Shown here: piece after piece, positions 1 through 56,128 of the stretch
How positions within the stretch are numbered: position 1 is the first letter of the stretch
How the letters are laid out: every line of letters starts with the position of its first letter
Assembly (NCBI GenBank): GCA_027859095.1
Contig: JAQIBN010000085.1
Span: 1 to 56,128, forward strand
Length of the DNA: 56,128 nt
Reading direction: 5' to 3'
Source of the DNA: Spirochaetia bacterium
GTDB lineage: Bacteria; Spirochaetota; Spirochaetia; B11-G9
Translations under genes and position numbers: made by a program
Notes under the pieces: model-generated
Database searches by the model: none
Told to the model about the DNA's origin: nothing
What the model saw: the letters and a program-made list of their open reading frames with translations, nothing else

Positions 1-19
1 CTTGCAGTCATTATCGCCT

Positions 20-1435
20 CTACACACTCCAGATTTTCATTTTAAATATAAATTCCTGAGATAAAGATCCATCTGGTCCTTTAAGAATGGAACCATCAAC
101 ATAATGAATGGAAATGATACAGTTATTATCTTTGATTTTCACCTTTGCATAGTGCAATGTATTCTCTCCATACATATAACCAAACCACTTACTTTCGGTA
201 TTATAGGATATCCCAGGGTTATCCAAATAGTTCCCCTGCTTATCACATGGCAGATGAAAATAGTGATGATCATCCTTTTTAAACTGATCAATCCCCATTT
301 TTCCCTCAAAGAACATTTCTCTATTCCAGGGATACTGAATAGTAGTTTTCTTTTCAACTACTCCCCTTTCCAGATTAAACCATTTAAGTATTTTTCTCTT
401 AAATGGTTTATGAGAAAAAAGTCTAAAATTACTCTCCGGGCTTGCTCCTGAAGAACCTATACAAAAAAAATCTATAGGATTGTCTCCAATAATATCATCA
501 CTATTTATTACAAAACCATTTTTTCCATACTGATACTGCCAGTGTTCATATAAATGAGCATGCCCCCAAAAAACAGCATCTACATCAAATTTGGATACTA
601 TGGGTAATATCCATTCCTGCAGTTTTATATCTCCGGAATATTCACCATTACTTAAAACAGCATGATGTAAAATTACAAAAATCCACCCTGCTCCATCTTT
701 AACTGCTTTTTCAAGATCTTTAACAAACCACTTTTTTTGTTTATTACTAATTTTAGAGTTCATCCCTGCAAAACCACCATCATAGGGATCAAGAAAAGTA
801 AGATGAAGATTCCCAATATTTTTTGAATAGTACGAACCTTTCCCTCCAAAAAACCTATAGGGGAAAAACATACGAAACGTTTTATTTCTGTGAAACAAAT
901 AGTATTCATGATTACCAATAGCCGGAAGTATTGGTCTTGATGAGGCCATCAAAGGTAAAGACTTCATTAGGAAATGCCAATATTTTAATATACTTCCAAT
1001 TTGAACCAGATCTCCCAACTGAATGATAAAATTAGGATTTTCCTTATTTATTTGCTGTGCCATAATATTATTCGTATTTAACGTAACCTGATTTTTTGGT
1101 TGAAGATCTCCTGCAATTATAAATTCTAAATTATTATTGTCCACTTTAGCAGTACGGAAACTAAAAACTGTTACAATTGAGTAAAGTGAAAAACTTTCTT
1201 TAATGGTATAAAAATAGGTTGAATCTGAAGATAAATTATCAATAGTGATAGAATGAAATCTTTTTTTTATGGAGAGTTCAGTCTGATTCAAATTAGATTC
1301 TATGTCACCCCAGAGAAGTATTGAGTTTTTATTTTTCGCTGTTAACCAGCATATAGTAATTGAAGTTTCGGGAATGCCTTTAAGAATTAGATAAGGACCA
1401 TCATTCCATTTATATTTTTTATTAAAAAACACCAC
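20..1435 (-). CDS. Purple-acid-phosphatase-like metallophosphoesterase with N-terminal FN3-like domain
   Basis: Calcineurin-like motifs GDLQ, GDLVQ, GNHEY, HH, GHAH; N-terminal 'GPYL...SITICW...HSITIDNL...YFY' PAP-N/FN3 pattern; no signal peptide; GTG start. Confidence 0.8.
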   Translation of the reverse strand: MVFFNKKYKWNDGPYLILKGIPETSITICWLTAKNKNSILLWGDIESNLNQTELSIKKRFHSITIDNLSSDSTYFYTIKESFSLYSIVTVFSFRTAKVDNNNLEFIIAGDLQPKNQVTLNTNNIMAQQINKENPNFIIQLGDLVQIGSILKYWHFLMKSLPLMASSRPILPAIGNHEYYLFHRNKTFRMFFPYRFFGGKGSYYSKNIGNLHLTFLDPYDGGFAGMNSKISNKQKKWFVKDLEKAVKDGAGWIFVILHHAVLSNGEYSGDIKLQEWILPIVSKFDVDAVFWGHAHLYEHWQYQYGKNGFVINSDDIIGDNPIDFFCIGSSGASPESNFRLFSHKPFKRKILKWFNLERGVVEKKTTIQYPWNREMFFEGKMGIDQFKKDDHHYFHLPCDKQGNYLDNPGISYNTESKWFGYMYGENTLHYAKVKIKDNNCIISIHYVDGSILKGPDGSLSQEFIFKMKIWSV

Positions 1436-1467
1436 TCATATCTCTATTGTCTATTTTTTACTGGTGT

Positions 1468-1496
1468 ATAGTATGGTTTTATTAGATTTATAACAA
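1468..1496 (-). promoter_or_regulatory. Putative sigma70 promoter of the phosphoesterase
   Basis: TTGTTA-N17-TACTAT on the minus strand. Confidence 0.4.
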
Positions 1497-1536
1497 GGAT
1501 ATTATTATCTCACAGTCAATTAAAAAGAGAGTATAT

Positions 1537-2496
1537 TTATCCCTTTTTCTTCTCTTTTTTTGTATAAATATCAAACATTACTGCTAATATAAAAATAATA
1601 CCCTTTATTACTCTTTGATAGTCAGCAGTTATTTCAAGTAGATTTAACCCGTTTGCAAGAACACCCATAATAAAAGCACCAACGACAGTACCTCCTGTTC
1701 CTCCATATCCTCCCATAAGGGATGTTCCTCCAAGAACAGTTGCTGCTATAGCTTCCAGTTCAAGGCCTACACCTGCGTTGGGTTGAGCAGACCATAGACG
1801 TGCTGTTAAAAGAATACCTGCCAGAGCTGCAGTAAAACTGCTGATCATATAAACAAATATTTTACTTTTATCATTATTGATTCCCGCAAGCCGTGCAGTT
1901 TCTTCATTTCCGCCAATGGCATAGATGTGTAATCCAAAACGGGTATGACGAAGTATTATGTAAGAAATTAAAAATATTATAAACAGAATAATTACTGGGA
2001 CTGGAAGAACCCCAATTTTGCCAGATCCCCAATATACGAAATCATCTCCCATCCCGGATATTGGTCGTCCCTGTGTATAAACAAGGGTAAGGCCACGACT
2101 AATTGCCATAACAGCAAGGGTTGCTACAAAGGGAGGAATGTTTCCTTTTACTATTAGTAAACCATTTAAAAAACCAATGCCAACTCCAATAATTAAAGCT
2201 AAAAGGATAGCAGTATAAATTGGAAATCCATTTCTTACAATACAACCGGAAGCAAGAGCACCACATAGAGCCATAACAGATCCAACAGAAAGATCTATAC
2301 CACCTGTTAAAATAGTAAATGTCATTCCTATAGCTACAATTGCAACTATAGAAGTCTGAAGTGAAATATTAATTAAATTTGCAGGTCTTAAAAATCTCCA
2401 GGAAAAAAGAGATAGGGAAATAACCATGATCAAAAGAATCATTGCTACACTATATCTCCTTAAAAAATCTTTTATATCTGTCTCCTTAAGATTCAT
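1537..2496 (-). CDS. rbsC: Ribose-type ABC transporter permease (second paralogue)
   Basis: GGIDLSVGS, IPPFVATL, YAIGGNEETARLAGI, ELEAIAATVLGGTSLMGG motifs; multiple TM helices. Confidence 0.85.
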   Translation of the reverse strand: MNLKETDIKDFLRRYSVAMILLIMVISLSLFSWRFLRPANLINISLQTSIVAIVAIGMTFTILTGGIDLSVGSVMALCGALASGCIVRNGFPIYTAILLALIIGVGIGFLNGLLIVKGNIPPFVATLAVMAISRGLTLVYTQGRPISGMGDDFVYWGSGKIGVLPVPVIILFIIFLISYIILRHTRFGLHIYAIGGNEETARLAGINNDKSKIFVYMISSFTAALAGILLTARLWSAQPNAGVGLELEAIAATVLGGTSLMGGYGGTGGTVVGAFIMGVLANGLNLLEITADYQRVIKGIIFILAVMFDIYTKKEKKKG

Positions 2497-4000
2497 CTAT
2501 TCCTCCAGTGGCTGCACATTGCATAATTTTATCCTGTGACAGTTCTTCCCGGCTAAACTCTCCGGTAATAGATCCCTCTCGAATAACTATCACCCGGTCA
2601 CTTATTCCTATAATTTCGGGCAATTCCGATGAGATCATAATAATGCCAACTCCATCTCCGGCAAGACGGTCAATTAGTGTATAAATTTCTGCTTTAGCCC
2701 CAACATCTATGCCTCTGGTAGGTTCATCTAGTATTAGTACTCGTGGATTTAAATTAAGCCATCGGGCAATTAATACTTTCTGCTGATTTCCACCTGAAAG
2801 ATTTTTAACTTTTTGATGAATATTGGGAGTACGAATATTCATCTGCTTAATAAATTTTTCTGTAAGAGTTTTTAACTTGGAAAAAAACGGAAATCCAAAA
2901 GAGGAGAACTCCTTTAAAACACTAATCGTAATATTTTCCCTCACAGACATCCCCAAAAAAAGTCCCTGCTCTTTTCTGTCTTCTGTAAGAAAACCAAGAC
3001 CCATACTTATAGCTTCCCGGGGAGATCTTATTCTAACAGAATCACCATTAATAAATATCTCTCCATGATCAAAAGTATCAATTCCAAAAAGTGCCCTTGC
3101 AAGTTCAGTCCTTCCCGCACCAATTAAACCTGAAATACCAAGGACCTCACCTTTGTTAAGATGAAAGCTGATATTATTTAGCAATTTTCCAGAACTCAAA
3201 CCTTTAACTTCCAGGACACATTCATTTTGAGGAACATTTTTTTTAGGATATAAATCACCCAGTTCTCTTCCTACCATCATTTTTACAATATCATCAGAAC
3301 TGATATCAGAAATTATTGATGTAGAGATGTGAAATCCATCACGTAATACCGTAACCCTATCCGCAATTTCAAATATTTCTTCCAGACGATGTGAAATATA
3401 CAGAATTGTAATTCCCTGATCTTTAAGATGGCGCATTACACGAAAAAGAATCTTAGTTTCTTTATCTGTTAATGCAGAAGTCGGTTCATCCATTACAATA
3501 ATTTTTGCATTAATTGAAAGGGCCTTGGCTACTTCGACCATTTGCTGCTGGGCAATAGGAATATTCACAACAAGAGTTTTTGGATCAATATCCATATCCA
3601 GTCTGGAAAGCTGGACTTTTGCTTGTTTATATAGCTTTTTCCAATCAATAAAAGTTTTAATTTTTCTGTGTGGTTCACGACCAAGATATATATTCTGACC
3701 AACTGTCAGGTAGGGGATAAGAGCAAGTTCCTGATGAATCATACTGATACCCAATGATTGTGCTTTCCCAGGAGAACCAATTTCAACTATTTCAGAATCC
3801 AGGTTAATACTTCCACTATCTGGTGAATTAATCCCTGCAAGAACTTTCATAAGTGTAGATTTACCAGCTCCATTTTCTCCTACCAAAGCATGGATCTCTC
3901 CAAATTCTGCTCTAAAAGTAACATCATCCAATGCAGTTACTCCGGGAAATATTTTTATAATATTTTCCATGGAAAGAATAAAATTATTTTGCTCTATCAC
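2486..4000 (-). CDS. rbsA: Sugar ABC transporter ATP-binding protein (tandem NBDs)
   Basis: GENGAGKST, MDEPTS, LSGGNQQK, LDEPTRGIDVGAK; 504 aa. Confidence 0.9.
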   Translation of the reverse strand: MIEQNNFILSMENIIKIFPGVTALDDVTFRAEFGEIHALVGENGAGKSTLMKVLAGINSPDSGSINLDSEIVEIGSPGKAQSLGISMIHQELALIPYLTVGQNIYLGREPHRKIKTFIDWKKLYKQAKVQLSRLDMDIDPKTLVVNIPIAQQQMVEVAKALSINAKIIVMDEPTSALTDKETKILFRVMRHLKDQGITILYISHRLEEIFEIADRVTVLRDGFHISTSIISDISSDDIVKMMVGRELGDLYPKKNVPQNECVLEVKGLSSGKLLNNISFHLNKGEVLGISGLIGAGRTELARALFGIDTFDHGEIFINGDSVRIRSPREAISMGLGFLTEDRKEQGLFLGMSVRENITISVLKEFSSFGFPFFSKLKTLTEKFIKQMNIRTPNIHQKVKNLSGGNQQKVLIARWLNLNPRVLILDEPTRGIDVGAKAEIYTLIDRLAGDGVGIIMISSELPEIIGISDRVIVIREGSITGEFSREELSQDKIMQCAATGGIDES

Positions 4001-4070
4001 TTTCTATCTCCAAATTCTATAAAGCAAGGTGACAGGAAAATAAATCCCCACCACCTGCAATCTAAAGAGA

Positions 4071-4973
4071 TTATTTTGTAACCAATGCAAGTGGTACTGG
4101 TATGGATGATTCTACAGAACCTCCAGACAGACTTTTTACAGCGGCATCAACCCCTAAACTACCGATTTCAGCAGGCTGCTGAGCAACAGTAGCAGCAAGT
4201 TTTCCACTTTTAACTGCATTGACAGCATCATCTACAGCATCAAATCCAATAAAAATAATTCCAGTTCTTCCAGCTGCTTCAGCAGCCTGTACAGCACCCA
4301 GGATCATTTCATCATTATGAGCAAATACAGCACTTATCTCTGACTGAGCCTGAAGAATATTTTCAAAAACGCTTAAACCTTCTGCTCTATTAAAATTAGC
4401 AGTCTGTCGTGCAACAACAGAAAGTCCTGAGTTTCCAGATACAACAGAATTAAATCCTTTTCCCCTATCTCTTGCAGCAGAAGTTCCTGCAATACCTTCC
4501 AGCTCTACAACATTACCTTTTCCACCCAGAAGTTCAACCATATATTCAGCAGCCATTTTACCTCCGGCTACATTATCAGAAGCAATATGTGAAACTACAT
4601 CACCACCAGCAGCACCTCTGTCTATTGTAAAAACAGGAATCCCAGCAGCATTTGCTTTTTTAATACTGGGCACAATAGCATCAGCATCTGTTGGATTAAT
4701 TAAAAGGGCATCAACACCTTTCTGAATTAAATCTTCAATATTAGTCGCTTCTTTTGATGGATCATCCTGGGAATCAACAATTATCAATTTAGCTCCAAGT
4801 TCCGCTGCCTTTGCTTCTGCACCTTCTTTAAGTGTAACAAAAAATGGATTGTTCAGAGTTGAGAGAGAAAGCCCAAGTGTAAGACCATCAGACTCTTCTT
4901 TATTACCACCTGCAAAACTAACAGTACTTATTACCAGTAAAAGTATCAGTAAAAAACTTAAATTTTTCTTCAT
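4071..4973 (-). CDS. rbsB: Ribose ABC transporter substrate-binding protein
   Basis: STLNNPFF, ASDNVAGG, GTSAARDRG, AHNDEM, GFD, ATVAQQP as in RbsB; signal peptide ending SFA-GGNKE. Confidence 0.85.
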   Translation of the reverse strand: MKKNLSFLLILLLVISTVSFAGGNKEESDGLTLGLSLSTLNNPFFVTLKEGAEAKAAELGAKLIIVDSQDDPSKEATNIEDLIQKGVDALLINPTDADAIVPSIKKANAAGIPVFTIDRGAAGGDVVSHIASDNVAGGKMAAEYMVELLGGKGNVVELEGIAGTSAARDRGKGFNSVVSGNSGLSVVARQTANFNRAEGLSVFENILQAQSEISAVFAHNDEMILGAVQAAEAAGRTGIIFIGFDAVDDAVNAVKSGKLAATVAQQPAEIGSLGVDAAVKSLSGGSVESSIPVPLALVTK

Positions 4974-5048
4974 TTTTTTCTCCTATATTTTTCAATCTGT
5001 CATAATATCCAACTTATCTATTTCCCTGCTAAAACAACCTCCTTTATT

Positions 5049-5993
5049 TTAATTTTTCTTTTGTGCTAAACGGTGAAGTAGAAGTGCTATTGCAATTACA
5101 ACACCTTTGACTACCTGTTCATAGAAAGAAGAAACATCTAACAAATTTAATCCATTATTAATAACTGCAATAATAAGAACACCAATAAGTGTTCCCCAAA
5201 CAGAGCCATGACCTCCAGTAAAACTTGTACCCCCAACTACTACAGCGGCAATTGCATCGAACTCATAACCCTGCCCGATAATGGGTTGTGCCGAATCAAG
5301 TCTTCCTATAAGAATCATTCCTGCAAGAGCAGACAAAAACCCGGATAATGCATAGACCAGGCTTATATATCGTTTAACAGGAATCCCTGAAAATTCTGCT
5401 GCTGTTTCATTATTACCCAGGGCGTATATATTTTCACCATGCCTGGATCTTTTTAAAAAAAGGTAGCCAAGAAAAAAAACAAGTGCTGCAATAATAACCG
5501 GCAGAGGGATAGAACCAATCATACCTGTACCAATTACCCGGAAACTTTCATTAAGTCCGGTAATAGGTTTTCCCTGGGTGTATGTGAATGCAAGACCCCT
5601 TGCCAGAGTCATCATCCCAAGAGTGGCAATAAACGGTGGTATTTTAAATTTTGTAATAAGTAGGCCATTGACAAATCCAATACAAAACCCTAAAAGTAAA
5701 CCTAATAAAATTGCCAAGAAGACAGGGATTCCACTGTGAAGCAAGTCCGCAGTAATGACAGCTGTTAGACCAAGAATTGATCCAACAGAAAGATCAATTC
5801 CTGCAGTAAGAATGACCATAGTCATTCCAACTGCAATTATCCCGTTTATTGAAGATTGTCTGAGAATATTAAGAATATTAGGAAGTGTCAAAAAACGATC
5901 TGAAAGAAAGGAGATTGTGATTATCATAATAAAAAATGCTATTATTAATCCAAATCGCTCACCATAACCATTAATTTTCTCACTCTTTTTCAT
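5049..5993 (-). CDS. rbsC: Ribose-type ABC transporter permease
   Basis: AGIDLSVGS, IPPFIATLG, GYEFDAIAAVVVGGTS; start placed at ATG 5993 behind SD GAGGTGA. Confidence 0.85.
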   Translation of the reverse strand: MKKSEKINGYGERFGLIIAFFIMIITISFLSDRFLTLPNILNILRQSSINGIIAVGMTMVILTAGIDLSVGSILGLTAVITADLLHSGIPVFLAILLGLLLGFCIGFVNGLLITKFKIPPFIATLGMMTLARGLAFTYTQGKPITGLNESFRVIGTGMIGSIPLPVIIAALVFFLGYLFLKRSRHGENIYALGNNETAAEFSGIPVKRYISLVYALSGFLSALAGMILIGRLDSAQPIIGQGYEFDAIAAVVVGGTSFTGGHGSVWGTLIGVLIIAVINNGLNLLDVSSFYEQVVKGVVIAIALLLHRLAQKKN

Positions 5994-6001
5994 TTTCACC
6001 T

Positions 6002-6397
6002 CTAAAAAGTAACACCGGAAATAAGTACTATATTTGCAAAAGGAGAACATTCTCCTGTACGAATAATACCTGAAGAATTACAGGATTGTTCTTTTAACTC
6101 ATTATGGGAAATAGAAACTATAGGAATATCCCCTATAACATCCTGCAACTGATTATATAATTTCGGATTTTTTTCTGACATTTCATGCGCAATAATGACA
6201 CTTTCAACCTGTAGGTCCTTAAGAGCAGCTTTTAATGTATCCAAAAATGTTGGTATCCCGCAGACAAGAGCAAGATCTATTCGTCCGGATTCAATTGGAA
6301 TTGGAAAACCGGCATCTACAATCAAAACCCTTTGACCATGCCCCATACTGGCCACCAACTCGGAAATGTCCTTGTTTAGTATGCCTTCCTTTTTCAT
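6002..6397 (-). CDS. rbsD: D-ribose pyranase
   Basis: MKK.GILN, MGH, DAGFPIP, IDLAL, IRTGECSPFANIVLISGVTF. Confidence 0.9.
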   Translation of the reverse strand: MKKEGILNKDISELVASMGHGQRVLIVDAGFPIPIESGRIDLALVCGIPTFLDTLKAALKDLQVESVIIAHEMSEKNPKLYNQLQDVIGDIPIVSISHNELKEQSCNSSGIIRTGECSPFANIVLISGVTF

Positions 6398-6431
6398 GCC
6401 AGCCCCTCACATCCATATATAACTGATATTC

Positions 6432-7445
6432 TCATTCTTTATTCCTTAAAGATGAACAGGAATCTCTAATTGTTAAAACTGGTTTAAATAATTCCATCTG
6501 AATAGGTAAATCTCTATTTTTAATCCTATCTATCAGTAAGTTAGCAGCTGTTTTACCAATCTCATATTTGGGCTGCATTACTGTTGTAAGACGGGGGGTC
6601 ATAAAAGAAGCAAGAGAAATATCATCAAACCCAATTATGGAGAGATCTTCAGGGACTTTAAAGCCCATCTCGATTGCTCCATACATTGCACCAATAGCAA
6701 TAAGGTCATTGCAGGCAAAAATTGCTGTTGGTGGATTAGTTTGGGAAAGAAGTTTTTTTATTCCTTCATATCCTGAATCGCTATGAAAGGAACCACTCTG
6801 GATAAGCATTTTATCAAGAGTGATGTTTGCCTTTTTAAAGGCATCATTATATCCAAGCTCACGTTCCAGACTGGAGGATAGTTTTGAAGGTCCTGTTATA
6901 CATGCTATTCGTCTATGCCCCAGTTTGATTAAATAATCGGTAGCAAGAAAACCACCAAGCCTATTATCAACAAGAACAGAATCTATCTGCATTCCAGGTA
7001 TATCCCTATCAAGAAGAACCTTTGGGACTCTCTTTTTTCCAAAAATATCAGTGGCTTTTTTATCATCACCAACAGAAACAAATGCTATTCCGTCTACCCC
7101 TTTTTCCATTAGTAATTCAAGGTAATTTATCTCTTTTTCCATTTTCCTGTCAGAATTGCAAAGGATAACACTGTAACCACGCTCAAAACATGCATCTTCT
7201 ACACCTCTTGCAACCTCTGCAAAATAAGGATTTGTATTATCGGGAATTATCAGGCCTAAAGTTTTTGTTCTCTTTTTTCTAAAACTCCTTGCCAGACCAT
7301 TGGGTTGATAGTCGAGTTCTTTAATTGCCTCAAGTACACGCTCTTTTTTTTCAGGACTTACAAAACGTGTCTTATTTATTACATGAGATACAGTAGTTGT
7401 GGAAACATCTGCTTTTTCAGCAACAGCTTTCATTGAAACAGTAAT
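6432..7445 (-). CDS. rbsR: LacI-family repressor of the ribose-type operon (start uncertain: ATT 7445 or ATG 7433)
   Basis: HTH 'MKAVAEKADVSTTTVSHVIN', YQPN.LARS, NPYF, NDLIAIG, GFDDI; SD GGAGGT at 7450-7455. Confidence 0.85.
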   Translation of the reverse strand: MTVSMKAVAEKADVSTTTVSHVINKTRFVSPEKKERVLEAIKELDYQPNGLARSFRKKRTKTLGLIIPDNTNPYFAEVARGVEDACFERGYSVILCNSDRKMEKEINYLELLMEKGVDGIAFVSVGDDKKATDIFGKKRVPKVLLDRDIPGMQIDSVLVDNRLGGFLATDYLIKLGHRRIACITGPSKLSSSLERELGYNDAFKKANITLDKMLIQSGSFHSDSGYEGIKKLLSQTNPPTAIFACNDLIAIGAMYGAIEMGFKVPEDLSIIGFDDISLASFMTPRLTTVMQPKYEIGKTAANLLIDRIKNRDLPIQMELFKPVLTIRDSCSSLRNKE

Positions 7446-7476
7446 AATGACCTCCAATTGTAAGATGTGCAAAATG

Positions 7477-7528
7477 TATCATAATTAAACGATTGCGCAA
7501 TCGTTTGCTCAATCGTTTAATTATGATA
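7477..7528. promoter_or_regulatory. Triple LacI-type operator forming a 52-bp near-perfect palindrome
   Basis: Perfect 19-bp inverted arms 7477-7495/7510-7528; three AA(A/T)CG(A/T)TT cores with CG centres at 7490, 7502, 7514. Confidence 0.75.
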
Positions 7529-7551
7529 ACACTGAATATTTCACAGGTCAA
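7523..7551 (-). promoter_or_regulatory. Sigma70 promoter of the rbs operon
   Basis: TTGACC-N17-TATCAT with TG extension, overlapping the operator. Confidence 0.7.
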
Positions 7552-7646
7552 GAGAAAATATTTAGGAATTAACACTAAACTTGTTCCTAAGCGACTTTAT
7601 CCCAATAAGATTAAAAATTATTAAATAACCACGAATCCCTACATCT

Positions 7647-8921
7647 CTATAGTATATTCAAATAAACTGTTCCAATTTGACGTATTTGTAAAACCTGAAC
7701 ACTATTTTTCCCAAATACATTTTCCATTATCTTTTTATATTTTTCTATACTACTGTCAGGTAAAAAGATCTGAATGGTCCCTGCAAATCCACCACCATGA
7801 ACCCGGCAGGCTCCTTCACCAATCTCCTCAATAAATTTCTCACTTAATGCTAATGCAAGACTGATACCCTGTCCTTTTATATTTTTAGTTGTAAAAATAT
7901 TCTGAAGCCACTTAAAAGAGGAATCACCCGAAGCTTTAACCAGCTTTAGAAATCCAGAAAAATCACCGGATTCCAAGGCTAGCACCTCTTCTTTTACACG
8001 ATTATTTTCCTGTAAAAAATGCAGTGTTCGTAATACGACCCTGTCTCCAAGTTGTTTTCTGATATAAGGTATTTTCTCAATAAAAAAATTCATACTAATT
8101 TCTCTAAGAATACTGGCTCCTAATAAACTAGCTACAGATTTCATTTCACCAGGTATGGAGGAATAATCATCAGTAAGATCCGCATGACTGCCTCCTGTAT
8201 CCAGAACAAGAAGTTTATAATTTTGTTTATTAAAATCAAAGTTAACTTTTTTAAAAACAGGATTTTGAGAATCTTTGAAATCAATTGATATAATACCACC
8301 AACAGCACAAGCCATTTGATCCATTAAGCCACAAGGTTTCCCAAGATAATTATTTTCCGAAAACTGACCTATCTGTGCAAGTATCTCCGGCGCTATACTA
8401 TTTTCATTAAATAAAGCATTAAAAATTGTTCCTAATAATACTTCAATAGAGGCTGATGAACTTAAACCTGAACCAGGTAATACATCACTGGAAATAAATG
8501 CTTTGAATCCTGCAATTTCATATCCTAATTGCTTTAGCCTTGCTGCTACTCCTCTAATTAGTGCATGAGTAGTTCCCTTCTCTTCAGGTAATGGTTTCAG
8601 ATAATTAAGATCTACCACAAAAGGAGTTTCGTAACCTTCAGAAGATAATTCTACTACATAATCACTGGATGTTGAAACAACTGCTATTGAATCAAGATTA
8701 ATACTCCCGGCAAGAACAAGTCCATTGTTATGGTCTGTATGATTTCCCCCTAATTCTGTACGACCAGGGGTGCTGAAAAAATGTAAGCTGTCCAAATTAA
8801 AATAATTTTTAAAATCATCGGACAGCTTTTTATATCGTTTTACCTGCTTATCAATAATAAATTTATCATTCCCATATATGTTACAAATAGAGTTCTTTAA
8901 TTCCATTTCACCAAATATCAT
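7647..8921 (-). CDS. galK: Galactokinase (GHMP family)
   Basis: PGRTELGGNHTDHN, PGSGLSSSAS, CGLMDQ, GGGFAG. Confidence 0.75.
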   Translation of the reverse strand: MIFGEMELKNSICNIYGNDKFIIDKQVKRYKKLSDDFKNYFNLDSLHFFSTPGRTELGGNHTDHNNGLVLAGSINLDSIAVVSTSSDYVVELSSEGYETPFVVDLNYLKPLPEEKGTTHALIRGVAARLKQLGYEIAGFKAFISSDVLPGSGLSSSASIEVLLGTIFNALFNENSIAPEILAQIGQFSENNYLGKPCGLMDQMACAVGGIISIDFKDSQNPVFKKVNFDFNKQNYKLLVLDTGGSHADLTDDYSSIPGEMKSVASLLGASILREISMNFFIEKIPYIRKQLGDRVVLRTLHFLQENNRVKEEVLALESGDFSGFLKLVKASGDSSFKWLQNIFTTKNIKGQGISLALALSEKFIEEIGEGACRVHGGGFAGTIQIFLPDSSIEKYKKIMENVFGKNSVQVLQIRQIGTVYLNIL

Positions 8922-9034
8922 ATAAATGCCTCTTCATAAATGTGTAGGCAGATGATAGGATTTTATCAAGATAATGGCAAGGACAAGCTGTTACCATCGA
9001 CATCGCAAAACCTCAAGGAGAGGATGAATTCAAC

Positions 9035-10117
9035 CTATCCCTCAAAAAACTCCTTCAGCAGCGGCTGCAGTTTTTTCCTGGAAATTCCAAGGTTCTTCTG
9101 ATTATAAAAGGTACAACCATCTGAAGATGAATTGATTTCAAGTTTTTCCAGTCCAAGATCAGAACCTTCAAGGAAGGTAACAGTCTTTGATCGTAAGTTG
9201 CCATCAGGAACATAAACTACCAGCTGTCTGGTAAAGCCCGGAGATGTAAAGGCATTCATAGCCAGAAGAACATCCAATTTATGCTCTTTTAGATATCTAT
9301 CGCATTCATTCGCAATATCAGGATCTTTTGCAGCCCAGTCGCTGGCAGGGAGAAGAACCGAACCAATACCAAGTTTAACTGACCCCATCTGCCATTCTTT
9401 ATAATCTTTTCTTAATAAATCATAACTCCCCAGAGACGATACATTAAACTTCTCAAATTGAAGTTTATCAAATAACTTTTTACTATCCAGACCGGATATT
9501 TCAATAATCTTATTTGCTGCTTTAGAATCATCATTAGTAACCCTTCCTGCCTCAGGATCCAAATTTACAGTATCAAGTAGAATAGTTCCAAGAAGAAGCG
9601 TTCCCAAAGATTTTTCAATAGTGTCTTGCTGATCTTTTAAGAAGTTTTCTGCAACAATTGTTGCACAGGAACCTACTGGCTTGATATCTGTCACAGCTGC
9701 CGGAGGATAAGCTGCTTCATCAGCATGATGATCAATAATGCCAGTTATCAATCTTTCCAATCCGGTCTGACTGGATGCGAGCTTATTATGATCAACAAGG
9801 ACAAGTTTTAATGTCCCTGCAGCTTTCAATTTTTCAAGATCTATATCCTCAGTAAATAACAAATCATCAATATTTACTCCAGCTTCCTGAAAAAGATATA
9901 CAGCCTCAGTTCTTAGTTTAAAATCTGCTCTTGGTATATTAATTAATGGAAAGGAATTTTGACTAGGATCATCCAAATGAAGATACCATGCATAACATAC
10001 AGCTGAAGCCATTGAATCCAGATCTGCAGCTTCATTCCCCATAACTATGCTTACCTGTTTTTGTTTAGAAAAATTGTTCTTAAGTCCCTGCAGCCAGGAC
10101 ATCATATCATTACCCAT
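9035..10117 (-). CDS. DHH/DHHA2 exopolyphosphatase/pyrophosphatase, PRUNE/Ppx1-like
   Basis: GNEAADLDS, LVDHN, IIDHH, VGSCATIV, ILLDTVNL, LLRKDYK, SRKKLQP. Confidence 0.8.
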   Translation of the reverse strand: MGNDMMSWLQGLKNNFSKQKQVSIVMGNEAADLDSMASAVCYAWYLHLDDPSQNSFPLINIPRADFKLRTEAVYLFQEAGVNIDDLLFTEDIDLEKLKAAGTLKLVLVDHNKLASSQTGLERLITGIIDHHADEAAYPPAAVTDIKPVGSCATIVAENFLKDQQDTIEKSLGTLLLGTILLDTVNLDPEAGRVTNDDSKAANKIIEISGLDSKKLFDKLQFEKFNVSSLGSYDLLRKDYKEWQMGSVKLGIGSVLLPASDWAAKDPDIANECDRYLKEHKLDVLLAMNAFTSPGFTRQLVVYVPDGNLRSKTVTFLEGSDLGLEKLEINSSSDGCTFYNQKNLGISRKKLQPLLKEFFEG

Positions 10118-10204
10118 TTTTTACTCCTAAATATTATATAAACTTAGAACTATTATCATAGCATTTCCAAATTTTTGAAAGGTATATAACCATCAAACAT
10201 TCTA

Positions 10205-10801
10205 ATGGAATATATAATAAAGATTGATCCAGAAGCTGTAATTACAAATAATAAAACAGGTGTTGTTACCTGGGAACAGATTGTAGCAGATGCAAAAGCC
10301 AAAGGCGGCGATCAGTTATGGTTAGGCCCTGCAGCTGGTGGTCTTGACCATGTAACAGCTCAGATGATCTGGAAAGCAGCCGAAATTGAAGCTAAATGGG
10401 TTCCTTTTGCAAGTGGCGGAAAGGCAAAAGCAGCTCTTCTTGGAGAACAGGGTATTACTTATACAGGTAACCCCGGAGAAATAATTGGAAAACCGAATTT
10501 TTCCGTAGCTGCAGTTTGTGCAGCAGAAAGACTTCCCCAGTTCCCTGATGTACCAACCTTTAAAGAACTTGGTATAGATGGACTGGAAAATGAAATTATG
10601 TGGAGAGGTTTTGCAGTTAAAGCAGGAACTCCGGACAGCATTATTGCGTGGTACGATGATATTTTTGAGAAAGTTACCAACGATCCTGATTGGATTGCAA
10701 CATACGCACCTATGGGCAACATGCTTGTACACAAAACCAGAGATGAGTTCAATAAAATTGTTCAGGCAGACTATGATGCTTACAAGGCAGCTCGTCAGTA
10801 A
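10205..10801 (+). pseudogene. tctC: Tripartite tricarboxylate transporter substrate-binding protein, N-terminally truncated
   Basis: C-terminal TctC/Bug features (VPF.SGG.A..ALLG, R.P.FPDVPTFKE.G, WRGF); only 198 aa, no signal peptide, in-frame TAA at 10187, no SD. Confidence 0.7.
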
Positions 10802-10823
10802 TAATAATATTTTAAAGTATCTT

Positions 10824-10854
10824 TGTAGAGACGTTGCAGTGCAACGTCTCTACA
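10824..10854. repeat. REP-like palindrome (GTAG type)
   Basis: TGTAGAGACGTTGCA-G-TGCAACGTCTCTACA, perfect 15-bp arms, intergenic. Confidence 0.7.
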
Positions 10855-10887
10855 TGTGTCAGAGGGTACAAATTAAGCAGGCAAAAA

Positions 10888-11451
10888 ATGGAAATAATTA
10901 AATTTTTAGGAAAAGGCCCTGGATTTTGGGTTTTATTGACAGTATTAACAGTTATATTTTTAAGTATTGTACTAATCATATTAAAGTCATCAAAAAAACA
11001 ATTTGCAGGAAGATTAATTATTCCTGTATTTTTTATGGAGTTTGCAATTTTTTTTGGGATTCTGGCACTTGGATTTCCTGACAGGGGAGATGAAGTGGGT
11101 CCCGGAGTTGTTCCTCTCCTATGGATAATTGGAATCTTTGGATTTGGCATCATCCTTCTTATCAGGGGTGTTATTGGTCATGAGAAAGAAGATCCGACAT
11201 GGGGACGTATTGGAAAAGTTTCAATCTTTATCGCTTTGACCATACTATATCTGTTAATTATGCAGATAATTGGTTATTATCTGGCAACCACTATCTATCT
11301 TATTTCCGGAATGTACTATCTGGCATACCGGGACTGGAAGGTAATGATATCTATATCAGCAGGGTGGATTCTTTTTTCCTACTTTGCTTTCTACCGACTT
11401 CTCTATGTGCCTCTTCCAAAAGGGTTACTTATAGAGTGGATTTTTGGTTAA
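10888..11451 (+). CDS. tctB: Tripartite tricarboxylate transporter small membrane subunit
   Basis: VGPG.VP motif, TM helices, C-terminal 'F..LLYVPLPKG'; ATG 10888. Confidence 0.8.
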   Translation: MEIIKFLGKGPGFWVLLTVLTVIFLSIVLIILKSSKKQFAGRLIIPVFFMEFAIFFGILALGFPDRGDEVGPGVVPLLWIIGIFGFGIILLIRGVIGHEKEDPTWGRIGKVSIFIALTILYLLIMQIIGYYLATTIYLISGMYYLAYRDWKVMISISAGWILFSYFAFYRLLYVPLPKGLLIEWIFG

Positions 11452-12946
11452 GGAACTATTATCCAATCTTTTTGAAGGGTTTGGATACCTTGCTGGTATC
11501 GGACCTATAATTGCAATAGTGGCCGGTGTTATTCTTGGAATACTTGCAGGTGCAATGCCCGGATTATCACCATCTATGGGAGTGGCGCTTCTGGTACCGT
11601 TCACATACGGAATGTCACCACAGATAGCACTAATTCTTCTTGTGTCTATCTATATAGCAGCAAATTATGGCGGATCAATTACTGCTGTTACAATAAATAC
11701 TCCCGGAACACCTTCGGCAGTTGTTACATCCTTTGACGGATACCCCCTTACACAGCAGGGAAAAGCCGGAATAGGTCTTGGAATATCTCTGGTGTCCTCC
11801 ACTGTAGGTGGAATAATGGGAACAATAATACTGATTTTCTTTTCAGTTCCCCTTGCCCGTATGGCAGTAAGGCTTCACCCGGCAGAATACTTTGCATTAG
11901 CTATTTTTGGTCTGACAACAGTTGCATCTCTTGGGGGGAAAAACTGGCCAAAAGCCTTTCTGGCCGCAATGCTGGGGCTATTAATCAATACAATAGGTAT
12001 TGATCCAATTTCCGGTGTTAAACGATTTACTTTTGGAACTTACAGACTTTTTGACGGATTTGCACTTATACCAGCACTAATCGGTCTTTTTGCTTTAAGT
12101 GAAGTATTCACCAGAATTGAAGAATTTAAACTGGAGAAAGGCGAAGAGACAAAATATGAAAAAACACAATGGCCGACTTTCCTTGATTATTGGAAATTAA
12201 AAATCACAATTGTAAGATCTTCTATTCTGGGAACTCTTATTGGAATATTCCCCGGAGCTGGTGCTACAATTGCAGCGTTTTTATCTTACGATCTTGCAAA
12301 AAAATTCAGCAAGAAACCTGAGACATTTGGTAAAGGTAATCCGAAAGGAGTTGCGGCTGCAGAAGCTGCTAATTCAAGTTCAGTAGGTGGCGCCCTTGTG
12401 CCTCTTCTTGCCCTGGGTATACCCGAAAGTGCGTCGACTGCCGTACTTGTAGGAGCATTGATGATACATGACCTTGTTCCTGGTCCAATGCTTTTTGTTG
12501 AAAGACCGGATATCATTTATTCCCTTTTTGCAGCACTACTGATTGCAAACATTGTAATGCTTGGATTAGGACTATTTGGTGCAAGGCTCTGGGTAAAAGT
12601 AACTGTTATACCGAAAAAAGTTCTTATGCCTGCCATTCTTGCTATCTCTATTATTGGTAGTTTCGCTGTACATTACTCTTTCTTTGATGTAGCTACCTGT
12701 ATTGGGTTTGGTATTGCTGGATGGATATTAAAGAAATATGGTTATCCGGGAGCTCCTATTGTATTGGGGATGGTTCTTGGAAAACTTGCAGAAACAAACT
12801 TTAGAAGGGCTGTTATTATGGGAGGATATGATATATTCTTTACCAGACCTGTAAGTTTGATTCTTTTAGTTCTGGCACTTCTTTCTTTTGGAGTACCTTT
12901 GTATCAAACATATAAGGCAAATAAAAGAGAAAAGGCAGGAATATAG
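11444..12946 (+). CDS. tctA: Tripartite tricarboxylate transporter large membrane subunit
   Basis: GAMPGL, YGGSITAV.INTPGTP, DGYPL, AAEAANS, LALGIP; 500 aa. Confidence 0.9.
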   Translation: MVKELLSNLFEGFGYLAGIGPIIAIVAGVILGILAGAMPGLSPSMGVALLVPFTYGMSPQIALILLVSIYIAANYGGSITAVTINTPGTPSAVVTSFDGYPLTQQGKAGIGLGISLVSSTVGGIMGTIILIFFSVPLARMAVRLHPAEYFALAIFGLTTVASLGGKNWPKAFLAAMLGLLINTIGIDPISGVKRFTFGTYRLFDGFALIPALIGLFALSEVFTRIEEFKLEKGEETKYEKTQWPTFLDYWKLKITIVRSSILGTLIGIFPGAGATIAAFLSYDLAKKFSKKPETFGKGNPKGVAAAEAANSSSVGGALVPLLALGIPESASTAVLVGALMIHDLVPGPMLFVERPDIIYSLFAALLIANIVMLGLGLFGARLWVKVTVIPKKVLMPAILAISIIGSFAVHYSFFDVATCIGFGIAGWILKKYGYPGAPIVLGMVLGKLAETNFRRAVIMGGYDIFFTRPVSLILLVLALLSFGVPLYQTYKANKREKAGI

Positions 12947-12947
12947 T

Positions 12948-13760
12948 ATGAGTTTATCACCTTCTAATTTTGAAAATATACTTGTTATGGGAAAGAGTGG
13001 AGCAGGGAAGCAACCCCGAATCGATGTTTTTACTGCAGATTTTGGATTAAAACAGCTTTCCACAGGTAATATTTTCCGGTCATTTATGAAAATATTTAAT
13101 GATGCAGCTTATGAAGGTGATATAGATCAATTTTACAATATTGACAAAAATGAGTTTATAGAAGATAAAAAAATGAAAGAAACACTTGGATCCAGTATTA
13201 ATAATTCCCTTATGGATGATTTTATACTGGGTCTTAAGGCTCACTATTATGTAAGTAATGGGAAATATGTTCCAGACAGTCTTACAAATAGGCTATTTGA
13301 ATCTTACTTTAGCAGATCAGACTACAAAGGGATGGTACTTGATGGATATCCCCGAACTGTTACCCAGGCAGAATACCTCTTCAAATTAACATCAGAAAAA
13401 GGTACAAAAATTGATGCTGTTGTTCTTGTGGAGAACGAGGATGATGCCATCATTAAGCGAACTATGGGACGAAGAATATGCCCTTCCTGCGGAGCTGTAT
13501 ATCATCTTGAATTCAAACCTCCAAAAGATGGGAAGTTGTGTACAAAATGCGGAACTGAGGTAATACTCAGATCTGATGATACAGAAGAGAAACTACGTAC
13601 CAGACTCAAGGAATTTCATGAAAAGACTCAGCCGACAATAAATTTTCTTTCAGAAAAAGGAATACCAGTAGTTAAAGCAGAAGGTAATCTACCTGTTTTT
13701 ACAGAAGAGGCTGTTAAACAAAGTGTTGTTGACGGTTTAAAGGAAGCAGGTCTGCTTTAA
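12948..13760 (+). CDS. adk: Adenylate kinase family NMP kinase with Zn-binding LID (atypical)
   Basis: GKSGAGK P-loop, LSTGNIFR, LDGYPRT..QA, CPSC-x16-CTKC LID, RSDD; ATG 12948. Confidence 0.75.
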   Translation: MSLSPSNFENILVMGKSGAGKQPRIDVFTADFGLKQLSTGNIFRSFMKIFNDAAYEGDIDQFYNIDKNEFIEDKKMKETLGSSINNSLMDDFILGLKAHYYVSNGKYVPDSLTNRLFESYFSRSDYKGMVLDGYPRTVTQAEYLFKLTSEKGTKIDAVVLVENEDDAIIKRTMGRRICPSCGAVYHLEFKPPKDGKLCTKCGTEVILRSDDTEEKLRTRLKEFHEKTQPTINFLSEKGIPVVKAEGNLPVFTEEAVKQSVVDGLKEAGLL

Positions 13761-13768
13761 GGATAGAT

Positions 13769-14410
13769 ATGTCTCATTCAAAACTCTTTACAGAAACTGA
13801 AATATCCGAAACTCTTAATATCCTGCATACTCCAGCTGTAGCATCACAGATGAAGCAATTGACTGTTGGTATTGCAGGGTTGGGAGGATTAGGTTCCAAT
13901 GCAGCAGTTTCTCTTGCCAGAGCTGGTATAGGAAAACTGGTATTAGTAGATTTTGACAGGGTTGAACTGTCAAATCTAAATCGCCAGGCATATTTACTGG
14001 AACATGTTGAGATGCTAAAAACAGAAGCTATTGCTGACATCATACGGAGAATTAATCCTTTTATATCAATTAAACTTAAACAAAACACTATTACAGAACA
14101 AAACTGCATGAGTTTATTTAAGAATGTAGATATTGTAATAGAAGCTGTTGATGGTGCAGAAACAAAAGCCATAATAATAGAGACCATTCTTACACAGTCT
14201 GAGACAATCCCTGTTATTGCAGGTTCTGGAATGGCAGGATATGGTAAAAATAGTATTATTAAAGAAATTAAAATGAAAAGACTAATATTATTGGGAGATA
14301 ACATTTCTGAGGTTGCCCCTGGAGTACCTCTTATGGCCCCCAGAGTTTGTATTGTTGCCAATATGCAGGCAAATGCAGCTCTGGAAATATTACTGGGAGA
14401 ATGGAAATGA
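13769..14410 (+). CDS. thiF: ThiS adenylyltransferase (short E1-like ThiF)
   Basis: GLGGLGS, DFDRVELSNLNRQ, EAVD, APRVCIVANMQAN; adjacent to thiS. Confidence 0.8.
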   Translation: MSHSKLFTETEISETLNILHTPAVASQMKQLTVGIAGLGGLGSNAAVSLARAGIGKLVLVDFDRVELSNLNRQAYLLEHVEMLKTEAIADIIRRINPFISIKLKQNTITEQNCMSLFKNVDIVIEAVDGAETKAIIIETILTQSETIPVIAGSGMAGYGKNSIIKEIKMKRLILLGDNISEVAPGVPLMAPRVCIVANMQANAALEILLGEWK

Positions 14411-14610
14411 TTGAAGTAAATGATACACCCTATGACTGGTTTACAAATATGAATATGTACAATTTGCTAAAAATAATGGGCTATACCCTAAAAAACCCAT
14501 CTGTTTTGATAAATATAAATAATGAAGTAATACCAAAGTCAAAATGGGATACCTATATAATTCCTGATAATGCTGAAATAACTGTTGTGAACCTTCTAAG
14601 AGGTGGGTGA
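14407..14610 (+). CDS. thiS: Ubiquitin-like sulfur carrier protein (ThiS/MoaD family)
   Basis: 67 aa, 'MIEVN...INNEVI...VVNLLRGG' ending in a free GG; ATGA overlap with thiF. Confidence 0.8.
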   Translation: MIEVNDTPYDWFTNMNMYNLLKIMGYTLKNPSVLININNEVIPKSKWDTYIIPDNAEITVVNLLRGG

Positions 14611-14614
14611 AACC

Positions 14615-14685
14615 GTAGGGGGGAGAACGGCCTGGTCGCAACTTTGTTGCTGCTCGGCTATGCAACCTTAGCCATTCGCCCCTAC
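14615..14685 (+). repeat. REP-like GTAGGGG...CCCCTAC palindrome with a CTGGTC-hairpin element in its loop
   Basis: Imperfect arms 14615-14631 / 14671-14685; insert CTGGTC-GCAAC-TTT-GTTGC-TGCTCGGCTATGCAACC matches the element at 35758-35834. Confidence 0.65.
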
Positions 14686-14706
14686 AGTTTTTAATTCTCA
14701 ATTATA

Positions 14707-14735
14707 TTGATTTTCTCCATTACTACTGTTATACT
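14707..14735 (+). promoter_or_regulatory. Sigma70 promoter of the cyclase gene
   Basis: TTGATT-N17-TATACT with TG extension, then SD AAGGAGG at 14742. Confidence 0.6.
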
Positions 14736-14754
14736 CTCCTTAAGGAGGGCTGCT

Positions 14755-15663
14755 TTGATTGATCTATCTTTACTAAATGAAACAACTGAAATTCTCGCAA
14801 ACAACTTTACACCAGGAGAGATAGAAAGCCTTGGCAAGATTATTTATTCCAAATATGACGGACATAAAGCTGCAGGAGTAAAAAATCACATTACAATGTC
14901 TCCACGAAAATGTGCCAATGCCCTGGTTCAGTTTCTTAACGAAAGTAAAAAAACTTTCCAGCTAATTAAACTGATTATTGAAATGGATGACAGTGCATTA
15001 AATGGAAAAGCAAAAAATATTGAAGGCCTGGAAGCTTATTTAAATAAGCTGGTTAAAAGTGATATTTACTACGACTTTAAAAAACGTAAATTACATCATT
15101 CTAAAAAAGATGCTCATAAAATGATAAACTGGGGCATTTTAAATGATGGGAAAACTTACAGTATAACTGTTATGAGCCTGGATATAGTTGGAAACTCTAT
15201 GCTTGTTAAAAAACACGGTACAAAAACTATGGAAAAAGTATATTTTCGTCTTCGAAATTTTATTGAAAAGAAAGTTCTGGATTACGATGGGCGGATTTGG
15301 AATTTTGCAGGGGATGGAGGTCTTATTGCATTTACTTTGAAAGAGCACCCTACCAGAGCAGCACTCTGTGCACTGGATATAAGAGCTGCCCTTGCTGTAT
15401 TTAATATACGTCCTGATCTTCCTATAAAGGAACACATATCCCTGCGACTTGCTCTGGATACAGGAAAAATAAAATTTTCCTCCAACACAGGCCACATTGT
15501 TTCAGATATTATAAACTATGCAGCACATCTCGAAAAAGCAGGAACTCTTCCAGGAGAAATCTCTATCTCGGAAAATGTAAAAAAAGATCTGGCCATAAAA
15601 GTTGCCAAAGTTTTCAGTGATAAAAATGTATTTGAGAATATGAATTGTTACAGTACTGTTTAA
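14755..15663 (+). CDS. Class III nucleotide cyclase domain protein with N-terminal helical domain
   Basis: SLDIVG and AGDG metal-binding Asp motifs, LRLALDTG, IN.AAHLEK, GEISIS; TTG start 6 nt after AAGGAGG. Confidence 0.75.
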   Translation: MIDLSLLNETTEILANNFTPGEIESLGKIIYSKYDGHKAAGVKNHITMSPRKCANALVQFLNESKKTFQLIKLIIEMDDSALNGKAKNIEGLEAYLNKLVKSDIYYDFKKRKLHHSKKDAHKMINWGILNDGKTYSITVMSLDIVGNSMLVKKHGTKTMEKVYFRLRNFIEKKVLDYDGRIWNFAGDGGLIAFTLKEHPTRAALCALDIRAALAVFNIRPDLPIKEHISLRLALDTGKIKFSSNTGHIVSDIINYAAHLEKAGTLPGEISISENVKKDLAIKVAKVFSDKNVFENMNCYSTV

Positions 15664-18600
15664 AATATACCAATTCTTGTTCCTATACTGTAAGTTGGAA
15701 CTACGCCAGCCTGAATATCTGAAGAGATAAACCACAGAGCAGCTTCTGCATATAATGAATAGGTATTGAGCATTTTTAAATCCTTAAGTTCAAATTTTGC
15801 AAACTCAAACTGTGTTAATACTGATCCTAAAACAACACCCTTATCAGTAAATGAAATACGGTCTTCGGACATTGTAAAATAATTAAAATTTGCACCTACT
15901 GCAACTGACATTGAAAAGAAATCCCAATCATAACCAAAAAAATAACTAAATGGCAGATCTATAATACTTGCCAGTAACTTTCCACCTACAACCAGTCCAT
16001 TAAAACGGCCTGGAGGCGCCATCCCAATTTGTGCCTGAATCTTAACTACATCATCAAAGAAACTAAGACCAACTCCAAGCTCTCCATATGTAGCACCAAG
16101 AGCATGCATATCAATATACAATCCCTGAACAAAGGAAGGCACCTGGTATTTTTCTTTTCTTCCTTCCCTTATAAGAACTTCCACACTTTCAAGTCCATTT
16201 GAATCTCCAGCAGTTCCAACAAGTGTCACTGATCCATTAAATTTTTTATTTTCTTCTGGAATAAAAAGGCTAATCCCAGGTGATGTTTCATCTACATTAA
16301 CAAATATTTTGATAATATTCGATTGACCATCTTCAAGAAAGGATCGAATTATTAATTGATTTTCACCTTCATTCAGATCATATGTCTCAAGCCGGAATTC
16401 CCAGCTTTCCCGGCCCTTTGCATCTACAAAACTTCTTCCATTATCAAGACTGACTTCAACCTTTTTAACTCTTTTAGTTTTATCATCCTGTTCCGGACCA
16501 TCATATCCGGCTGTTCCTGTTATCAATGGACGGTCGGATACAAATTGTCCACTAATTATATTTTCAACTTTTAACCATGGTCCATCTGAAATAAATGATA
16601 TATTTCTTAGTTCAGATGTAATACTATTTTCAGCATCAGCACTTTCAACAGACAAAGTATGTAATCCATCAATTAATTCTTCTTTACCTAATGAAAAACT
16701 GAATAATCCATTAGTTTTAATATCTGTCGTTTGAATTATATTACCATCAATTTTAAGTACAGCTTTTTTTACATCTTCAAGATGATTCATACGACCTTCA
16801 ACTACGAAATTTCCAACAACATCTTTGCCTTCTTCAGGAAAAAATAAATCTATAGATTTTTGTTCTTCTAAAGGCATTATTAGTAAATTCCGGGTTTCAC
16901 TTATACTGTTAGCTGCATGATCAGTAACTGTTATAGTAAGATTATACCAGCCTGGATTGTATTCCTTTATATCAATAATATCCCTAAAAACGTCCTCAGT
17001 TATTATTTCCCTAATTACAGGTTCACCTTCACCATCCAGATATTTTAATTCTGTAATTACAGATTTTATCTTTGTACTGTCATAAACTTTACCATCAACT
17101 ACAAGAGTACCTGCTACAGAATCACTTTCACCAGGATAATCAAGTTTAATCTCCGGAGATGTATTATCAATATTTAAAATAGTTGAAGCTATACCAACTG
17201 TTCCAGCATTATCAACAGCTTTAATTAATATTGAATGCGTACCATCTCCAGAAAGTCGGGTATTAAAATTATAAGTCCATGTAAATGTTGTAGATTCTTC
17301 ATTACTTTCTTCAATAAAAACTTCTTTTTCTAAAATAGCTTTATTAAATGTCACTCCATTATCATATGAAATAAATACAGAATCTACGCCATTCTCATCA
17401 TAGGTTTGACCTTTCAGGGTAATATTATTTTTAGCATAAAATTCAATAACAGGAGAAAGCAATAAACTAACAGGTTCAGCTTTTGATACAATAAAATTTA
17501 CAGTTACATCTTCACTCATAAACCCACCTGAGTCAGATGCTCTTACAGTTACAGTATGCTCGCCATCAATTAAATTATCTAAAGAATAGGGGATATTAAA
17601 GTATTTATCTCCCAGAAGTTCTGTAAATTCTTCAGTATCCATTGAATAATAAATAGAGCCAACTTCATCATCATCAAAAACCAATCCCGTTATTTCAAAG
17701 TCATCACGAATAGTAGCATTACTTGCGGGTATTTCTATGGAAACAGTAGGTCTGTCTGATTCACGATCAACTATAAATTGAGGTTTTAATTCAGTAATAT
17801 TCCCAGCTCTGTCACTAAGCTTCAATATAAAATCTTCTGATATTACTTCTTCTCTGGATAAATCAATGTTAAGAAAAAAACCATTATCCTCTGCAATAGG
17901 GATTTCGATAAAATCCACACCATTTTCGGAAAAAAACAGTAGACCACCATCAGTAAAATCTTTGATTTCACCAACTACTGTTATAATTCCCTCAACAGAA
18001 ACATCAGGCTCAGGGATAATTACAGCAAGAACTGCAGATGTTCTATCAATAACAAATGGAATAGTCTCTGAATAAATATTGCCAAAAATATCTGTAATAA
18101 TTACTGTATAAAAATGATTACCTTCCTCCAGGCTTAACAGATCAATTTCCATATCAAATACTTCAGAATTATCATCTTTTCCATTTGTCAATTCACGACT
18201 GGAACCATAACTGACAGCAGATCCTGAAAACTCAATATTTGTTTTTTCGATACCAGTTCCATCTGAGTATGTTCCCGATAGAAGCAGCTTATCTGTTAAA
18301 ACAGAATTATTGGTATTACTAATATTTAAAACAGGTATAGTATTATCACTTCCAACCTTTATATCTTCACTTGTATATTCTTTTCCCTGGGATGTTTCTA
18401 TTTTTACGGTAAAAGAAACAGGTATAGATTCAGATACAGGTACAATTGAAAAACGACTGCCCTCATATTCAATTTTAAAGCTTTCCTGTTCTGGAACTAA
18501 AACAGCAGATTTAATTGTATCTTCTGTTACAAAAATGTCCATTACGGCTTCTTTGGAATTTTTTGGATTATCTGAATCCACAACTGCAGGACTTATCATT

Positions 18601-20477
18601 TTTTCTGTAACCTTATGCCCTGTTATATATCCTGTCAGGGGTTTCTTTTTTGAGATATTAGCAGTCTGTCCCCTGCTTAAACGAGAATCTTCAATAAATA
18701 TACTGTCATTTTTTTCAGCTTGAAAAGGTTTATATTCTTTATCTTTTTCAGGCTGAGGTGAAATATAAATACGGGTACTGAAATTATCAGATCTTTCTAA
18801 CCCGTCAGTAACTGTCAGGGTTAGATTGTACCCACCTTCTTCAAAATCTTTTGGAAGCAGGATTGAAAACTTTCCATTCGATACTTTTACAATCTCTTCT
18901 GACCGACTGCCAATAGTATATACAGCAGATAGAGAACCCTCTCCACCTGAAACCAATCCCTCAATTTTAGATGTCTTTCCCTGCATAAGAACTGCTCCAT
19001 CATAAAAGGGTTCAAGAACTAGTTTATCTGAATTATAAGTATCTACTGATAATTCAGGAACAACATTTATAATATTAAATGAATACTTAATACTTTTACC
19101 TTTTAAACCAAACATATCCACAGCATACAAATCTACTGTATGTTTACCTGGCTCCAGATCTTTTACTGGAATTAAAAAAGGACCATTTGAATCAATAGAT
19201 TTAAATTCTGTTTTATCAATAGAGAATTCTATAGACTTTACACCATCATCATCATTTGCCAGACCCTTTAAATAACCAGTAAACGGATCAATATTTTCAA
19301 TAACATTTTTTTCACTGGAATTAATTAATTTTAACAATGGAAGATCAGCTTCATTATCCATCTTTAAATCCAGTTTATAATTTCGTGTATTTCCAGATAG
19401 ATCGACTGCAATAAATGTTATAGATGCAGATTTTCTTCCACTTACATCAAAGGTATGGCTCCAATAAGGGTTACCAGTAATTAGGGGAATAGAAACTTCT
19501 TCCTTGTCATAAACAAATGAGAATCCTGCAAGACCAACTTCATCATGAACGGTTCCGGAAACTGTAACAAATCCATTTAATATTTTATCCTCAGTGGGTG
19601 ACTTTATTACAATTTCCGGCTTTTTATTATCTGAATAATAAACAAATACAGTACTGCTTTCAGATCCAGTTCCATCGCTGGTTCTTAACCAGATATAATC
19701 AGTACCACCTTCGCTGTCTCTTGTATCAATTTTTAAGGAAAATTCACGTTCAATATGTTTAGGTTTTCCCGAAAGCTTTAAAGTTAAATAATTTTCACCA
19801 TCTAAACTATACTCAAGATTTTCTACTCCATTAGCATCAAATACAGTACCCGTAATAGTTATTTTTCCGGATAATATTTCTCCGTTACTATGAGAATCTA
19901 TTTTAATTTCCGGTTTTGTTTTATCAATATTAAATGATACTAAAACCTCATTTCCTTTAAGTCCGTTTATATCAGTAACTCTGGAAGAAATTGTATGTAC
20001 TCCGTCGGAAAAAGTTTTAACACTAAAAAAGGAGGACCAGAACTCTTTACCTTCTGCGCGAACAAAGGGTTCCTCATCAAGACGAACTTCAACAAAATCA
20101 ATTCCGTCGTCGTCTGTTGCAGTACCTATAACTGTAAAGTCACCTCCAACTCTCATATTTTCTGTAGGGCTGGATATTGAGGCTACAGGAAGATCAGATT
20201 CAGAATCAATAAATATATTTATGGGATCTGCTATAGAAATATTACCGGCTTTATCGGTACTTCTAATTATAAGGTTATATTCACCATCCGGGTAGTCGGA
20301 GATATCGTAGTTGTATGTCCAGTTTTCCAGGCCGTCTACCGTTTTGTATTCAGTACTTATTGTCTCTTTTTCAATTGCTGCTGGAAGGGGTGTTGCCTCC
20401 TGGGATGAAAGCGCTGTTGAGATCGTGAAAAAAATGATTACCAGTAATAAATTTTTATTAATTATTCTCCTTTTCAT
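15660..20477 (-). CDS. Giant Ig-like repeat envelope protein with putative C-terminal outer-membrane beta-barrel
   Basis: Sec signal (MKRRIINKNLLLVIIFF..ALS), about a dozen repeats of 'D..P.(V/I).I..P...G...D..G...V...D..GN'; last ~150 aa are alternating amphipathic strands ending IGTRIGIF. Confidence 0.75.
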   Translation of the reverse strand: MKRRIINKNLLLVIIFFTISTALSSQEATPLPAAIEKETISTEYKTVDGLENWTYNYDISDYPDGEYNLIIRSTDKAGNISIADPINIFIDSESDLPVASISSPTENMRVGGDFTVIGTATDDDGIDFVEVRLDEEPFVRAEGKEFWSSFFSVKTFSDGVHTISSRVTDINGLKGNEVLVSFNIDKTKPEIKIDSHSNGEILSGKITITGTVFDANGVENLEYSLDGENYLTLKLSGKPKHIEREFSLKIDTRDSEGGTDYIWLRTSDGTGSESSTVFVYYSDNKKPEIVIKSPTEDKILNGFVTVSGTVHDEVGLAGFSFVYDKEEVSIPLITGNPYWSHTFDVSGRKSASITFIAVDLSGNTRNYKLDLKMDNEADLPLLKLINSSEKNVIENIDPFTGYLKGLANDDDGVKSIEFSIDKTEFKSIDSNGPFLIPVKDLEPGKHTVDLYAVDMFGLKGKSIKYSFNIINVVPELSVDTYNSDKLVLEPFYDGAVLMQGKTSKIEGLVSGGEGSLSAVYTIGSRSEEIVKVSNGKFSILLPKDFEEGGYNLTLTVTDGLERSDNFSTRIYISPQPEKDKEYKPFQAEKNDSIFIEDSRLSRGQTANISKKKPLTGYITGHKVTEKMISPAVVDSDNPKNSKEAVMDIFVTEDTIKSAVLVPEQESFKIEYEGSRFSIVPVSESIPVSFTVKIETSQGKEYTSEDIKVGSDNTIPVLNISNTNNSVLTDKLLLSGTYSDGTGIEKTNIEFSGSAVSYGSSRELTNGKDDNSEVFDMEIDLLSLEEGNHFYTVIITDIFGNIYSETIPFVIDRTSAVLAVIIPEPDVSVEGIITVVGEIKDFTDGGLLFFSENGVDFIEIPIAEDNGFFLNIDLSREEVISEDFILKLSDRAGNITELKPQFIVDRESDRPTVSIEIPASNATIRDDFEITGLVFDDDEVGSIYYSMDTEEFTELLGDKYFNIPYSLDNLIDGEHTVTVRASDSGGFMSEDVTVNFIVSKAEPVSLLLSPVIEFYAKNNITLKGQTYDENGVDSVFISYDNGVTFNKAILEKEVFIEESNEESTTFTWTYNFNTRLSGDGTHSILIKAVDNAGTVGIASTILNIDNTSPEIKLDYPGESDSVAGTLVVDGKVYDSTKIKSVITELKYLDGEGEPVIREIITEDVFRDIIDIKEYNPGWYNLTITVTDHAANSISETRNLLIMPLEEQKSIDLFFPEEGKDVVGNFVVEGRMNHLEDVKKAVLKIDGNIIQTTDIKTNGLFSFSLGKEELIDGLHTLSVESADAENSITSELRNISFISDGPWLKVENIISGQFVSDRPLITGTAGYDGPEQDDKTKRVKKVEVSLDNGRSFVDAKGRESWEFRLETYDLNEGENQLIIRSFLEDGQSNIIKIFVNVDETSPGISLFIPEENKKFNGSVTLVGTAGDSNGLESVEVLIREGRKEKYQVPSFVQGLYIDMHALGATYGELGVGLSFFDDVVKIQAQIGMAPPGRFNGLVVGGKLLASIIDLPFSYFFGYDWDFFSMSVAVGANFNYFTMSEDRISFTDKGVVLGSVLTQFEFAKFELKDLKMLNTYSLYAEAALWFISSDIQAGVVPTYSIGTRIGIF

Positions 20478-20520
20478 ATTCCACTTACCCCGTATTAAAT
20501 AATTATAGTTTTTATAAATT

Positions 20521-23500
20521 TTATTCTTCAAGGAGCGTAGCCTCCTCTAGAAATGATCCATTGTATCCAATTACAAGAGGTCCTTCGGTTCTTCGATCTA
20601 TTATATCAAGAGGATCTGATGTATCCCGTGTACTGTTAATTCCAATGTAAGCATTGCTTTCGGAAGGAGCTGTAGAAGCAGATACAGAGGTTACCTCCCA
20701 GGCTCCAGTGTACTGCCCGGTTACATAACTGGCTCCATTAGCAAAGTTAACATCGCCAAGTGGATATACAGGCCATGCTGCTCGCAGTGCATATTTTGTT
20801 CCACTGAATGAGAGGGAATAGTTAGAAATTACTGGACGGTAATCTGCACCCACAGTTTCATCAAAATCTTTTATTGCTATAGAGTTATACATGCCATTTG
20901 TAAATAGCGCATCTATAGTGTAAGTCTCAATTTCAGAATCAAGGCAGTCGAAGGAAGGCAGGTATGTATATTTCAAATTACTGTTGGATCCATCATAATA
21001 TGATAAATGAACACCATGATCAGGATCTACAATCATATCAACATAGAGCCCAGCACCAGTATCAAGTGGAGTTGCTCTAGAAAGCCATGCTGAAGGATTA
21101 TTTACAGGGTCAGAATTATACATAAATTTTAGCTCAGACGCAGATCCATCATAGTAGGCCATATAAATATTTGATCCAACGCCATTTTCATCCCAGGCAA
21201 TATCAAAGTGTTCTGAATCTGCTCCACCGGAAGTTAGCTCTATCCTAGTTGGTAAGCCTGTTCCTGTATAACCAACACCGTCATTATAAGGAGTTATCAA
21301 TCCAACATTATAACTGGTACCTGGATAATTTGTATCTGCAGATGGTGTATATTTACTTAAATTTGTTGTCCAGCCTCCTGCCATATTAGTTATCTGATCC
21401 CCTGCACTCAGAGCCGATCCAGTTTTAAAAGCAAAGAAAACAATGCTCTGCGATTCACCGGCCACATCATAATACGCGATATAGTTATCTGTATTTGTAT
21501 CCCCACCATCTGTTATTATTTGCAGGTTGTGGTTACGATTCATAACAACAGAGTTATATGCATAATTTGCGTCACCATTAAATGATAGGTTACCTATACC
21601 TAGTCGATTCTGATTTAGTCGATGCCAATTGAAAGCTTCTGACTCATAGGTTTCATCTTTACCCCATTGCACTGAGCCATAATATGCATAATTTGTTTGC
21701 CCACTATTCCAGTTCATATTGTGCAAATATATATAAATCGGAGTTCCATCTTCATTGATATAAAAATCTCCACCCATAGTACTCCATGAATTTGCTAATT
21801 GCGTTGAATTCAGGTTTACACTTTGTCCATTTTCAACATAATACCAATTCATATCTGTCGATTCTGTATTAGCTACCTCAGAAAAAACCGGTCTCATAAC
21901 AGCTTCTGTTTTACCAGCAATAGCTGTTTTCGAATCAAGCTGCCAAAAATACATATATCTATCGTCAGTCATTCCAGGTTTGTACGCAGAAGCTTCACTG
22001 TTGTAATCTTTACTATTGTCATTAATATTGTTTATAGAACTTATTCCATGGGTGATAACAGTAAGTTCTCCAGATTTTGTGGAATCCTTGATTACATCAA
22101 CATAAGAATAATTTACAGCATCTCTTGCTGTAATAGCTACTGAGTTTGAGCCAATTGTTACCAAATCAGATGGATATGCTACTGTATCAGGGTCAGGATA
22201 AAGGTTGTAACCTGAAATACGTATTGTATTTGAAGCACTGTAACTGACTGGGTATCGCCCCAAAGCACTCCTCTTAATAAAAGAAAGAGTTCCATTCTCC
22301 ATGCCTGTAGTAATATCAGTTATATACGGAACAACATCCACAGTCATAGAATCTGAGGCAGTATTTGGAGTCAAGGCATAATCTTCAATAGAAAAAGTTA
22401 TGGGAACATTGTTTTGAGCTACACCTGCAACAGTTGCAGAATTCCAGGCATATGTCCATGTAATCAGAAGACCTGTATATTCCGAGAAATTATATGTATC
22501 GATTACAAAATTACCATCCTGGGAAACTAATGCGTTACCAACCCAGGAAGCAAGAATATGATCAGTTCCAACACCATCAAGTGTTAATTTAATATTTTTA
22601 ATTCTCTGGTTATCCCATGCATTTCCTGTTATTGTCATTTGACCACTTACATCGGGATCAGTTCCATTGTGCAGACTGCTTCCTGATTCCTCAAGATGCC
22701 CTGCTATTACATTCCCCTGTGTCAGCGCATCAATGCTGATTGTGGGATAGATATCATCAGTATTATCAATAATTACGTTTATTAGCTGAGATGTAGTTAT
22801 CCCATCTGAATCTGTAACTTCATAATAAAAGGATTCCGAACCGTCAACATATGGGGGTACAGATATATCAATTGTTGATGAAGGATTTGTAGATAATAAT
22901 GTACCAGTGTTATTAATCCCCTGAAAAAGTTTATAGCTCAGACCAGGTATATAATTATCATTTACTGTTATTGAAAGGTAGAGTCTATTCTGAGCATTAA
23001 AACTTGCTGTATATCCAAACTGTTCTCCAGCTTCAACAATGCCGCTCCAATCAAGGTCAGTTCCTACTGTTGTTGCAGTAATTACAGGTTTATGATTCTT
23101 GATAAAACCACTTGCCAGGTAGTGATGGGCATTCCCGGCCTTATCCCACACCACATAATGAAGATCAATAGTACCATCGGGTATATTTTCCGAATTAAGT
23201 TCTGCCCACCATGAATAGGTCGAGCCGGACAATGTCAATGACTCATTATATCCATCAAGGTCTCCGTTAACACCTGAATCATTTCCCAGTTCATCAGGAT
23301 CATTAATTATTATCTTATAACTGTCAGAGGAGGGATAAGGAACAGATCCGTTTCCATCTCCAAAGTTATTTGCGCCCACTGCTACAGATATATCTGCTAA
23401 TGCAGAATTATACACATTTCCAGCTCTAACAAAATAGACCTCTATCTTATCTATACCACTGACTGTGCCCGAATCTATGGCCTGACCCTGAACATTAAAA

Positions 23501-26019
23501 GTTGTTCCATTTATATCTTCCAAAACACCTGTCCAGGTTCCAGTCGGAAGAATATTATCCACATTAAGATTGATAGAAGTATCTGTAGAGTTACTGGCAT
23601 TATCTACAACCTTCAGTTTTATAGGCAGAACACCACTCATAGGAATATAACTTGTTGTATTGATACTTTGTGAAATACTATAGTCTTTACCGTCCATGGC
23701 TCCAATAAGGGTACTTGAACCTGTAATATCAGTATAACTGGTACCTCCGTTGTAACTTATAAGTATTTGATTTACCAGCTGGGGGTCATGAGCCTGACCT
23801 GTCAAAGTAAAAGTACCTTTTGCATAATCAAATGAACTGTGTGAGAAATTATCAAAATAGGGATAAGAATTGTCAAATTCAACATCAATAGATACATCGT
23901 CCCCAATTACTCCAGGATTGGCACCATCTTTTGTATCGACAGCCCGCACCTGAATAGTAACTGTCCCTGTTCCTCCGGTAGTTGCCGCAAAGAGTTCACC
24001 ATTTGTATTCAGTTCCTGCTGCCAGTTCAATGTTCCACTTACAGTATTCCATAATGACTCATCCTCAAAAGGATCTGAAGTATTACCATCTCCATCTAGG
24101 ATAATTTGATCAAGAAAATCATGATCTCCATTAAGATCCAATCGCATTTCTACTCTTAGAACCTGTTGTTCGTCATAGGATGTACCACGAATAGTAACTG
24201 GTCCCCCAGTCTTAAACCCATCCTCTGGATATGTAAATGAAACTTCAGGTTTATCAAGGGCTGAATTGATTAAAAAGTAATAATAGGATTCAGTTGTTTC
24301 ATAAGTGTTACCAGCAATATCTGTAACTTTAAATGTAATTGGCAGCTGCCATACTCCACCTCCAAGATCATCTGCTGAACCAATATTTGTGTAAGTACCT
24401 TCCACATCTGTTAGTGCCTTTGACCAATGGCTAAGATCAAATAACTCTTCCCAGGCTCCATCTTTACCTATTTTTATAAACCCTTCCAGGAAGGCATTAG
24501 AATTATCTTCACATATCCCCTGTACAGTAACGTCACCGTACACCTCGGAACTTTTCACTGGGTAATTAAAGGTGACAGATGGATTTGTAATATCAACATA
24601 AAAAGAAATATTATAAGATGATATTTTTCCTGTTCCATCTTCAGCATAAACCTTTACACTATGCATTCCTTCTGATAAAGCAGGACTTGTATACGTCCAA
24701 TCTGCAAAACCATTAGCAGTTGATGCATCCCTCCAGTCTACTTCAGCCTCTCCATCCAGTTGAACCTTTACAGAAAGAACGGATTGATCATCATATGCAG
24801 TTCCGACTAATCCTGCTGTAGAAGAATTGAGATAATCACCTTGTGCGGGGTTGGTAATAGCAATCTGTGGTGCTCCAAGATCAATTGTAAAAGAAACTAC
24901 ATCAGATACTTTCTGAGTACCATGATCATCTTCAGCACGTATTTGAATAGTATGAGTACCATTCCCCAAAGACGAAATATCGTATTTAAAATTGACTGCT
25001 TGTCCGGAACCAGTAATTTCAGTTCCAGGGAGTGCTGAGTTCCATTCCCAGACAGTATCATTTATATTTATTTCAATAGTTGATGTATCTACTGCATCAT
25101 CATCCTCAACACGGCCAATGACTATTGCATTACCTCCAAGCTGAGCTCCAACCTCAGGATTACTAATAGTTATTACAGGAACATCATCATTCATATCAAC
25201 ATTAAGAGGCAGCTCAGTTATTTCTATTCCTTCCAGAGATAATTCTGTAATAACAGCTCCTGGAACAGATTCACCATTCTCAATTTTATAAAGATTTTCT
25301 ATGGTTAAGTAAGTTCCACCATTAAGACTGTTTACATCATTATAATGAAAAAAATGTGTATTTTGATTTCCGGCAAAATCTTCTGCAGTGATCTCCAGTG
25401 AGTACGAGCCGGTTACTGCGTTTGATAAAACACAACTCCATGAATTAGTTCCCTCAACAGTACTCAGAGTACCGGAACCTGAGACTAAGGCAACAGATAC
25501 CTGTCGTATTCTAAAAGGGTCTGTTGCTTCCCCTTTTATTGAAAACTGGGAGTCCGATGCGGCAGAAGCAAATCCGGGAGAAACCGTTACCATAACTATA
25601 GGTGCTGTATTATCAAAATATAACAAAAGTCTTTCTTCACTTGTTTTTGGAGTTGAGGAAGTATCACTGACAAGAACTACAATATCCTTTTCACCATCTT
25701 CAACAGTTGCAGTATCAATAGTATAGAACCAGGATAGCTGATCGGTTGCTACAGTTGCATCTAAAAAGGTAAGACCTCCATCAAAGGATAACTTCACAGA
25801 TTTTATTCCAATATCATCACTGGTAGTACCAGTAAGAGTAATTTCACCTTTAACATAGTCTCCATTAACTATAACAGTACCATCACCATAGCTTCCAATA
25901 GAAAGTTCAGGAGCTTCTATATCAACCTTATCACCAAGACCAATCATGGTATTGGGACAACCTGCTATAACTACTATCGATAGTATAAATAAATATTTCA
26001 AAATTTTATTAACTGTCAT
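20521..26019 (-). CDS. Giant Ig-like repeat lipoprotein with putative C-terminal beta-propeller domain
   Basis: ATG 26019 after SD AAGGAG; lipobox IAG-C; many Ig-like repeats; C-terminal repeats 'YMAYYD....LKFMY' and 'HLSYYD....LKYTY'. Confidence 0.75.
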   Translation of the reverse strand: MTVNKILKYLFILSIVVIAGCPNTMIGLGDKVDIEAPELSIGSYGDGTVIVNGDYVKGEITLTGTTSDDIGIKSVKLSFDGGLTFLDATVATDQLSWFYTIDTATVEDGEKDIVVLVSDTSSTPKTSEERLLLYFDNTAPIVMVTVSPGFASAASDSQFSIKGEATDPFRIRQVSVALVSGSGTLSTVEGTNSWSCVLSNAVTGSYSLEITAEDFAGNQNTHFFHYNDVNSLNGGTYLTIENLYKIENGESVPGAVITELSLEGIEITELPLNVDMNDDVPVITISNPEVGAQLGGNAIVIGRVEDDDAVDTSTIEININDTVWEWNSALPGTEITGSGQAVNFKYDISSLGNGTHTIQIRAEDDHGTQKVSDVVSFTIDLGAPQIAITNPAQGDYLNSSTAGLVGTAYDDQSVLSVKVQLDGEAEVDWRDASTANGFADWTYTSPALSEGMHSVKVYAEDGTGKISSYNISFYVDITNPSVTFNYPVKSSEVYGDVTVQGICEDNSNAFLEGFIKIGKDGAWEELFDLSHWSKALTDVEGTYTNIGSADDLGGGVWQLPITFKVTDIAGNTYETTESYYYFLINSALDKPEVSFTYPEDGFKTGGPVTIRGTSYDEQQVLRVEMRLDLNGDHDFLDQIILDGDGNTSDPFEDESLWNTVSGTLNWQQELNTNGELFAATTGGTGTVTIQVRAVDTKDGANPGVIGDDVSIDVEFDNSYPYFDNFSHSSFDYAKGTFTLTGQAHDPQLVNQILISYNGGTSYTDITGSSTLIGAMDGKDYSISQSINTTSYIPMSGVLPIKLKVVDNASNSTDTSINLNVDNILPTGTWTGVLEDINGTTFNVQGQAIDSGTVSGIDKIEVYFVRAGNVYNSALADISVAVGANNFGDGNGSVPYPSSDSYKIIINDPDELGNDSGVNGDLDGYNESLTLSGSTYSWWAELNSENIPDGTIDLHYVVWDKAGNAHHYLASGFIKNHKPVITATTVGTDLDWSGIVEAGEQFGYTASFNAQNRLYLSITVNDNYIPGLSYKLFQGINNTGTLLSTNPSSTIDISVPPYVDGSESFYYEVTDSDGITTSQLINVIIDNTDDIYPTISIDALTQGNVIAGHLEESGSSLHNGTDPDVSGQMTITGNAWDNQRIKNIKLTLDGVGTDHILASWVGNALVSQDGNFVIDTYNFSEYTGLLITWTYAWNSATVAGVAQNNVPITFSIEDYALTPNTASDSMTVDVVPYITDITTGMENGTLSFIKRSALGRYPVSYSASNTIRISGYNLYPDPDTVAYPSDLVTIGSNSVAITARDAVNYSYVDVIKDSTKSGELTVITHGISSINNINDNSKDYNSEASAYKPGMTDDRYMYFWQLDSKTAIAGKTEAVMRPVFSEVANTESTDMNWYYVENGQSVNLNSTQLANSWSTMGGDFYINEDGTPIYIYLHNMNWNSGQTNYAYYGSVQWGKDETYESEAFNWHRLNQNRLGIGNLSFNGDANYAYNSVVMNRNHNLQIITDGGDTNTDNYIAYYDVAGESQSIVFFAFKTGSALSAGDQITNMAGGWTTNLSKYTPSADTNYPGTSYNVGLITPYNDGVGYTGTGLPTRIELTSGGADSEHFDIAWDENGVGSNIYMAYYDGSASELKFMYNSDPVNNPSAWLSRATPLDTGAGLYVDMIVDPDHGVHLSYYDGSNSNLKYTYLPSFDCLDSEIETYTIDALFTNGMYNSIAIKDFDETVGADYRPVISNYSLSFSGTKYALRAAWPVYPLGDVNFANGASYVTGQYTGAWEVTSVSASTAPSESNAYIGINSTRDTSDPLDIIDRRTEGPLVIGYNGSFLEEATLLEE

Positions 26020-26084
26020 TGTTAACTCCTTCATAAACAAGATCGTATTACCATTTCCAAAAAAAAAAATACCACCCCACCTAT

Positions 26085-26112
26085 TTATCGGCAAATTTAG
26101 TACTTTCATTTA
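26085..26112 (-). promoter_or_regulatory. Sigma28 (FliA/SigD)-type promoter of the giant-Ig operon
   Basis: TAAA-N16-GCCGATAA on the minus strand, about 65 nt upstream of ATG 26019. Confidence 0.7.
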
Positions 26113-26126
26113 AAATCCGGTAATTC

Positions 26127-26510
26127 CTAACCCAGAAAAACCTCTTCATCGTCACAAACAATATCAGCAGAACCAATATCTAAATTTATTTTAAAAACTC
26201 CAGAAAACCCTGGTAATTGAAATACTTCCAGAACATGGGGCTGTAACCTATCCAAAACAATACTACCGTCACTTTCTTTAACCCTATTCAATAAATTAAT
26301 TAAAGAACCTATTCCCATTGCTGAGATATATTTGATATTACTCATATCAAATACTAATTGGGTATATCCCTGGTCAATAAGTAAATTTATTCTTTCCTCA
26401 AAGTAGATAGAATTGTAGCTGTTAATGGATCCAATGGGCTCAATTATGATTGTACCCACAGATTCCTTTACAGTCTGAAAAGAAAACTCAAGATCTTTAT
26501 ATACATCCAT
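26127..26510 (-). CDS. STAS-domain anti-sigma factor antagonist (SpoIIAA/RsbV-like)
   Basis: G.INSYNS..F, LVFDMSNIKYISAMGIG.L, VLEVFQL.GF. Confidence 0.8.
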   Translation of the reverse strand: MDVYKDLEFSFQTVKESVGTIIIEPIGSINSYNSIYFEERINLLIDQGYTQLVFDMSNIKYISAMGIGSLINLLNRVKESDGSIVLDRLQPHVLEVFQLPGFSGVFKINLDIGSADIVCDDEEVFLG

Positions 26511-26552
26511 ATCAACCCCCTATATAAATAAATTTACTTCTACAGCCATTAA

Positions 26553-26569
26553 AGCAATAACTATGCCAA
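26553..26569 (-). promoter_or_regulatory. Sigma54 (-24/-12) promoter of the STAS gene
   Basis: TTGGCAT-AGTTA-TTGCT with exact GG/GC spacing. Confidence 0.75.
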
Positions 26570-26629
26570 CTTCAAATCAGAGCTACTTTATATAAAATCT
26601 TATAGATAGAACATAAAACCATTATTTAA

Positions 26630-26667
26630 TCGACCTCAAGGTCGAGCTATATCGACTAAAAGGACGA
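26630..26667. promoter_or_regulatory. Putative tandem upstream activator sites for the NtrC-family protein
   Basis: TCGACC-N4-GGTCGA (26630-26645) and TCGACT-N4-GGACGA (26652-26667), 22 bp apart. Confidence 0.55.
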
Positions 26668-26674
26668 ATAAATA

Positions 26675-26703
26675 TTGTATAAGCGCAGTTTAACTGGTAC
26701 AAT
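26675..26703 (+). promoter_or_regulatory. Sigma70 promoter of the NtrC-family gene
   Basis: TTGTAT-N17-TACAAT with TG extension. Confidence 0.5.
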
Positions 26704-26743
26704 GAAGGGAATAAATAAAAATTGTGTTATGAAGAAGGGCTAA

Positions 26744-28135
26744 ATGAAAATATTAAACATTCTTATACTTGATGATGATCCTACTCAACTGGAACTATTA
26801 AAGTTAATGTTTGAAAAAATAGAATATCCTCCATGTAATCCTGTTTTTACATCAAATGAAAAAGATTTTTTCTCAGAACTCTCCCAGGCTCCATATGATC
26901 TGGTTATTAGTGATTATTTTATGCCTGATATAACAGGAAGAGAAGTATTAGATAAGGTGAAAATTGAGAAACCCTGTTGCGAAGTAATAATACTAACTTC
27001 AGGAACTACTACCAAAGAAGCAATTGAGCTGATGAAGATGGGTGCCTACGATTTCTTACTTAAACCAATTAGTTTTGAAATTCTAAAGAATCGTTTGAAT
27101 AAAATATTTGAACTCAAAAATCTTATTCAGGAAAATGGAAGCCTTCTAGAACAGGTTAAGATTAAAGATGTAAGTTTTTCAAGTGATATTATTTTCAAAA
27201 GCCATAAAATGGAGGAAGTAATAAACATTGCAGCCCGGTCTGCCGGTACTGATTCAAATGTTCTTATAAGAGGTGAGAGCGGTACAGGGAAGGAACTTGT
27301 TGCCAGAGCCATACATTTCTCAAGTCCAAGAAAAGACAAACCTTTTATAACTATTAATATAGCTACTTTACCGGAAACACTTGTTGAAAGCGAATTGTTC
27401 GGCCATATTAAAGGATCATATACCGGAGCAGAATCCGAACGTATCGGACGATTTGAAGAAGCAAAAGATGGAACAATTTTTATAGATGAAGCCGGAGATA
27501 TTCCCCTTACAATTCAAATAAAGTTATTACGCTTAATTCAATTTGGAGAATTTCAAAAAGTAGGCTCCAATATTACTAATAAAGTAAGTGTCCGCATTAT
27601 TGCGGCTACAAGTAGAAATCTCGAAGAAATGATACAAACTGGAAGTTTCAGAGAAGATCTTTTTTACAGACTAAACGTAATTCCTATTAATATCCCACCA
27701 CTCAGAAAAAGAAAAGAGGATATTTCTCTGCTTATTAATTATTTTCTAAAAATAAAAAGTGAAAAACAAAACAAAGAAACTGCGCTTTTAACTGATGAAA
27801 CTAATGACCTTTTAATGAACTACTCATATCCTGGAAATATTAGGGAACTGGAAAATATTATTGAATATTCAATAGCAATTGCGAGGGGCAAGTATATTAC
27901 AAGTAAAGAACTACCTGCAATTTTACAAAGTGAAAAAAAATTCCAGGAAGATACTCTACAAATTAAAACTACTGATTATACTGCAAATATGGCTCTATTC
28001 GAAACAAACCTGGTGAATGAAGCCTTAAATACTGCAGAAGGAAATCAGAGTGCTGCAGCAAGATCTCTGGGCATTTCTGAGAGAAAGCTTCGATCACGAA
28101 TGGAAATTTTGGAGATTCAAAATACATTTCGCTAA
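26744..28135 (+). CDS. Sigma54-dependent NtrC/AtoC-family response regulator (REC-AAA+-HTH)
   Basis: LILDDD/ISDYFMP/KP receiver; GESGTGKE, ESELFGH.KGSYTGA, FIDE, REDLFYRL, GNIRELEN; Fis-type HTH. Confidence 0.9.
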   Translation: MKILNILILDDDPTQLELLKLMFEKIEYPPCNPVFTSNEKDFFSELSQAPYDLVISDYFMPDITGREVLDKVKIEKPCCEVIILTSGTTTKEAIELMKMGAYDFLLKPISFEILKNRLNKIFELKNLIQENGSLLEQVKIKDVSFSSDIIFKSHKMEEVINIAARSAGTDSNVLIRGESGTGKELVARAIHFSSPRKDKPFITINIATLPETLVESELFGHIKGSYTGAESERIGRFEEAKDGTIFIDEAGDIPLTIQIKLLRLIQFGEFQKVGSNITNKVSVRIIAATSRNLEEMIQTGSFREDLFYRLNVIPINIPPLRKRKEDISLLINYFLKIKSEKQNKETALLTDETNDLLMNYSYPGNIRELENIIEYSIAIARGKYITSKELPAILQSEKKFQEDTLQIKTTDYTANMALFETNLVNEALNTAEGNQSAAARSLGISERKLRSRMEILEIQNTFR

Positions 28136-28187
28136 AGAGATAACTACTAAAACTCACCCTACTTTAATTTCACCGGTTTAGGCAACT

Positions 28188-28309
28188 TCAAAGTAAAGAC
28201 TGCACAAGATGTTCTCCTGTACTCCACAGAACTATTAGAGTAATTGCGGCTCTCCTTGCTTCCAGAGCAAAAGCAAGACCAGCCATTCCAAGAAGGGAAA
28301 TAAAGAATG
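28188..28309 (-). pseudogene. Possible remnant of an MFS-type membrane protein gene
   Basis: Short frame reads FFISLLGMAGLAFALEARRAAITLIVLWSTGEHLVQSLL*; hydrophobic, with a 'WS.GEHL' segment recalled from MFS proteins. Confidence 0.3.
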
Positions 28310-30946
28310 CTATTTCAGCCAAAGCATACCATAAGGAGGCAGCTCCAAATCTATAGAACCCTGATCATTAATCAGAATTTTTGCTCCTGTAAATCCATTC
28401 ACAAAATGGGTATCCTTTTTTGAATTCAGCCAATTATTATCTGCTCCCTGTAAAGTTGAAAGATCAAGATTAAAAGTAACTGCTTTTTCAGAAATATTTC
28501 CAAGGATCAAAGAATGATCTCTTTTATGAAACGGATGATTTAGAAAAAGTGTATCTGTAAGAGCAATAAACTCAAAGTCTTCACTCCCCGGATAGAATGC
28601 ATTATCAGTACACCGAAGTTCAGTTATTTTATTGATCAATGGGAAAAATGCTTTTTGAAAAGGATCAACAGGATCTGATAATTTCATATTTGGTAAATAA
28701 TTTTTATGTCTGTTAAGATCCCGGGGTTTACCGGATATTTCAAATCCATGCTGATCATTCTTTATTCCCAATAAATCATTAAAATAAATTGCAGGAACAG
28801 ATTGCCCAATGGTCAGGACAAAGGCCTGAGCCAGTGCCAAACGTGAAGCTTCTAAAGAAGGATCAATTACTAATCCGGAGATATCATTTGACGTTAATGA
28901 ACTTCTGGTTGTTGCACAAAGCTCATATATAGTTTTACCGTCAATTATCCAATTCAGGAAATAATCAATTGAAGGATCAGCGATTAGAATTTTATAATTA
29001 AGACCGGATATCTCTGCTATTTTTTTCAAAAGATTATCCCTGTTCAACATATCTTTTTTCAGAATAAAAATATTATCGGTAGTCACTGAATCAGCTGTAA
29101 AGAGACCAAGCAATTCATCTTTATAATTAACAAGCCCTGATTCAATAATTATTTTATTAAATGTGTCTGCCGGAATTTCTCCAATTGGAACTGAACGAAA
29201 CTTTGCTCTACCTCCCTGTTTTTCAATTCTATTCTTTAGATTATAAAACTGCCCAATACTCACATGACCATCTGTTCTATGGACACCAAGGCCCTGAACA
29301 GATCGCCCATCATGAGTGGACAGCATCACAAAGGGAACAAAATTATCCGGAACTTTCTTTTTAAATAGTTCATAGTAATTTATTAAGGGCTGCAGTGTGC
29401 ACTCATTAAAGGCAGTAACTGTTGAATTGACAGGACCGAATACATAGGCAAATACTCCCCCTTTACTCATTTCATAAACTATCGCGTCTGGTGAGTTGAT
29501 CTCATCCAGAGGGAGAACTCCCGGGGAAGTTAAAGCCATAAGTTTTCTCATAAAATCTATAAACTTATTTCCTTCTTCCATATCAAAATTTTTCTTGCCC
29601 TTCTCCTTCCATAGATATTTTATAGCATCCATTCTCATCATTGATAATTTACCACTGGAAAGGAGATGGTAAAGGTCATCAATTATCATCTTAAAACCAT
29701 CTCTGGTCATGGGATTTATATCTGCCTGGGATTCACTGAAAGTTGTGTAAACAAAAAATTTCTCTCCAAAAACAGCATCATCATTCCTGTTAAATATTTC
29801 CATGTATTCAGAATTAATTCCTATAGCCTTAAGGAATTCACCCATAGATCCAATTTCATCGACCCATATAATTTTTTGATTTGCCTGAAGTTGTGAATCA
29901 TTGAATAGTAATTTATCATCTATTTTATTATCCCTGAGCCATTGCTGGAAAGCAGCAAAAGTTCTTTTATCCTCTGCTGTAAGCCCCTGGTCATTTTCCA
30001 CCTTAAAATATATAGATAGAAATCTGACAACCCGGTCGTCCAGAGCTTTTAATCCCTTATCTAAAAATAGGTTATTCATTTCAATTTCTTGTTTTGTATA
30101 TTTGCGCATTCCAGTATACAAAGGAAAAGGTCTTGGTCTAAAAGTTTTATAAAGAGAACCATCACTTTTCATAGCCACATATTCTTCTGGAGTTATAATT
30201 ATAAAAGCATCACCTGAGTTTTTACCCTCTTTATATGATTCAAGAATATCGCTATCTATATCTACATGATTAACTACATAATCAAGCATTACTGAATAGT
30301 TTTTTGTTAAATTCCTTATATCTTCCACAGTTCCAAAACGAGGATCGACCTTTGCCCGTGTGGCCTGGGAGAACCCCCCATCGTTGAAGTGAGAATTAAA
30401 TGCTTTATCCAGAACTTCCACTACTTCTTCCGGAAGGTTAGTTTTAAAACTTTCAGCATTATCCTGATATATTGAAGTAATATAACGATCTTTATCTAAT
30501 ACTTCTGATTTCTGCAAATTATGTACAAGTTCCAAAGCATTTTCCTTTGGCATAAAAGAGAAAAAATCCTGGGGCCAGACATCACCATGACTCATTATTC
30601 GCTCAGGTAATATGTGGATTCCATTTATATAAGGAAAATACTCTGAAAGTATAGTACCCAGGGTTTGAAGAGTTGGTGATTTATCATCATAAATATTATC
30701 AGGATAGGATATGGCAAAAATTTTCCCTTTCAGGTGTTCATATGGCTTAGATGAATTAAACGAGGCGTAATTAGAAATTTCATTTTTACTTAGTGATTCA
30801 AGGAAGCTACCAGCAGCTGTAATCAGGTAATTATAATTACCAAGTCCCTGCTCTCTTCCATAAAGATTAAGAAGTATATCCTTTATTTCATCCAGGGTTT
30901 TATCAATATACTCAGTAGTGTGAAATTTATTCAGAACCTCTTTCAT
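28310..30946 (-). CDS. GH13 sucrose/glucosylglycerate-phosphorylase-like enzyme with large insertions
   Basis: GIHILP, DGGFS, DYVVNH, TTFSESQADIN, RMDAIKYLWK, DEIN, STHDG, PAIYF..LLG, RDLNR; ATG 30946 after GGAGG. Confidence 0.75.
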   Translation of the reverse strand: MKEVLNKFHTTEYIDKTLDEIKDILLNLYGREQGLGNYNYLITAAGSFLESLSKNEISNYASFNSSKPYEHLKGKIFAISYPDNIYDDKSPTLQTLGTILSEYFPYINGIHILPERIMSHGDVWPQDFFSFMPKENALELVHNLQKSEVLDKDRYITSIYQDNAESFKTNLPEEVVEVLDKAFNSHFNDGGFSQATRAKVDPRFGTVEDIRNLTKNYSVMLDYVVNHVDIDSDILESYKEGKNSGDAFIIITPEEYVAMKSDGSLYKTFRPRPFPLYTGMRKYTKQEIEMNNLFLDKGLKALDDRVVRFLSIYFKVENDQGLTAEDKRTFAAFQQWLRDNKIDDKLLFNDSQLQANQKIIWVDEIGSMGEFLKAIGINSEYMEIFNRNDDAVFGEKFFVYTTFSESQADINPMTRDGFKMIIDDLYHLLSSGKLSMMRMDAIKYLWKEKGKKNFDMEEGNKFIDFMRKLMALTSPGVLPLDEINSPDAIVYEMSKGGVFAYVFGPVNSTVTAFNECTLQPLINYYELFKKKVPDNFVPFVMLSTHDGRSVQGLGVHRTDGHVSIGQFYNLKNRIEKQGGRAKFRSVPIGEIPADTFNKIIIESGLVNYKDELLGLFTADSVTTDNIFILKKDMLNRDNLLKKIAEISGLNYKILIADPSIDYFLNWIIDGKTIYELCATTRSSLTSNDISGLVIDPSLEASRLALAQAFVLTIGQSVPAIYFNDLLGIKNDQHGFEISGKPRDLNRHKNYLPNMKLSDPVDPFQKAFFPLINKITELRCTDNAFYPGSEDFEFIALTDTLFLNHPFHKRDHSLILGNISEKAVTFNLDLSTLQGADNNWLNSKKDTHFVNGFTGAKILINDQGSIDLELPPYGMLWLK

Positions 30947-31058
30947 TTCTCCCTCCAAAATATCGACATAAGCTATATGATCTAATTTAATAATTAATTA
31001 CAGATAGCTTTTCTTATTCTAATAGCATTAATAAATAATTACCAATATAATAATCATT

Positions 31059-32423
31059 ATGACACGAAAAATAAAAGCGAACCTTACAGAAGGTAATATT
31101 ACAAAACTTTTAATAAGACTTACCCTCCCTATGATGGCAGGGATGATAAGCATGATAATATTCAACCTGGTGGATACATTTTACATAGGACAACTGGGAA
31201 AAAATGAACTGGCTGCCATGAGCTTTACCTTCCCTGTAGTAATGATAGTTCAGAGCATTGCCCTGGGATTGGGAATGGGGACATCCTCTGTAGTCTCCAG
31301 AGCAATTGGAAAGGGAGATAGTTCTAAAGTAAGGCGTCTTTCAACAGATGCCCTGTTTCTTGCTGCAATAATTGTTGCTGTTGCTGCAATAACCGGGGAA
31401 TTAACCATAGAACCACTTTTTACACTTATGGGTGCGGATTCAGTTACTCTTCCTCTAATAAAAGAGTATATGCGTATATGGTATATAGGAGTAATTTTTG
31501 TAGTATTTCCAATGGTGGGAAATAATATTATCAGAGCTACAGGTGATATGAAAACACCTGCCCTACTAATGGCCTTTGCAGCAATTGCAAATATGATTTT
31601 GGACCCATTTCTTATATTTGGTATTGGACCATTTCCGGCTATGGGTCTTGCAGGTGGAGCCTTGGCAACTGTTATAGGAAGGGCCTTCACACTTATTTTT
31701 TCTTTGACTATTCTTATAAAGAGAGAGCTGATATCTATTAAAAAAATATCTCTGGGCGAATTATTTATTTCATGGAAACAAATTCTGTTTATTGGTATCC
31801 CCGCCGCACTTACAAATATTATAACTCCACTCACTATGGGTGTAATTACAAGAATGGTCTCCAGTTTTGGAACTGCTGCAGTTGCAGGGTTTGGAGTTGC
31901 CACACGTTTGGAAATGATTGTCCTTATGATAGTTCACTCTCTGGCATCAGTTATGGTCCCATTCACAGGTCAAAATTGGGGCAAAGGAAATATTGCAAGG
32001 GTCTCAGAAGCAGTAATAAAGGGATTTAAATTTTCACTTATATGGAGTGTTATAGCTTTTGGGGGCTTCATGTTTACTGGATCATTTATGGCTGGATTAT
32101 TTAATAAAGATCCTGTTGTTATAACTACAGTTGTCTCATATCTTAGAATTATAGCCCTCACATATGGTTTTCAGGGAATGCTGCTGTTAGCTTCCTCGGT
32201 TCTGAATGCCATGGGTAAACCATTCCATGCTATCCTGCTTTCCCTATTCAGATTGCTGGGTCTTTATATTCCACTGGCTCTTCTGGGTTCAAATATTTTT
32301 GGTCTTTCTGGAATATTTGCTGGCGGAGCTATTGCAAATTTTCTAACAGGGATTCTAGCGGCTGTGGTTATTATCAAGATGATAGGTAAATCATTAAAGC
32401 AAGAAACTATTGACCTCCAGTAA
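31059..32423 (+). CDS. MATE family efflux transporter
   Basis: NLVDTFYIGQLG...LAA, RATGD.KTP, NMILDPFLIFG, GLAGGALAT; about 12 TM helices. Confidence 0.9.
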   Translation: MTRKIKANLTEGNITKLLIRLTLPMMAGMISMIIFNLVDTFYIGQLGKNELAAMSFTFPVVMIVQSIALGLGMGTSSVVSRAIGKGDSSKVRRLSTDALFLAAIIVAVAAITGELTIEPLFTLMGADSVTLPLIKEYMRIWYIGVIFVVFPMVGNNIIRATGDMKTPALLMAFAAIANMILDPFLIFGIGPFPAMGLAGGALATVIGRAFTLIFSLTILIKRELISIKKISLGELFISWKQILFIGIPAALTNIITPLTMGVITRMVSSFGTAAVAGFGVATRLEMIVLMIVHSLASVMVPFTGQNWGKGNIARVSEAVIKGFKFSLIWSVIAFGGFMFTGSFMAGLFNKDPVVITTVVSYLRIIALTYGFQGMLLLASSVLNAMGKPFHAILLSLFRLLGLYIPLALLGSNIFGLSGIFAGGAIANFLTGILAAVVIIKMIGKSLKQETIDLQ

Positions 32424-32444
32424 AGTCTGGCATAAACTTTACTC

Positions 32445-34244
32445 ATGAAAAGAAACAAACTAACCCAAATTTTTATATTGATTTTTATTATGCTCCTGTC
32501 AGTTGGAGTCGAATTGTTATTTGCAAGGGCAGGAGGCGGTGGAAGCAGTTCCAGCAGCTCTGGTGGTGGAGATCTTGGGATAATCTATCTTATATTTTAT
32601 TTAATGAGAATTATTCCTTTCCCTTTTAATATTATAATTCTGGGAATAGTAATAGTTGTATATATATCTGCAAATAAAAAGCAAAAGAAAAATAAATCAG
32701 CATTTAAAGATTTTCCGATACAAAATCAGGGAGGCAATGCAGCTTCAGGAAATGTGAGCGGTTATTCTACTTTTCAAAAAGCAAATTCTAATTTTGATGA
32801 ATCTGAATTCCTTCATAAAGTTAATACTGCATTTATGGGTATCCAAAAAGCCTGGAGTGAAAAAAATATATCTAAAGCAAGAAGATTTATTTCAGATGGT
32901 GTTAATCAAAGATTTCTTACCCAGATAGAAATGATGGGTATTTTAAAACAAACTAATATTATAAGTGATATAGAAATAGATAATATATGGATAGATAAAA
33001 TAGAAAGTGATGGTGAGTTTGATATTATACATGCAGGAATCAGTGCATATGCAAATGATATTTTCAAATCAGAGTTATCCAAAAGCCTAAATACTGATGT
33101 TTCAGAAGATTTTATTGAATACTGGTCATTTATAAGAAAAAAAAGCAGCAAAAATAAAGATCTATATGGAACAGTTGAATGTCCAAACTGCAAGGCTCCA
33201 CTGGATGGAAAAAACTCAGATGTTGTAAAATGTACTTTCTGTGGAACACTCCTGAACAATGGAGACTACGATTGGATTCTATCTGAAATAACCCAGGCTA
33301 ATGATTATGCAGCCTCCCGCACCAGTAAACGTAAGCTTGATCATGTAGCATCGGAAATTGCAAAAAAAGCCTTTGAAGAAGAATCATCTATTCAGCTTAT
33401 AGAGGACAAAGCAAGTAATGCATACCTACAGATTATCTCTGCAGAAAGTACAAATTCCTATGACAGGGTTAAAAGATTTATCAGTGATGCATATTCCAAC
33501 AAACTAAGTTCTTTAAAAACTAATGAAACAACTGCATATAACAGATTATTTCTTAATGATGTGTCTTTAATAGGAGCAGGAAAAACTGATACAGATAATC
33601 TTCTATATATATCTATCCGATCCTCATTTCAACGCATAAAAATACTGGAAAAAAATCGTATATCCAAAATTGATCCCTTTGTTGTGTCCAAAACAGAAGT
33701 ACTTATTTTTAAGAAAGAAATTAATGGTGGTAAATCAAAAGGCTCTCTCTATGCCGGCTCATGTCCTGCTTGTGGTGGTGCTGTAGAAGACGAACTGGCA
33801 ACAAAATGTTCCTATTGCGGAACAGCCTACAACAGAGGGAGTAAAGACTGGGTTGTTAAAGATATTATCTCTATGGAAGAATATGCTGGTATTTCAAGTA
33901 AAGAAATGACCAATTCTGTAAAAGCAGCTGTTCTGGATGGTGTCTATGACATTAAAGATTATGCAATGAATAATATTATGATGATCATTGCAGCAGATGG
34001 GAAATTTGATAATAGAGAAAAACAACTTGCAGAGGCTTTAGCAAAGAAATTTGGTTATAAGTCTGCAATTTTAGATCCTCTCTTTAAACAGGCTGCATCC
34101 GGAAGATTATCTATTAAAATGCCGGAAGACAGAAAAAAGCGGGAGAAAATATACAGCCTAATGTTCAAAGCAGCAATGGCAGATAACGATCTGAGTGCTG
34201 AAGAAAGCAGGCTTCTGGATGAGGTTAAGAAGGTTTATTTGTAA
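32445..34244 (+). CDS. Membrane-anchored protein: two Tim44-like/Zn-ribbon modules plus C-terminal TerB-like domain
   Basis: Signal plus ARAGGGG linker, TM segment, 'FDESEF..KV..AF..IQKAWS', EYWSF.R, CPNC/CTFC and CPAC/CSYC, 'AADGKFD.RE' and 'ADNDLS.EE'. Confidence 0.65.
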   Translation: MKRNKLTQIFILIFIMLLSVGVELLFARAGGGGSSSSSSGGGDLGIIYLIFYLMRIIPFPFNIIILGIVIVVYISANKKQKKNKSAFKDFPIQNQGGNAASGNVSGYSTFQKANSNFDESEFLHKVNTAFMGIQKAWSEKNISKARRFISDGVNQRFLTQIEMMGILKQTNIISDIEIDNIWIDKIESDGEFDIIHAGISAYANDIFKSELSKSLNTDVSEDFIEYWSFIRKKSSKNKDLYGTVECPNCKAPLDGKNSDVVKCTFCGTLLNNGDYDWILSEITQANDYAASRTSKRKLDHVASEIAKKAFEEESSIQLIEDKASNAYLQIISAESTNSYDRVKRFISDAYSNKLSSLKTNETTAYNRLFLNDVSLIGAGKTDTDNLLYISIRSSFQRIKILEKNRISKIDPFVVSKTEVLIFKKEINGGKSKGSLYAGSCPACGGAVEDELATKCSYCGTAYNRGSKDWVVKDIISMEEYAGISSKEMTNSVKAAVLDGVYDIKDYAMNNIMMIIAADGKFDNREKQLAEALAKKFGYKSAILDPLFKQAASGRLSIKMPEDRKKREKIYSLMFKAAMADNDLSAEESRLLDEVKKVYL

Positions 34245-34292
34245 TATCAATTGAAACTATTTGAATTACTTACTATATTATAGGTATATAAA

Positions 34293-34319
34293 ATGTATGT
34301 TACTTGTAATGACATACAT
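34293..34319. promoter_or_regulatory. Putative toxin-antitoxin autoregulatory operator
   Basis: ATGTATGT-N11-ACATACAT inverted repeat downstream of TTGAAA-N17-TATATT (34251-34279). Confidence 0.5.
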
Positions 34320-34341
34320 CATATATTCCAGGAGTATAAAT

Positions 34342-34602
34342 ATGGCCAGAACTGCTACAATCCAGGCAAGAATTGATCCGGAAATTAAAAGCAAAGCACA
34401 GGATATTTGAAATAGGCTGCATATTTCAATGTCTGATGCAATTTCCATTTATTTAACTCAAGTAACTCTACAAAACGGAATTCCATTTGATTTAAAAATT
34501 CCAAATGAACTTACAACTGAAACTATAAAAAAATCCGAACGAGGTGAAGAACTTCATCATGTAAATACTGTAGATGCACTTTTGAAAGAGCTGGATAGTT
34601 GA
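34342..34602 (+). pseudogene. dinJ: RelB/DinJ antitoxin with in-frame stop
   Basis: MARTATIQARIDPEIKSKAQDI*NRLHISMSDAISIYLTQV...GIPFDLKIPNELT; TGA at 34408-34410; absent from the ORF track. Confidence 0.8.
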
Positions 34603-34709
34603 AAATAGTATATACAACACAATTTAAAAAAGATTACAAAAGAATTCATAAACAAAGTAAGGAAGTTAGTAAATTAAAAGTAGTTATTGAAAAAATAGAA
34701 ATATTCTGA
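34599..34709 (+). pseudogene. yafQ: YafQ/RelE-family toxin, truncated to 36 codons
   Basis: TTG start overlapping the antitoxin stop; MKIVYTTQFKKDYKRI...SKLKVVIEK resembles the YafQ N-terminus; catalytic C-terminal half missing. Confidence 0.7.
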
Positions 34710-34727
34710 ATAGCTCACCAGGGAAAA

Positions 34728-35555
34728 CTAAATTAAACTCTTTAGCTCTTCTCTATTTTTATTTAAAAATGATAATAGATAATATTGAATATCACCAAAA
34801 TAATCTTTCTGTAATTTTGCTGCTTCCGGAGTAATGTAACGAAAATGCCAGCACTCATATCTGTACCCAGTCAAATACTCATATCCATTAGGATACGATA
34901 GTGAAAAACCATACTCCCATGCGTTTTCAAGGAGCCACAGTCCTGGAGGTGTAAAAGCATATTCATCTGTTATAGATCCAAAATCAATAGCAGTTCCCAG
35001 TTGATGCTGACTGGTTCCCGGGCGGGCAGATTCCCGTTCCGCAGTTTCCAGGCCATTTTGCTCCACGTTCCATGTAAATAGTTTATCCTGATATTCGTAA
35101 GTTCTAAAAGTAGAGGAAATAAGTAAGTCAAGGCCTTCATTCCGGGCATCCACAACCATCCGAAGCAAATCCGGTATAAGTATTTCCCTTAAAGAATGAT
35201 TATTTCTGGACAAGCTTAGTTCGGGGTAATCAGTAAGCATAACTATATCATCCGGAGAGTAATCAGCTCCAAGAAAATTCTGTTTATCTGCCTGAAGAAA
35301 GGTATCCTCAGTTAATTCCAGAACAGGAGAAATCTGCAATATAAACCCGTCAATATCAGCAAGTATTACATTTCTCATTTCCTCAGGTAGATCCATAGTA
35401 ATATTTTCCAATATTTCCATATTTTTATCTCCAGGAAACTCTATTTTGGGTGGGGTTTTATCAATTATTTTTTTTCCTGCTTTACCACTGCATGATGTAG
35501 TAAGAATTAACAGAATAAAAAAAATAATAAGAAATTTTTTATAAATCAACACCAA
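34728..35555 (-). CDS. D-Ala-D-Ala carboxypeptidase (M15B/VanY-like) lipoprotein
   Basis: SSTFRTY..Q, SARPGTSQHQLGTAIDF, ECWHFRY; lipobox LTTS-C. Confidence 0.85.
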   Translation of the reverse strand: MVLIYKKFLIIFFILLILTTSCSGKAGKKIIDKTPPKIEFPGDKNMEILENITMDLPEEMRNVILADIDGFILQISPVLELTEDTFLQADKQNFLGADYSPDDIVMLTDYPELSLSRNNHSLREILIPDLLRMVVDARNEGLDLLISSTFRTYEYQDKLFTWNVEQNGLETAERESARPGTSQHQLGTAIDFGSITDEYAFTPPGLWLLENAWEYGFSLSYPNGYEYLTGYRYECWHFRYITPEAAKLQKDYFGDIQYYLLSFLNKNREELKSLI

Positions 35556-35757
35556 GAGCTCCTCTAACTAATATACCTATCCCAAAAGAAAATAATGAGA
35601 CCCCAAGACTAATAGAAATTATTTCTAAAAATCTTAAATCGATCCAACTTTAAATATATATTATATTCAGCTATTTCACGTTTTAAGGATGAAAGCATTA
35701 TATTTAATAATTTTGTTTCCATAAACGGGTCCTTTATTGGTATTATATACTATAAGG

Positions 35758-35834
35758 CTGGTCGCCAACAAGTTGACCTGGTCGGGACTTTGTCCCCTGG
35801 TCATAGACTTCGTCTATTGCTCGGGTATGCAACC
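35758..35834 (+). repeat. Array of three CTGGTC-hairpin units with a conserved 3' tail (unclassified element)
   Basis: CTGGTC at 35758, 35778 and 35797, each followed by a different hairpin; tail TGCTCGGGTATGCAACC matches 14651-14667 at 16/17 nt. Confidence 0.75.
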
Positions 35835-35846
35835 ACAGGAGATATT

Positions 35847-36257
35847 ATGAAAGCTCATTCTGAAATACCTAAAACCCTAAAAGCCTGGTTTGTGGTACAT
35901 TTTATTGCAGACACATTATTTGCTATCCCACTTTTTGTTGCCCCGGTTTTTCTATTAAAACTACTCAATTGGCAGAGTGTAGATCCGCTTATGGCCAGAA
36001 TGGTAGCAGCTGCCCTATTTGGCATAGGGATAGAATCCTTATTATGCATCAAACTGGGCAGGGATGCCTTTATAGCCATGTTGAATTTAAAGATAATCTG
36101 GTCCTTTGCTGCAATAGCAGGTTTTATAATTGGACTTAGTCAGGGATTATTTGGCTATACGCTTGTAGGGGTAGCACTACTTATAATTTTTACTGCATTT
36201 AATATTCTATGGATTTACTGGCGACTTTATTTTAAAAAGCTGGATAGGATTACTTAA
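35847..36257 (+). CDS. Small integral membrane protein of unknown function (about 4 TM)
   Basis: ATG 35847 after AGGAG; four hydrophobic segments. Confidence 0.65.
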   Translation: MKAHSEIPKTLKAWFVVHFIADTLFAIPLFVAPVFLLKLLNWQSVDPLMARMVAAALFGIGIESLLCIKLGRDAFIAMLNLKIIWSFAAIAGFIIGLSQGLFGYTLVGVALLIIFTAFNILWIYWRLYFKKLDRIT

Positions 36258-36949
36258 TCCAGGATTTCGCCATTCAGAAGGTATTTCAATGCTGTTGTTT
36301 TAAGTAGACGAATTTTTTTGCCCTCAACAAGAATAATTCCAGCTCCTGCCATTCTGGAAAACTCACGTGAAAGAGATGGTCGGGCTATACCGAATGAATC
36401 TGCCAGCTGTTCTCTTGTGTATGGGATATTTAGGAAATCTGATTTTTGTTTGGATCTGAGATTGAGTAAGTAACCAGCTATTTTCTGCTGAATGGAACTG
36501 AACTTAAATAACCTGATTTTTTCCGCCAAAATGTTCACTTTATTACCCACGAGAGCCAGATAATTTTCCAGACAGATCCTTTTGCTCATAAGAACACTAA
36601 GTACAGCTTCCTTTGGGATACTCAGTAGTGTACAAAAGCCGACTGCTGTGATAGTCACAGGCAGGGTGTTATCAATGGAAAATAGTATGCCAGGAGCTAT
36701 TACTGCGGATTCATGAAAATTCTCCAGCCTGATACGCTTTCCTGTGGGATCACTGATTTCGGATATAACTGTTCCATGAAGGACTATCAATAATTCTTTA
36801 TAAAGATCCCCCTGAAGGGCAACTATCTCACCTTTAATAAAATCTACCTTATTTAGAGAATATTCATCCAGAACTGATCTTATTTCCAGAAGATCTAATC
36901 CCTTAAACAACTCAGATTCTGCAAGAATATTCAGTTCAGTATTATTCAT
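36254..36949 (-). CDS. Crp/Fnr-family transcriptional regulator (HcpR-like)
   Basis: LF.GL, cNMP-fold region, HTH 'TREQLADSFGIARPSLSREFS.M...G.I'. Confidence 0.85.
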   Translation of the reverse strand: MNNTELNILAESELFKGLDLLEIRSVLDEYSLNKVDFIKGEIVALQGDLYKELLIVLHGTVISEISDPTGKRIRLENFHESAVIAPGILFSIDNTLPVTITAVGFCTLLSIPKEAVLSVLMSKRICLENYLALVGNKVNILAEKIRLFKFSSIQQKIAGYLLNLRSKQKSDFLNIPYTREQLADSFGIARPSLSREFSRMAGAGIILVEGKKIRLLKTTALKYLLNGEILD

Positions 36950-36981
36950 ATAATCTCCAAATTAATACAGGATTTATTCTT

Positions 36982-37287
36982 TTAAAAAATAGTCTGCAGC
37001 CCCCAGGCAGCAAGAACAGATATTACAAAAGCCATAATCACACTATTTTTATACCATGAAACCACTGCTGCTATGGCAAGAACAGTAACTGAAATCCATG
37101 GACTGCCGGGAATACCTGAAAGGCCATCAGGTATTATCAATCCTCCCAGAACAGCATAGGGAATGTATGAAAGAAATAATTTAAATTTAGCCGGTAATCT
37201 ATCTGCTTTCACAAAGACAAGAGGAAGTAGTCTTGGAATAAATGTTACAGCAGCCATCAACAATACAAGCATCAGAATATTATTCAC
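36982..37287 (-). CDS. azlD: AzlD-family branched-chain amino acid exporter subunit
   Basis: MAAVTFIPRLLP, FLSYIPYAVLG.LI.P; follows azlC. Confidence 0.8.
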   Translation of the reverse strand: MNNILMLVLLMAAVTFIPRLLPLVFVKADRLPAKFKLFLSYIPYAVLGGLIIPDGLSGIPGSPWISVTVLAIAAVVSWYKNSVIMAFVISVLAAWGLQTIF

Positions 37288-38017
37288 TTACAACCTCCTG
37301 TAAGGAAGGCATTAAGAATGTGAAAATAAGTGAAGAAATTATTACTCCAAGAACCAGGGACCAGCTGCTTCCAATTAATGGAACATAGCTCAAAGCAGTG
37401 TTCAGAATTCCGGCTGTCAGTGCGATCCAAATGATCTGCGGGGCTTTCCTGATCTCAGGAACCAGAAGGGACATAAAAAGGACATAGAGTCCCATTCCAA
37501 GGCTGCCCCCTAATGCATCAGGAATAAAAGTTCCAAGAAGGAATCCAGCTGCTGTTCCACTGCCCCAGGAAATATACGATAACAAACTTACTGTAAAAAC
37601 ATAGCCCACAGGCAGCCTCCCCTCTCGGGCCATGACAACAGAAAAGGTTTCATCTGTTACTCCGAAGGCTATAAAGGGTATCTGCCACCAGCGGGGAGTT
37701 ACCAGTCTGCTGCCAAGGGATGCGCTCATAATAAAATGACGAAAGTTAACCAGAAATGTTGCAGCCACAATACTTAATGGGGAAATACCGGCAATTAGCA
37801 TATTAAGTGCCATAAACTGGCTGGCTCCTGCAAAAACTATTGTGGAAAACATAACAGCATCTGTTAAATAAAGATTTGCACTTTTTACAAGAAGGCCGAA
37901 TGCCATGGCAACAGAGAAGTAACCCAGCATTATGGGAAATGCATCTTTGAAACCCATAATAATATAATCTATGAGATGTTTATCGGTTTTTGTTAACTCT
38001 TGTGATTCCATCATCAT
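37280..38017 (-). CDS. azlC: AzlC-family exporter permease
   Basis: PIMLGY...AFG, FAGASQF, VNFRHFIMS, FGVTDETF. Confidence 0.85.
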   Translation of the reverse strand: MMMESQELTKTDKHLIDYIIMGFKDAFPIMLGYFSVAMAFGLLVKSANLYLTDAVMFSTIVFAGASQFMALNMLIAGISPLSIVAATFLVNFRHFIMSASLGSRLVTPRWWQIPFIAFGVTDETFSVVMAREGRLPVGYVFTVSLLSYISWGSGTAAGFLLGTFIPDALGGSLGMGLYVLFMSLLVPEIRKAPQIIWIALTAGILNTALSYVPLIGSSWSLVLGVIISSLIFTFLMPSLQEVVSE

Positions 38018-38187
38018 GTATACTTATATCAGGAGATAAAAGTATGTGCAATATTTGAAAAAACAAATTGAAGATACTGCTCTTTTTAAATTTTCTGCTT
38101 AATTTTAGACATCTATCTTCTGCATCTTCAATTCAGTAAGATCATCTATTAAAAATTCCCGGCAGAAAGAAGAATAATCAGAATTTT

Positions 38188-39450
38188 CTATACCATGTTC
38201 TTTACTGTATTTTCCAATCGGGCCTTCTCTGCAGCAAAAATCACTTCATGGCTCAAACATGATTCTTCAATATTTCTCTTTATAAAGGAATGGTCTCCTG
38301 TTTCCCAGGCCTTGATATATGCAGTCATCAGGCCAAAATCACCACCGCCGTGCCCCTCAGAAGCACTGGCACCACTGGAATCCACTTCTATCTTTTCCCA
38401 GGTATCACTCAGAAAATCATACAATTGTATTTTATTTCCATCTGTATCCAGCATTCCCCGGGTACCGAAGATTCGTGTTTTTCTGTGAGAAACATCTGTA
38501 AAAGCAAGCACTGATAAGGAGGCTGTCCTATTTTCTGAAAAGTTTAGATTGACCACCTGGTTATCAACCACATTATTGTCACAGGAATATACACAACGCC
38601 CATAAGGGCCTGATTGAAGGGCAATATCAAGAGCTTCAATACTCAACTCATCTATCACCGTATCCAGGGGCCATATCAAATTCCCTTCCTTGAGAATTTT
38701 ACTGTAAAAACGTGGTGCTGAAAAAGGACAGGAAGCTTCAATACTGCAATTAAAACAACGGGATGACGCACCTTCAGGTTTATTCTCTTTACGAAAATGA
38801 TTCAACGAGCCGAAAGAGGATACAGAGCTCACTTCACCTCCCATAACATGTAAAATCCAGTCTATATCATGACAGGACTTTGCCAGAAGCATGGAACTGC
38901 TGGTATCTTCCCTCCTCCAGTTACCACGCACATATGAATGAACATAATGCCAGTAACCAACAGGTTCAAGTCTCTGAAGAGATACAACATCTCCTATCCG
39001 GTCAGTTCCAAGGAGTTTTTTAATGAGTTGGGTATGGGGAGTATAAAGAAGGACATGGCAAATTCCGAATAATATCCGGTTTCGTTTTACAGCCTCAGAA
39101 ATTTTTACACACCCTTCATGATCCACCGACATGGGTTTTTCAAGGAGAATGTTATAACCCAAATCAGAAAATGCAACCACAGGCTCAACATGGTCTCTGT
39201 CCGGGGTGGCAATAAGAACAGCATCAGCTGAAGGCTTATCCTGCAGAAGAGCCCTCCAGGAAGAATATCTGTATTTTTCAGGGACTCCAAATTTTTCTCC
39301 GAACAAGTTTCTTCTAAACTCATTTGGTTCTGCTACAGCACATATCACTAATTTATCAGGATTTAACAGAGAAAACTCACTGTAAGCCCGTCCCCGGCTC
39401 CCTGCTCCCAGTACTGCAAGTCTCATCTTTTTGCTGTTCTTTTTACTCAT
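38188..39450 (-). CDS. Gfo/Idh/MocA oxidoreductase
   Basis: GAGSRG, ATPD..H, LEKP, HSYVRGNWR, AKSCHDID, HGGGD. Confidence 0.85.
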   Translation of the reverse strand: MSKKNSKKMRLAVLGAGSRGRAYSEFSLLNPDKLVICAVAEPNEFRRNLFGEKFGVPEKYRYSSWRALLQDKPSADAVLIATPDRDHVEPVVAFSDLGYNILLEKPMSVDHEGCVKISEAVKRNRILFGICHVLLYTPHTQLIKKLLGTDRIGDVVSLQRLEPVGYWHYVHSYVRGNWRREDTSSSMLLAKSCHDIDWILHVMGGEVSSVSSFGSLNHFRKENKPEGASSRCFNCSIEASCPFSAPRFYSKILKEGNLIWPLDTVIDELSIEALDIALQSGPYGRCVYSCDNNVVDNQVVNLNFSENRTASLSVLAFTDVSHRKTRIFGTRGMLDTDGNKIQLYDFLSDTWEKIEVDSSGASASEGHGGGDFGLMTAYIKAWETGDHSFIKRNIEESCLSHEVIFAAEKARLENTVKNMV

Positions 39451-39453
39451 TAA

Positions 39454-40287
39454 TTATCCTTTAACTGAACCGGAACGTACTCCGGCTATTACATATTTTT
39501 GCATAAATAGAAAAAATATCACAATTGGAAACATACCCAGTACCAGAGTAGCAAGAGCATAATCCCAACGGTTAGTGTACTGCCCGAAAAAACTGAAAAC
39601 GGCAAGAGGAATTGTATGAAGAGATCGTTTTGACAGAATTAAAAGAGGCAGCAGAAAATCATTCCAAATCAGCAGAGTCTGGAGAATTATGACTGTTATG
39701 GTCATAGAACGAATCATTGGAATTACTATATATAAAAAAATCTGAAAGATGTTACAGCCATCAATTAAAGCTGCTTCTTCCATCTGGATAGGCACTGATT
39801 TAATAAATCCATGATATAGAAACACAGTGAAGGGTGTGCTGTATCCAAGATAAACCAGAATCAGACCAATCCGGCTGTTTAAGAGATGGAAATCGGTAAC
39901 AACCCTCATCAGGGGGATCATTATTGATTGAAAAGGGGTAACCATGGCAGCAACAAAGGCAAAAAACATTAATCCATTAAATTTTGTATTTTTTCTAACC
40001 ATCCACCATGATGCCATAGAGCCGATAATTACAAGAAATAGAATAGATAATGATGTGATGAATATTGAATTGGAAAACACCGAAAGAAATTTTATTTTAC
40101 TAAAAGCATTTGTATAATTACTCCAGGCAATAATTCTGGGCAATGAGGCAGCGTTTTTTAGAATTTCTCCGAATGGTTTAAGGGAATTTACCACAACAAA
40201 GTAGAATGGAGCCAGAAATAACATAGCAATAAGCACCATGCCAAGCTCCATTACTCCTACAATAGTCCTTCTTCTAACCTGGATCAT
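39454..40287 (-). CDS. Carbohydrate ABC permease (MalG/MsmG type)
   Basis: EAA loop 'EEAALIDGC', WNDFLLP. Confidence 0.9.
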   Translation of the reverse strand: MIQVRRRTIVGVMELGMVLIAMLFLAPFYFVVVNSLKPFGEILKNAASLPRIIAWSNYTNAFSKIKFLSVFSNSIFITSLSILFLVIIGSMASWWMVRKNTKFNGLMFFAFVAAMVTPFQSIMIPLMRVVTDFHLLNSRIGLILVYLGYSTPFTVFLYHGFIKSVPIQMEEAALIDGCNIFQIFLYIVIPMIRSMTITVIILQTLLIWNDFLLPLLILSKRSLHTIPLAVFSFFGQYTNRWDYALATLVLGMFPIVIFFLFMQKYVIAGVRSGSVKG

Positions 40288-41171
40288 GCTTCAACCTCCA
40301 TTTTTTTGGTTTGGCGTACCTGAAAAAGAGTAATTACACCAACCACCAGAAAATAGAGAATAGATTTCGCTGATCCGACTCCATAATTACCGTATCTAAA
40401 AGCTTCGAGATAGATATTCAGTGCAACGGTCTCAGTAGAACGGAAAGGCCCTCCTGAAGTTAGAGATAAAACTATATCAAAACTCTTAAAAGTCCATGAT
40501 AGAGCTAAAAACAGACAAACAGTAATTGCCGGCATAGACAAAGGTACAATTATACGGGTGAACATATAGACACCACCGGCTCCGTCCATATGTGCTGCTT
40601 CCATAAGTTCTGTATCAATATTTAGAAGATGGGCAATATAAATAATCATTAGATACCCAACCGATCTCCAGGTATATACAATTACTAGACCCCAGAACCC
40701 GGTCTCAGGAGAACCTAACCAGGGAAGTGCAAAAAAACTGAGTTTTGTAATTTCTCCAATAGTAGAGAAGCCATTCACCAGGATAAATCGCCAGATAAAT
40801 CCAAGAAGTACTCCTCCGATGACGTTGGGAAGGAAAAAAATGGTCCTGAGCAACACCTTGGTCCTTAATGGTTGAATCAGAACCATGGCAAATCCAAATG
40901 CCAGAACGTTTGTAATTACCAATGTGGTTACAGTAAAACGAAAAGTAAACCATAATGATGTAAAAAATTGTGTATCATGAAATAAAATCTGTTGAAAATT
41001 ATTAATTCCTACCCAAATTGGAGTGGCATTTACTCCATTCCACTCTGTAAAACTATAATAAATTCCGGAAATAAATGGGAATACGATGATAAGTATGAAA
41101 AAAAACACTGCCGGTCCGAGAAAAACTGTTGCTAATCCCGCCTGTTTTATACGATTTCCTGATTCAGACAT
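40284..41171 (-). CDS. Carbohydrate ABC permease (MalF/MsmF type)
   Basis: YSFTEWNG, EAAHMDGA, FD....LT.GGP. Confidence 0.9.
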   Translation of the reverse strand: MSESGNRIKQAGLATVFLGPAVFFFILIIVFPFISGIYYSFTEWNGVNATPIWVGINNFQQILFHDTQFFTSLWFTFRFTVTTLVITNVLAFGFAMVLIQPLRTKVLLRTIFFLPNVIGGVLLGFIWRFILVNGFSTIGEITKLSFFALPWLGSPETGFWGLVIVYTWRSVGYLMIIYIAHLLNIDTELMEAAHMDGAGGVYMFTRIIVPLSMPAITVCLFLALSWTFKSFDIVLSLTSGGPFRSTETVALNIYLEAFRYGNYGVGSAKSILYFLVVGVITLFQVRQTKKMEVEA

Positions 41172-41186
41172 ATTTCCTCCAGGCGG

Positions 41187-41223
41187 AAAAAAAACAGTTC
41201 CCCGGAAAAAATCAGGGAACTGT
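41187..41223 (-). terminator. Hairpin plus U-tract after the sugar-binding protein gene
   Basis: ACAGTTCCC/GGGAACTGT stem followed by a T run on the minus strand. Confidence 0.6.
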
Positions 41224-41231
41224 ATCTATTA

Positions 41232-42482
41232 TTATTCAGCAAGCTTAACCCATGATTCCTGCATTCGTTTCAGCATTTCACTATAAGAAATTTTATCTGC
41301 AACATATCGCTGTGCATGTTCTGAGAATTCGTTATACATACCATCATGCCATGTTGTAAATGACCAGGGAACAGTTTTTCCTTTTGAAGCATAAGTTAAT
41401 ATATCCTGACTTAATCCCCCTAATGAATCTGATTTTATATTATCAAAAGCAGGGATATAGCCAAACTCCTCTGTAATATATCTTTGTCCAACCTCAGAAC
41501 TAACCATCCAGTTCAGGAACTTTTTGGCATCATCCTTCATATCTGATTCTTTGTTTACGACCCAATAAAAGGGAACCCCTACAGGTATTCTGCCGGAAAC
41601 AGCCGGATCATTATTCACTGGAATCGGTAGGAGTCCTACTTCTGCATCAGGATTTGCTTCATAGATCCCGACCTCTTTCCAGTTTCCCTGCTGAACCATG
41701 GCTACCTGTCCGGTATTAAACAAGGTCATTTGAGCATTATGATCAGTAGTTAGGGGGTTTTTATTTCCATATTTAATTGTCAAATCAAAAGTTTCTTTAA
41801 AACTGTTAAAAATTGCGTTATCTGCAATTGATGCTGTTCCATTATCCAGGGCAGTAGAAAAGGAGGCTGGATCCTGAAGAGTAGCAAAAGGAATATTCAT
41901 AAGATGCATACCTATAACCCACCATTCTGAGTATCCATTTCCAAATGGCGTTATCCCCATGGCTTCTATCTTTTCTGCTGCATCTCTTAGTTCCTGTACA
42001 GTCCCTGGTGTTTTGGTTATACCTGCATCCCTAAATATCTTTTTGTTGTAGATGAATCCGTATCCTTCAAGGTTGAAAGGCATTCCCATCAGTTTACCTT
42101 CAAAGGTCATAGGTCTCTTTGCCGACTCAACTGCATGGCTTACCCAAGGCTGATCAGATAGATCGGACAGGTATTCTGAAAAAGTATTTGCCAGAGCTGG
42201 TCCATCCACTACAAAAATATCAGGTCCGTTTCCAGATGCAAATTTTGTTTTCAATGTTGTTGTCCAATCAGCTGCACCACCTACAGTCTCAACTACAAGT
42301 TTTACACCCGGCTCCACTTTAGCATATTCCTTGACTAATTGATCCCATTGCTCAACCTGACTCACCTTAAAATGATACAAGTTTAATTCTCTGGGTGTGG
42401 TTTTCTGCTCTTCCTTATTACCTGCTGCGAATAAAAAGCCAATTGACAATAAGAATATCAATCCCAATAACATTTTTTTCAT
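41232..42482 (-). CDS. Carbohydrate ABC substrate-binding protein (MsmE-like)
   Basis: Signal ending LFA-AGNKE; ETVGG, GPDIF, EGYGFIYNK, QGNW. Confidence 0.85.
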   Translation of the reverse strand: MKKMLLGLIFLLSIGFLFAAGNKEEQKTTPRELNLYHFKVSQVEQWDQLVKEYAKVEPGVKLVVETVGGAADWTTTLKTKFASGNGPDIFVVDGPALANTFSEYLSDLSDQPWVSHAVESAKRPMTFEGKLMGMPFNLEGYGFIYNKKIFRDAGITKTPGTVQELRDAAEKIEAMGITPFGNGYSEWWVIGMHLMNIPFATLQDPASFSTALDNGTASIADNAIFNSFKETFDLTIKYGNKNPLTTDHNAQMTLFNTGQVAMVQQGNWKEVGIYEANPDAEVGLLPIPVNNDPAVSGRIPVGVPFYWVVNKESDMKDDAKKFLNWMVSSEVGQRYITEEFGYIPAFDNIKSDSLGGLSQDILTYASKGKTVPWSFTTWHDGMYNEFSEHAQRYVADKISYSEMLKRMQESWVKLAE

Positions 42483-42518
42483 AAAAACCTCCTCGGTTTT
42501 TTAAAGAGAAATTATTAT

Positions 42519-42557
42519 CACCTATAATGTTTGTTGTGACAACAATCATTATAGGTG
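42519..42557. promoter_or_regulatory. ROK (XylR-type) operator palindrome
   Basis: CACCTATAATG-T-TTGTTG-TGA-CAACAA-T-CATTATAGGTG, overlapping the -10 element. Confidence 0.7.
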
Positions 42558-42577
42558 TCTTTCTTTACTTTTGTCAA
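42548..42577 (-). promoter_or_regulatory. Consensus sigma70 promoter of the sugar ABC operon
   Basis: TTGACA-N18-TATAAT. Confidence 0.75.
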
Positions 42578-42683
42578 GTTTTTTTATAGTTTATTATTTG
42601 TCCTTGACCAAAGGGCTAACTCTAAACAATAATTGTTTATTGAAAGAACAAAGTAGTTATTCTATATCTAAAAGGAGGAGCTT

Positions 42684-43850
42684 ACGGGATATCAACAGGA
42701 ACAAAAGAAAAAAAACATCTCAAAAATACTTGAAATCATCCACAGTTCACAGGGAATCAGCAGGATTGATATAGCCAGAGAACTTGAAATTGATCGTTCA
42801 ACAGTTACAACAATCGTACCCGAACTTTTAAAATATGAAATTCTGAAGGAAATTCAGATAAAACCAACTGGTAAAGGAGGAAGACCTCCAATTCTCTTAC
42901 AAATAAATATGAACTTTGGTAATACTATAGGGGTAGCTATCCATCTAAAAAGTTACCAGGCTGCAGTTCTGAATCTTTCCGGAGAAATTGTTTTTATCCT
43001 CCAGGAAAAACTTCCGCACCCTTTAGAGGAGTTCGGAAATAACTGTAAAACAATCCTGAATCGAATTGAAAACAAATTGAAATACACCGGGATTCCGATT
43101 ATTGGTGCTGCAATTGCAATATCTGGCACTATTAACTCATTAAATAACAGTGTAGACCGTTCCTTTGTTTTTCAATTGGAAGATTACGATTTCCAAAAGG
43201 AGATATCCGAACAGTTTCCATACCCTGTTTTTGTAGAAAATGATGCAAATGCAGGGGCATGGGGAGAGCTTTTCCCCCCCTGGAATAAACACTACACATC
43301 TTTTCTATATCTATTGGCGAGAACTACAGCATATAATACAGATACTAACATTGATACAGGGATGGCTATTGGAATAGGAGTGGTGGCAGACGGTCGTATA
43401 CTTTATGGCGCCCACAACCAGGCAGGAGAACTTCGTAGTGCTTACTGGAAAAAATCAAGGGATTCAAAAAAGCAAGTATCCATACCTCTTAGCAGGTTGG
43501 TAAATATTCAGAATGACAAGGTTGTGCTTCAGGAATTTATAGAAGAAATTCTTGTAACTCTGGGACCAGTAGTCTCCGTCATAGATCCGGAAGCAATAAT
43601 TTTTGGAGGTGATTTAAAAGATCAAATACCACTTATTATGGAAATACTGAGAGGCTCTCTGGTTGAAAATTATCTGAGTATGGAACAGGAGAAATATTCA
43701 ATTGCTCCGCCGGTCAAAGGAGAGGAAGAGATCTGTGCAGGGGCAGCATGTATGTTTTTACACCGTTTATTCAAACAAAACTATGAACATCCCCAAAAAA
43801 AAGATGTTGTTGCATGGGAAAATATTTTTCAATTGGTATCAGCCAGGTAA
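42684..43850 (+). CDS. ROK-family transcriptional repressor; HTH in frame upstream of the ORF-track start, probable ACG start
   Basis: In-frame 'ISRIDIARELEIDRSTVT..V..L' HTH and GGRPP linker; ENDANA, GIG.G, AGE; SD AAGGAGG 5 nt before ACG 42684. Confidence 0.8.
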   Translation, partial: TGYQQEQKKKNISKILEIIHSSQGISRIDIARELEIDRSTVTTIVPELLKYEILKEIQIKPTGKGGRPPILLQINMNFGNTIGVAIHLKSYQAAVLNLSGEIVFILQEKLPHPLEEFGNNCKTILNRIENKLKYTGIPIIGAAIAISGTINSLNNSVDRSFVFQLEDYDFQKEISEQFPYPVFVENDANAGAWGELFPPWNKHYTSFLYLLARTTAYNTDTNIDTGMAIGIGVVADGRILYGAHNQAGELRSAYWKKSRDSKKQVSIPLSRLVNIQNDKVVLQEFIEEILVTLGPVVSVIDPEAIIFGGDLKDQIPLIMEILRGSLVENYLSMEQEKYSIAPPVKGEEEICAGAACMFLHRLFKQNYEHPQKKDVVAWENIFQLVSAR

Positions 43851-43929
43851 TGAATAAATTATAGCAGTTAAATAGGTTTTGATTATTTATATAAAGCCTC
43901 GTAAAATTTTCGTGAAAAAATCATCCTTC

Positions 43930-44532
43930 TTAAGTATTAATACCAAGCAGATCGAGATCCTTCTGCAAAGTAACAGGACTAGCTAAATGAATAGTCTCAA
44001 ATCCCAGATTGGAGGCTGTTAAAATATTATTTTTTGTATCATCAATAAATATGGATTCACCAGGATCAATTTTATACTTATTAATCAATCTAATATAGAT
44101 ATCAGTATCCGGTTTCATCATATTTACTTTCGCAGAAATAATTCCACCATTAAAATTATTAAAGAAATCATATTTTTCAAAAATGCAGGAATAAATTTGA
44201 TGACTGATATTGGAAAGATATAATAGATTATACTCATGGATTTTAAGAAGTTTAAGAATCTCTACTGTGCTTTCAATAGGTGTAAATATGCTGCATAAAT
44301 CCGACATAACCTCACGAAGAATAAGTTCCCTTTCCGGATTTCTATCTATAAATATTCTTAAAACCTCACTTTCAGTTTTTGTTCCCTTATCAAGATCCAG
44401 CCACTCCTGTGTATCGAAAATAGCTGAAAACAGGAAGAGGACATCCTCCTCCGGGTATTTTTTACTCAAAAATTCAATAGGTCTATAATATACAAGCACA
44501 TTTCCAATATCAAAAATTATATTTTTTATCAC
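43930..44532 (-). CDS. HAD-superfamily phosphatase
   Basis: FDIGNVL, LSN, KPD..IY, FIDD. Confidence 0.85.
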   Translation of the reverse strand: MIKNIIFDIGNVLVYYRPIEFLSKKYPEEDVLFLFSAIFDTQEWLDLDKGTKTESEVLRIFIDRNPERELILREVMSDLCSIFTPIESTVEILKLLKIHEYNLLYLSNISHQIYSCIFEKYDFFNNFNGGIISAKVNMMKPDTDIYIRLINKYKIDPGESIFIDDTKNNILTASNLGFETIHLASPVTLQKDLDLLGINT

Positions 44533-44647
44533 TTCCCTTCCTGTTTTACAGAATTCAATTGAAAACTGTTTCTTATTTTATTTCCCGGATCCACAAAAGG
44601 GAATTTAATATCAATCCAATAACAGATTATTCTATTGTAAATACCAT

Positions 44648-46315
44648 TTAACCAGCAATAGTTTCTTTCCCTACACCTAAGAATTTATTAACTATAAACA
44701 GAGCTAATCCAGTGCATACCAACAGTATTGTTGCCAGTGCTGAAGCAGTCCCGAATAAGCCGTCAAGAACACTCAAGTATATTCTTACAGGCATTGTCAT
44801 GGTTTTACCTACATATAATACAATAGAAGAAGACAGTTCATTAACTGCAGTAACCCAACTCATTATGGCACCGGAAATTATACCCGGAATCATCAGTGGC
44901 AATGTGACCTTTCGGAAGGTTCTACCAGGAGGTGAACCGAGATTAATGCCTGCTTCCTCCAGAGAAGGATCAATCTGCTGAAGAATTGAAGCACTGGATC
45001 TGATTGAGTAAGGCAGTCTACGGATAAAATAGGACATGATGATGATCGTAGCAGTACCTGCCAGATACAATGGTTTTCCATTGAAAGCAACAATGAATCC
45101 TATTCCCAATACAGTTCCCGGAATTATGTAAGGAATCATCAGAAGAGGGTCAAGTAATCTTGCCGGAAGATTTTTCTTTCTCGACATGACGAAACCTAAC
45201 AAGGTTCCCACTATTACAATAAAAATTACAGCTGTTATGGAAAAGACAAGACTGTTGGTGATAGCTACCGGAACATCATGCAATATTTTCTGATAACTCT
45301 GCAGGCCAAAACCAGGCTGGAACACCGGTCCCTTTGTTTTTCGAAAGGAAAAAATAACTACTACTGCCAAAGGAAGTGTACTGATAAAAACGATCAGATA
45401 ACTTACCAGATGAGCTGCTAGGTTTGCAATTCCATGCAGAGATTTGACTTCCTGCTTATTGAGCATATTACTGGAGTATTTACGCCTGGAAGATGCATAT
45501 CTCTGAAAGAATATGACAAGAGTGGAAACAAGAATTAAAAGAATACTTACAGTAGAGGCAAGTCCGGGATTCTCCCCTACTTCACTGGTAAAAAGATTGT
45601 ATGCCATGGTAGGGAGAACATGAAAGTTTCTTCCAATTATCATGGGAGTTCCAAAATTTGCCAGGGACATCATAAAGGCCATAAGTCCGCCTGCACTTAC
45701 TGATGGAAGAACCAGAGGCAGAGTTACTCTAAAAAACCTTGTTACAGAATTGGCTCCCATATTCTCAGCAGCTTCTTCCAGTGATCGGTCAACAGCAGTC
45801 AATGCTCCGGATGTTAAAAGGAAAACAAAAGGATAATACTGCAATGTATATACCAGAATTATGCCTCCGGGTCCGAATATCGTAGGTAAATTAATACCCA
45901 GGGTCATTAGAAAATTACGGAGAAAACCGTTATTTCCCATCATCATTATCCAGGAATAAGCACCGATGAAGGGAGGCGAAAGAAGAGACAAAACCGCAAA
46001 TGTTGCCAGGACCGTTTTACCCCGAATTTTAAACCTTGAAGTAAAAAAAGCAAGGGGTATTCCAAACAGCAGGGCGCCTATGGTTCCACCAAAGGATACG
46101 AATAAACTATTCATAATAGTACGGGTATAATAGACTTTGGAGAAAAATTCTCTATAATTCGAAAGTGAAAGTCTTCCTGTTTCATTACTGATAAAACTAG
46201 CCTTGAATATATTGAAGAGTGGAAAGATAAGAAGAACAAATACTGTTAAGTAACCAAAAACTGTTACCAGTGTCCAGAAATCAAAACTGGAATTACGAAG
46301 CCTTCCAATTTTCAT
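44648..46315 (-). CDS. Fe3+/phosphorylated-solute type ABC permease (FbpB-like)
   Basis: Two EAA loops (LEEAAENMGA, LEEAGINLG), 555 aa. Confidence 0.85.
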   Translation of the reverse strand: MKIGRLRNSSFDFWTLVTVFGYLTVFVLLIFPLFNIFKASFISNETGRLSLSNYREFFSKVYYTRTIMNSLFVSFGGTIGALLFGIPLAFFTSRFKIRGKTVLATFAVLSLLSPPFIGAYSWIMMMGNNGFLRNFLMTLGINLPTIFGPGGIILVYTLQYYPFVFLLTSGALTAVDRSLEEAAENMGANSVTRFFRVTLPLVLPSVSAGGLMAFMMSLANFGTPMIIGRNFHVLPTMAYNLFTSEVGENPGLASTVSILLILVSTLVIFFQRYASSRRKYSSNMLNKQEVKSLHGIANLAAHLVSYLIVFISTLPLAVVVIFSFRKTKGPVFQPGFGLQSYQKILHDVPVAITNSLVFSITAVIFIVIVGTLLGFVMSRKKNLPARLLDPLLMIPYIIPGTVLGIGFIVAFNGKPLYLAGTATIIIMSYFIRRLPYSIRSSASILQQIDPSLEEAGINLGSPPGRTFRKVTLPLMIPGIISGAIMSWVTAVNELSSSIVLYVGKTMTMPVRIYLSVLDGLFGTASALATILLVCTGLALFIVNKFLGVGKETIAG

Positions 46316-47402
46316 ATCCTGACTCCTGTTTCCGTATGAAAATTCATAATTGCATCTACAGGTATTTTTACAAAAACAGAAGTACCATTGGGCATCAAGG
46401 CTTCACTCTGAGGCTTATGCCGTTCAACAACCAGGGTCTGTTTATCTCCGCATTTAATGGTGTATCTTATCAGGGAACCTATGAATGAACTTTTTTCAAC
46501 TATGCCAGGGAGACTGGAAAAATCATCGTTGTTAATTTCTTCTTTAACAATACTTACATCTTCAGGTCTGACTGCCATACGGGTTCTCTTAACATCAGAA
46601 ACGGCCAGGACTGCAGCTCTGATCTTGATATTATTTATCAATATTACAGTAGAATTATTTTCTGATTTTATTACATCTCCTTCAAGAAAATTCATATCTC
46701 CTACAAAAGAGGCAACAAAGGCGTTAACCGGGTTCTTATAAATTTCCCATGGGGTACCCACCTGCTGAATTCCCCCTTCATTCATTACAGCGATATTATC
46801 AGAAATTGCCAGAGCCTCTTCCTGATCATGAGTAACATATATTGTTGTAATTCCCAGAAGTTTCTGCATATTACGAATTTCATCTCTCATATCTACACGC
46901 AGCTTAGCATCCAGATTGGACAGAGGTTCATCCATCAACAGAACCTTGGGCTCTATAACCATGGCTCTTGCAAGTCCTACCCTCTGCTGCTGCCCTCCGC
47001 TTAACTGGTCAGGAGTACGTGTTTCATAACCTGTTAAGTGGACCTGTGCCAATGCACTTGCAACTTTCTTCTTTATTTCCGAGGCATCAACTTTCCTGGT
47101 TTTAAGCCCGAATGCAACATTCTCATAAACAGTCATATGAGGAAACACAGCATAACTTTGAAAAACCATCCCAGTGTCTCTTTTATAAGCAGGAATATCA
47201 TCAATCAGCTGATCATCTATGCGAATATGACCATTATCCTGTTTATAAAACCCGGCTATGGTTCGTAACAAAGTAGTCTTTCCACAACCCGAAGGACCAA
47301 GGAGAGTAAAAAAGTTCCAGTTTCTATTTTCTGATTGATATTTTTTAATGCTTTAACACCTGGAAAGCTCTTACTGATCCCTTCCAACAAAATTGAAGCC
47401 AT
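46312..47402 (-). pseudogene. ABC ATPase (FbpC/PotA-like) with a 1-nt frameshift before Walker A
   Basis: ATG 47402 frame (MASILLEGISKSFPGVKAL..ETG) is out of frame with FTLLGPSGCGKTT; span 1091 nt is not divisible by 3; lesion near the T6 run at 47308-47313. Confidence 0.75.
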
Positions 47403-47428
47403 GTACTCCTCCGTTCTTTACAAATTCA

Positions 47429-47458
47429 AAATACGATCCCCTTACAGGGATCGTATTT
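47429..47458. terminator. Intercistronic hairpin after the binding-protein gene
   Basis: AAATACGATCCC-6nt-GGGATCGTATTT. Confidence 0.55.
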
Positions 47459-47467
47459 CAATACAGA

Positions 47468-48409
47468 TTAAAGGCCCAGATCCTGAACCATTTCTGTCCA
47501 TTTTTTTACAAATTCTGTTTTACTGCCTGCTGACCAGGCAAAATCATAGGGAACAGTTTTAATTTTACTCATTGGTGGAAGATCCGGAGATATGGGAACA
47601 TCGGATCGAATTGGTCTTCTGCCCATCTCTTCTACAAGAAAGCTCTGGGTTTCCAGGGAAAGAGCCCAATCGATGAATTTCTTTGCTGCTGCTGCATTAG
47701 GACCGTTCTTCACCAATGCTATTCCATCCGGAGCAGCAGTTGTTCCATCTTCTGGATAAACAATCTTTACTGGGCCTCCGCCTGCAACATAAAGATAGGC
47801 ATTATCTTCCAGAGTAAGACCGACAGCTGCTTCACCATCGTTAACAAATCTGGAGACAGCTGAAGAACTTCCTGATAGTACAAAGTTTCCAAGAATTCCT
47901 TTATAAGTATCCCAGCCCTTATCCTTATAAATATTAAGTACAGTCGCAAGCTGCATATAAGATGAACCGGACTTGTCGGCTCTGGCAGATGATATCCAGC
48001 CTTTTAGTCTCGGATCACTCAGATCTGTCCATTTTCGGGGCATTTCAGAAGCTGAAACCATGTCAGTGTTTACAATAAAAACCATGACTATACCTGTATA
48101 AGGAAGCCAGTTGGTCCCTACTTTGAATACATCATCCACCTTGTCCCAGTCTGCAGGTGTATAATTTGCAAGAAGATCAGAGTTTGCTTCAAGCTGTTCA
48201 CCACCGATACTCCAGATAACATCCGCCTGAGGATTTTCCTTTTCTGCTTTTACTCTTGCTACTATATCTCCCGAACCGAGCTTCACCACCTCCGCATTAA
48301 TTCCTGTAGCGGCTTCAAAACGTGGAACAAGAGCATCGATAATCTCCTGATTATGTGCTGAGTATAATACCACTGTCTGTTCTCCAGCAGCTGATTCGGC
48401 CTTTCCTGG
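47468..48409 (-). pseudogene. FbpA/AfuA-type ABC substrate-binding protein lacking start codon and signal peptide
   Basis: VVLYS, GSG....RV.AEK.NP.ADV, SGS.Y, YP.DGT; SD AGGAGG (48413-48418) is followed directly by mature-like 'GKAESAAGEQ' with no start codon until GTG 48373. Confidence 0.65.
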
Positions 48410-48656
48410 GAACCTCCTGAAAATATTTTTTTACCGTTCAATAATAAACGGTATATGAACCGATTTTGAACAAAAAAGATAACTTCACACCAGTTTGACA
48501 AATAAACTATCCCATCAGTATCATCCGATGCTGAGTCGTAAAAAGTTGTAATATAATATTATAACAGGTCACCTGCACGGTCAATCATTTAATTAATATT
48601 GTTTGGGACTAAGTAGTTTTCGATTGACATTGAATATATAAAATACAAATTCATCA

Positions 48657-49721
48657 TTGACAATATTTAGAGCTTACTGCTATATAGAATTAGTGAGTAA
48701 AATAAAGATAGTCAATAATACAAACCAGGCATTTCAAAAAACACTTATACAGGAAAACAGATCTGCTTCTTTTATTTCTGCAGTTCTCACAGCAATTATC
48801 ATGTTTATAAGCAGATACAAAGGGCCGGAGGGCATACTTCTCCTGGACAGGTTTCTTCCTGGTCTGGGGTGGCTGCAAATTATAATTATAGCAGTATATG
48901 CAGGGTTCATTACACAATTTTTATTAAAACAAAAAAACATTGCAAAAATACGAATAAGAATTTGGACCCTATTTTCGATAGTATTTTTCTCCCAGTTTAT
49001 AGCTGGTATTCTAATATCTGATACCTTCCTCATGACAGGGAAACTTCATATTCCTATTCCTGCAGTAATCCTTGCCGGGCCAATATACAGAGGATCAGGA
49101 TTCTTTATGCCTATACTTTTCCTGGCAACAATACTATTAACCGGTCCTGCATGGTGCAGTTATCTATGCTATTTTGGAGCTATAGATGGTGTGGCCGCTT
49201 CCAGAAAAAAACAGCCTTCTTTTCCTAAAGAGGGCTGGAAAACTCTTCGATTTTTTACAACTATACTAGTAATTGTTACAGCAATTATATTTAGAATATT
49301 TGATACATCTCCAAATTTTGCAATTGTCGGAGCTCTTATTTTTGGAGCACTAGGTATAATTGCAACAATTATAATTTCCCGTTCAAGAGGAATAATGGCT
49401 CACTGCTCATACTACTGTCCTATTGGATTAATTAGTAATTTATTAGGTAAAATATCACCTTTCCGAATAAAAATTAACAACAGTTGTAACAACTGTATGG
49501 CCTGTATTCCAGCATGCAGATACAATGCTCTTTCACCAAAAAATATAGCATCCGGCAGCCCTGGATTTAGCTGCACCCTGTGTGGAGACTGCATTGACAC
49601 CTGCAGCAGCCAATCCATTAATTATAGTTTTTTTAATCTGTCATCAAAAAAATCCAGAGTTCCGTTTACGGTAGTAATTGCAGTTGTACACTCTGTATTT
49701 ATAGGAATTGCAAGAATCTAA
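48657..49721 (+). CDS. Membrane 4Fe-4S binding protein (NapH/YccM-like; start uncertain)
   Basis: WCSYLCYFG, HCSYYCPIG, CNNCMACIPAC, CTLCGDCIDTC; multiple TM helices. Confidence 0.8.
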   Translation: MTIFRAYCYIELVSKIKIVNNTNQAFQKTLIQENRSASFISAVLTAIIMFISRYKGPEGILLLDRFLPGLGWLQIIIIAVYAGFITQFLLKQKNIAKIRIRIWTLFSIVFFSQFIAGILISDTFLMTGKLHIPIPAVILAGPIYRGSGFFMPILFLATILLTGPAWCSYLCYFGAIDGVAASRKKQPSFPKEGWKTLRFFTTILVIVTAIIFRIFDTSPNFAIVGALIFGALGIIATIIISRSRGIMAHCSYYCPIGLISNLLGKISPFRIKINNSCNNCMACIPACRYNALSPKNIASGSPGFSCTLCGDCIDTCSSQSINYSFFNLSSKKSRVPFTVVIAVVHSVFIGIARI

Positions 49722-49724
49722 TAT

Positions 49725-50417
49725 CTATTTAACACCCCATGTAAAGGGGGTCCAAAGGTGAGTATTTATTCCTGCCTGATTTAATCCTTTTGATGTCCAG
49801 TTATTACATGTATTAAAAAGACTGTAGGAACCATTTGCTTCAAAAAAAATACTACCTTGAAAAGCCTGATCAATTTCTTCAAATAATATTTGCTCGGGCA
49901 TCTTTTCAGATTCCATAATTGCAGCTTTTATATACTGATAAAGATTTTTCAGTTCATCATTAGTCACCACCAAGGAAGTAACTCCAGGAAGTTCAGGTGA
50001 TATAGTATGAAGATACAAAACCTCCAGAACTGATGAAGAAGGGATAAAAAGTGCTTTAACAGCCATAGACCAGTCAATATTAAGGACTGTTGGAGTTCCA
50101 AGATAAAACTGCCGGTCTCCCCAGCCAAAATAGAAATATCCTCCCTTACCGGTTAGATTCAGAGGGGTATCAAAAGTCTCGGGATAAGGACAACTGTCTC
50201 TGGGAAGAACCAAAGCAATATGATAACCATTATTTACCAGATAAATAAATTTTCCCTCAGAAGGAGTTCTTCGACCCTGATTTACTGGAATTACAGCACC
50301 AAGTAAAGTCATTAAACCATAAATTAAAGCAATACCAAGAAACAATAGGATAGATAAAATGAATATCCGACCCAGTATTACAATATGATTTAATTTCAAT
50401 TTTTTTATTATATTCAT
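49725..50417 (-). CDS. DUF2459-like protein
   Basis: NGYH..LVLP, FGWGDR.FY, YSLFNTCNNWT. Confidence 0.65.
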   Translation of the reverse strand: MNIIKKLKLNHIVILGRIFILSILLFLGIALIYGLMTLLGAVIPVNQGRRTPSEGKFIYLVNNGYHIALVLPRDSCPYPETFDTPLNLTGKGGYFYFGWGDRQFYLGTPTVLNIDWSMAVKALFIPSSSVLEVLYLHTISPELPGVTSLVVTNDELKNLYQYIKAAIMESEKMPEQILFEEIDQAFQGSIFFEANGSYSLFNTCNNWTSKGLNQAGINTHLWTPFTWGVK

Positions 50418-50529
50418 TTAATTTTAAAATCCTGAAAATTATTTTTATTGACAGTAATAATAACATATCCTAACTTAAAAGAGTGTAATACTACATTTAA
50501 TAAAAATTTAGACAAGGAGTACATTATAT

Positions 50530-50807
50530 ATGAAAATTCAAGTACAAATATCTATCGATGATACAAAAGAGAACGTATGGAAGGTAATTACGGATATTAA
50601 TGGGTCTGTAAACAACATTAAAGGTATTGAAAAAATAGAAATATTGGAAAAAATGGAAAATCTACAGATCTTATTATGAGTTTTGATGCAGAACTGGTTA
50701 CTTTTATGGCAAAGATAATGTCTATTATGGGATTTTTGTTTATTAGTGCAACTAAAAAAGCTCTTAATGAAGATTTAAAAGATATAAAAATCGCAGTCGA
50801 AGGGTAA
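50530..50807 (+). pseudogene. SRPBCC/polyketide-cyclase family gene remnant
   Basis: SD AAGGAG, ATG, then frameshift into 'IQVQISIDDTKENVWKVITDI...IKGIEKIEILEK'; central part missing; C-terminal helix 'ATKKALNEDLKDIKIAVEG*' in another frame. Confidence 0.6.
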
Positions 50808-50880
50808 TAATAATCTTTCAAAAGTAGTTTTTCTCCTGTCATTACATATCCGAAAAACAAGAGAATCACACGCCACGATT

Positions 50881-51105
50881 TTATTTCTTAGCAATTTTTA
50901 TCAGATAATTGTCACCCGATTCTTCGATACTGATAATTTTATGCCCTTCTTCCTGGGCACTCTTAGGCACATTCTCCAGGGGTTCTCCACCTGAAAGTGT
51001 AACTTCCAATACATCTCCACTGCTTATCTTTGCCAGAGCAAGCTTTGCCTTTACAAATGTCATAGGACAATGATCTTTTGTTATATCTAATGTTTCTACA
51101 GTCAT
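50881..51105 (-). CDS. tusA: TusA/SirA-family sulfurtransferase
   Basis: LDIT...CPMTFVK.KL.L, G..LEV; 74 aa. Confidence 0.85.
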   Translation of the reverse strand: MTVETLDITKDHCPMTFVKAKLALAKISSGDVLEVTLSGGEPLENVPKSAQEEGHKIISIEESGDNYLIKIAKK

Positions 51106-51132
51106 TTTTTTCCTCCGCCTACGCTGATATTG

Positions 51133-51612
51133 TTAGATAAAAAGCGTTTCACCACCTTCTGAATACTTTAAAAAAGAAGGGACCCCTATAACTTCTTTTA
51201 CAGCAGGATCAAGATCCTCTCTTTTCATTCCAAAAATATTCATGGACATTTCACATGCAAACAAATTCACACCAAGGTCCTTTGCTGCCTGGTAAAGCTC
51301 CTCCAAAGTTGCCACATTCTGTTTTTTCATCATACCAGTCATAAGTTTTGGAGATACACCTGCAAAATTCAAACGACTAAGAGGGGCACTTTTTCTTCCT
51401 CCCATTAATAGATTAAAAACCTTTGCAAGGAATCCTGTTCCCACAGGAGTATGTCCACCCTTCTTTTTAATAATGTTAAAGCCCCAGAAAGTAAAAAAAA
51501 GATTCACTTCCCAGTTTACAGCTGCTGCTCCTGTTGCCATAGTCAGTGCTGCTACTGCTTTATCGAATTCTCCACTAAAACATATTATTGAAAGCTTTTT
51601 ATTATTATCCAT
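51133..51612 (-). CDS. DsrE/DsrF/DrsH-like (DsrE2) sulfur relay protein
   Basis: FSGEFDK, LFFTFWG, LSRLNFAG, ACEMSM. Confidence 0.85.
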   Translation of the reverse strand: MDNNKKLSIICFSGEFDKAVAALTMATGAAAVNWEVNLFFTFWGFNIIKKKGGHTPVGTGFLAKVFNLLMGGRKSAPLSRLNFAGVSPKLMTGMMKKQNVATLEELYQAAKDLGVNLFACEMSMNIFGMKREDLDPAVKEVIGVPSFLKYSEGGETLFI

Positions 51613-51634
51613 ATTCTTTCTCCTTAGGTTGTAT

Positions 51635-52030
51635 TTAAACTATTTCAATCTCTTCCAGAGTCACACTCAAATTCTTAATCCTGAAGGATTTTACAACCGG
51701 TTTGCTCTCTGCAAGGGACACAATTATGTAACTCACATTGGGATCATAGGCTAGCCGAATATCCTCCTCAGATGGCCGGGAAGGTGTTTCAGGATGACTG
51801 TGATATACAACTGATGCCCTATGGCCATCTTTACGAATTTTTTTTACCACCTCAAACTGCTCTGCAGGATCAAAGGTAAAATGTTCATTTGATTCATCTG
51901 TATTCTGCATTTTGCAAATAAGTGAAACAATACCGTCCTTTTCACCCAGATAACCACATACCTCAAGAGGAAACCCATCTTTTGCATGGGTTATCATGTC
52001 GTCGTACACATCCTTTTTCATCTTCAGCAT
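51635..52030 (-). CDS. JAB/MPN+ (Mec+/HcyD-like) metallopeptidase
   Basis: P.EVCG, YHSHP....PS.ED JAMM motif; likely ATG 52030 after GGAGAAG. Confidence 0.85.
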   Translation of the reverse strand: MLKMKKDVYDDMITHAKDGFPLEVCGYLGEKDGIVSLICKMQNTDESNEHFTFDPAEQFEVVKKIRKDGHRASVVYHSHPETPSRPSEEDIRLAYDPNVSYIIVSLAESKPVVKSFRIKNLSVTLEEIEIV

Positions 52031-52098
52031 ATCAATCTTCTCCATTCCAGGGAAACATAATGTATTACATCTTCGTACAGGCTGAACATATTCAGCCC

Positions 52099-52905
52099 TT
52101 ACTTCAGATCACAGACCGCCTGTTCGGCATCCACAAGTTCTGTAATTGTCGGATTATGACCACATATGGGGCAATTCTCATTTTTATTGACAGTTATTGT
52201 TCTAAACTGCATATCAAGAGCATTGAAGGTCAGGAGTTTATTATTAAGAAGTTCTCCTGCACCAGTTAGAAACTTTAAAGCTTCTGCAGCCTGGATAGTA
52301 CCAAGCATTCCTGCTATTGCTCCCAGCACACCTGCTTCAGAGCAGGTGGGAACCAGGTTCGGAGGCGGTGGCTTGTCGAACAGACAACGTAAGCAGGCAC
52401 TCTCATTAGGGTTGATTGTAAATGTCTGACCATCAAAACGTAGAATACCACCGTGGCTGAAAGGTATATTACCCAAAATACAAGCATCATTAATAAGGAA
52501 TTTTGCAGCAAAATTATCAGTTCCGTCAATTACAAAATCATATTTTCCGATGATCTCCTTTATGTTTGAAGCAAAAAGATATTTGTTATAAGGGATAACA
52601 TTGACATCGGGATTAATAGCACGCATTTTCTCCGCAGCAGAATCTGCTTTCCACACACCTACATCCTTTGTAAAATGAGCTATCTGCCTTTGAAGATTTG
52701 AAATATCAACCCTGTCTCCATCAACTATACCAATGGTTCCAACTCCTGCGGCAGCGAGATATAGCGCTGCTGGAGAACCAAGACCACCAGCACCTATAAT
52801 AAGAACCTTTCCGTCAAGAAGCCTCTCCTGACCTTCCACACCCACATCGTTCAGCAGAATATGCCGGGAATAACGTTCCAGCTGTTCTTCTGTATAATCT
52901 CTCAC
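52099..52905 (-). CDS. MoeB/ThiF/HcyF-family adenylyltransferase
   Basis: RYSRHI, GAGGLG, SNLQRQ, DGTDNF, CLRC, CSEAG, CPIC. Confidence 0.9.
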   Translation of the reverse strand: MRDYTEEQLERYSRHILLNDVGVEGQERLLDGKVLIIGAGGLGSPAALYLAAAGVGTIGIVDGDRVDISNLQRQIAHFTKDVGVWKADSAAEKMRAINPDVNVIPYNKYLFASNIKEIIGKYDFVIDGTDNFAAKFLINDACILGNIPFSHGGILRFDGQTFTINPNESACLRCLFDKPPPPNLVPTCSEAGVLGAIAGMLGTIQAAEALKFLTGAGELLNNKLLTFNALDMQFRTITVNKNENCPICGHNPTITELVDAEQAVCDLK

Positions 52906-54134
52906 AATTCCTCCAGGGCCTGTTCTATATCTCTTAGCAAATCTTTGTAATTTTCAATACCGACAGACAGCCTTATCAGAGTTTCTCTAACACCCATCTC
53001 TTCACATTCCTCCAGGGAATATTCACTGAATATTGTAGATGCAGGATGGATGATAAGTGACTTATTATCATTCAGATTCGTTGCTCTTCTTATCAGCTTC
53101 AATGAATCCATAAAACGATACGCTGTCTCTTTATCTCTAAGATCAAATGTAAGAATCCCTCCGAACTTATCTCCGAACTGCTCTGCTGATATTGTATGAA
53201 ATTCATTACTTTTTAATCCGGGATAATCGACCCTTTTTACTTTATTATTTTTATTCAACCATTCACTGATAGCCATTGCATTTTCACAGGACCTGTCTAT
53301 CCTTAAACTCAGTGTTTCGAGTCCAAGAATCTGCAGCCATGCATTATGGGGAGAAAGACAAGCCCCGACGTTTCTATAAACTTCTCTTCGGAGCTTAACC
53401 ATGAGAGCAAGAGGGCCATAGGCTTTCGACCATTTTTCCATACCTGGTATTTTCTTCCAATCGTAGTTTCCATAATCCAGTATCAGACCACCCGTTGATG
53501 TAGCCCCTCCGGATATATACTTGGTACTGCTAATTACCTCTAAAGCTACTCCCGCATCCTTTGCATTGAAGATATAAGGTGTAGTGAGTGTTCCATCCAG
53601 AATTACAGGTACATTGTATTTATTGCCAATATCTACAAGCTTTCTGATATTGGCAACTTCCATCTGAGGATTGCTGATTATCTCCAGGAAAATGAATCGG
53701 GTATTTTTATCAATACGGGATTCAACAGCTTCCATATCTGTAATATCCACAAACCGGCTTTCAAATCCCCAGGGGCCAAGAGTTTCTTTAAACAGGGAAA
53801 CACTGTTACCAAACAGCGTTTTTGCAATTACCCCGTTTGTGCCTGCTCCGGCAAGAGCCAACACAGTATTGCTGATAGCCGCCATTCCAGACGAAAGAGC
53901 AAGTACGCCAATACTTCCACTAAGATCTTTAATTCTATTTTCAAACTCCGATACAGTTGGGTTTGATACCCTGCTATAGGCAAATGCACTCTTACGCCCC
54001 TCAAAGGCAAGTTGTATATCTTTACTGCTCTCAAATTCAAAGGCTACACTATCATAAAGCGGTGGACGAAGTGCTTTGTATCCAGCTTCCATTGCTCCTG
54101 TTGGATTACTTGCTCTGGTACTAAAATCATGCAT
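52902..54134 (-). CDS. O-acetylhomoserine sulfhydrylase family PLP enzyme (MetY/MetZ-like)
   Basis: YSRVSNPTV, SSGMAAI, SSTKYISG, TNLND.KSLIIHPAST, RLSVGIE; ATG 54134 directly after the carrier gene. Confidence 0.85.
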   Translation of the reverse strand: MHDFSTRASNPTGAMEAGYKALRPPLYDSVAFEFESSKDIQLAFEGRKSAFAYSRVSNPTVSEFENRIKDLSGSIGVLALSSGMAAISNTVLALAGAGTNGVIAKTLFGNSVSLFKETLGPWGFESRFVDITDMEAVESRIDKNTRFIFLEIISNPQMEVANIRKLVDIGNKYNVPVILDGTLTTPYIFNAKDAGVALEVISSTKYISGGATSTGGLILDYGNYDWKKIPGMEKWSKAYGPLALMVKLRREVYRNVGACLSPHNAWLQILGLETLSLRIDRSCENAMAISEWLNKNNKVKRVDYPGLKSNEFHTISAEQFGDKFGGILTFDLRDKETAYRFMDSLKLIRRATNLNDNKSLIIHPASTIFSEYSLEECEEMGVRETLIRLSVGIENYKDLLRDIEQALEEL

Positions 54135-54135
54135 T

Positions 54136-54345
54136 TTATCTCCCTCCACCCATAAAATAAAGAAAATCCAGCTCATCTCCACTCTTAATGGTAGTTTCAG
54201 AGAATTTAGCTCTTTCCACAAATTCCCCATTTAACTGAACAGATACCATATCAGGGGATTTAACATTCTCGGAGGAGAGGAGCTGCACTACTGTCAATTT
54301 GCTTTCTACCAGAACTTTCACTTCACCATTAATTGTTAATTCCAT
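54136..54345 (-). CDS. ThiS/HcyS-type sulfur carrier with capped C-terminus
   Basis: MELTINGE...VSVQLNGEFV...LDFLYFMGGGR; SD AGGAG; the Gly run is followed by Arg. Confidence 0.85.
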   Translation of the reverse strand: MELTINGEVKVLVESKLTVVQLLSSENVKSPDMVSVQLNGEFVERAKFSETTIKSGDELDFLYFMGGGR

Positions 54346-54505
54346 ATAGAATTCTCCTATTACAGCTTTTTGCGCTGTGTCACATTTTGGATTAAATAAG
54401 CACCTCTTCTCTAATAGAGGGCTACAACCTGGCGCAAAATAGCCAGGCAATCGTAAAAATAAACTACATCACTAAAGCCTGTATTATCTTTATTAAGACA
54501 CCTCT

Positions 54506-54538
54506 ATCCTAATAATGTTTATAAACTTTGTCAACTTT
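54506..54538 (-). promoter_or_regulatory. Sigma70 promoter of the sulfur cluster overlapped by an Rrf2-type site
   Basis: TTGACA-N17-TAGGAT; site AAAGTTGACAAAGTTTATAAACATT (54514-54538). Confidence 0.6.
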
Positions 54539-54572
54539 ATTTTAAAATTATCTTGAATTATCTTCAAACAGC

Positions 54573-54621
54573 TTGACATCTCCTTCATCAAAACTTATAG
54601 TTGACTATGTTGATAAACTAT
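54573..54621 (+). promoter_or_regulatory. Sigma70 promoter of rrf2-cysK overlapped by an IscR type-1-like operator
   Basis: TTGACA-N17-TATAGT; ATAGTTGACTATGTTGATAAACTAT (54597-54621), 19/25 identical to the divergent site. Confidence 0.65.
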
Positions 54622-54641
54622 AAATAATACGGAGAAAGATC

Positions 54642-55076
54642 TTGAAGATTTCAACAAAAAGTAGATATGGGACCAGGGCCGTCCTAGAGATTGCACTCAA
54701 TCTGAATAAAAAAAATCTGACCAGAAAACAGATTAGCAAGAATCAGGAAATACCATCTGCTTATCTTGAGAATATCCTTATTAGTCTTAAAACCAAGGGT
54801 ATTATAAGAACAATAAGGGGTCCAAAGGGCGGTTACGAACTGGCAAAGGATCCTGGAGATATTACAGTTTTTCAAATTGTTGATATCCTGGAAGGAAGCA
54901 CTGATTTAGTTCCCTGCCTGGAAAATAGTAATGTATGTGCAAGAAACAGCATCTGTGTTACAAGAGGAGTATGGAGTAAACTTCAGAAAGTGCAGGAAGA
55001 TTTATTAAACACTATTACAATTAAGGACCTGGTTGAGGAAACAAAAGAACTCTACAGTTCTAATTTTTCAATATAA
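54642..55076 (+). CDS. Rrf2-family regulator (CymR/IscR-like)
   Basis: MKISTKSRYG.RA, YLENIL..L, RGPKGGY.LA; three Cys; TTG start. Confidence 0.9.
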   Translation: MKISTKSRYGTRAVLEIALNLNKKNLTRKQISKNQEIPSAYLENILISLKTKGIIRTIRGPKGGYELAKDPGDITVFQIVDILEGSTDLVPCLENSNVCARNSICVTRGVWSKLQKVQEDLLNTITIKDLVEETKELYSSNFSI

Positions 55077-55085
55077 GGAGCATTC

Positions 55086-56006
55086 ATGAAGATAGCAGAA
55101 AATATTACAGAATTAATAGGAAACACACCCCTCTTGAGAATCAGATCTCTGTCTGAATCCACCGGAGCAGATATTCTGGGAAAAATGGAGTCCTTTAATC
55201 CCATGTCCAGTGTTAAAGATAGAATTGCTCTGGCAATGATAAGGGATGCTGAAAAAAATGGAAAATTAAAAAAAGGTGATTTAATTGTAGAGGCAACAAG
55301 TGGAAATACTGGTGTAGGGCTTGCCTACATTGCAGCAAGCAGAGGCTACAGATGTATTTTAACCATGCCCGACTCCATGAGCATTGAAAGAAGAAAGATC
55401 CTGACAACTCTTGGAGCTGAACTGGTTCTTACTCCTGCTCAGGAAGGGATGAAAGGATCCATAGAGAAGGCAGAGGAGATTCTAAAAGAAAATTCCGGCA
55501 GCTACAGCCCCAGACAGTTTTCAAACCCTGCAAATCCGGAAATTCACAGACAGACAACAGCAAAAGAAATTATCCATGATACTGATGGAGAGATAGATAT
55601 CTTTATTGCAGGTATTGGAACAGGGGGAACAATTACCGGTTGCGGTGAGACTCTGAAAGCCCATGACAGCAGTATAAAGATTATCGCAGTCGAACCCTCA
55701 GAATCTGCAGTTTTATCTGGAAATAAACCCGGAGCACACAGAATACAGGGTATAGGCGCTGGCTTTACTCCGGATGTGCTTAATACAAAAATATATGATG
55801 AAATCATAAAGATTGATTCTGAGGAGGCGGCTGATACAGCCCGCAAAATGGCTAAGAACAATGGTATTTTTCTAGGGATTTCCTCTGGTGCAGCATTAAA
55901 AGCTGCAGAGATTGTTGGAAAACGCCCGGAAAATAAAGGGAAGAGGATTGTTGCTATACTACCGGATGCAGGTGAACGATATCTATCAACATGGATATTT
56001 GAATAA
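55086..56006 (+). CDS. cysK: Cysteine synthase A
   Basis: GNTPL, NPMSSVKDR, EATSGNTG, GIGTGGT, IQGIGAG, GISSGA, PD.GERYLST. Confidence 0.95.
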   Translation: MKIAENITELIGNTPLLRIRSLSESTGADILGKMESFNPMSSVKDRIALAMIRDAEKNGKLKKGDLIVEATSGNTGVGLAYIAASRGYRCILTMPDSMSIERRKILTTLGAELVLTPAQEGMKGSIEKAEEILKENSGSYSPRQFSNPANPEIHRQTTAKEIIHDTDGEIDIFIAGIGTGGTITGCGETLKAHDSSIKIIAVEPSESAVLSGNKPGAHRIQGIGAGFTPDVLNTKIYDEIIKIDSEEAADTARKMAKNNGIFLGISSGAALKAAEIVGKRPENKGKRIVAILPDAGERYLSTWIFE

Positions 56007-56074
56007 TAAAGGCTCTTTTCGAATATATAAGTGATCTTACTATACAGATAGAGAATCCTTTGGTATAATAAATT

Positions 56075-56128
56075 ATGAGCGAGAAGGAAAAAGAACAAAA
56101 GGCATTGGAAATATATCAGCAGCTGATG
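56075..56128 (+). CDS. 5' fragment of an unknown gene running off the window, possibly leaderless
   Basis: ATG 5 nt after TGGTATAAT; open to the window end (MSEKEKEQKALEIYQQLM). Confidence 0.4.
   Translation, partial: MSEKEKEQKALEIYQQLM

Follow-up and report, generated by a model that had tools for sequence, protein, structure and literature searches.

Parts of the locus analysed here resemble several described systems. Leptospiral Lig proteins and other lipoproteins with tandem Big domains carry an N-terminal lipobox followed by a long Ig-like chain, and spirochaete lipoproteins can be surface-exposed. Autotransporters and intimin/invasin combine a beta-barrel with a long Ig-like or repeat chain; the barrels of type V systems have at least 12 strands and are threaded by a linker, and in the inverse type the barrel is N-terminal. 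In OmpA, the barrel comes first and is joined to a periplasmic part. At the regulatory level, SypG is the enhancer-binding response regulator of the syp locus in Vibrio fischeri, and the flagellar control of the giant repeat protein FrhA of Vibrio cholerae is indirect. The expression of FrhA follows the flagellar hierarchy, according to the available part of the source (PMC10865825). In V. fischeri, a sigma54 promoter and the small STAS protein SypA head an envelope/surface locus, with SypA being controlled by serine phosphorylation through SypE (available parts of PMC4517449 and PMC10120452). Finally, a sigma28 promoter with the -10 element CCGATAA has been mapped for flaB2 of Treponema denticola (PMC9481697, part available).

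Here, we analysed a 56,128-nt stretch of DNA from a Spirochaetia bacterium (contig JAQIBN010000085.1; hereafter the window), in which two large genes, IgA and IgB, lie downstream of a STAS gene and a divergent sigma54 activator gene. An earlier note on this DNA had listed seven sequence features of the region, all of which are present where it placed them.

Results

IgA (positions 20521-26019, reverse strand) encodes a predicted lipoprotein of 1832 aa, made up of an Ig-like chain, an IPT-like domain (~21970-22362, reverse strand) and a 6-bladed propeller (~20524-21957, reverse strand), the latter two being delineated from the structure model and Foldseek. The long reading frame extends over 20521-26109, and the true start is most likely M31 at 26019, which gives 1832 aa, because an AAGGAG ribosome site and the lipobox VIAGC are found there and orthologues begin at this point. 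The signal peptide ends in this lipobox (MTVNKILKYLFILSIVVIAGC), predicting lipidation, and the corresponding motifs of orthologues are ILAGC, LLTGC, LFAGC and FIAAC. About a dozen Ig-like domains are present, matching Big_7 and Big_13 in Pfam. The propeller has ~26 strands in the model (pLDDT 83.6, pTM 0.83). In structure it comes closest to a pseudaminidase/putative neuraminidase and to enzymes of GH43/GH62, its best Foldseek matches being 3h6j and 2w38 (E ~1e-05, with weak TM values of 0.27 by query and 0.44 by target). In the Atlas, the nearest named clusters carry BNR_4 (match 0.91-0.93), which we take as a lead only. At E <= 1, Pfam gave no match to either the propeller or the IPT-like domain. 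Neither Asp-boxes (S-x-D-x-G-x-T-W) nor a RIP motif were found in the propeller, and the only Asp-box-like matches in IgA, at residues 108 and 785, are both in the Ig part.

IgB (15660-20477, reverse strand) encodes a secreted protein of 1605 aa, counted from M19 and thus equal in length to database record P0005, with a conserved N-terminal region of 300 aa, about 15 Ig-like domains (Big_7, E 8.6e-52) and a C-terminal barrel. That is, the last 154 aa (~15663-16124, reverse strand) are predicted to form eight antiparallel strands closing into a barrel (pLDDT 84-97 per 10-residue block), and the protein ends in RIGIF, its last residue being Phe. Foldseek placed this region closest to the barrels of OprF, OmpA, Ail, OmpX and NspA (4rlc, 1qjp, 2n2l, 2m06 and 1p4t), and no Pfam family matched it at E <= 1. 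A profile of the barrel retrieved only 255 representatives among 1.84 billion proteins, and in all but one of the 150 matches listed the match ended at the C-terminus of the protein. Placed C-terminally behind a giant Ig chain, this 8-stranded barrel represents an undescribed anchor family. The two proteins had been proposed to be anchored at opposite ends, and this stands as far as the lipobox of IgA and the predicted outer-membrane-type barrel of IgB are concerned; the position of the IgB chain is predicted from a topology rule for barrels. The chain is most likely periplasmic, beneath the outer membrane, because OmpA/OmpX-like barrels have both ends in the periplasm and no channel for a passenger.

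Conservation of the pair, which the earlier note had put forward for checking, holds across many spirochaete genera. Among 401 sampled Spirochaetota genomes, the IgB barrel query gave matches in 70 and the IgA C-domain query in 47; comparison of the two match tables yielded 43 genomes with both, of which 25 have IgA and IgB within 30 kb of each other on one contig (25 of the 29 with both on one contig). The order of the two genes varies between genomes. A scan of genome contigs confirmed 494 relatives. The pair is retained in many relatives of Treponema and Spirochaeta, named carriers being, among others, T. denticola, T. putidum, Spirochaeta isovalerica, Salinispira and Oceanispirochaeta, and IgA and IgB are among the largest genes of the carrier genomes. 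The barrel query had no match in several large sampled families (0/75, 0/38, 0/17 and 0/8 genomes), one of which may correspond to the leptospires. The pair would therefore be dispensable for periplasmic flagella in general. Literature searches found no paper on the IgA-IgB pair.

The genes surrounding the pair in the window are metabolic ones, not flagellar ones. No secretion genes were detected directly beside the pair, either in the window or at a set of 20 loci. Sugar transporters and an amylase-like gene occur near the pair in the window.

Immediately upstream of IgA lies a gene for a 127-aa STAS-domain protein (26127-26510, reverse strand; PF01740, E 8.5e-17; TIGR00377, 53.6 bits, cut-off 53.45). 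When the protein is aligned to 1sbo and 6m36, alanine falls at the canonical phospho-serine position (ISAMGIG, versus MDSAGLG in TM1442 and MDSTGLG in RsbV), and at the D-S-x-G-L-G motif four orthologues read SAVG, SAGG, RAGE and SAAG. No RsbW/SpoIIAB-type kinase gene adjoins the STAS gene in the window. Beside STAS genes elsewhere, on contigs C285 and C6, small kinase-like frames were seen. The STAS gene was found beside the pair only in the window's own gene order, in all five loci that have it (L102 seems to stem from the same genome as one of them); it was not found in 80 further loci, most of which have <1.4 kb upstream of the pair, or in another set of 20 loci. It thus appears, from this distribution, to be an add-on of the lineage. 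The divergent activator gene likewise adjoins the pair only in this order, in 4/5 loci. The conserved unit is consequently the IgA-IgB gene pair, and not the four-part system that had been envisaged.

The activator (26744-28135, forward strand), identified with Pfam and NCBIfam, is an NtrC-type sigma54 activator of 463 aa transcribed divergently from the operon, with Response_reg (E 3.4e-20), Sigma54_activat (E 4.7e-67), AAA_lid_14 and HTH_8 (a Fis-type HTH, E 1e-07) domains and a Walker A motif, GESGTGKE. Its sigma54-contact loop (residue 224) reads GSYTGA, not GAFTGA; loop variants of this kind can be tolerated. RpoN is encoded in the genome. Upstream of the STAS gene, a predicted sigma54 promoter, TGGCATAGTTATTGCT (TGGCAT-N5-TTGCT; 26553-26568, reverse strand), fits TGGCAY-N5-TTGCW with its GG-N10-GC core and is the only match to the motif in the window, versus 0.10 expected. 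It is preceded by a putative activator site read from the sequence (26630-26656), consisting of three 5-bp half-sites with 11-bp spacing: GTCGA (26656-26652), TCGAC (26645-26641) and GTCGA (26634-26630), separated by N6, with the centre ~100 nt before the predicted start of sigma54 transcription. Only three such palindromes occur in the 4.2-Mb genome, and among its 50 sigma54-like promoter matches this one alone is preceded by them. Site and promoter are both retained in the loci of the window's gene order, where the promoter is recognized in 4/5 by regular expression and in the fifth with one mismatch. The same site motif precedes sigma54 promoters of Ig genes at loci L017, L019, L020, L096, L097 and L180; in L096 and L097, site and promoter stand directly before the Ig genes, without a STAS gene. 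Such an arrangement in close relatives, before either IgA or IgB, bears out the proposal that the Ig genes are the target of the sigma54/activator input. More widely, 6/74 loci have a sigma54-type promoter ahead of the pair's first gene (antisense control 0/74), and in some other lineages sigma54 promoters with upstream sites take the place of the sigma28 box.

A predicted sigma28-type promoter, TAAA-N16-GCCGATAA (26085-26112, reverse strand), lies in the 107 nt that separate the STAS stop codon from the IgA start. It begins 14 nt past the stop codon, and its -10 element ends 65 nt short of IgA. All 12 of its 12 positions fit the motif exactly, and it is the only match in the window, versus 0.01 expected. 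FliA is encoded in the genome (286.5 bits, cut-off 189.6), and its flaB promoters have the -10 elements CCGATGG and CCGATTA. The strict motif occurs three times in this genome, ~2 being expected by our own estimate from base composition, and the relaxed motif is not enriched (11 matches versus 13 with the motif reversed as a control). Only degenerate CCGATG, CCGAC or ACGAT stands at this position in the four nearest orthologous loci, and a CCGAT core is retained in 3/5 loci of the window's order. At larger scale, 19/74 loci (26%), a sample that includes related species and is hence not independent, carry the strict core CCGATA[AT] in the 200 nt preceding the pair's first gene, compared with 5/74 on the antisense strand, 1/25 for second genes and 59/3607 for genes of the window's genome. 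In a set of 20 genomes, it was found upstream of the pair in 9/18 genera and 5/7 families. Both pair genes of T. denticola are preceded by TAAA-N16-[A/G]CCGATAA, and in that genome the sigma28 pattern clearly outnumbers its reversed control (44 vs 11 and 35 vs 15). The -10 element before the T. denticola pair falls within a palindrome with 10-bp arms and could therefore also be the site of a regulator. A sigma28-type box such as the earlier note relied on is thus found again upstream of the pair across unrelated genera and gene arrangements, but in the window's own genome it does not exceed chance and in the closest orthologues it is degenerate. Literature searches returned no report linking the T. 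denticola flaB2 sigma28 promoter to IgA or IgB.

Discussion

The IgA-IgB pair is a real, uncharacterised and testable envelope module. As a whole, we slightly favour the reading of this locus as a motility-coupled two-gene envelope module under alternative sigma factors. IgA would be exported and lipid-anchored at its N-terminus, its Ig chain ending in the IPT-like domain and propeller, and IgB would be exported by its signal peptide and held in the outer membrane by the C-terminal OmpA/OmpX-like barrel. In this lineage, a dedicated NtrC-type activator would bind the TCGAC/GTCGA sites and fire the sigma54 promoter; the resulting transcript would cover the gene of the non-phosphorylatable STAS protein first and probably continue into IgA-IgB, since no terminator is predicted between them. 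The sigma28 (FliA) promoter directly before IgA would provide a second input, tied to late flagellar expression. The analysis shows how the proteins are built, that the pair is conserved and that the promoter motifs recur; where transcription starts, whether it reads through, where the proteins are located and what they do, namely serve as a motility-coupled structural element of the envelope, is inferred.

An alternative that we regard as possible, and on balance somewhat unlikely, is that IgA and IgB are cell-surface adhesins or fibrils comparable to the Lig proteins of leptospires or to giant repeat adhesins, sigma28 or sigma54 only timing adhesion relative to swimming. Tandem Big_7 and Big_13 domains, together with sub-threshold matches to Ca2+-stabilised adhesin repeats, are typical of adhesins, a distal propeller with a sialidase/BNR-like fold could bind glycans, and FrhA offers, as far as the available part of its description goes, the precedent of a flagellar-regulated repeat adhesin (PMC10865825). 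However, there is no known route through an 8-stranded barrel for a 1400-aa passenger, the IgB model has neither a 12-stranded barrel nor a helical linker, and secretion genes do not adjoin the pair. The same propeller, with its glycosidase-like structural neighbours, its BNR_4 clusters and the sugar transporters and amylase-like gene nearby, might instead act as an enzyme or lectin held out by a long stalk, forming a device that captures or cleaves glycans and feeds a saccharolytic spirochaete. This we consider very unlikely: Asp-boxes, the RIP motif and any Pfam match at E <= 1 are lacking from the propeller, the structural matches are weak, and a barrel-anchored partner and the sigma28 link would be left unexplained.

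On the regulatory side, the sigma28-type motif in this genome could be a chance or decayed site, with the operon being driven solely by the activator and sigma54. The absence of enrichment in the genome, the degenerate boxes of the closest orthologues and the conserved, dedicated sigma54 circuit speak for this, but an exact match, correctly placed and oriented within so short a gap, the core kept in three loci of the same order and the same box before the pair in distant genera make it improbable. The favoured reading of a motility-coupled module can be taken further. In this doubtful extension, the pair would build a periplasmic scaffold of giant Ig rods, with the IgB chain pointing inward and the IgA propeller distal, laid down with the late flagellar genes, that spaces, tethers or lines the flagellar compartment of Treponema/Spirochaeta; in this lineage, the Ser-less STAS protein might additionally bind an anti-sigma factor and in this way link the sigma54 input with a further sigma factor.

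If true, such a scaffold would be an unnamed structural part of the spirochaete envelope, and a sigma28 promoter before non-flagellar envelope genes would enlarge the sigma28 regulon of spirochaetes. The promoter motifs of flagellar and enhancer-dependent sigma factors hint at an envelope structure made together with the motility apparatus. Electron tomography has revealed unexplained envelope structures in treponemes, for which the pair is a concrete candidate, and its presence in T. denticola, a tractable oral pathogen, allows testing with existing genetics.

Relation to known systems

IgB shares with the OmpA, OmpX and OprF barrels eight antiparallel strands (predicted in IgB) and the terminal Phe, and its proposed layout joins a barrel to a periplasmic part as in OmpA; unlike in OmpA, the barrel is C-terminal, behind a 1400-aa Ig chain, and it forms a closed family (the 255 representatives) that matches no Pfam family in sequence. 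The barrel plus long chain recalls autotransporters and intimin/invasin. Classification of IgB as a type V or inverse autotransporter was considered and rejected: its modelled barrel is 8-stranded, lacks a linker helix and is C-terminal. IgA is built like Lig but from Big_7 and Big_13 instead of Big_2 domains, and differs in its terminal IPT-like domain and propeller and in the barrel-anchored partner encoded alongside. FrhA resembles the pair as a giant envelope repeat protein under flagellar influence, but it is an RTX adhesin with type I export and without lipobox, barrel or propeller. The T. denticola flaB2 promoter shares with that of the pair the -10 element CCGATAA and an A/T-rich -35 (TTAA in flaB2, TAAA here), as far as the available part of the source goes (PMC9481697); it drives a flagellin gene, whereas the motif of the pair precedes Ig genes. 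The SypG-sigma54-SypA arrangement is mirrored here by an enhancer-binding regulator, a sigma54 promoter and a small STAS gene at the head of an envelope locus. In place of the serine of SypA, the STAS protein here has alanine, with no adjacent kinase gene, and whereas the product of the syp locus is a polysaccharide, the product here is protein.

Layout of the locus and gene starts

The window corresponds to contig C106 in an assembly of 4.21 Mb (314 contigs, 89.9% complete), and on re-examination the coordinates and descriptions that the earlier note had given for the features of this locus proved correct. Read along the minus strand from 26743 to 15660, the locus comprises three GTCGA/TCGAC half-sites with 11-bp spacing (26656-26630), a sigma54 promoter (TGGCATAGTTATTGCT, 26568-26553), a 127-aa STAS gene (26510-26127), a sigma28-type box (TAAA-N16-GCCGATAA, 26112-26085), the giant lipoprotein gene, hereafter IgA (26019-20521), and, after a 43-nt gap, the second giant gene, hereafter IgB (20477-15660). 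An NtrC-type activator gene runs in the opposite direction, on the plus strand, from 26744. Database gene calls place the start of IgA at the ATG at 26109 (1862 aa), thereby swallowing the sigma28 box. Four orthologues, together with a ribosome site and the VIAGC lipobox, point to a start at 26019, and with this start the box lies outside the gene. No terminator was predicted between the STAS gene and IgA; the only hairpin, a weak stem of 5 pairs, falls within the STAS gene.

On the far side of IgB, a 318-aa frame without a Pfam match (14707-15663, plus strand) is convergent with it, with a 4-nt overlap at the IgB stop codon. The activator gene is adjoined by an 882-aa protein (28310-30958, minus strand) whose sole match is a short one to an alpha-amylase catalytic domain (E 5.6e-06). 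Further along, a 599-aa protein (32445-34244, plus strand) carries a Tim44-like domain above the Pfam cut-off, together with weak zinc-ribbon and TerB matches that both fall below their cut-offs. A flagellar gene cluster was rejected, the neighbours in the window being metabolic genes.

The two giant proteins

Both IgA and IgB contain many Big_7 and Big_13 Ig-like domains (Pfam). The C-terminus of IgB, which had been called barrel-like and put forward for domain modelling, was modelled from its last 224 aa with a 25-row alignment and is predicted to form an 8-stranded barrel (block pLDDT 84-97) that ends in Phe. Its best structural matches are the barrels of OprF, OmpA, Ail, OmpX and NspA, and it matches no Pfam family at E <= 1; an autotransporter was rejected because the strand count does not fit. 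When 1.84 billion proteins were searched with the barrel profile, no more than 255 representatives reached E <= 0.001. In the 150 of these that were listed, the match runs to the C-terminal end with one exception, and most of the proteins measure 1100-2600 aa; those that are shorter are probably fragments. At the other end of IgB, the N-terminal 300 aa are unusually conserved, with 32-45% identity in distant family members.

The model of the last 762 aa of IgA (pLDDT 83.6, pTM 0.83) shows Ig domains, then an IPT-like domain and a roughly six-bladed propeller; the propeller and IPT-like tail have no Pfam match. Among solved folds, those of a Pseudomonas pseudaminidase/putative neuraminidase and of GH43/GH62 enzymes come closest, with weak matches (E about 1e-05, TM 0.27/0.44), and the nearest named Atlas clusters carry BNR_4 (0.91-0.93), which is a lead only. 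Neither Asp-boxes nor a RIP motif were found in the propeller, and with these motifs missing a canonical sialidase was rejected. One database record names a T. denticola IgB homologue 'neuraminidase'; for the IgB of the window, neither Pfam nor NCBIfam gave a match to a sialidase family. Complex prediction with the C-terminus of IgA (residues 150-762 of the piece A2) and the N-terminus of IgB (residues 27-312 of the piece A3) gave a score of 0.00, which decides neither way.

Distribution and linkage of the pair

The barrel query was positive in 70 of 401 evenly sampled Spirochaetota genomes, with 39 of 50 genomes positive within one family and none in four others (0/75, 0/38, 0/17 and 0/8), and the IgA C-domain query matched 47. 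By our reading of the two tables, both genes occur in 43 genomes, and in 25 of these they lie on one contig no more than 30 kb apart. The conservation of the pair, proposed earlier as a check, holds for many spirochaete genera. They are farther apart on one contig in 4 of the 43, and on different contigs of fragmented assemblies in the remaining 14. The gene order varies, that is, IgA may precede IgB (as in the window), follow it (as in T. denticola) or converge with it. Since linkage survives this reshuffling, it argues for a shared function of the two proteins.

Holders include T. denticola (proteins annotated 'Ig-like domain-containing protein', among them WP_253699015.1), T. putidum, Spirochaeta isovalerica and S. 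dissipatitropha, as well as metagenome-assembled genomes of Salinispira, Oceanispirochaeta, Alkalispirochaeta, Sediminispirochaeta and Treponema. A contig scan confirmed 494 relatives, 80 of which were kept. No published account of the IgA or IgB proteins was found in a search of openly accessible articles, their supplements apart. T-Mac/TDE0362 is a different protein, of 647 aa (PMC11833123).

Sigma54 promoter, upstream sites and STAS gene

The sigma54 pattern has one match in the window, against 0.10 expected, and the genome encodes RpoN as well as FliA, FlgM and three FlaB flagellins. In two close relatives, IgA (locus L096) or IgB (L097) is immediately preceded by a sigma54 promoter with the same TCGAC-N6-GTCGA sites, and no STAS gene is present there; in a member of another family (L180) the motif TCGACAATTCTGTCGA lies about 215 nt ahead of the sigma54-type promoter of IgB. 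Because such sites precede the Ig genes even where the STAS gene is missing, and because, of the 50 sigma54-like promoters in the genome of the window, only one has a TCGAC/GTCGA site, the sequence context indicates that the activator is probably dedicated to the Ig operon, with the Ig genes as its targets. A different, ATGCAT-type palindrome accompanies sigma54-type promoters of Ig genes in three other loci, L173 (both giant genes), L179 and L128 (TTATGCATAATGCATT, CTATGCATTTCGCATAG, TTATGCGTTTTGCATGA and CTATGCATATTGCATTG), which points to a dedicated activator of another kind in these lineages.

Elsewhere in the same genome, a sigma70-family gene (292-aa frame, with a region-2 match at C13:9953-10165) has a sigma54-type promoter about 180 nt upstream (TGGCACGTTAATTGCT, C13:9775, plus strand). 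By analogy with RpoN-RpoS of Borrelia, this site may represent a sigma54-to-sigma cascade.

The canonical phospho-serine position of the STAS domain aligns to alanine, as the earlier description of a Ser-less STAS protein had it. The synteny of the STAS and activator genes with the Ig genes held in part. Among the five loci with the gene order of the window, STAS and a sigma54 promoter precede IgA in all five and the activator is divergent in four, but beyond this order neither gene was found in the 80 kept loci, most of which hold less than 1.4 kb upstream of the pair, except in L102 (which looks like the same genome as L018, one of the five). STAS was likewise not found in 20 wider loci, among which L174 has an activator-like gene at a distance of some 4 kb from IgB and L188 a weak receiver-domain match. 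The STAS gene is thus probably a lineage-specific insertion into the leader. Two other STAS genes of the same genome adjoin small RsbW-like kinase frames (C285:12578-12823 with the kinase at 12903-13259, and C6:981-1292 with the kinase at 622-855); no such kinase lies beside the STAS gene of the window.

The sigma28-type box

The sigma28 pattern is matched once in the window (0.01 expected). Genome-wide, its strict form gave 3 matches against about 2 by our own composition estimate, and the relaxed pattern TAAA-N16/17-CCGATAA gave 11 against 13 for the reversed control; therefore, within its own genome alone the box is not above chance. Of 3607 crude gene calls, 59 have the core CCGATA[AT] upstream, whereas the antisense strand gives 52. 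Ten candidates with an A/T-rich -35 include two histidine kinases, an HD domain protein, an FlgG-like rod protein and FtsK, and no clear motility set was found among them. The flaB promoters of the genome (TAAA-N16-ACCGATGG and CTAA-N16-TCCGATTA, on contigs C7 and C144) deviate from the classical -10, and this could account for the missing enrichment of the classical pattern.

The argument for the box rests on its position and on its recurrence in other genomes. In a set of 20 genomes (18 genera), 10 of 21 starts of the first gene of the pair have CCGATA[AT] in the 200 nt upstream, representing 9 of the 18 genera and 5 of the 7 families, and sigma54-type promoters occupy that place in three further genera. 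When every locus whose start could be defined is counted, the core precedes 19 of 74 first genes, a count that relies on our start-codon heuristic and omits giant frames open at the locus end or with less than 150 nt upstream. The controls gave 5/74 in antisense and 1/25 before second genes, besides the genomic gene calls (Fisher p = 0.003, 0.02 and 1e-16, respectively, values that overstate the case because related species are not independent). The box, whose conservation upstream of the pair the earlier note had proposed to check, recurs across genera, but in the nearest orthologues of the window only the degenerate sequences GACGATGT, TCCGACAA, ACCGATGA and GCCGATGA occupy its position.

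T. denticola strain G095 has TAAA-N16-GCCGATAA before each gene of the pair, and strain G025 has TAAA-N16-ACCGATAA before IgB; the pattern occurs 44 and 35 times in these genomes, against 11 and 15 for the reversed control. Mutants of this species in fliA (TDE2683) and flgM (TDE0201) have been described. For T. denticola flaB2, the sigma28 promoter mapped by RACE has the -10 CCGATAA and the -35 TTAA (PMC9481697). Upstream of the IgB homologue in two T. denticola loci (L172 and L191), the -10 CCGATAA lies within a palindrome with 10-bp arms, TTAACCGATA-ATA-TATCGGTTAA, and CCCGAT-N7-ATCGGG is found at the same place in genome G342 (locus L181). The palindrome over the T. denticola box could be an operator.

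Expression and proposed role of the pair

No RNA dataset holding the stretch was listed. One run filed as an RNA library (X1) yielded three contigs of 155-164 nt on IgA, without differences (22841-22994, 24805-24958 and 25716-25879); these give no start and no strand, DNA carry-over is possible, and they are not proof of expression.

The pair is a conserved set of giant Ig-repeat envelope genes, with a lipobox on IgA and a predicted 8-stranded barrel on IgB, preceded by recurrent sigma28 or sigma54 promoter motifs and, in the lineage of the window, by a putative site for a dedicated activator and a serine-less STAS gene in the leader. We lean towards regarding it as a motility-coupled envelope module, which would be built along with the late flagellar genes. 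Both predicted promoters would then fire, and sigma54 transcripts would read through into the Ig genes. About 12-15 Ig domains at an assumed ~4 nm each make, by our arithmetic, a rod of 50-60 nm. This exceeds the plain periplasm and fits better a structure along or spanning a widened flagellar compartment, or a surface fibril. That the two proteins are instead a surface adhesin pair, which this rod length would also suit, seems rather doubtful to us, and the specific idea of a periplasmic scaffold is less probable still. Within the motility-coupled module, the Ig chain of IgB would sit in the periplasm, because in 8-stranded barrels, as established for OmpA and OmpX, both termini face the periplasm and there is no channel that could carry a passenger.

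Follow-up and report, generated by a model that had tools for sequence, protein, structure and literature searches.

The three-head array and its surroundings

The window is the whole 56,128-nucleotide stretch analysed here, contig JAQIBN010000085.1 of a Spirochaetia bacterium whose genome (G000) is assembled in 314 contigs totalling 4.2 Mb, with a G+C content of 36%. Positions 35758–35834 of its + strand hold three successive units, each a CTGGTC head followed by a hairpin, and one tail, as the original prediction had described. Unit 1 (35758–35777) consists of the head and GCCAACAAGTTGAC, whose hairpin GCCAAC-AA-GTTGAC contains one C.A mismatch, and has lost its own tail. Unit 2 (35778–35796) is nested, is likewise without its tail, and joins the head to GGGACTTTGTCCC (hairpin GGGAC-TTT-GTCCC). 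Unit 3 (35797–35834) is the sole complete unit of the array: its CTGGTC is followed by ATAGACTTCGTCTAT (ATAGAC-TTC-GTCTAT), TGCTCG, the internal triplet GGT, AT and GCAACC (nhmmer, E = 8.2e-08), and GGT pairs with the CC of the CCC that stands just before. All three units are on the + strand.

The tail, TGCTCGGGTATGCAACC (35818–35834, + strand), lies directly after the three head-hairpins and ends, as had been claimed, 2 nt before a Shine-Dalgarno (SD) sequence, AC being followed by AGGAG at 35837–35841 (+ strand). The ATG start codon at 35847–35849 opens a 136-aa ORF on the same strand (35847–36257), which is membrane-type and matched no Pfam family. The gene upstream of the array is divergent and encodes a VanY-type carboxypeptidase; a Crp-family regulator gene follows, on the opposite strand. 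Immediately before the outermost unit stands AAGG (35754–35757, + strand), which includes the target-type triplet AGG and also precedes the element in the genomes G002, G004 and G006. The TATACT box of the original prediction (35746–35751, + strand) is −10-like and part of a block, TATTATATA, that is conserved across the orthologous loci of the five species read, but it was not called by a consensus promoter scan and had no −35 partner.

Fold energy did not single out the locus. The predicted RNA fold of 35755–35852 was −26.4 kcal/mol, with z = −0.08 relative to shuffles, which is no thermodynamic signal, and support was therefore taken from comparison within the family instead. The 17-base tail occurred twice in the window at three or fewer mismatches, compared with 0.03 occurrences expected, and none of 100 shuffles reached two.

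The second occurrence belongs to a single complete unit at 14632–14667 (+ strand; hairpin GCAAC-TTT-GTTGC; nhmmer, E = 2.1e-09), whose internal triplet GCT pairs with the flank GGC. A distant one-unit copy with the same tail had been predicted; the copy is present, but its tail differs from that of the array at one base, GCT for GGT. The AC-N2/3-GT apex held for these four hairpins but not for the family at large. The unit occupies the centre of a host 'double-foot' REP palindrome, GTAGGGG...CCCCTAC (14615–14685, + strand), flanked there by GGC and GCC, downstream of a ThiS-family gene. The fold of 14608–14692 had z = −2.64, owing to the host REP. A separate canonical 'double-foot' REP family, made of perfect GTAG...CTAC palindromes of ~28 bases, was also found in G000 (49 copies), and another copy of it lies in the window at 10825–10853.

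Family size and anatomy of the unit

The element is not local to the array, which proved to be one locus of a large repeat family. A strict pattern gave 24 exact matches in G000, compared with none for the reversed control. A looser count gave 172 head-plus-hairpin units in 149 loci, 18 of the units being followed by another head, so that the further copies with covarying stems expected from a genome-wide search do exist; nhmmer returned 165 matches at E ≤ 0.01. One head with one tail was found at 88 loci, two of each at 16 and three of each at 5, and 35758–35834 is the only locus in the genome with three heads and one tail. In a search of G000 for an autonomous parent, 77 'solo heads' proved to be mostly chance occurrences of CTGGTC adjoining AT-rich palindromes.

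The unit reads NNN-CTGGTC-(variable hairpin)-TGCTCG-N'N'N'-AT-GCANCC, in which N'N'N' pairs with the flanking NNN. It is 41–43 bases long with a hairpin of 5–7 bp, and a copy of its 5' flanking triplet stands 1–2 bases after GCANCC. We aligned 84 distinct units from several phyla to define its helices. The variable hairpin is P2, and P1 joins the three bases before CTGGTC to the three bases after TGCTCG. Between them, CTGGTC lies opposite TGCTCG, with which it could form C-G, G.U, G-C and U.G pairs plus two flanking pyrimidine mismatches; this segment never varies and is therefore uninformative on pairing, either way. The element as a whole is strand-asymmetric, with constant flanks and freely covarying stems.

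Over 13 pairs in the 84 units, 95.6% of cells were paired, compared with 72.2% in shuffles. The covariation score was 0.598, against 0.147 in shuffled alignments (0 of 500 shuffles reached 0.598) and 0.05–0.10 for slid partners, which bears out the earlier observation that the stems differ yet pair; the P2 share of these figures is partly biased because units were selected for at least four outer P2 pairs, P1 being unselected. The two inner P1 (flank–guide) pairs were formed in 84/84 and 81/84 units, and four pair types were seen for either. The 3' flank (1–2 bases after GCANCC) can pair with the internal triplet too, at 69.8% compared with 54.4%. Among 127 complete units in G000, all three 5' pairs were present in 67 and all three 3' pairs in 61. 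This third helix, between the flank triplet and the internal triplet, is the most informative feature of the unit and had been missed by the original prediction. The commonest internal triplets were CCT, GCT and CCC.

Eighteen unpaired core bases were invariant in at least 255 of 258 profile matches, across phyla, a figure that is an upper view because the profile was built from pattern-selected units. Mismatches in the stems of 112 distinct hairpins showed no wobble preference (8 G.T and 15 A.C).

Some units carry an optional second hairpin, module 2 (GAGTCGTACC...stem-loop...GGAACGATCTCA), inserted between AT and GCAACC. It is a variable stem-loop with a purine-rich internal loop, of a kind common in RNA motifs, which would suit an RNA role. 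Module 2 had 23 exact matches in G000, was found in all six congeners and gave one match each in G009 and G030. At times it stands alone, and at times it hosts a nested unit (for example on G000 contigs C1, C50, C70, C210, C274 and C307).

The element is absent from Rfam, in line with the failure to recognise it in the original prediction. Rfam 15 gave no match at gathering score in the window and nothing overlapping the units at E ≤ 10, E ≤ 5 or E ≤ 0.01 in this locus and the composite loci, and neither module 2 nor the unit had a match at any threshold tried. The gathering-score matches in other loci were only introns, 5S rRNA, tRNA and the L10 leader. A search of the literature outside supplements, by sequence strings and keywords, found no published description of the element; the strings led only to an unrelated paper.

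Insertion sites, polymorphism and spread

The site orthologous to 35758–35834 varies between genomes. The element is absent from G005, where the −10-like block is followed by TAAGGAG and ATG. G002 has one unit, whose hairpin is related to that of unit 1, and G004 has two heads and two tails, retaining the heads of unit 2 (gggactacgtccc) and unit 3. G006 has at least one head, at a contig end, and G000 has three heads and one tail. Comparison of G000 with 711 kb of G005 gave 16 usable sites, of which 10 were empty in G005, 2 filled, 1 occupied by module 2 only, 1 by a head-only remnant and 2 ambiguous (one a paralogue, one a poor match). At both filled sites the position agrees, but the hairpin differs at one and module 2 has been added at the other. 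G003, G005 and G006 supplied more empty/filled pairs. In the clean pairs, the filled site has an insertion of 42 bases and a direct repeat of 3 bases, to which the internal triplet is complementary.

The cleanest insertion boundaries are those within G000 itself, where a canonical double-foot REP palindrome is empty in 17 copies and interrupted in 6 by a 42-base insertion right after AGG, the six sharing one subfamily and perhaps stemming from a single insertion. These insertions end in a second AGG and have CCT or CCA as their internal triplet. Taken across species and copies, site comparison argues for transposition as the likely source of the units. A separate observation concerns G005 contig C17 (L162), where AAAGG and AGGGAG enclose nothing but CTGGTC, ahead of the orthologue of a gene on G000 contig C260; G000 has a degenerate unit plus module 2 at the same position. 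The bare hexamer was left either by a deletion or, as a footprint, by excision.

Since orthologous sites vary and clean empty/filled pairs exist, the three-head array is best read as a nested insertion whose outer tails were lost. The junction between hairpin and tail of resident units is itself a site of insertion, the triplet of the inner unit matching the end of the outer hairpin. The simplest history would be serial nested insertions at this junction and then deletion between tails that are direct repeats of one another, leaving heads 1–3 with the innermost tail. The earlier suggestion of growth by adding hairpin cassettes therefore holds in this form, with whole units nesting between hairpin and TGCTCG tail and tails lost afterwards. 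The array is neither spanned nor skipped by the contigs of three DNA runs, which stop within the repeat.

Units are concentrated just before genes. A same-strand ORF start lay within 45 bases of 85 of the 149 G000 loci, compared with 15 in the control (opposite) orientation, and 59 loci were 10–18 bases before the start. Empty sites have the AGG within AAGGAG as their target; where a site is filled, the 3' AGG of the unit restores the SD. Units also occur at the 5' end of tRNA genes. On G000 contig C255 and at L228 of G373, the initial G residues of a tRNA gene mark the precise end of the tandem units, and the 3' triplet GGG of the unit thus doubles as tRNA positions 1–3. A repeat of ~229 bases at C1:1,552,000–1,556,000 of G373 (L226) contains a unit in every period, with GGTGGCGGGACTCCGCTCC-like sequence after each; this may be a repeat of degenerate tRNA-like or other type.

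Long open frames hold at most 11 of the 149 G000 loci. A 42-base copy lies in frame inside a group II intron RT gene (L043), and units stand in domain IV of three different group II introns; the introns that carry units are on G000 contig C231 (L254), at L043 and in G373 (L255, L256). Two in-frame copies in RT ORFs are at the GGKR and YVRGW motifs. Two Paenibacillus species (L099 and L103) have a unit at the same position in a large ORF, read ...GLVGDSVTCSPMHP..., and the L099 ORF is open through the unit for 1256 aa. The frame LV....CS.MHP is common to the Paenibacillus copies and the in-frame copy in the L043 RT. Away from start codons, 8 units were sense and 14 antisense in a rough tally of stop-to-stop frames, and the core was intact in 70/93 units at SD-adjacent loci compared with 57/69 elsewhere. 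Together with the lack of a wobble preference, these two results argue against sense RNA as the main object of selection.

The pattern was found in all six other species of the genus (8–66 matches each), in none of four genomes from two other genera of the family, and in 1 of 30 other genomes sampled from the class. Among sampled Spirochaetota, 13 of 401 genomes (11 of 153 genera) had the pattern, and the control gave no match. With each GTDB species represented by one genome, a wider scan gave at least 114 loci, with ~104 chance matches expected across the whole collection. Among the 114 loci listed, 69 had at least five contiguous stem pairs (median G+C 44%), and the other 45 were mostly high-G+C singles without a hairpin. 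The hairpin-bearing loci listed include Bacillota MAGs, Paenibacillus, Cohnella, Ruminiclostridium, Oscillospiraceae, Fibrobacterales, other spirochaetes and a Vallitaleaceae MAG with four tandem units; copy numbers in five of the genomes were 1, 5, 7, 17 and 2.

Approximately 11 of 25 stretches of viral contigs carried hairpin-bearing units, several right before an SD. On two of these contigs (L238:4919–4963 and L244:3155–3198), a large serine recombinase gene has a unit between its SD and a −10-like block; a small HTH gene precedes the recombinase gene, and a second ORF of ~525 aa follows it. The recombinases are 54% identical and the unit is kept at the matching position. Two compensatory stem pairs and one covarying P1 flank/guide pair distinguish the copies, whose retention suggests selection on the structure in situ. 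A large serine recombinase was rejected as the partner of the element, as the copy at L247 precedes a capsid-family gene and that at L233 follows a tail-chaperone gene. A blastn search with a three-unit array against PLSDB plasmids and INPHARED phages returned nothing at E ≤ 1e-3, to which repeat filtering may contribute.

In the complete genome G373, the ten copies examined of an eleven-copy subfamily switch strand at mid-chromosome. We rejected replication bias as the reason, because those copies ride in copies of one group II intron; the ten lie at a fixed distance upstream of the RT-gene copies of that intron. This seemingly young subfamily is thus explained by intron hitch-hiking. Phages and introns are thus vehicles for the element.

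Interpretation and comparison with known systems

On balance, we consider it probable that the unit is a non-autonomous mobile hairpin repeat that chooses its targets by base pairing, and that 35758–35834 is a nested composite of such units. A unit would insert next to a 3-base site matching its internal triplet, often the AGG of an SD. Further units would then insert at the hairpin/TGCTCG junction of residents, and recombination between repeated tails would remove tails to give 'three heads, one tail'. Because the internal triplet is complementary to both flanks, a unit would come to sit where the preceding DNA can close its basal helix, with the target repeated at its 3' end. With CCT, GCT and CCC as the commonest triplets, the preferred targets would be AGG or GGG, as in SD sequences, tRNA 5' ends and REP stems. 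Since the 3' end of the unit re-creates AGG, the ribosome-binding site would survive and copies would be tolerated, hence the sense-strand pile-up 12–15 bases before start codons. By analogy with IS200/IS605 elements, target choice may proceed through base pairing of a single-stranded intermediate, here with one hairpin and one guide, and the insertions are presumably neutral for the host gene. The 18 invariant unpaired bases count against this reading, as they resemble a catalytic or protein-bound RNA more than a drifting REP.

The excess of same-strand starts over the control could instead reflect a functional RNA module of mRNA leaders, in which a 5'-terminal or intercistronic hairpin and the AUGCAACC tail stand just before the SD. 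Such a module would stabilise the mRNA or tune initiation, the internal triplet switching its pairing from the 5' flank to the AGG of the SD or back, and would have spread by recombination because it is useful. The placement between a conserved −10-like block and an SD, both here and in L238/L244, speaks for it, as do the compensatory changes between those two contigs, a triplet able to pair with either flank and the extreme conservation of the unpaired core. However, the orthologous site in G005 is empty, as are 10 of the 16 other sites compared, and copies lie antisense, in ORFs, REP stems and introns and adjoining tRNAs. The core is no better kept beside an SD than elsewhere, the stems show no G.U preference and a 3-bp helix would be a weak SD trap, and we regard a leader module as unlikely. 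A cis-regulatory RNA dedicated to the 136-aa ORF, as the original prediction had also offered, is unlikely because the site is empty in one congener and because the element stands before unrelated genes and in ORFs, REPs and introns.

HUH/RAYT-like processing, the other proposal made from the locus alone, would make the unit a REP-type element moved in trans by a Y1 (RAYT or IS200-like) transposase acting on a single-stranded hairpin. The hairpin does have conserved flanking bases, and the complementarity of guide and cleavage site matches the IS608 principle (PMC3201880, PMC5934647); in-frame REP insertions are likewise described in PMC6006769. G000 has five Y1_Tnp matches, two of them encoding full-length proteins. 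However, all five lack a unit within 1.5 kb (loci of ~3 kb), the GT[AG]G foot is absent, and units are mostly tandem and direct rather than inverted pairs. The separate 'double-foot' GTAG family is a better candidate partner than the hairpin unit for the RAYT-like Y1 genes of G000. Y1_Tnp was present in 11/11 genomes of the family, including 4/4 without the element, and gave no match in two well-assembled carriers, G373 (one contig, 99% complete, 35 units) and G088 (97% complete). Y1 mobilisation is therefore improbable. Still harder to credit is the reading of the core as a previously undescribed small RNA with a catalytic or templating role, be it a self-cleaving, leader-trimming ribozyme or a UG27-like RT template, from which mobility would follow. 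Its ~18 invariant unpaired bases around freely varying helices are typical of small ribozymes, its basal helix uses upstream flank sequence, tandem arrays exist, and copies occur on phage contigs and in group II introns. Against it stand the lack of any Rfam match, permissive thresholds included, the lack of a wobble preference and the random orientation of units that are not at an SD. Group II maturase or RT matches were found in 3/7 genomes of the genus, and RVT_1 was absent from 2/5 carriers tested (G002 and G004); UG27 units, moreover, are ~135–167 nt long and adjoin their own RT, neither of which is true here.

No mobilising enzyme was found for the element, and neither G000 nor the viral and Bacillota loci contained the head...ORF...tail arrangement of an autonomous parent. 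More speculatively, and with considerable doubt, the mobile hairpin repeat may be a minimal programmable element of a so far undescribed kind, with ~41 bases, one hairpin and a single 3-base guide for the target as well as for its own 3' end. Its movement would depend on an enzyme other than a RAYT or intron RT, or on catalysis by its own ultraconserved core; it would travel between phyla on phages and introns, and its commonest guides would give it natural landing pads in ribosome-binding sites. If guide-directed reading is true, this is the smallest element known with its own target-recognition code, and its CCT, GCT, CCC, GGT, GCA and GCC subfamilies at matching sites are a natural retargeting experiment. 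It would also show how a selfish repeat colonises ribosome-binding sites, tRNA starts, REPs and introns yet leaves them working. A conserved partner is suggested by the near-invariance of the core from Spirochaetota, Bacillota and Fibrobacterales to phage contigs. In practice, with roughly 170 units in each genome of this genus, assemblies break at the repeat and copies can be misread as regulatory RNAs; a covariance model would let them be masked or annotated.

Among known systems, a sigma-54 promoter, an attC site, a boxA-type antiterminator, a tRNA-like RNase P substrate and a K-turn were considered and did not fit. A CRISPR array, already discounted in the original prediction, alternates identical repeats with unique spacers of similar length and differs in that the constant part of the unit is only 6 bases, the variable part is a self-complementary hairpin and the copies are dispersed over 149 loci. 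Unlike classical MITEs, the unit has ends (CTGGTC... and ...GCAACC) that are not inverted repeats, although a 3-base direct repeat is present. Pneumococcal BOX elements are modular small repeats with a variable number of internal modules, found in intergenic regions near gene starts. The unit is similarly modular and near gene starts, but has no sequence relation to BOX, and its modularity comes from nested insertion of whole units and from the optional module 2.

The element behaves like REP/BIME, BOX, REP2/IR-A and RPE repeats. PMC3184786 describes Neisseria REP2 and Borrelia IR-A/IR-B as lacking terminal inverted repeats, having internal stem-loops and bringing a ribosome-binding site upstream of genes; they are 120–150 bp long, carry a promoter and an ATG, and are lineage-specific, whereas the unit is ~41 bases, restores only the AGG of the SD and crosses phyla. 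The same paper describes Rickettsia RPE as palindromic repeats of 105–146 bp lying in frame in protein genes, in Rickettsia only. The unit also has in-frame copies in ORFs, but these are a minority (at most 11 of 149 loci). The UG27 RT ncRNA array, as described in the preprint 10.64898/2026.09.22.753630, has units of ~135–167 nt beside an RT and two accessory genes, whereas the units here are 41–43 bases and dispersed, with RVT_1 absent in G002 and G004.

REP, BIME and REPIN elements, which have RAYT (TnpA-REP) transposases, are described in PMC6006769 as short, high-copy, hairpin-forming interspersed repeats that are clustered, at times in frame and patchy in distribution. A REP has a GT[AG]G tetranucleotide at its 5' foot (PMC6006769). 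REP copies flank a tnpA-REP gene, and each family is specific to its own tnpA. The unit is also short, high-copy, hairpin-forming, clustered and patchy, and like a REP has conserved bases at the foot of a variable stem. However, its foot is CTGGTC in 255–258 of 258 profile matches rather than GT[AG]G, it has no REPtron and does not track Y1 genes, and its arrays are direct rather than inverted pairs. It also has an internal triplet complementary to both flanks, and a core nearly identical across phyla. IS608 reads its cleavage and target sites with a short internal guide beside a subterminal hairpin, and a change of guide can retarget it (PMC3201880, PMC5934647). In a comparable way, the internal triplet of the unit matches both the target triplet and the 3' triplet of the unit, and it may serve in cleavage. 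Unlike IS200/IS605 elements, the unit has one hairpin and one guide rather than separate left and right ends, is ~41 bases long without a gene, and has neither a detected autonomous tnpA parent nor a consistent Y1 gene. By this analogy, the logic of IS608 would fit the anatomy of the unit best, with one guide serving both junctions.
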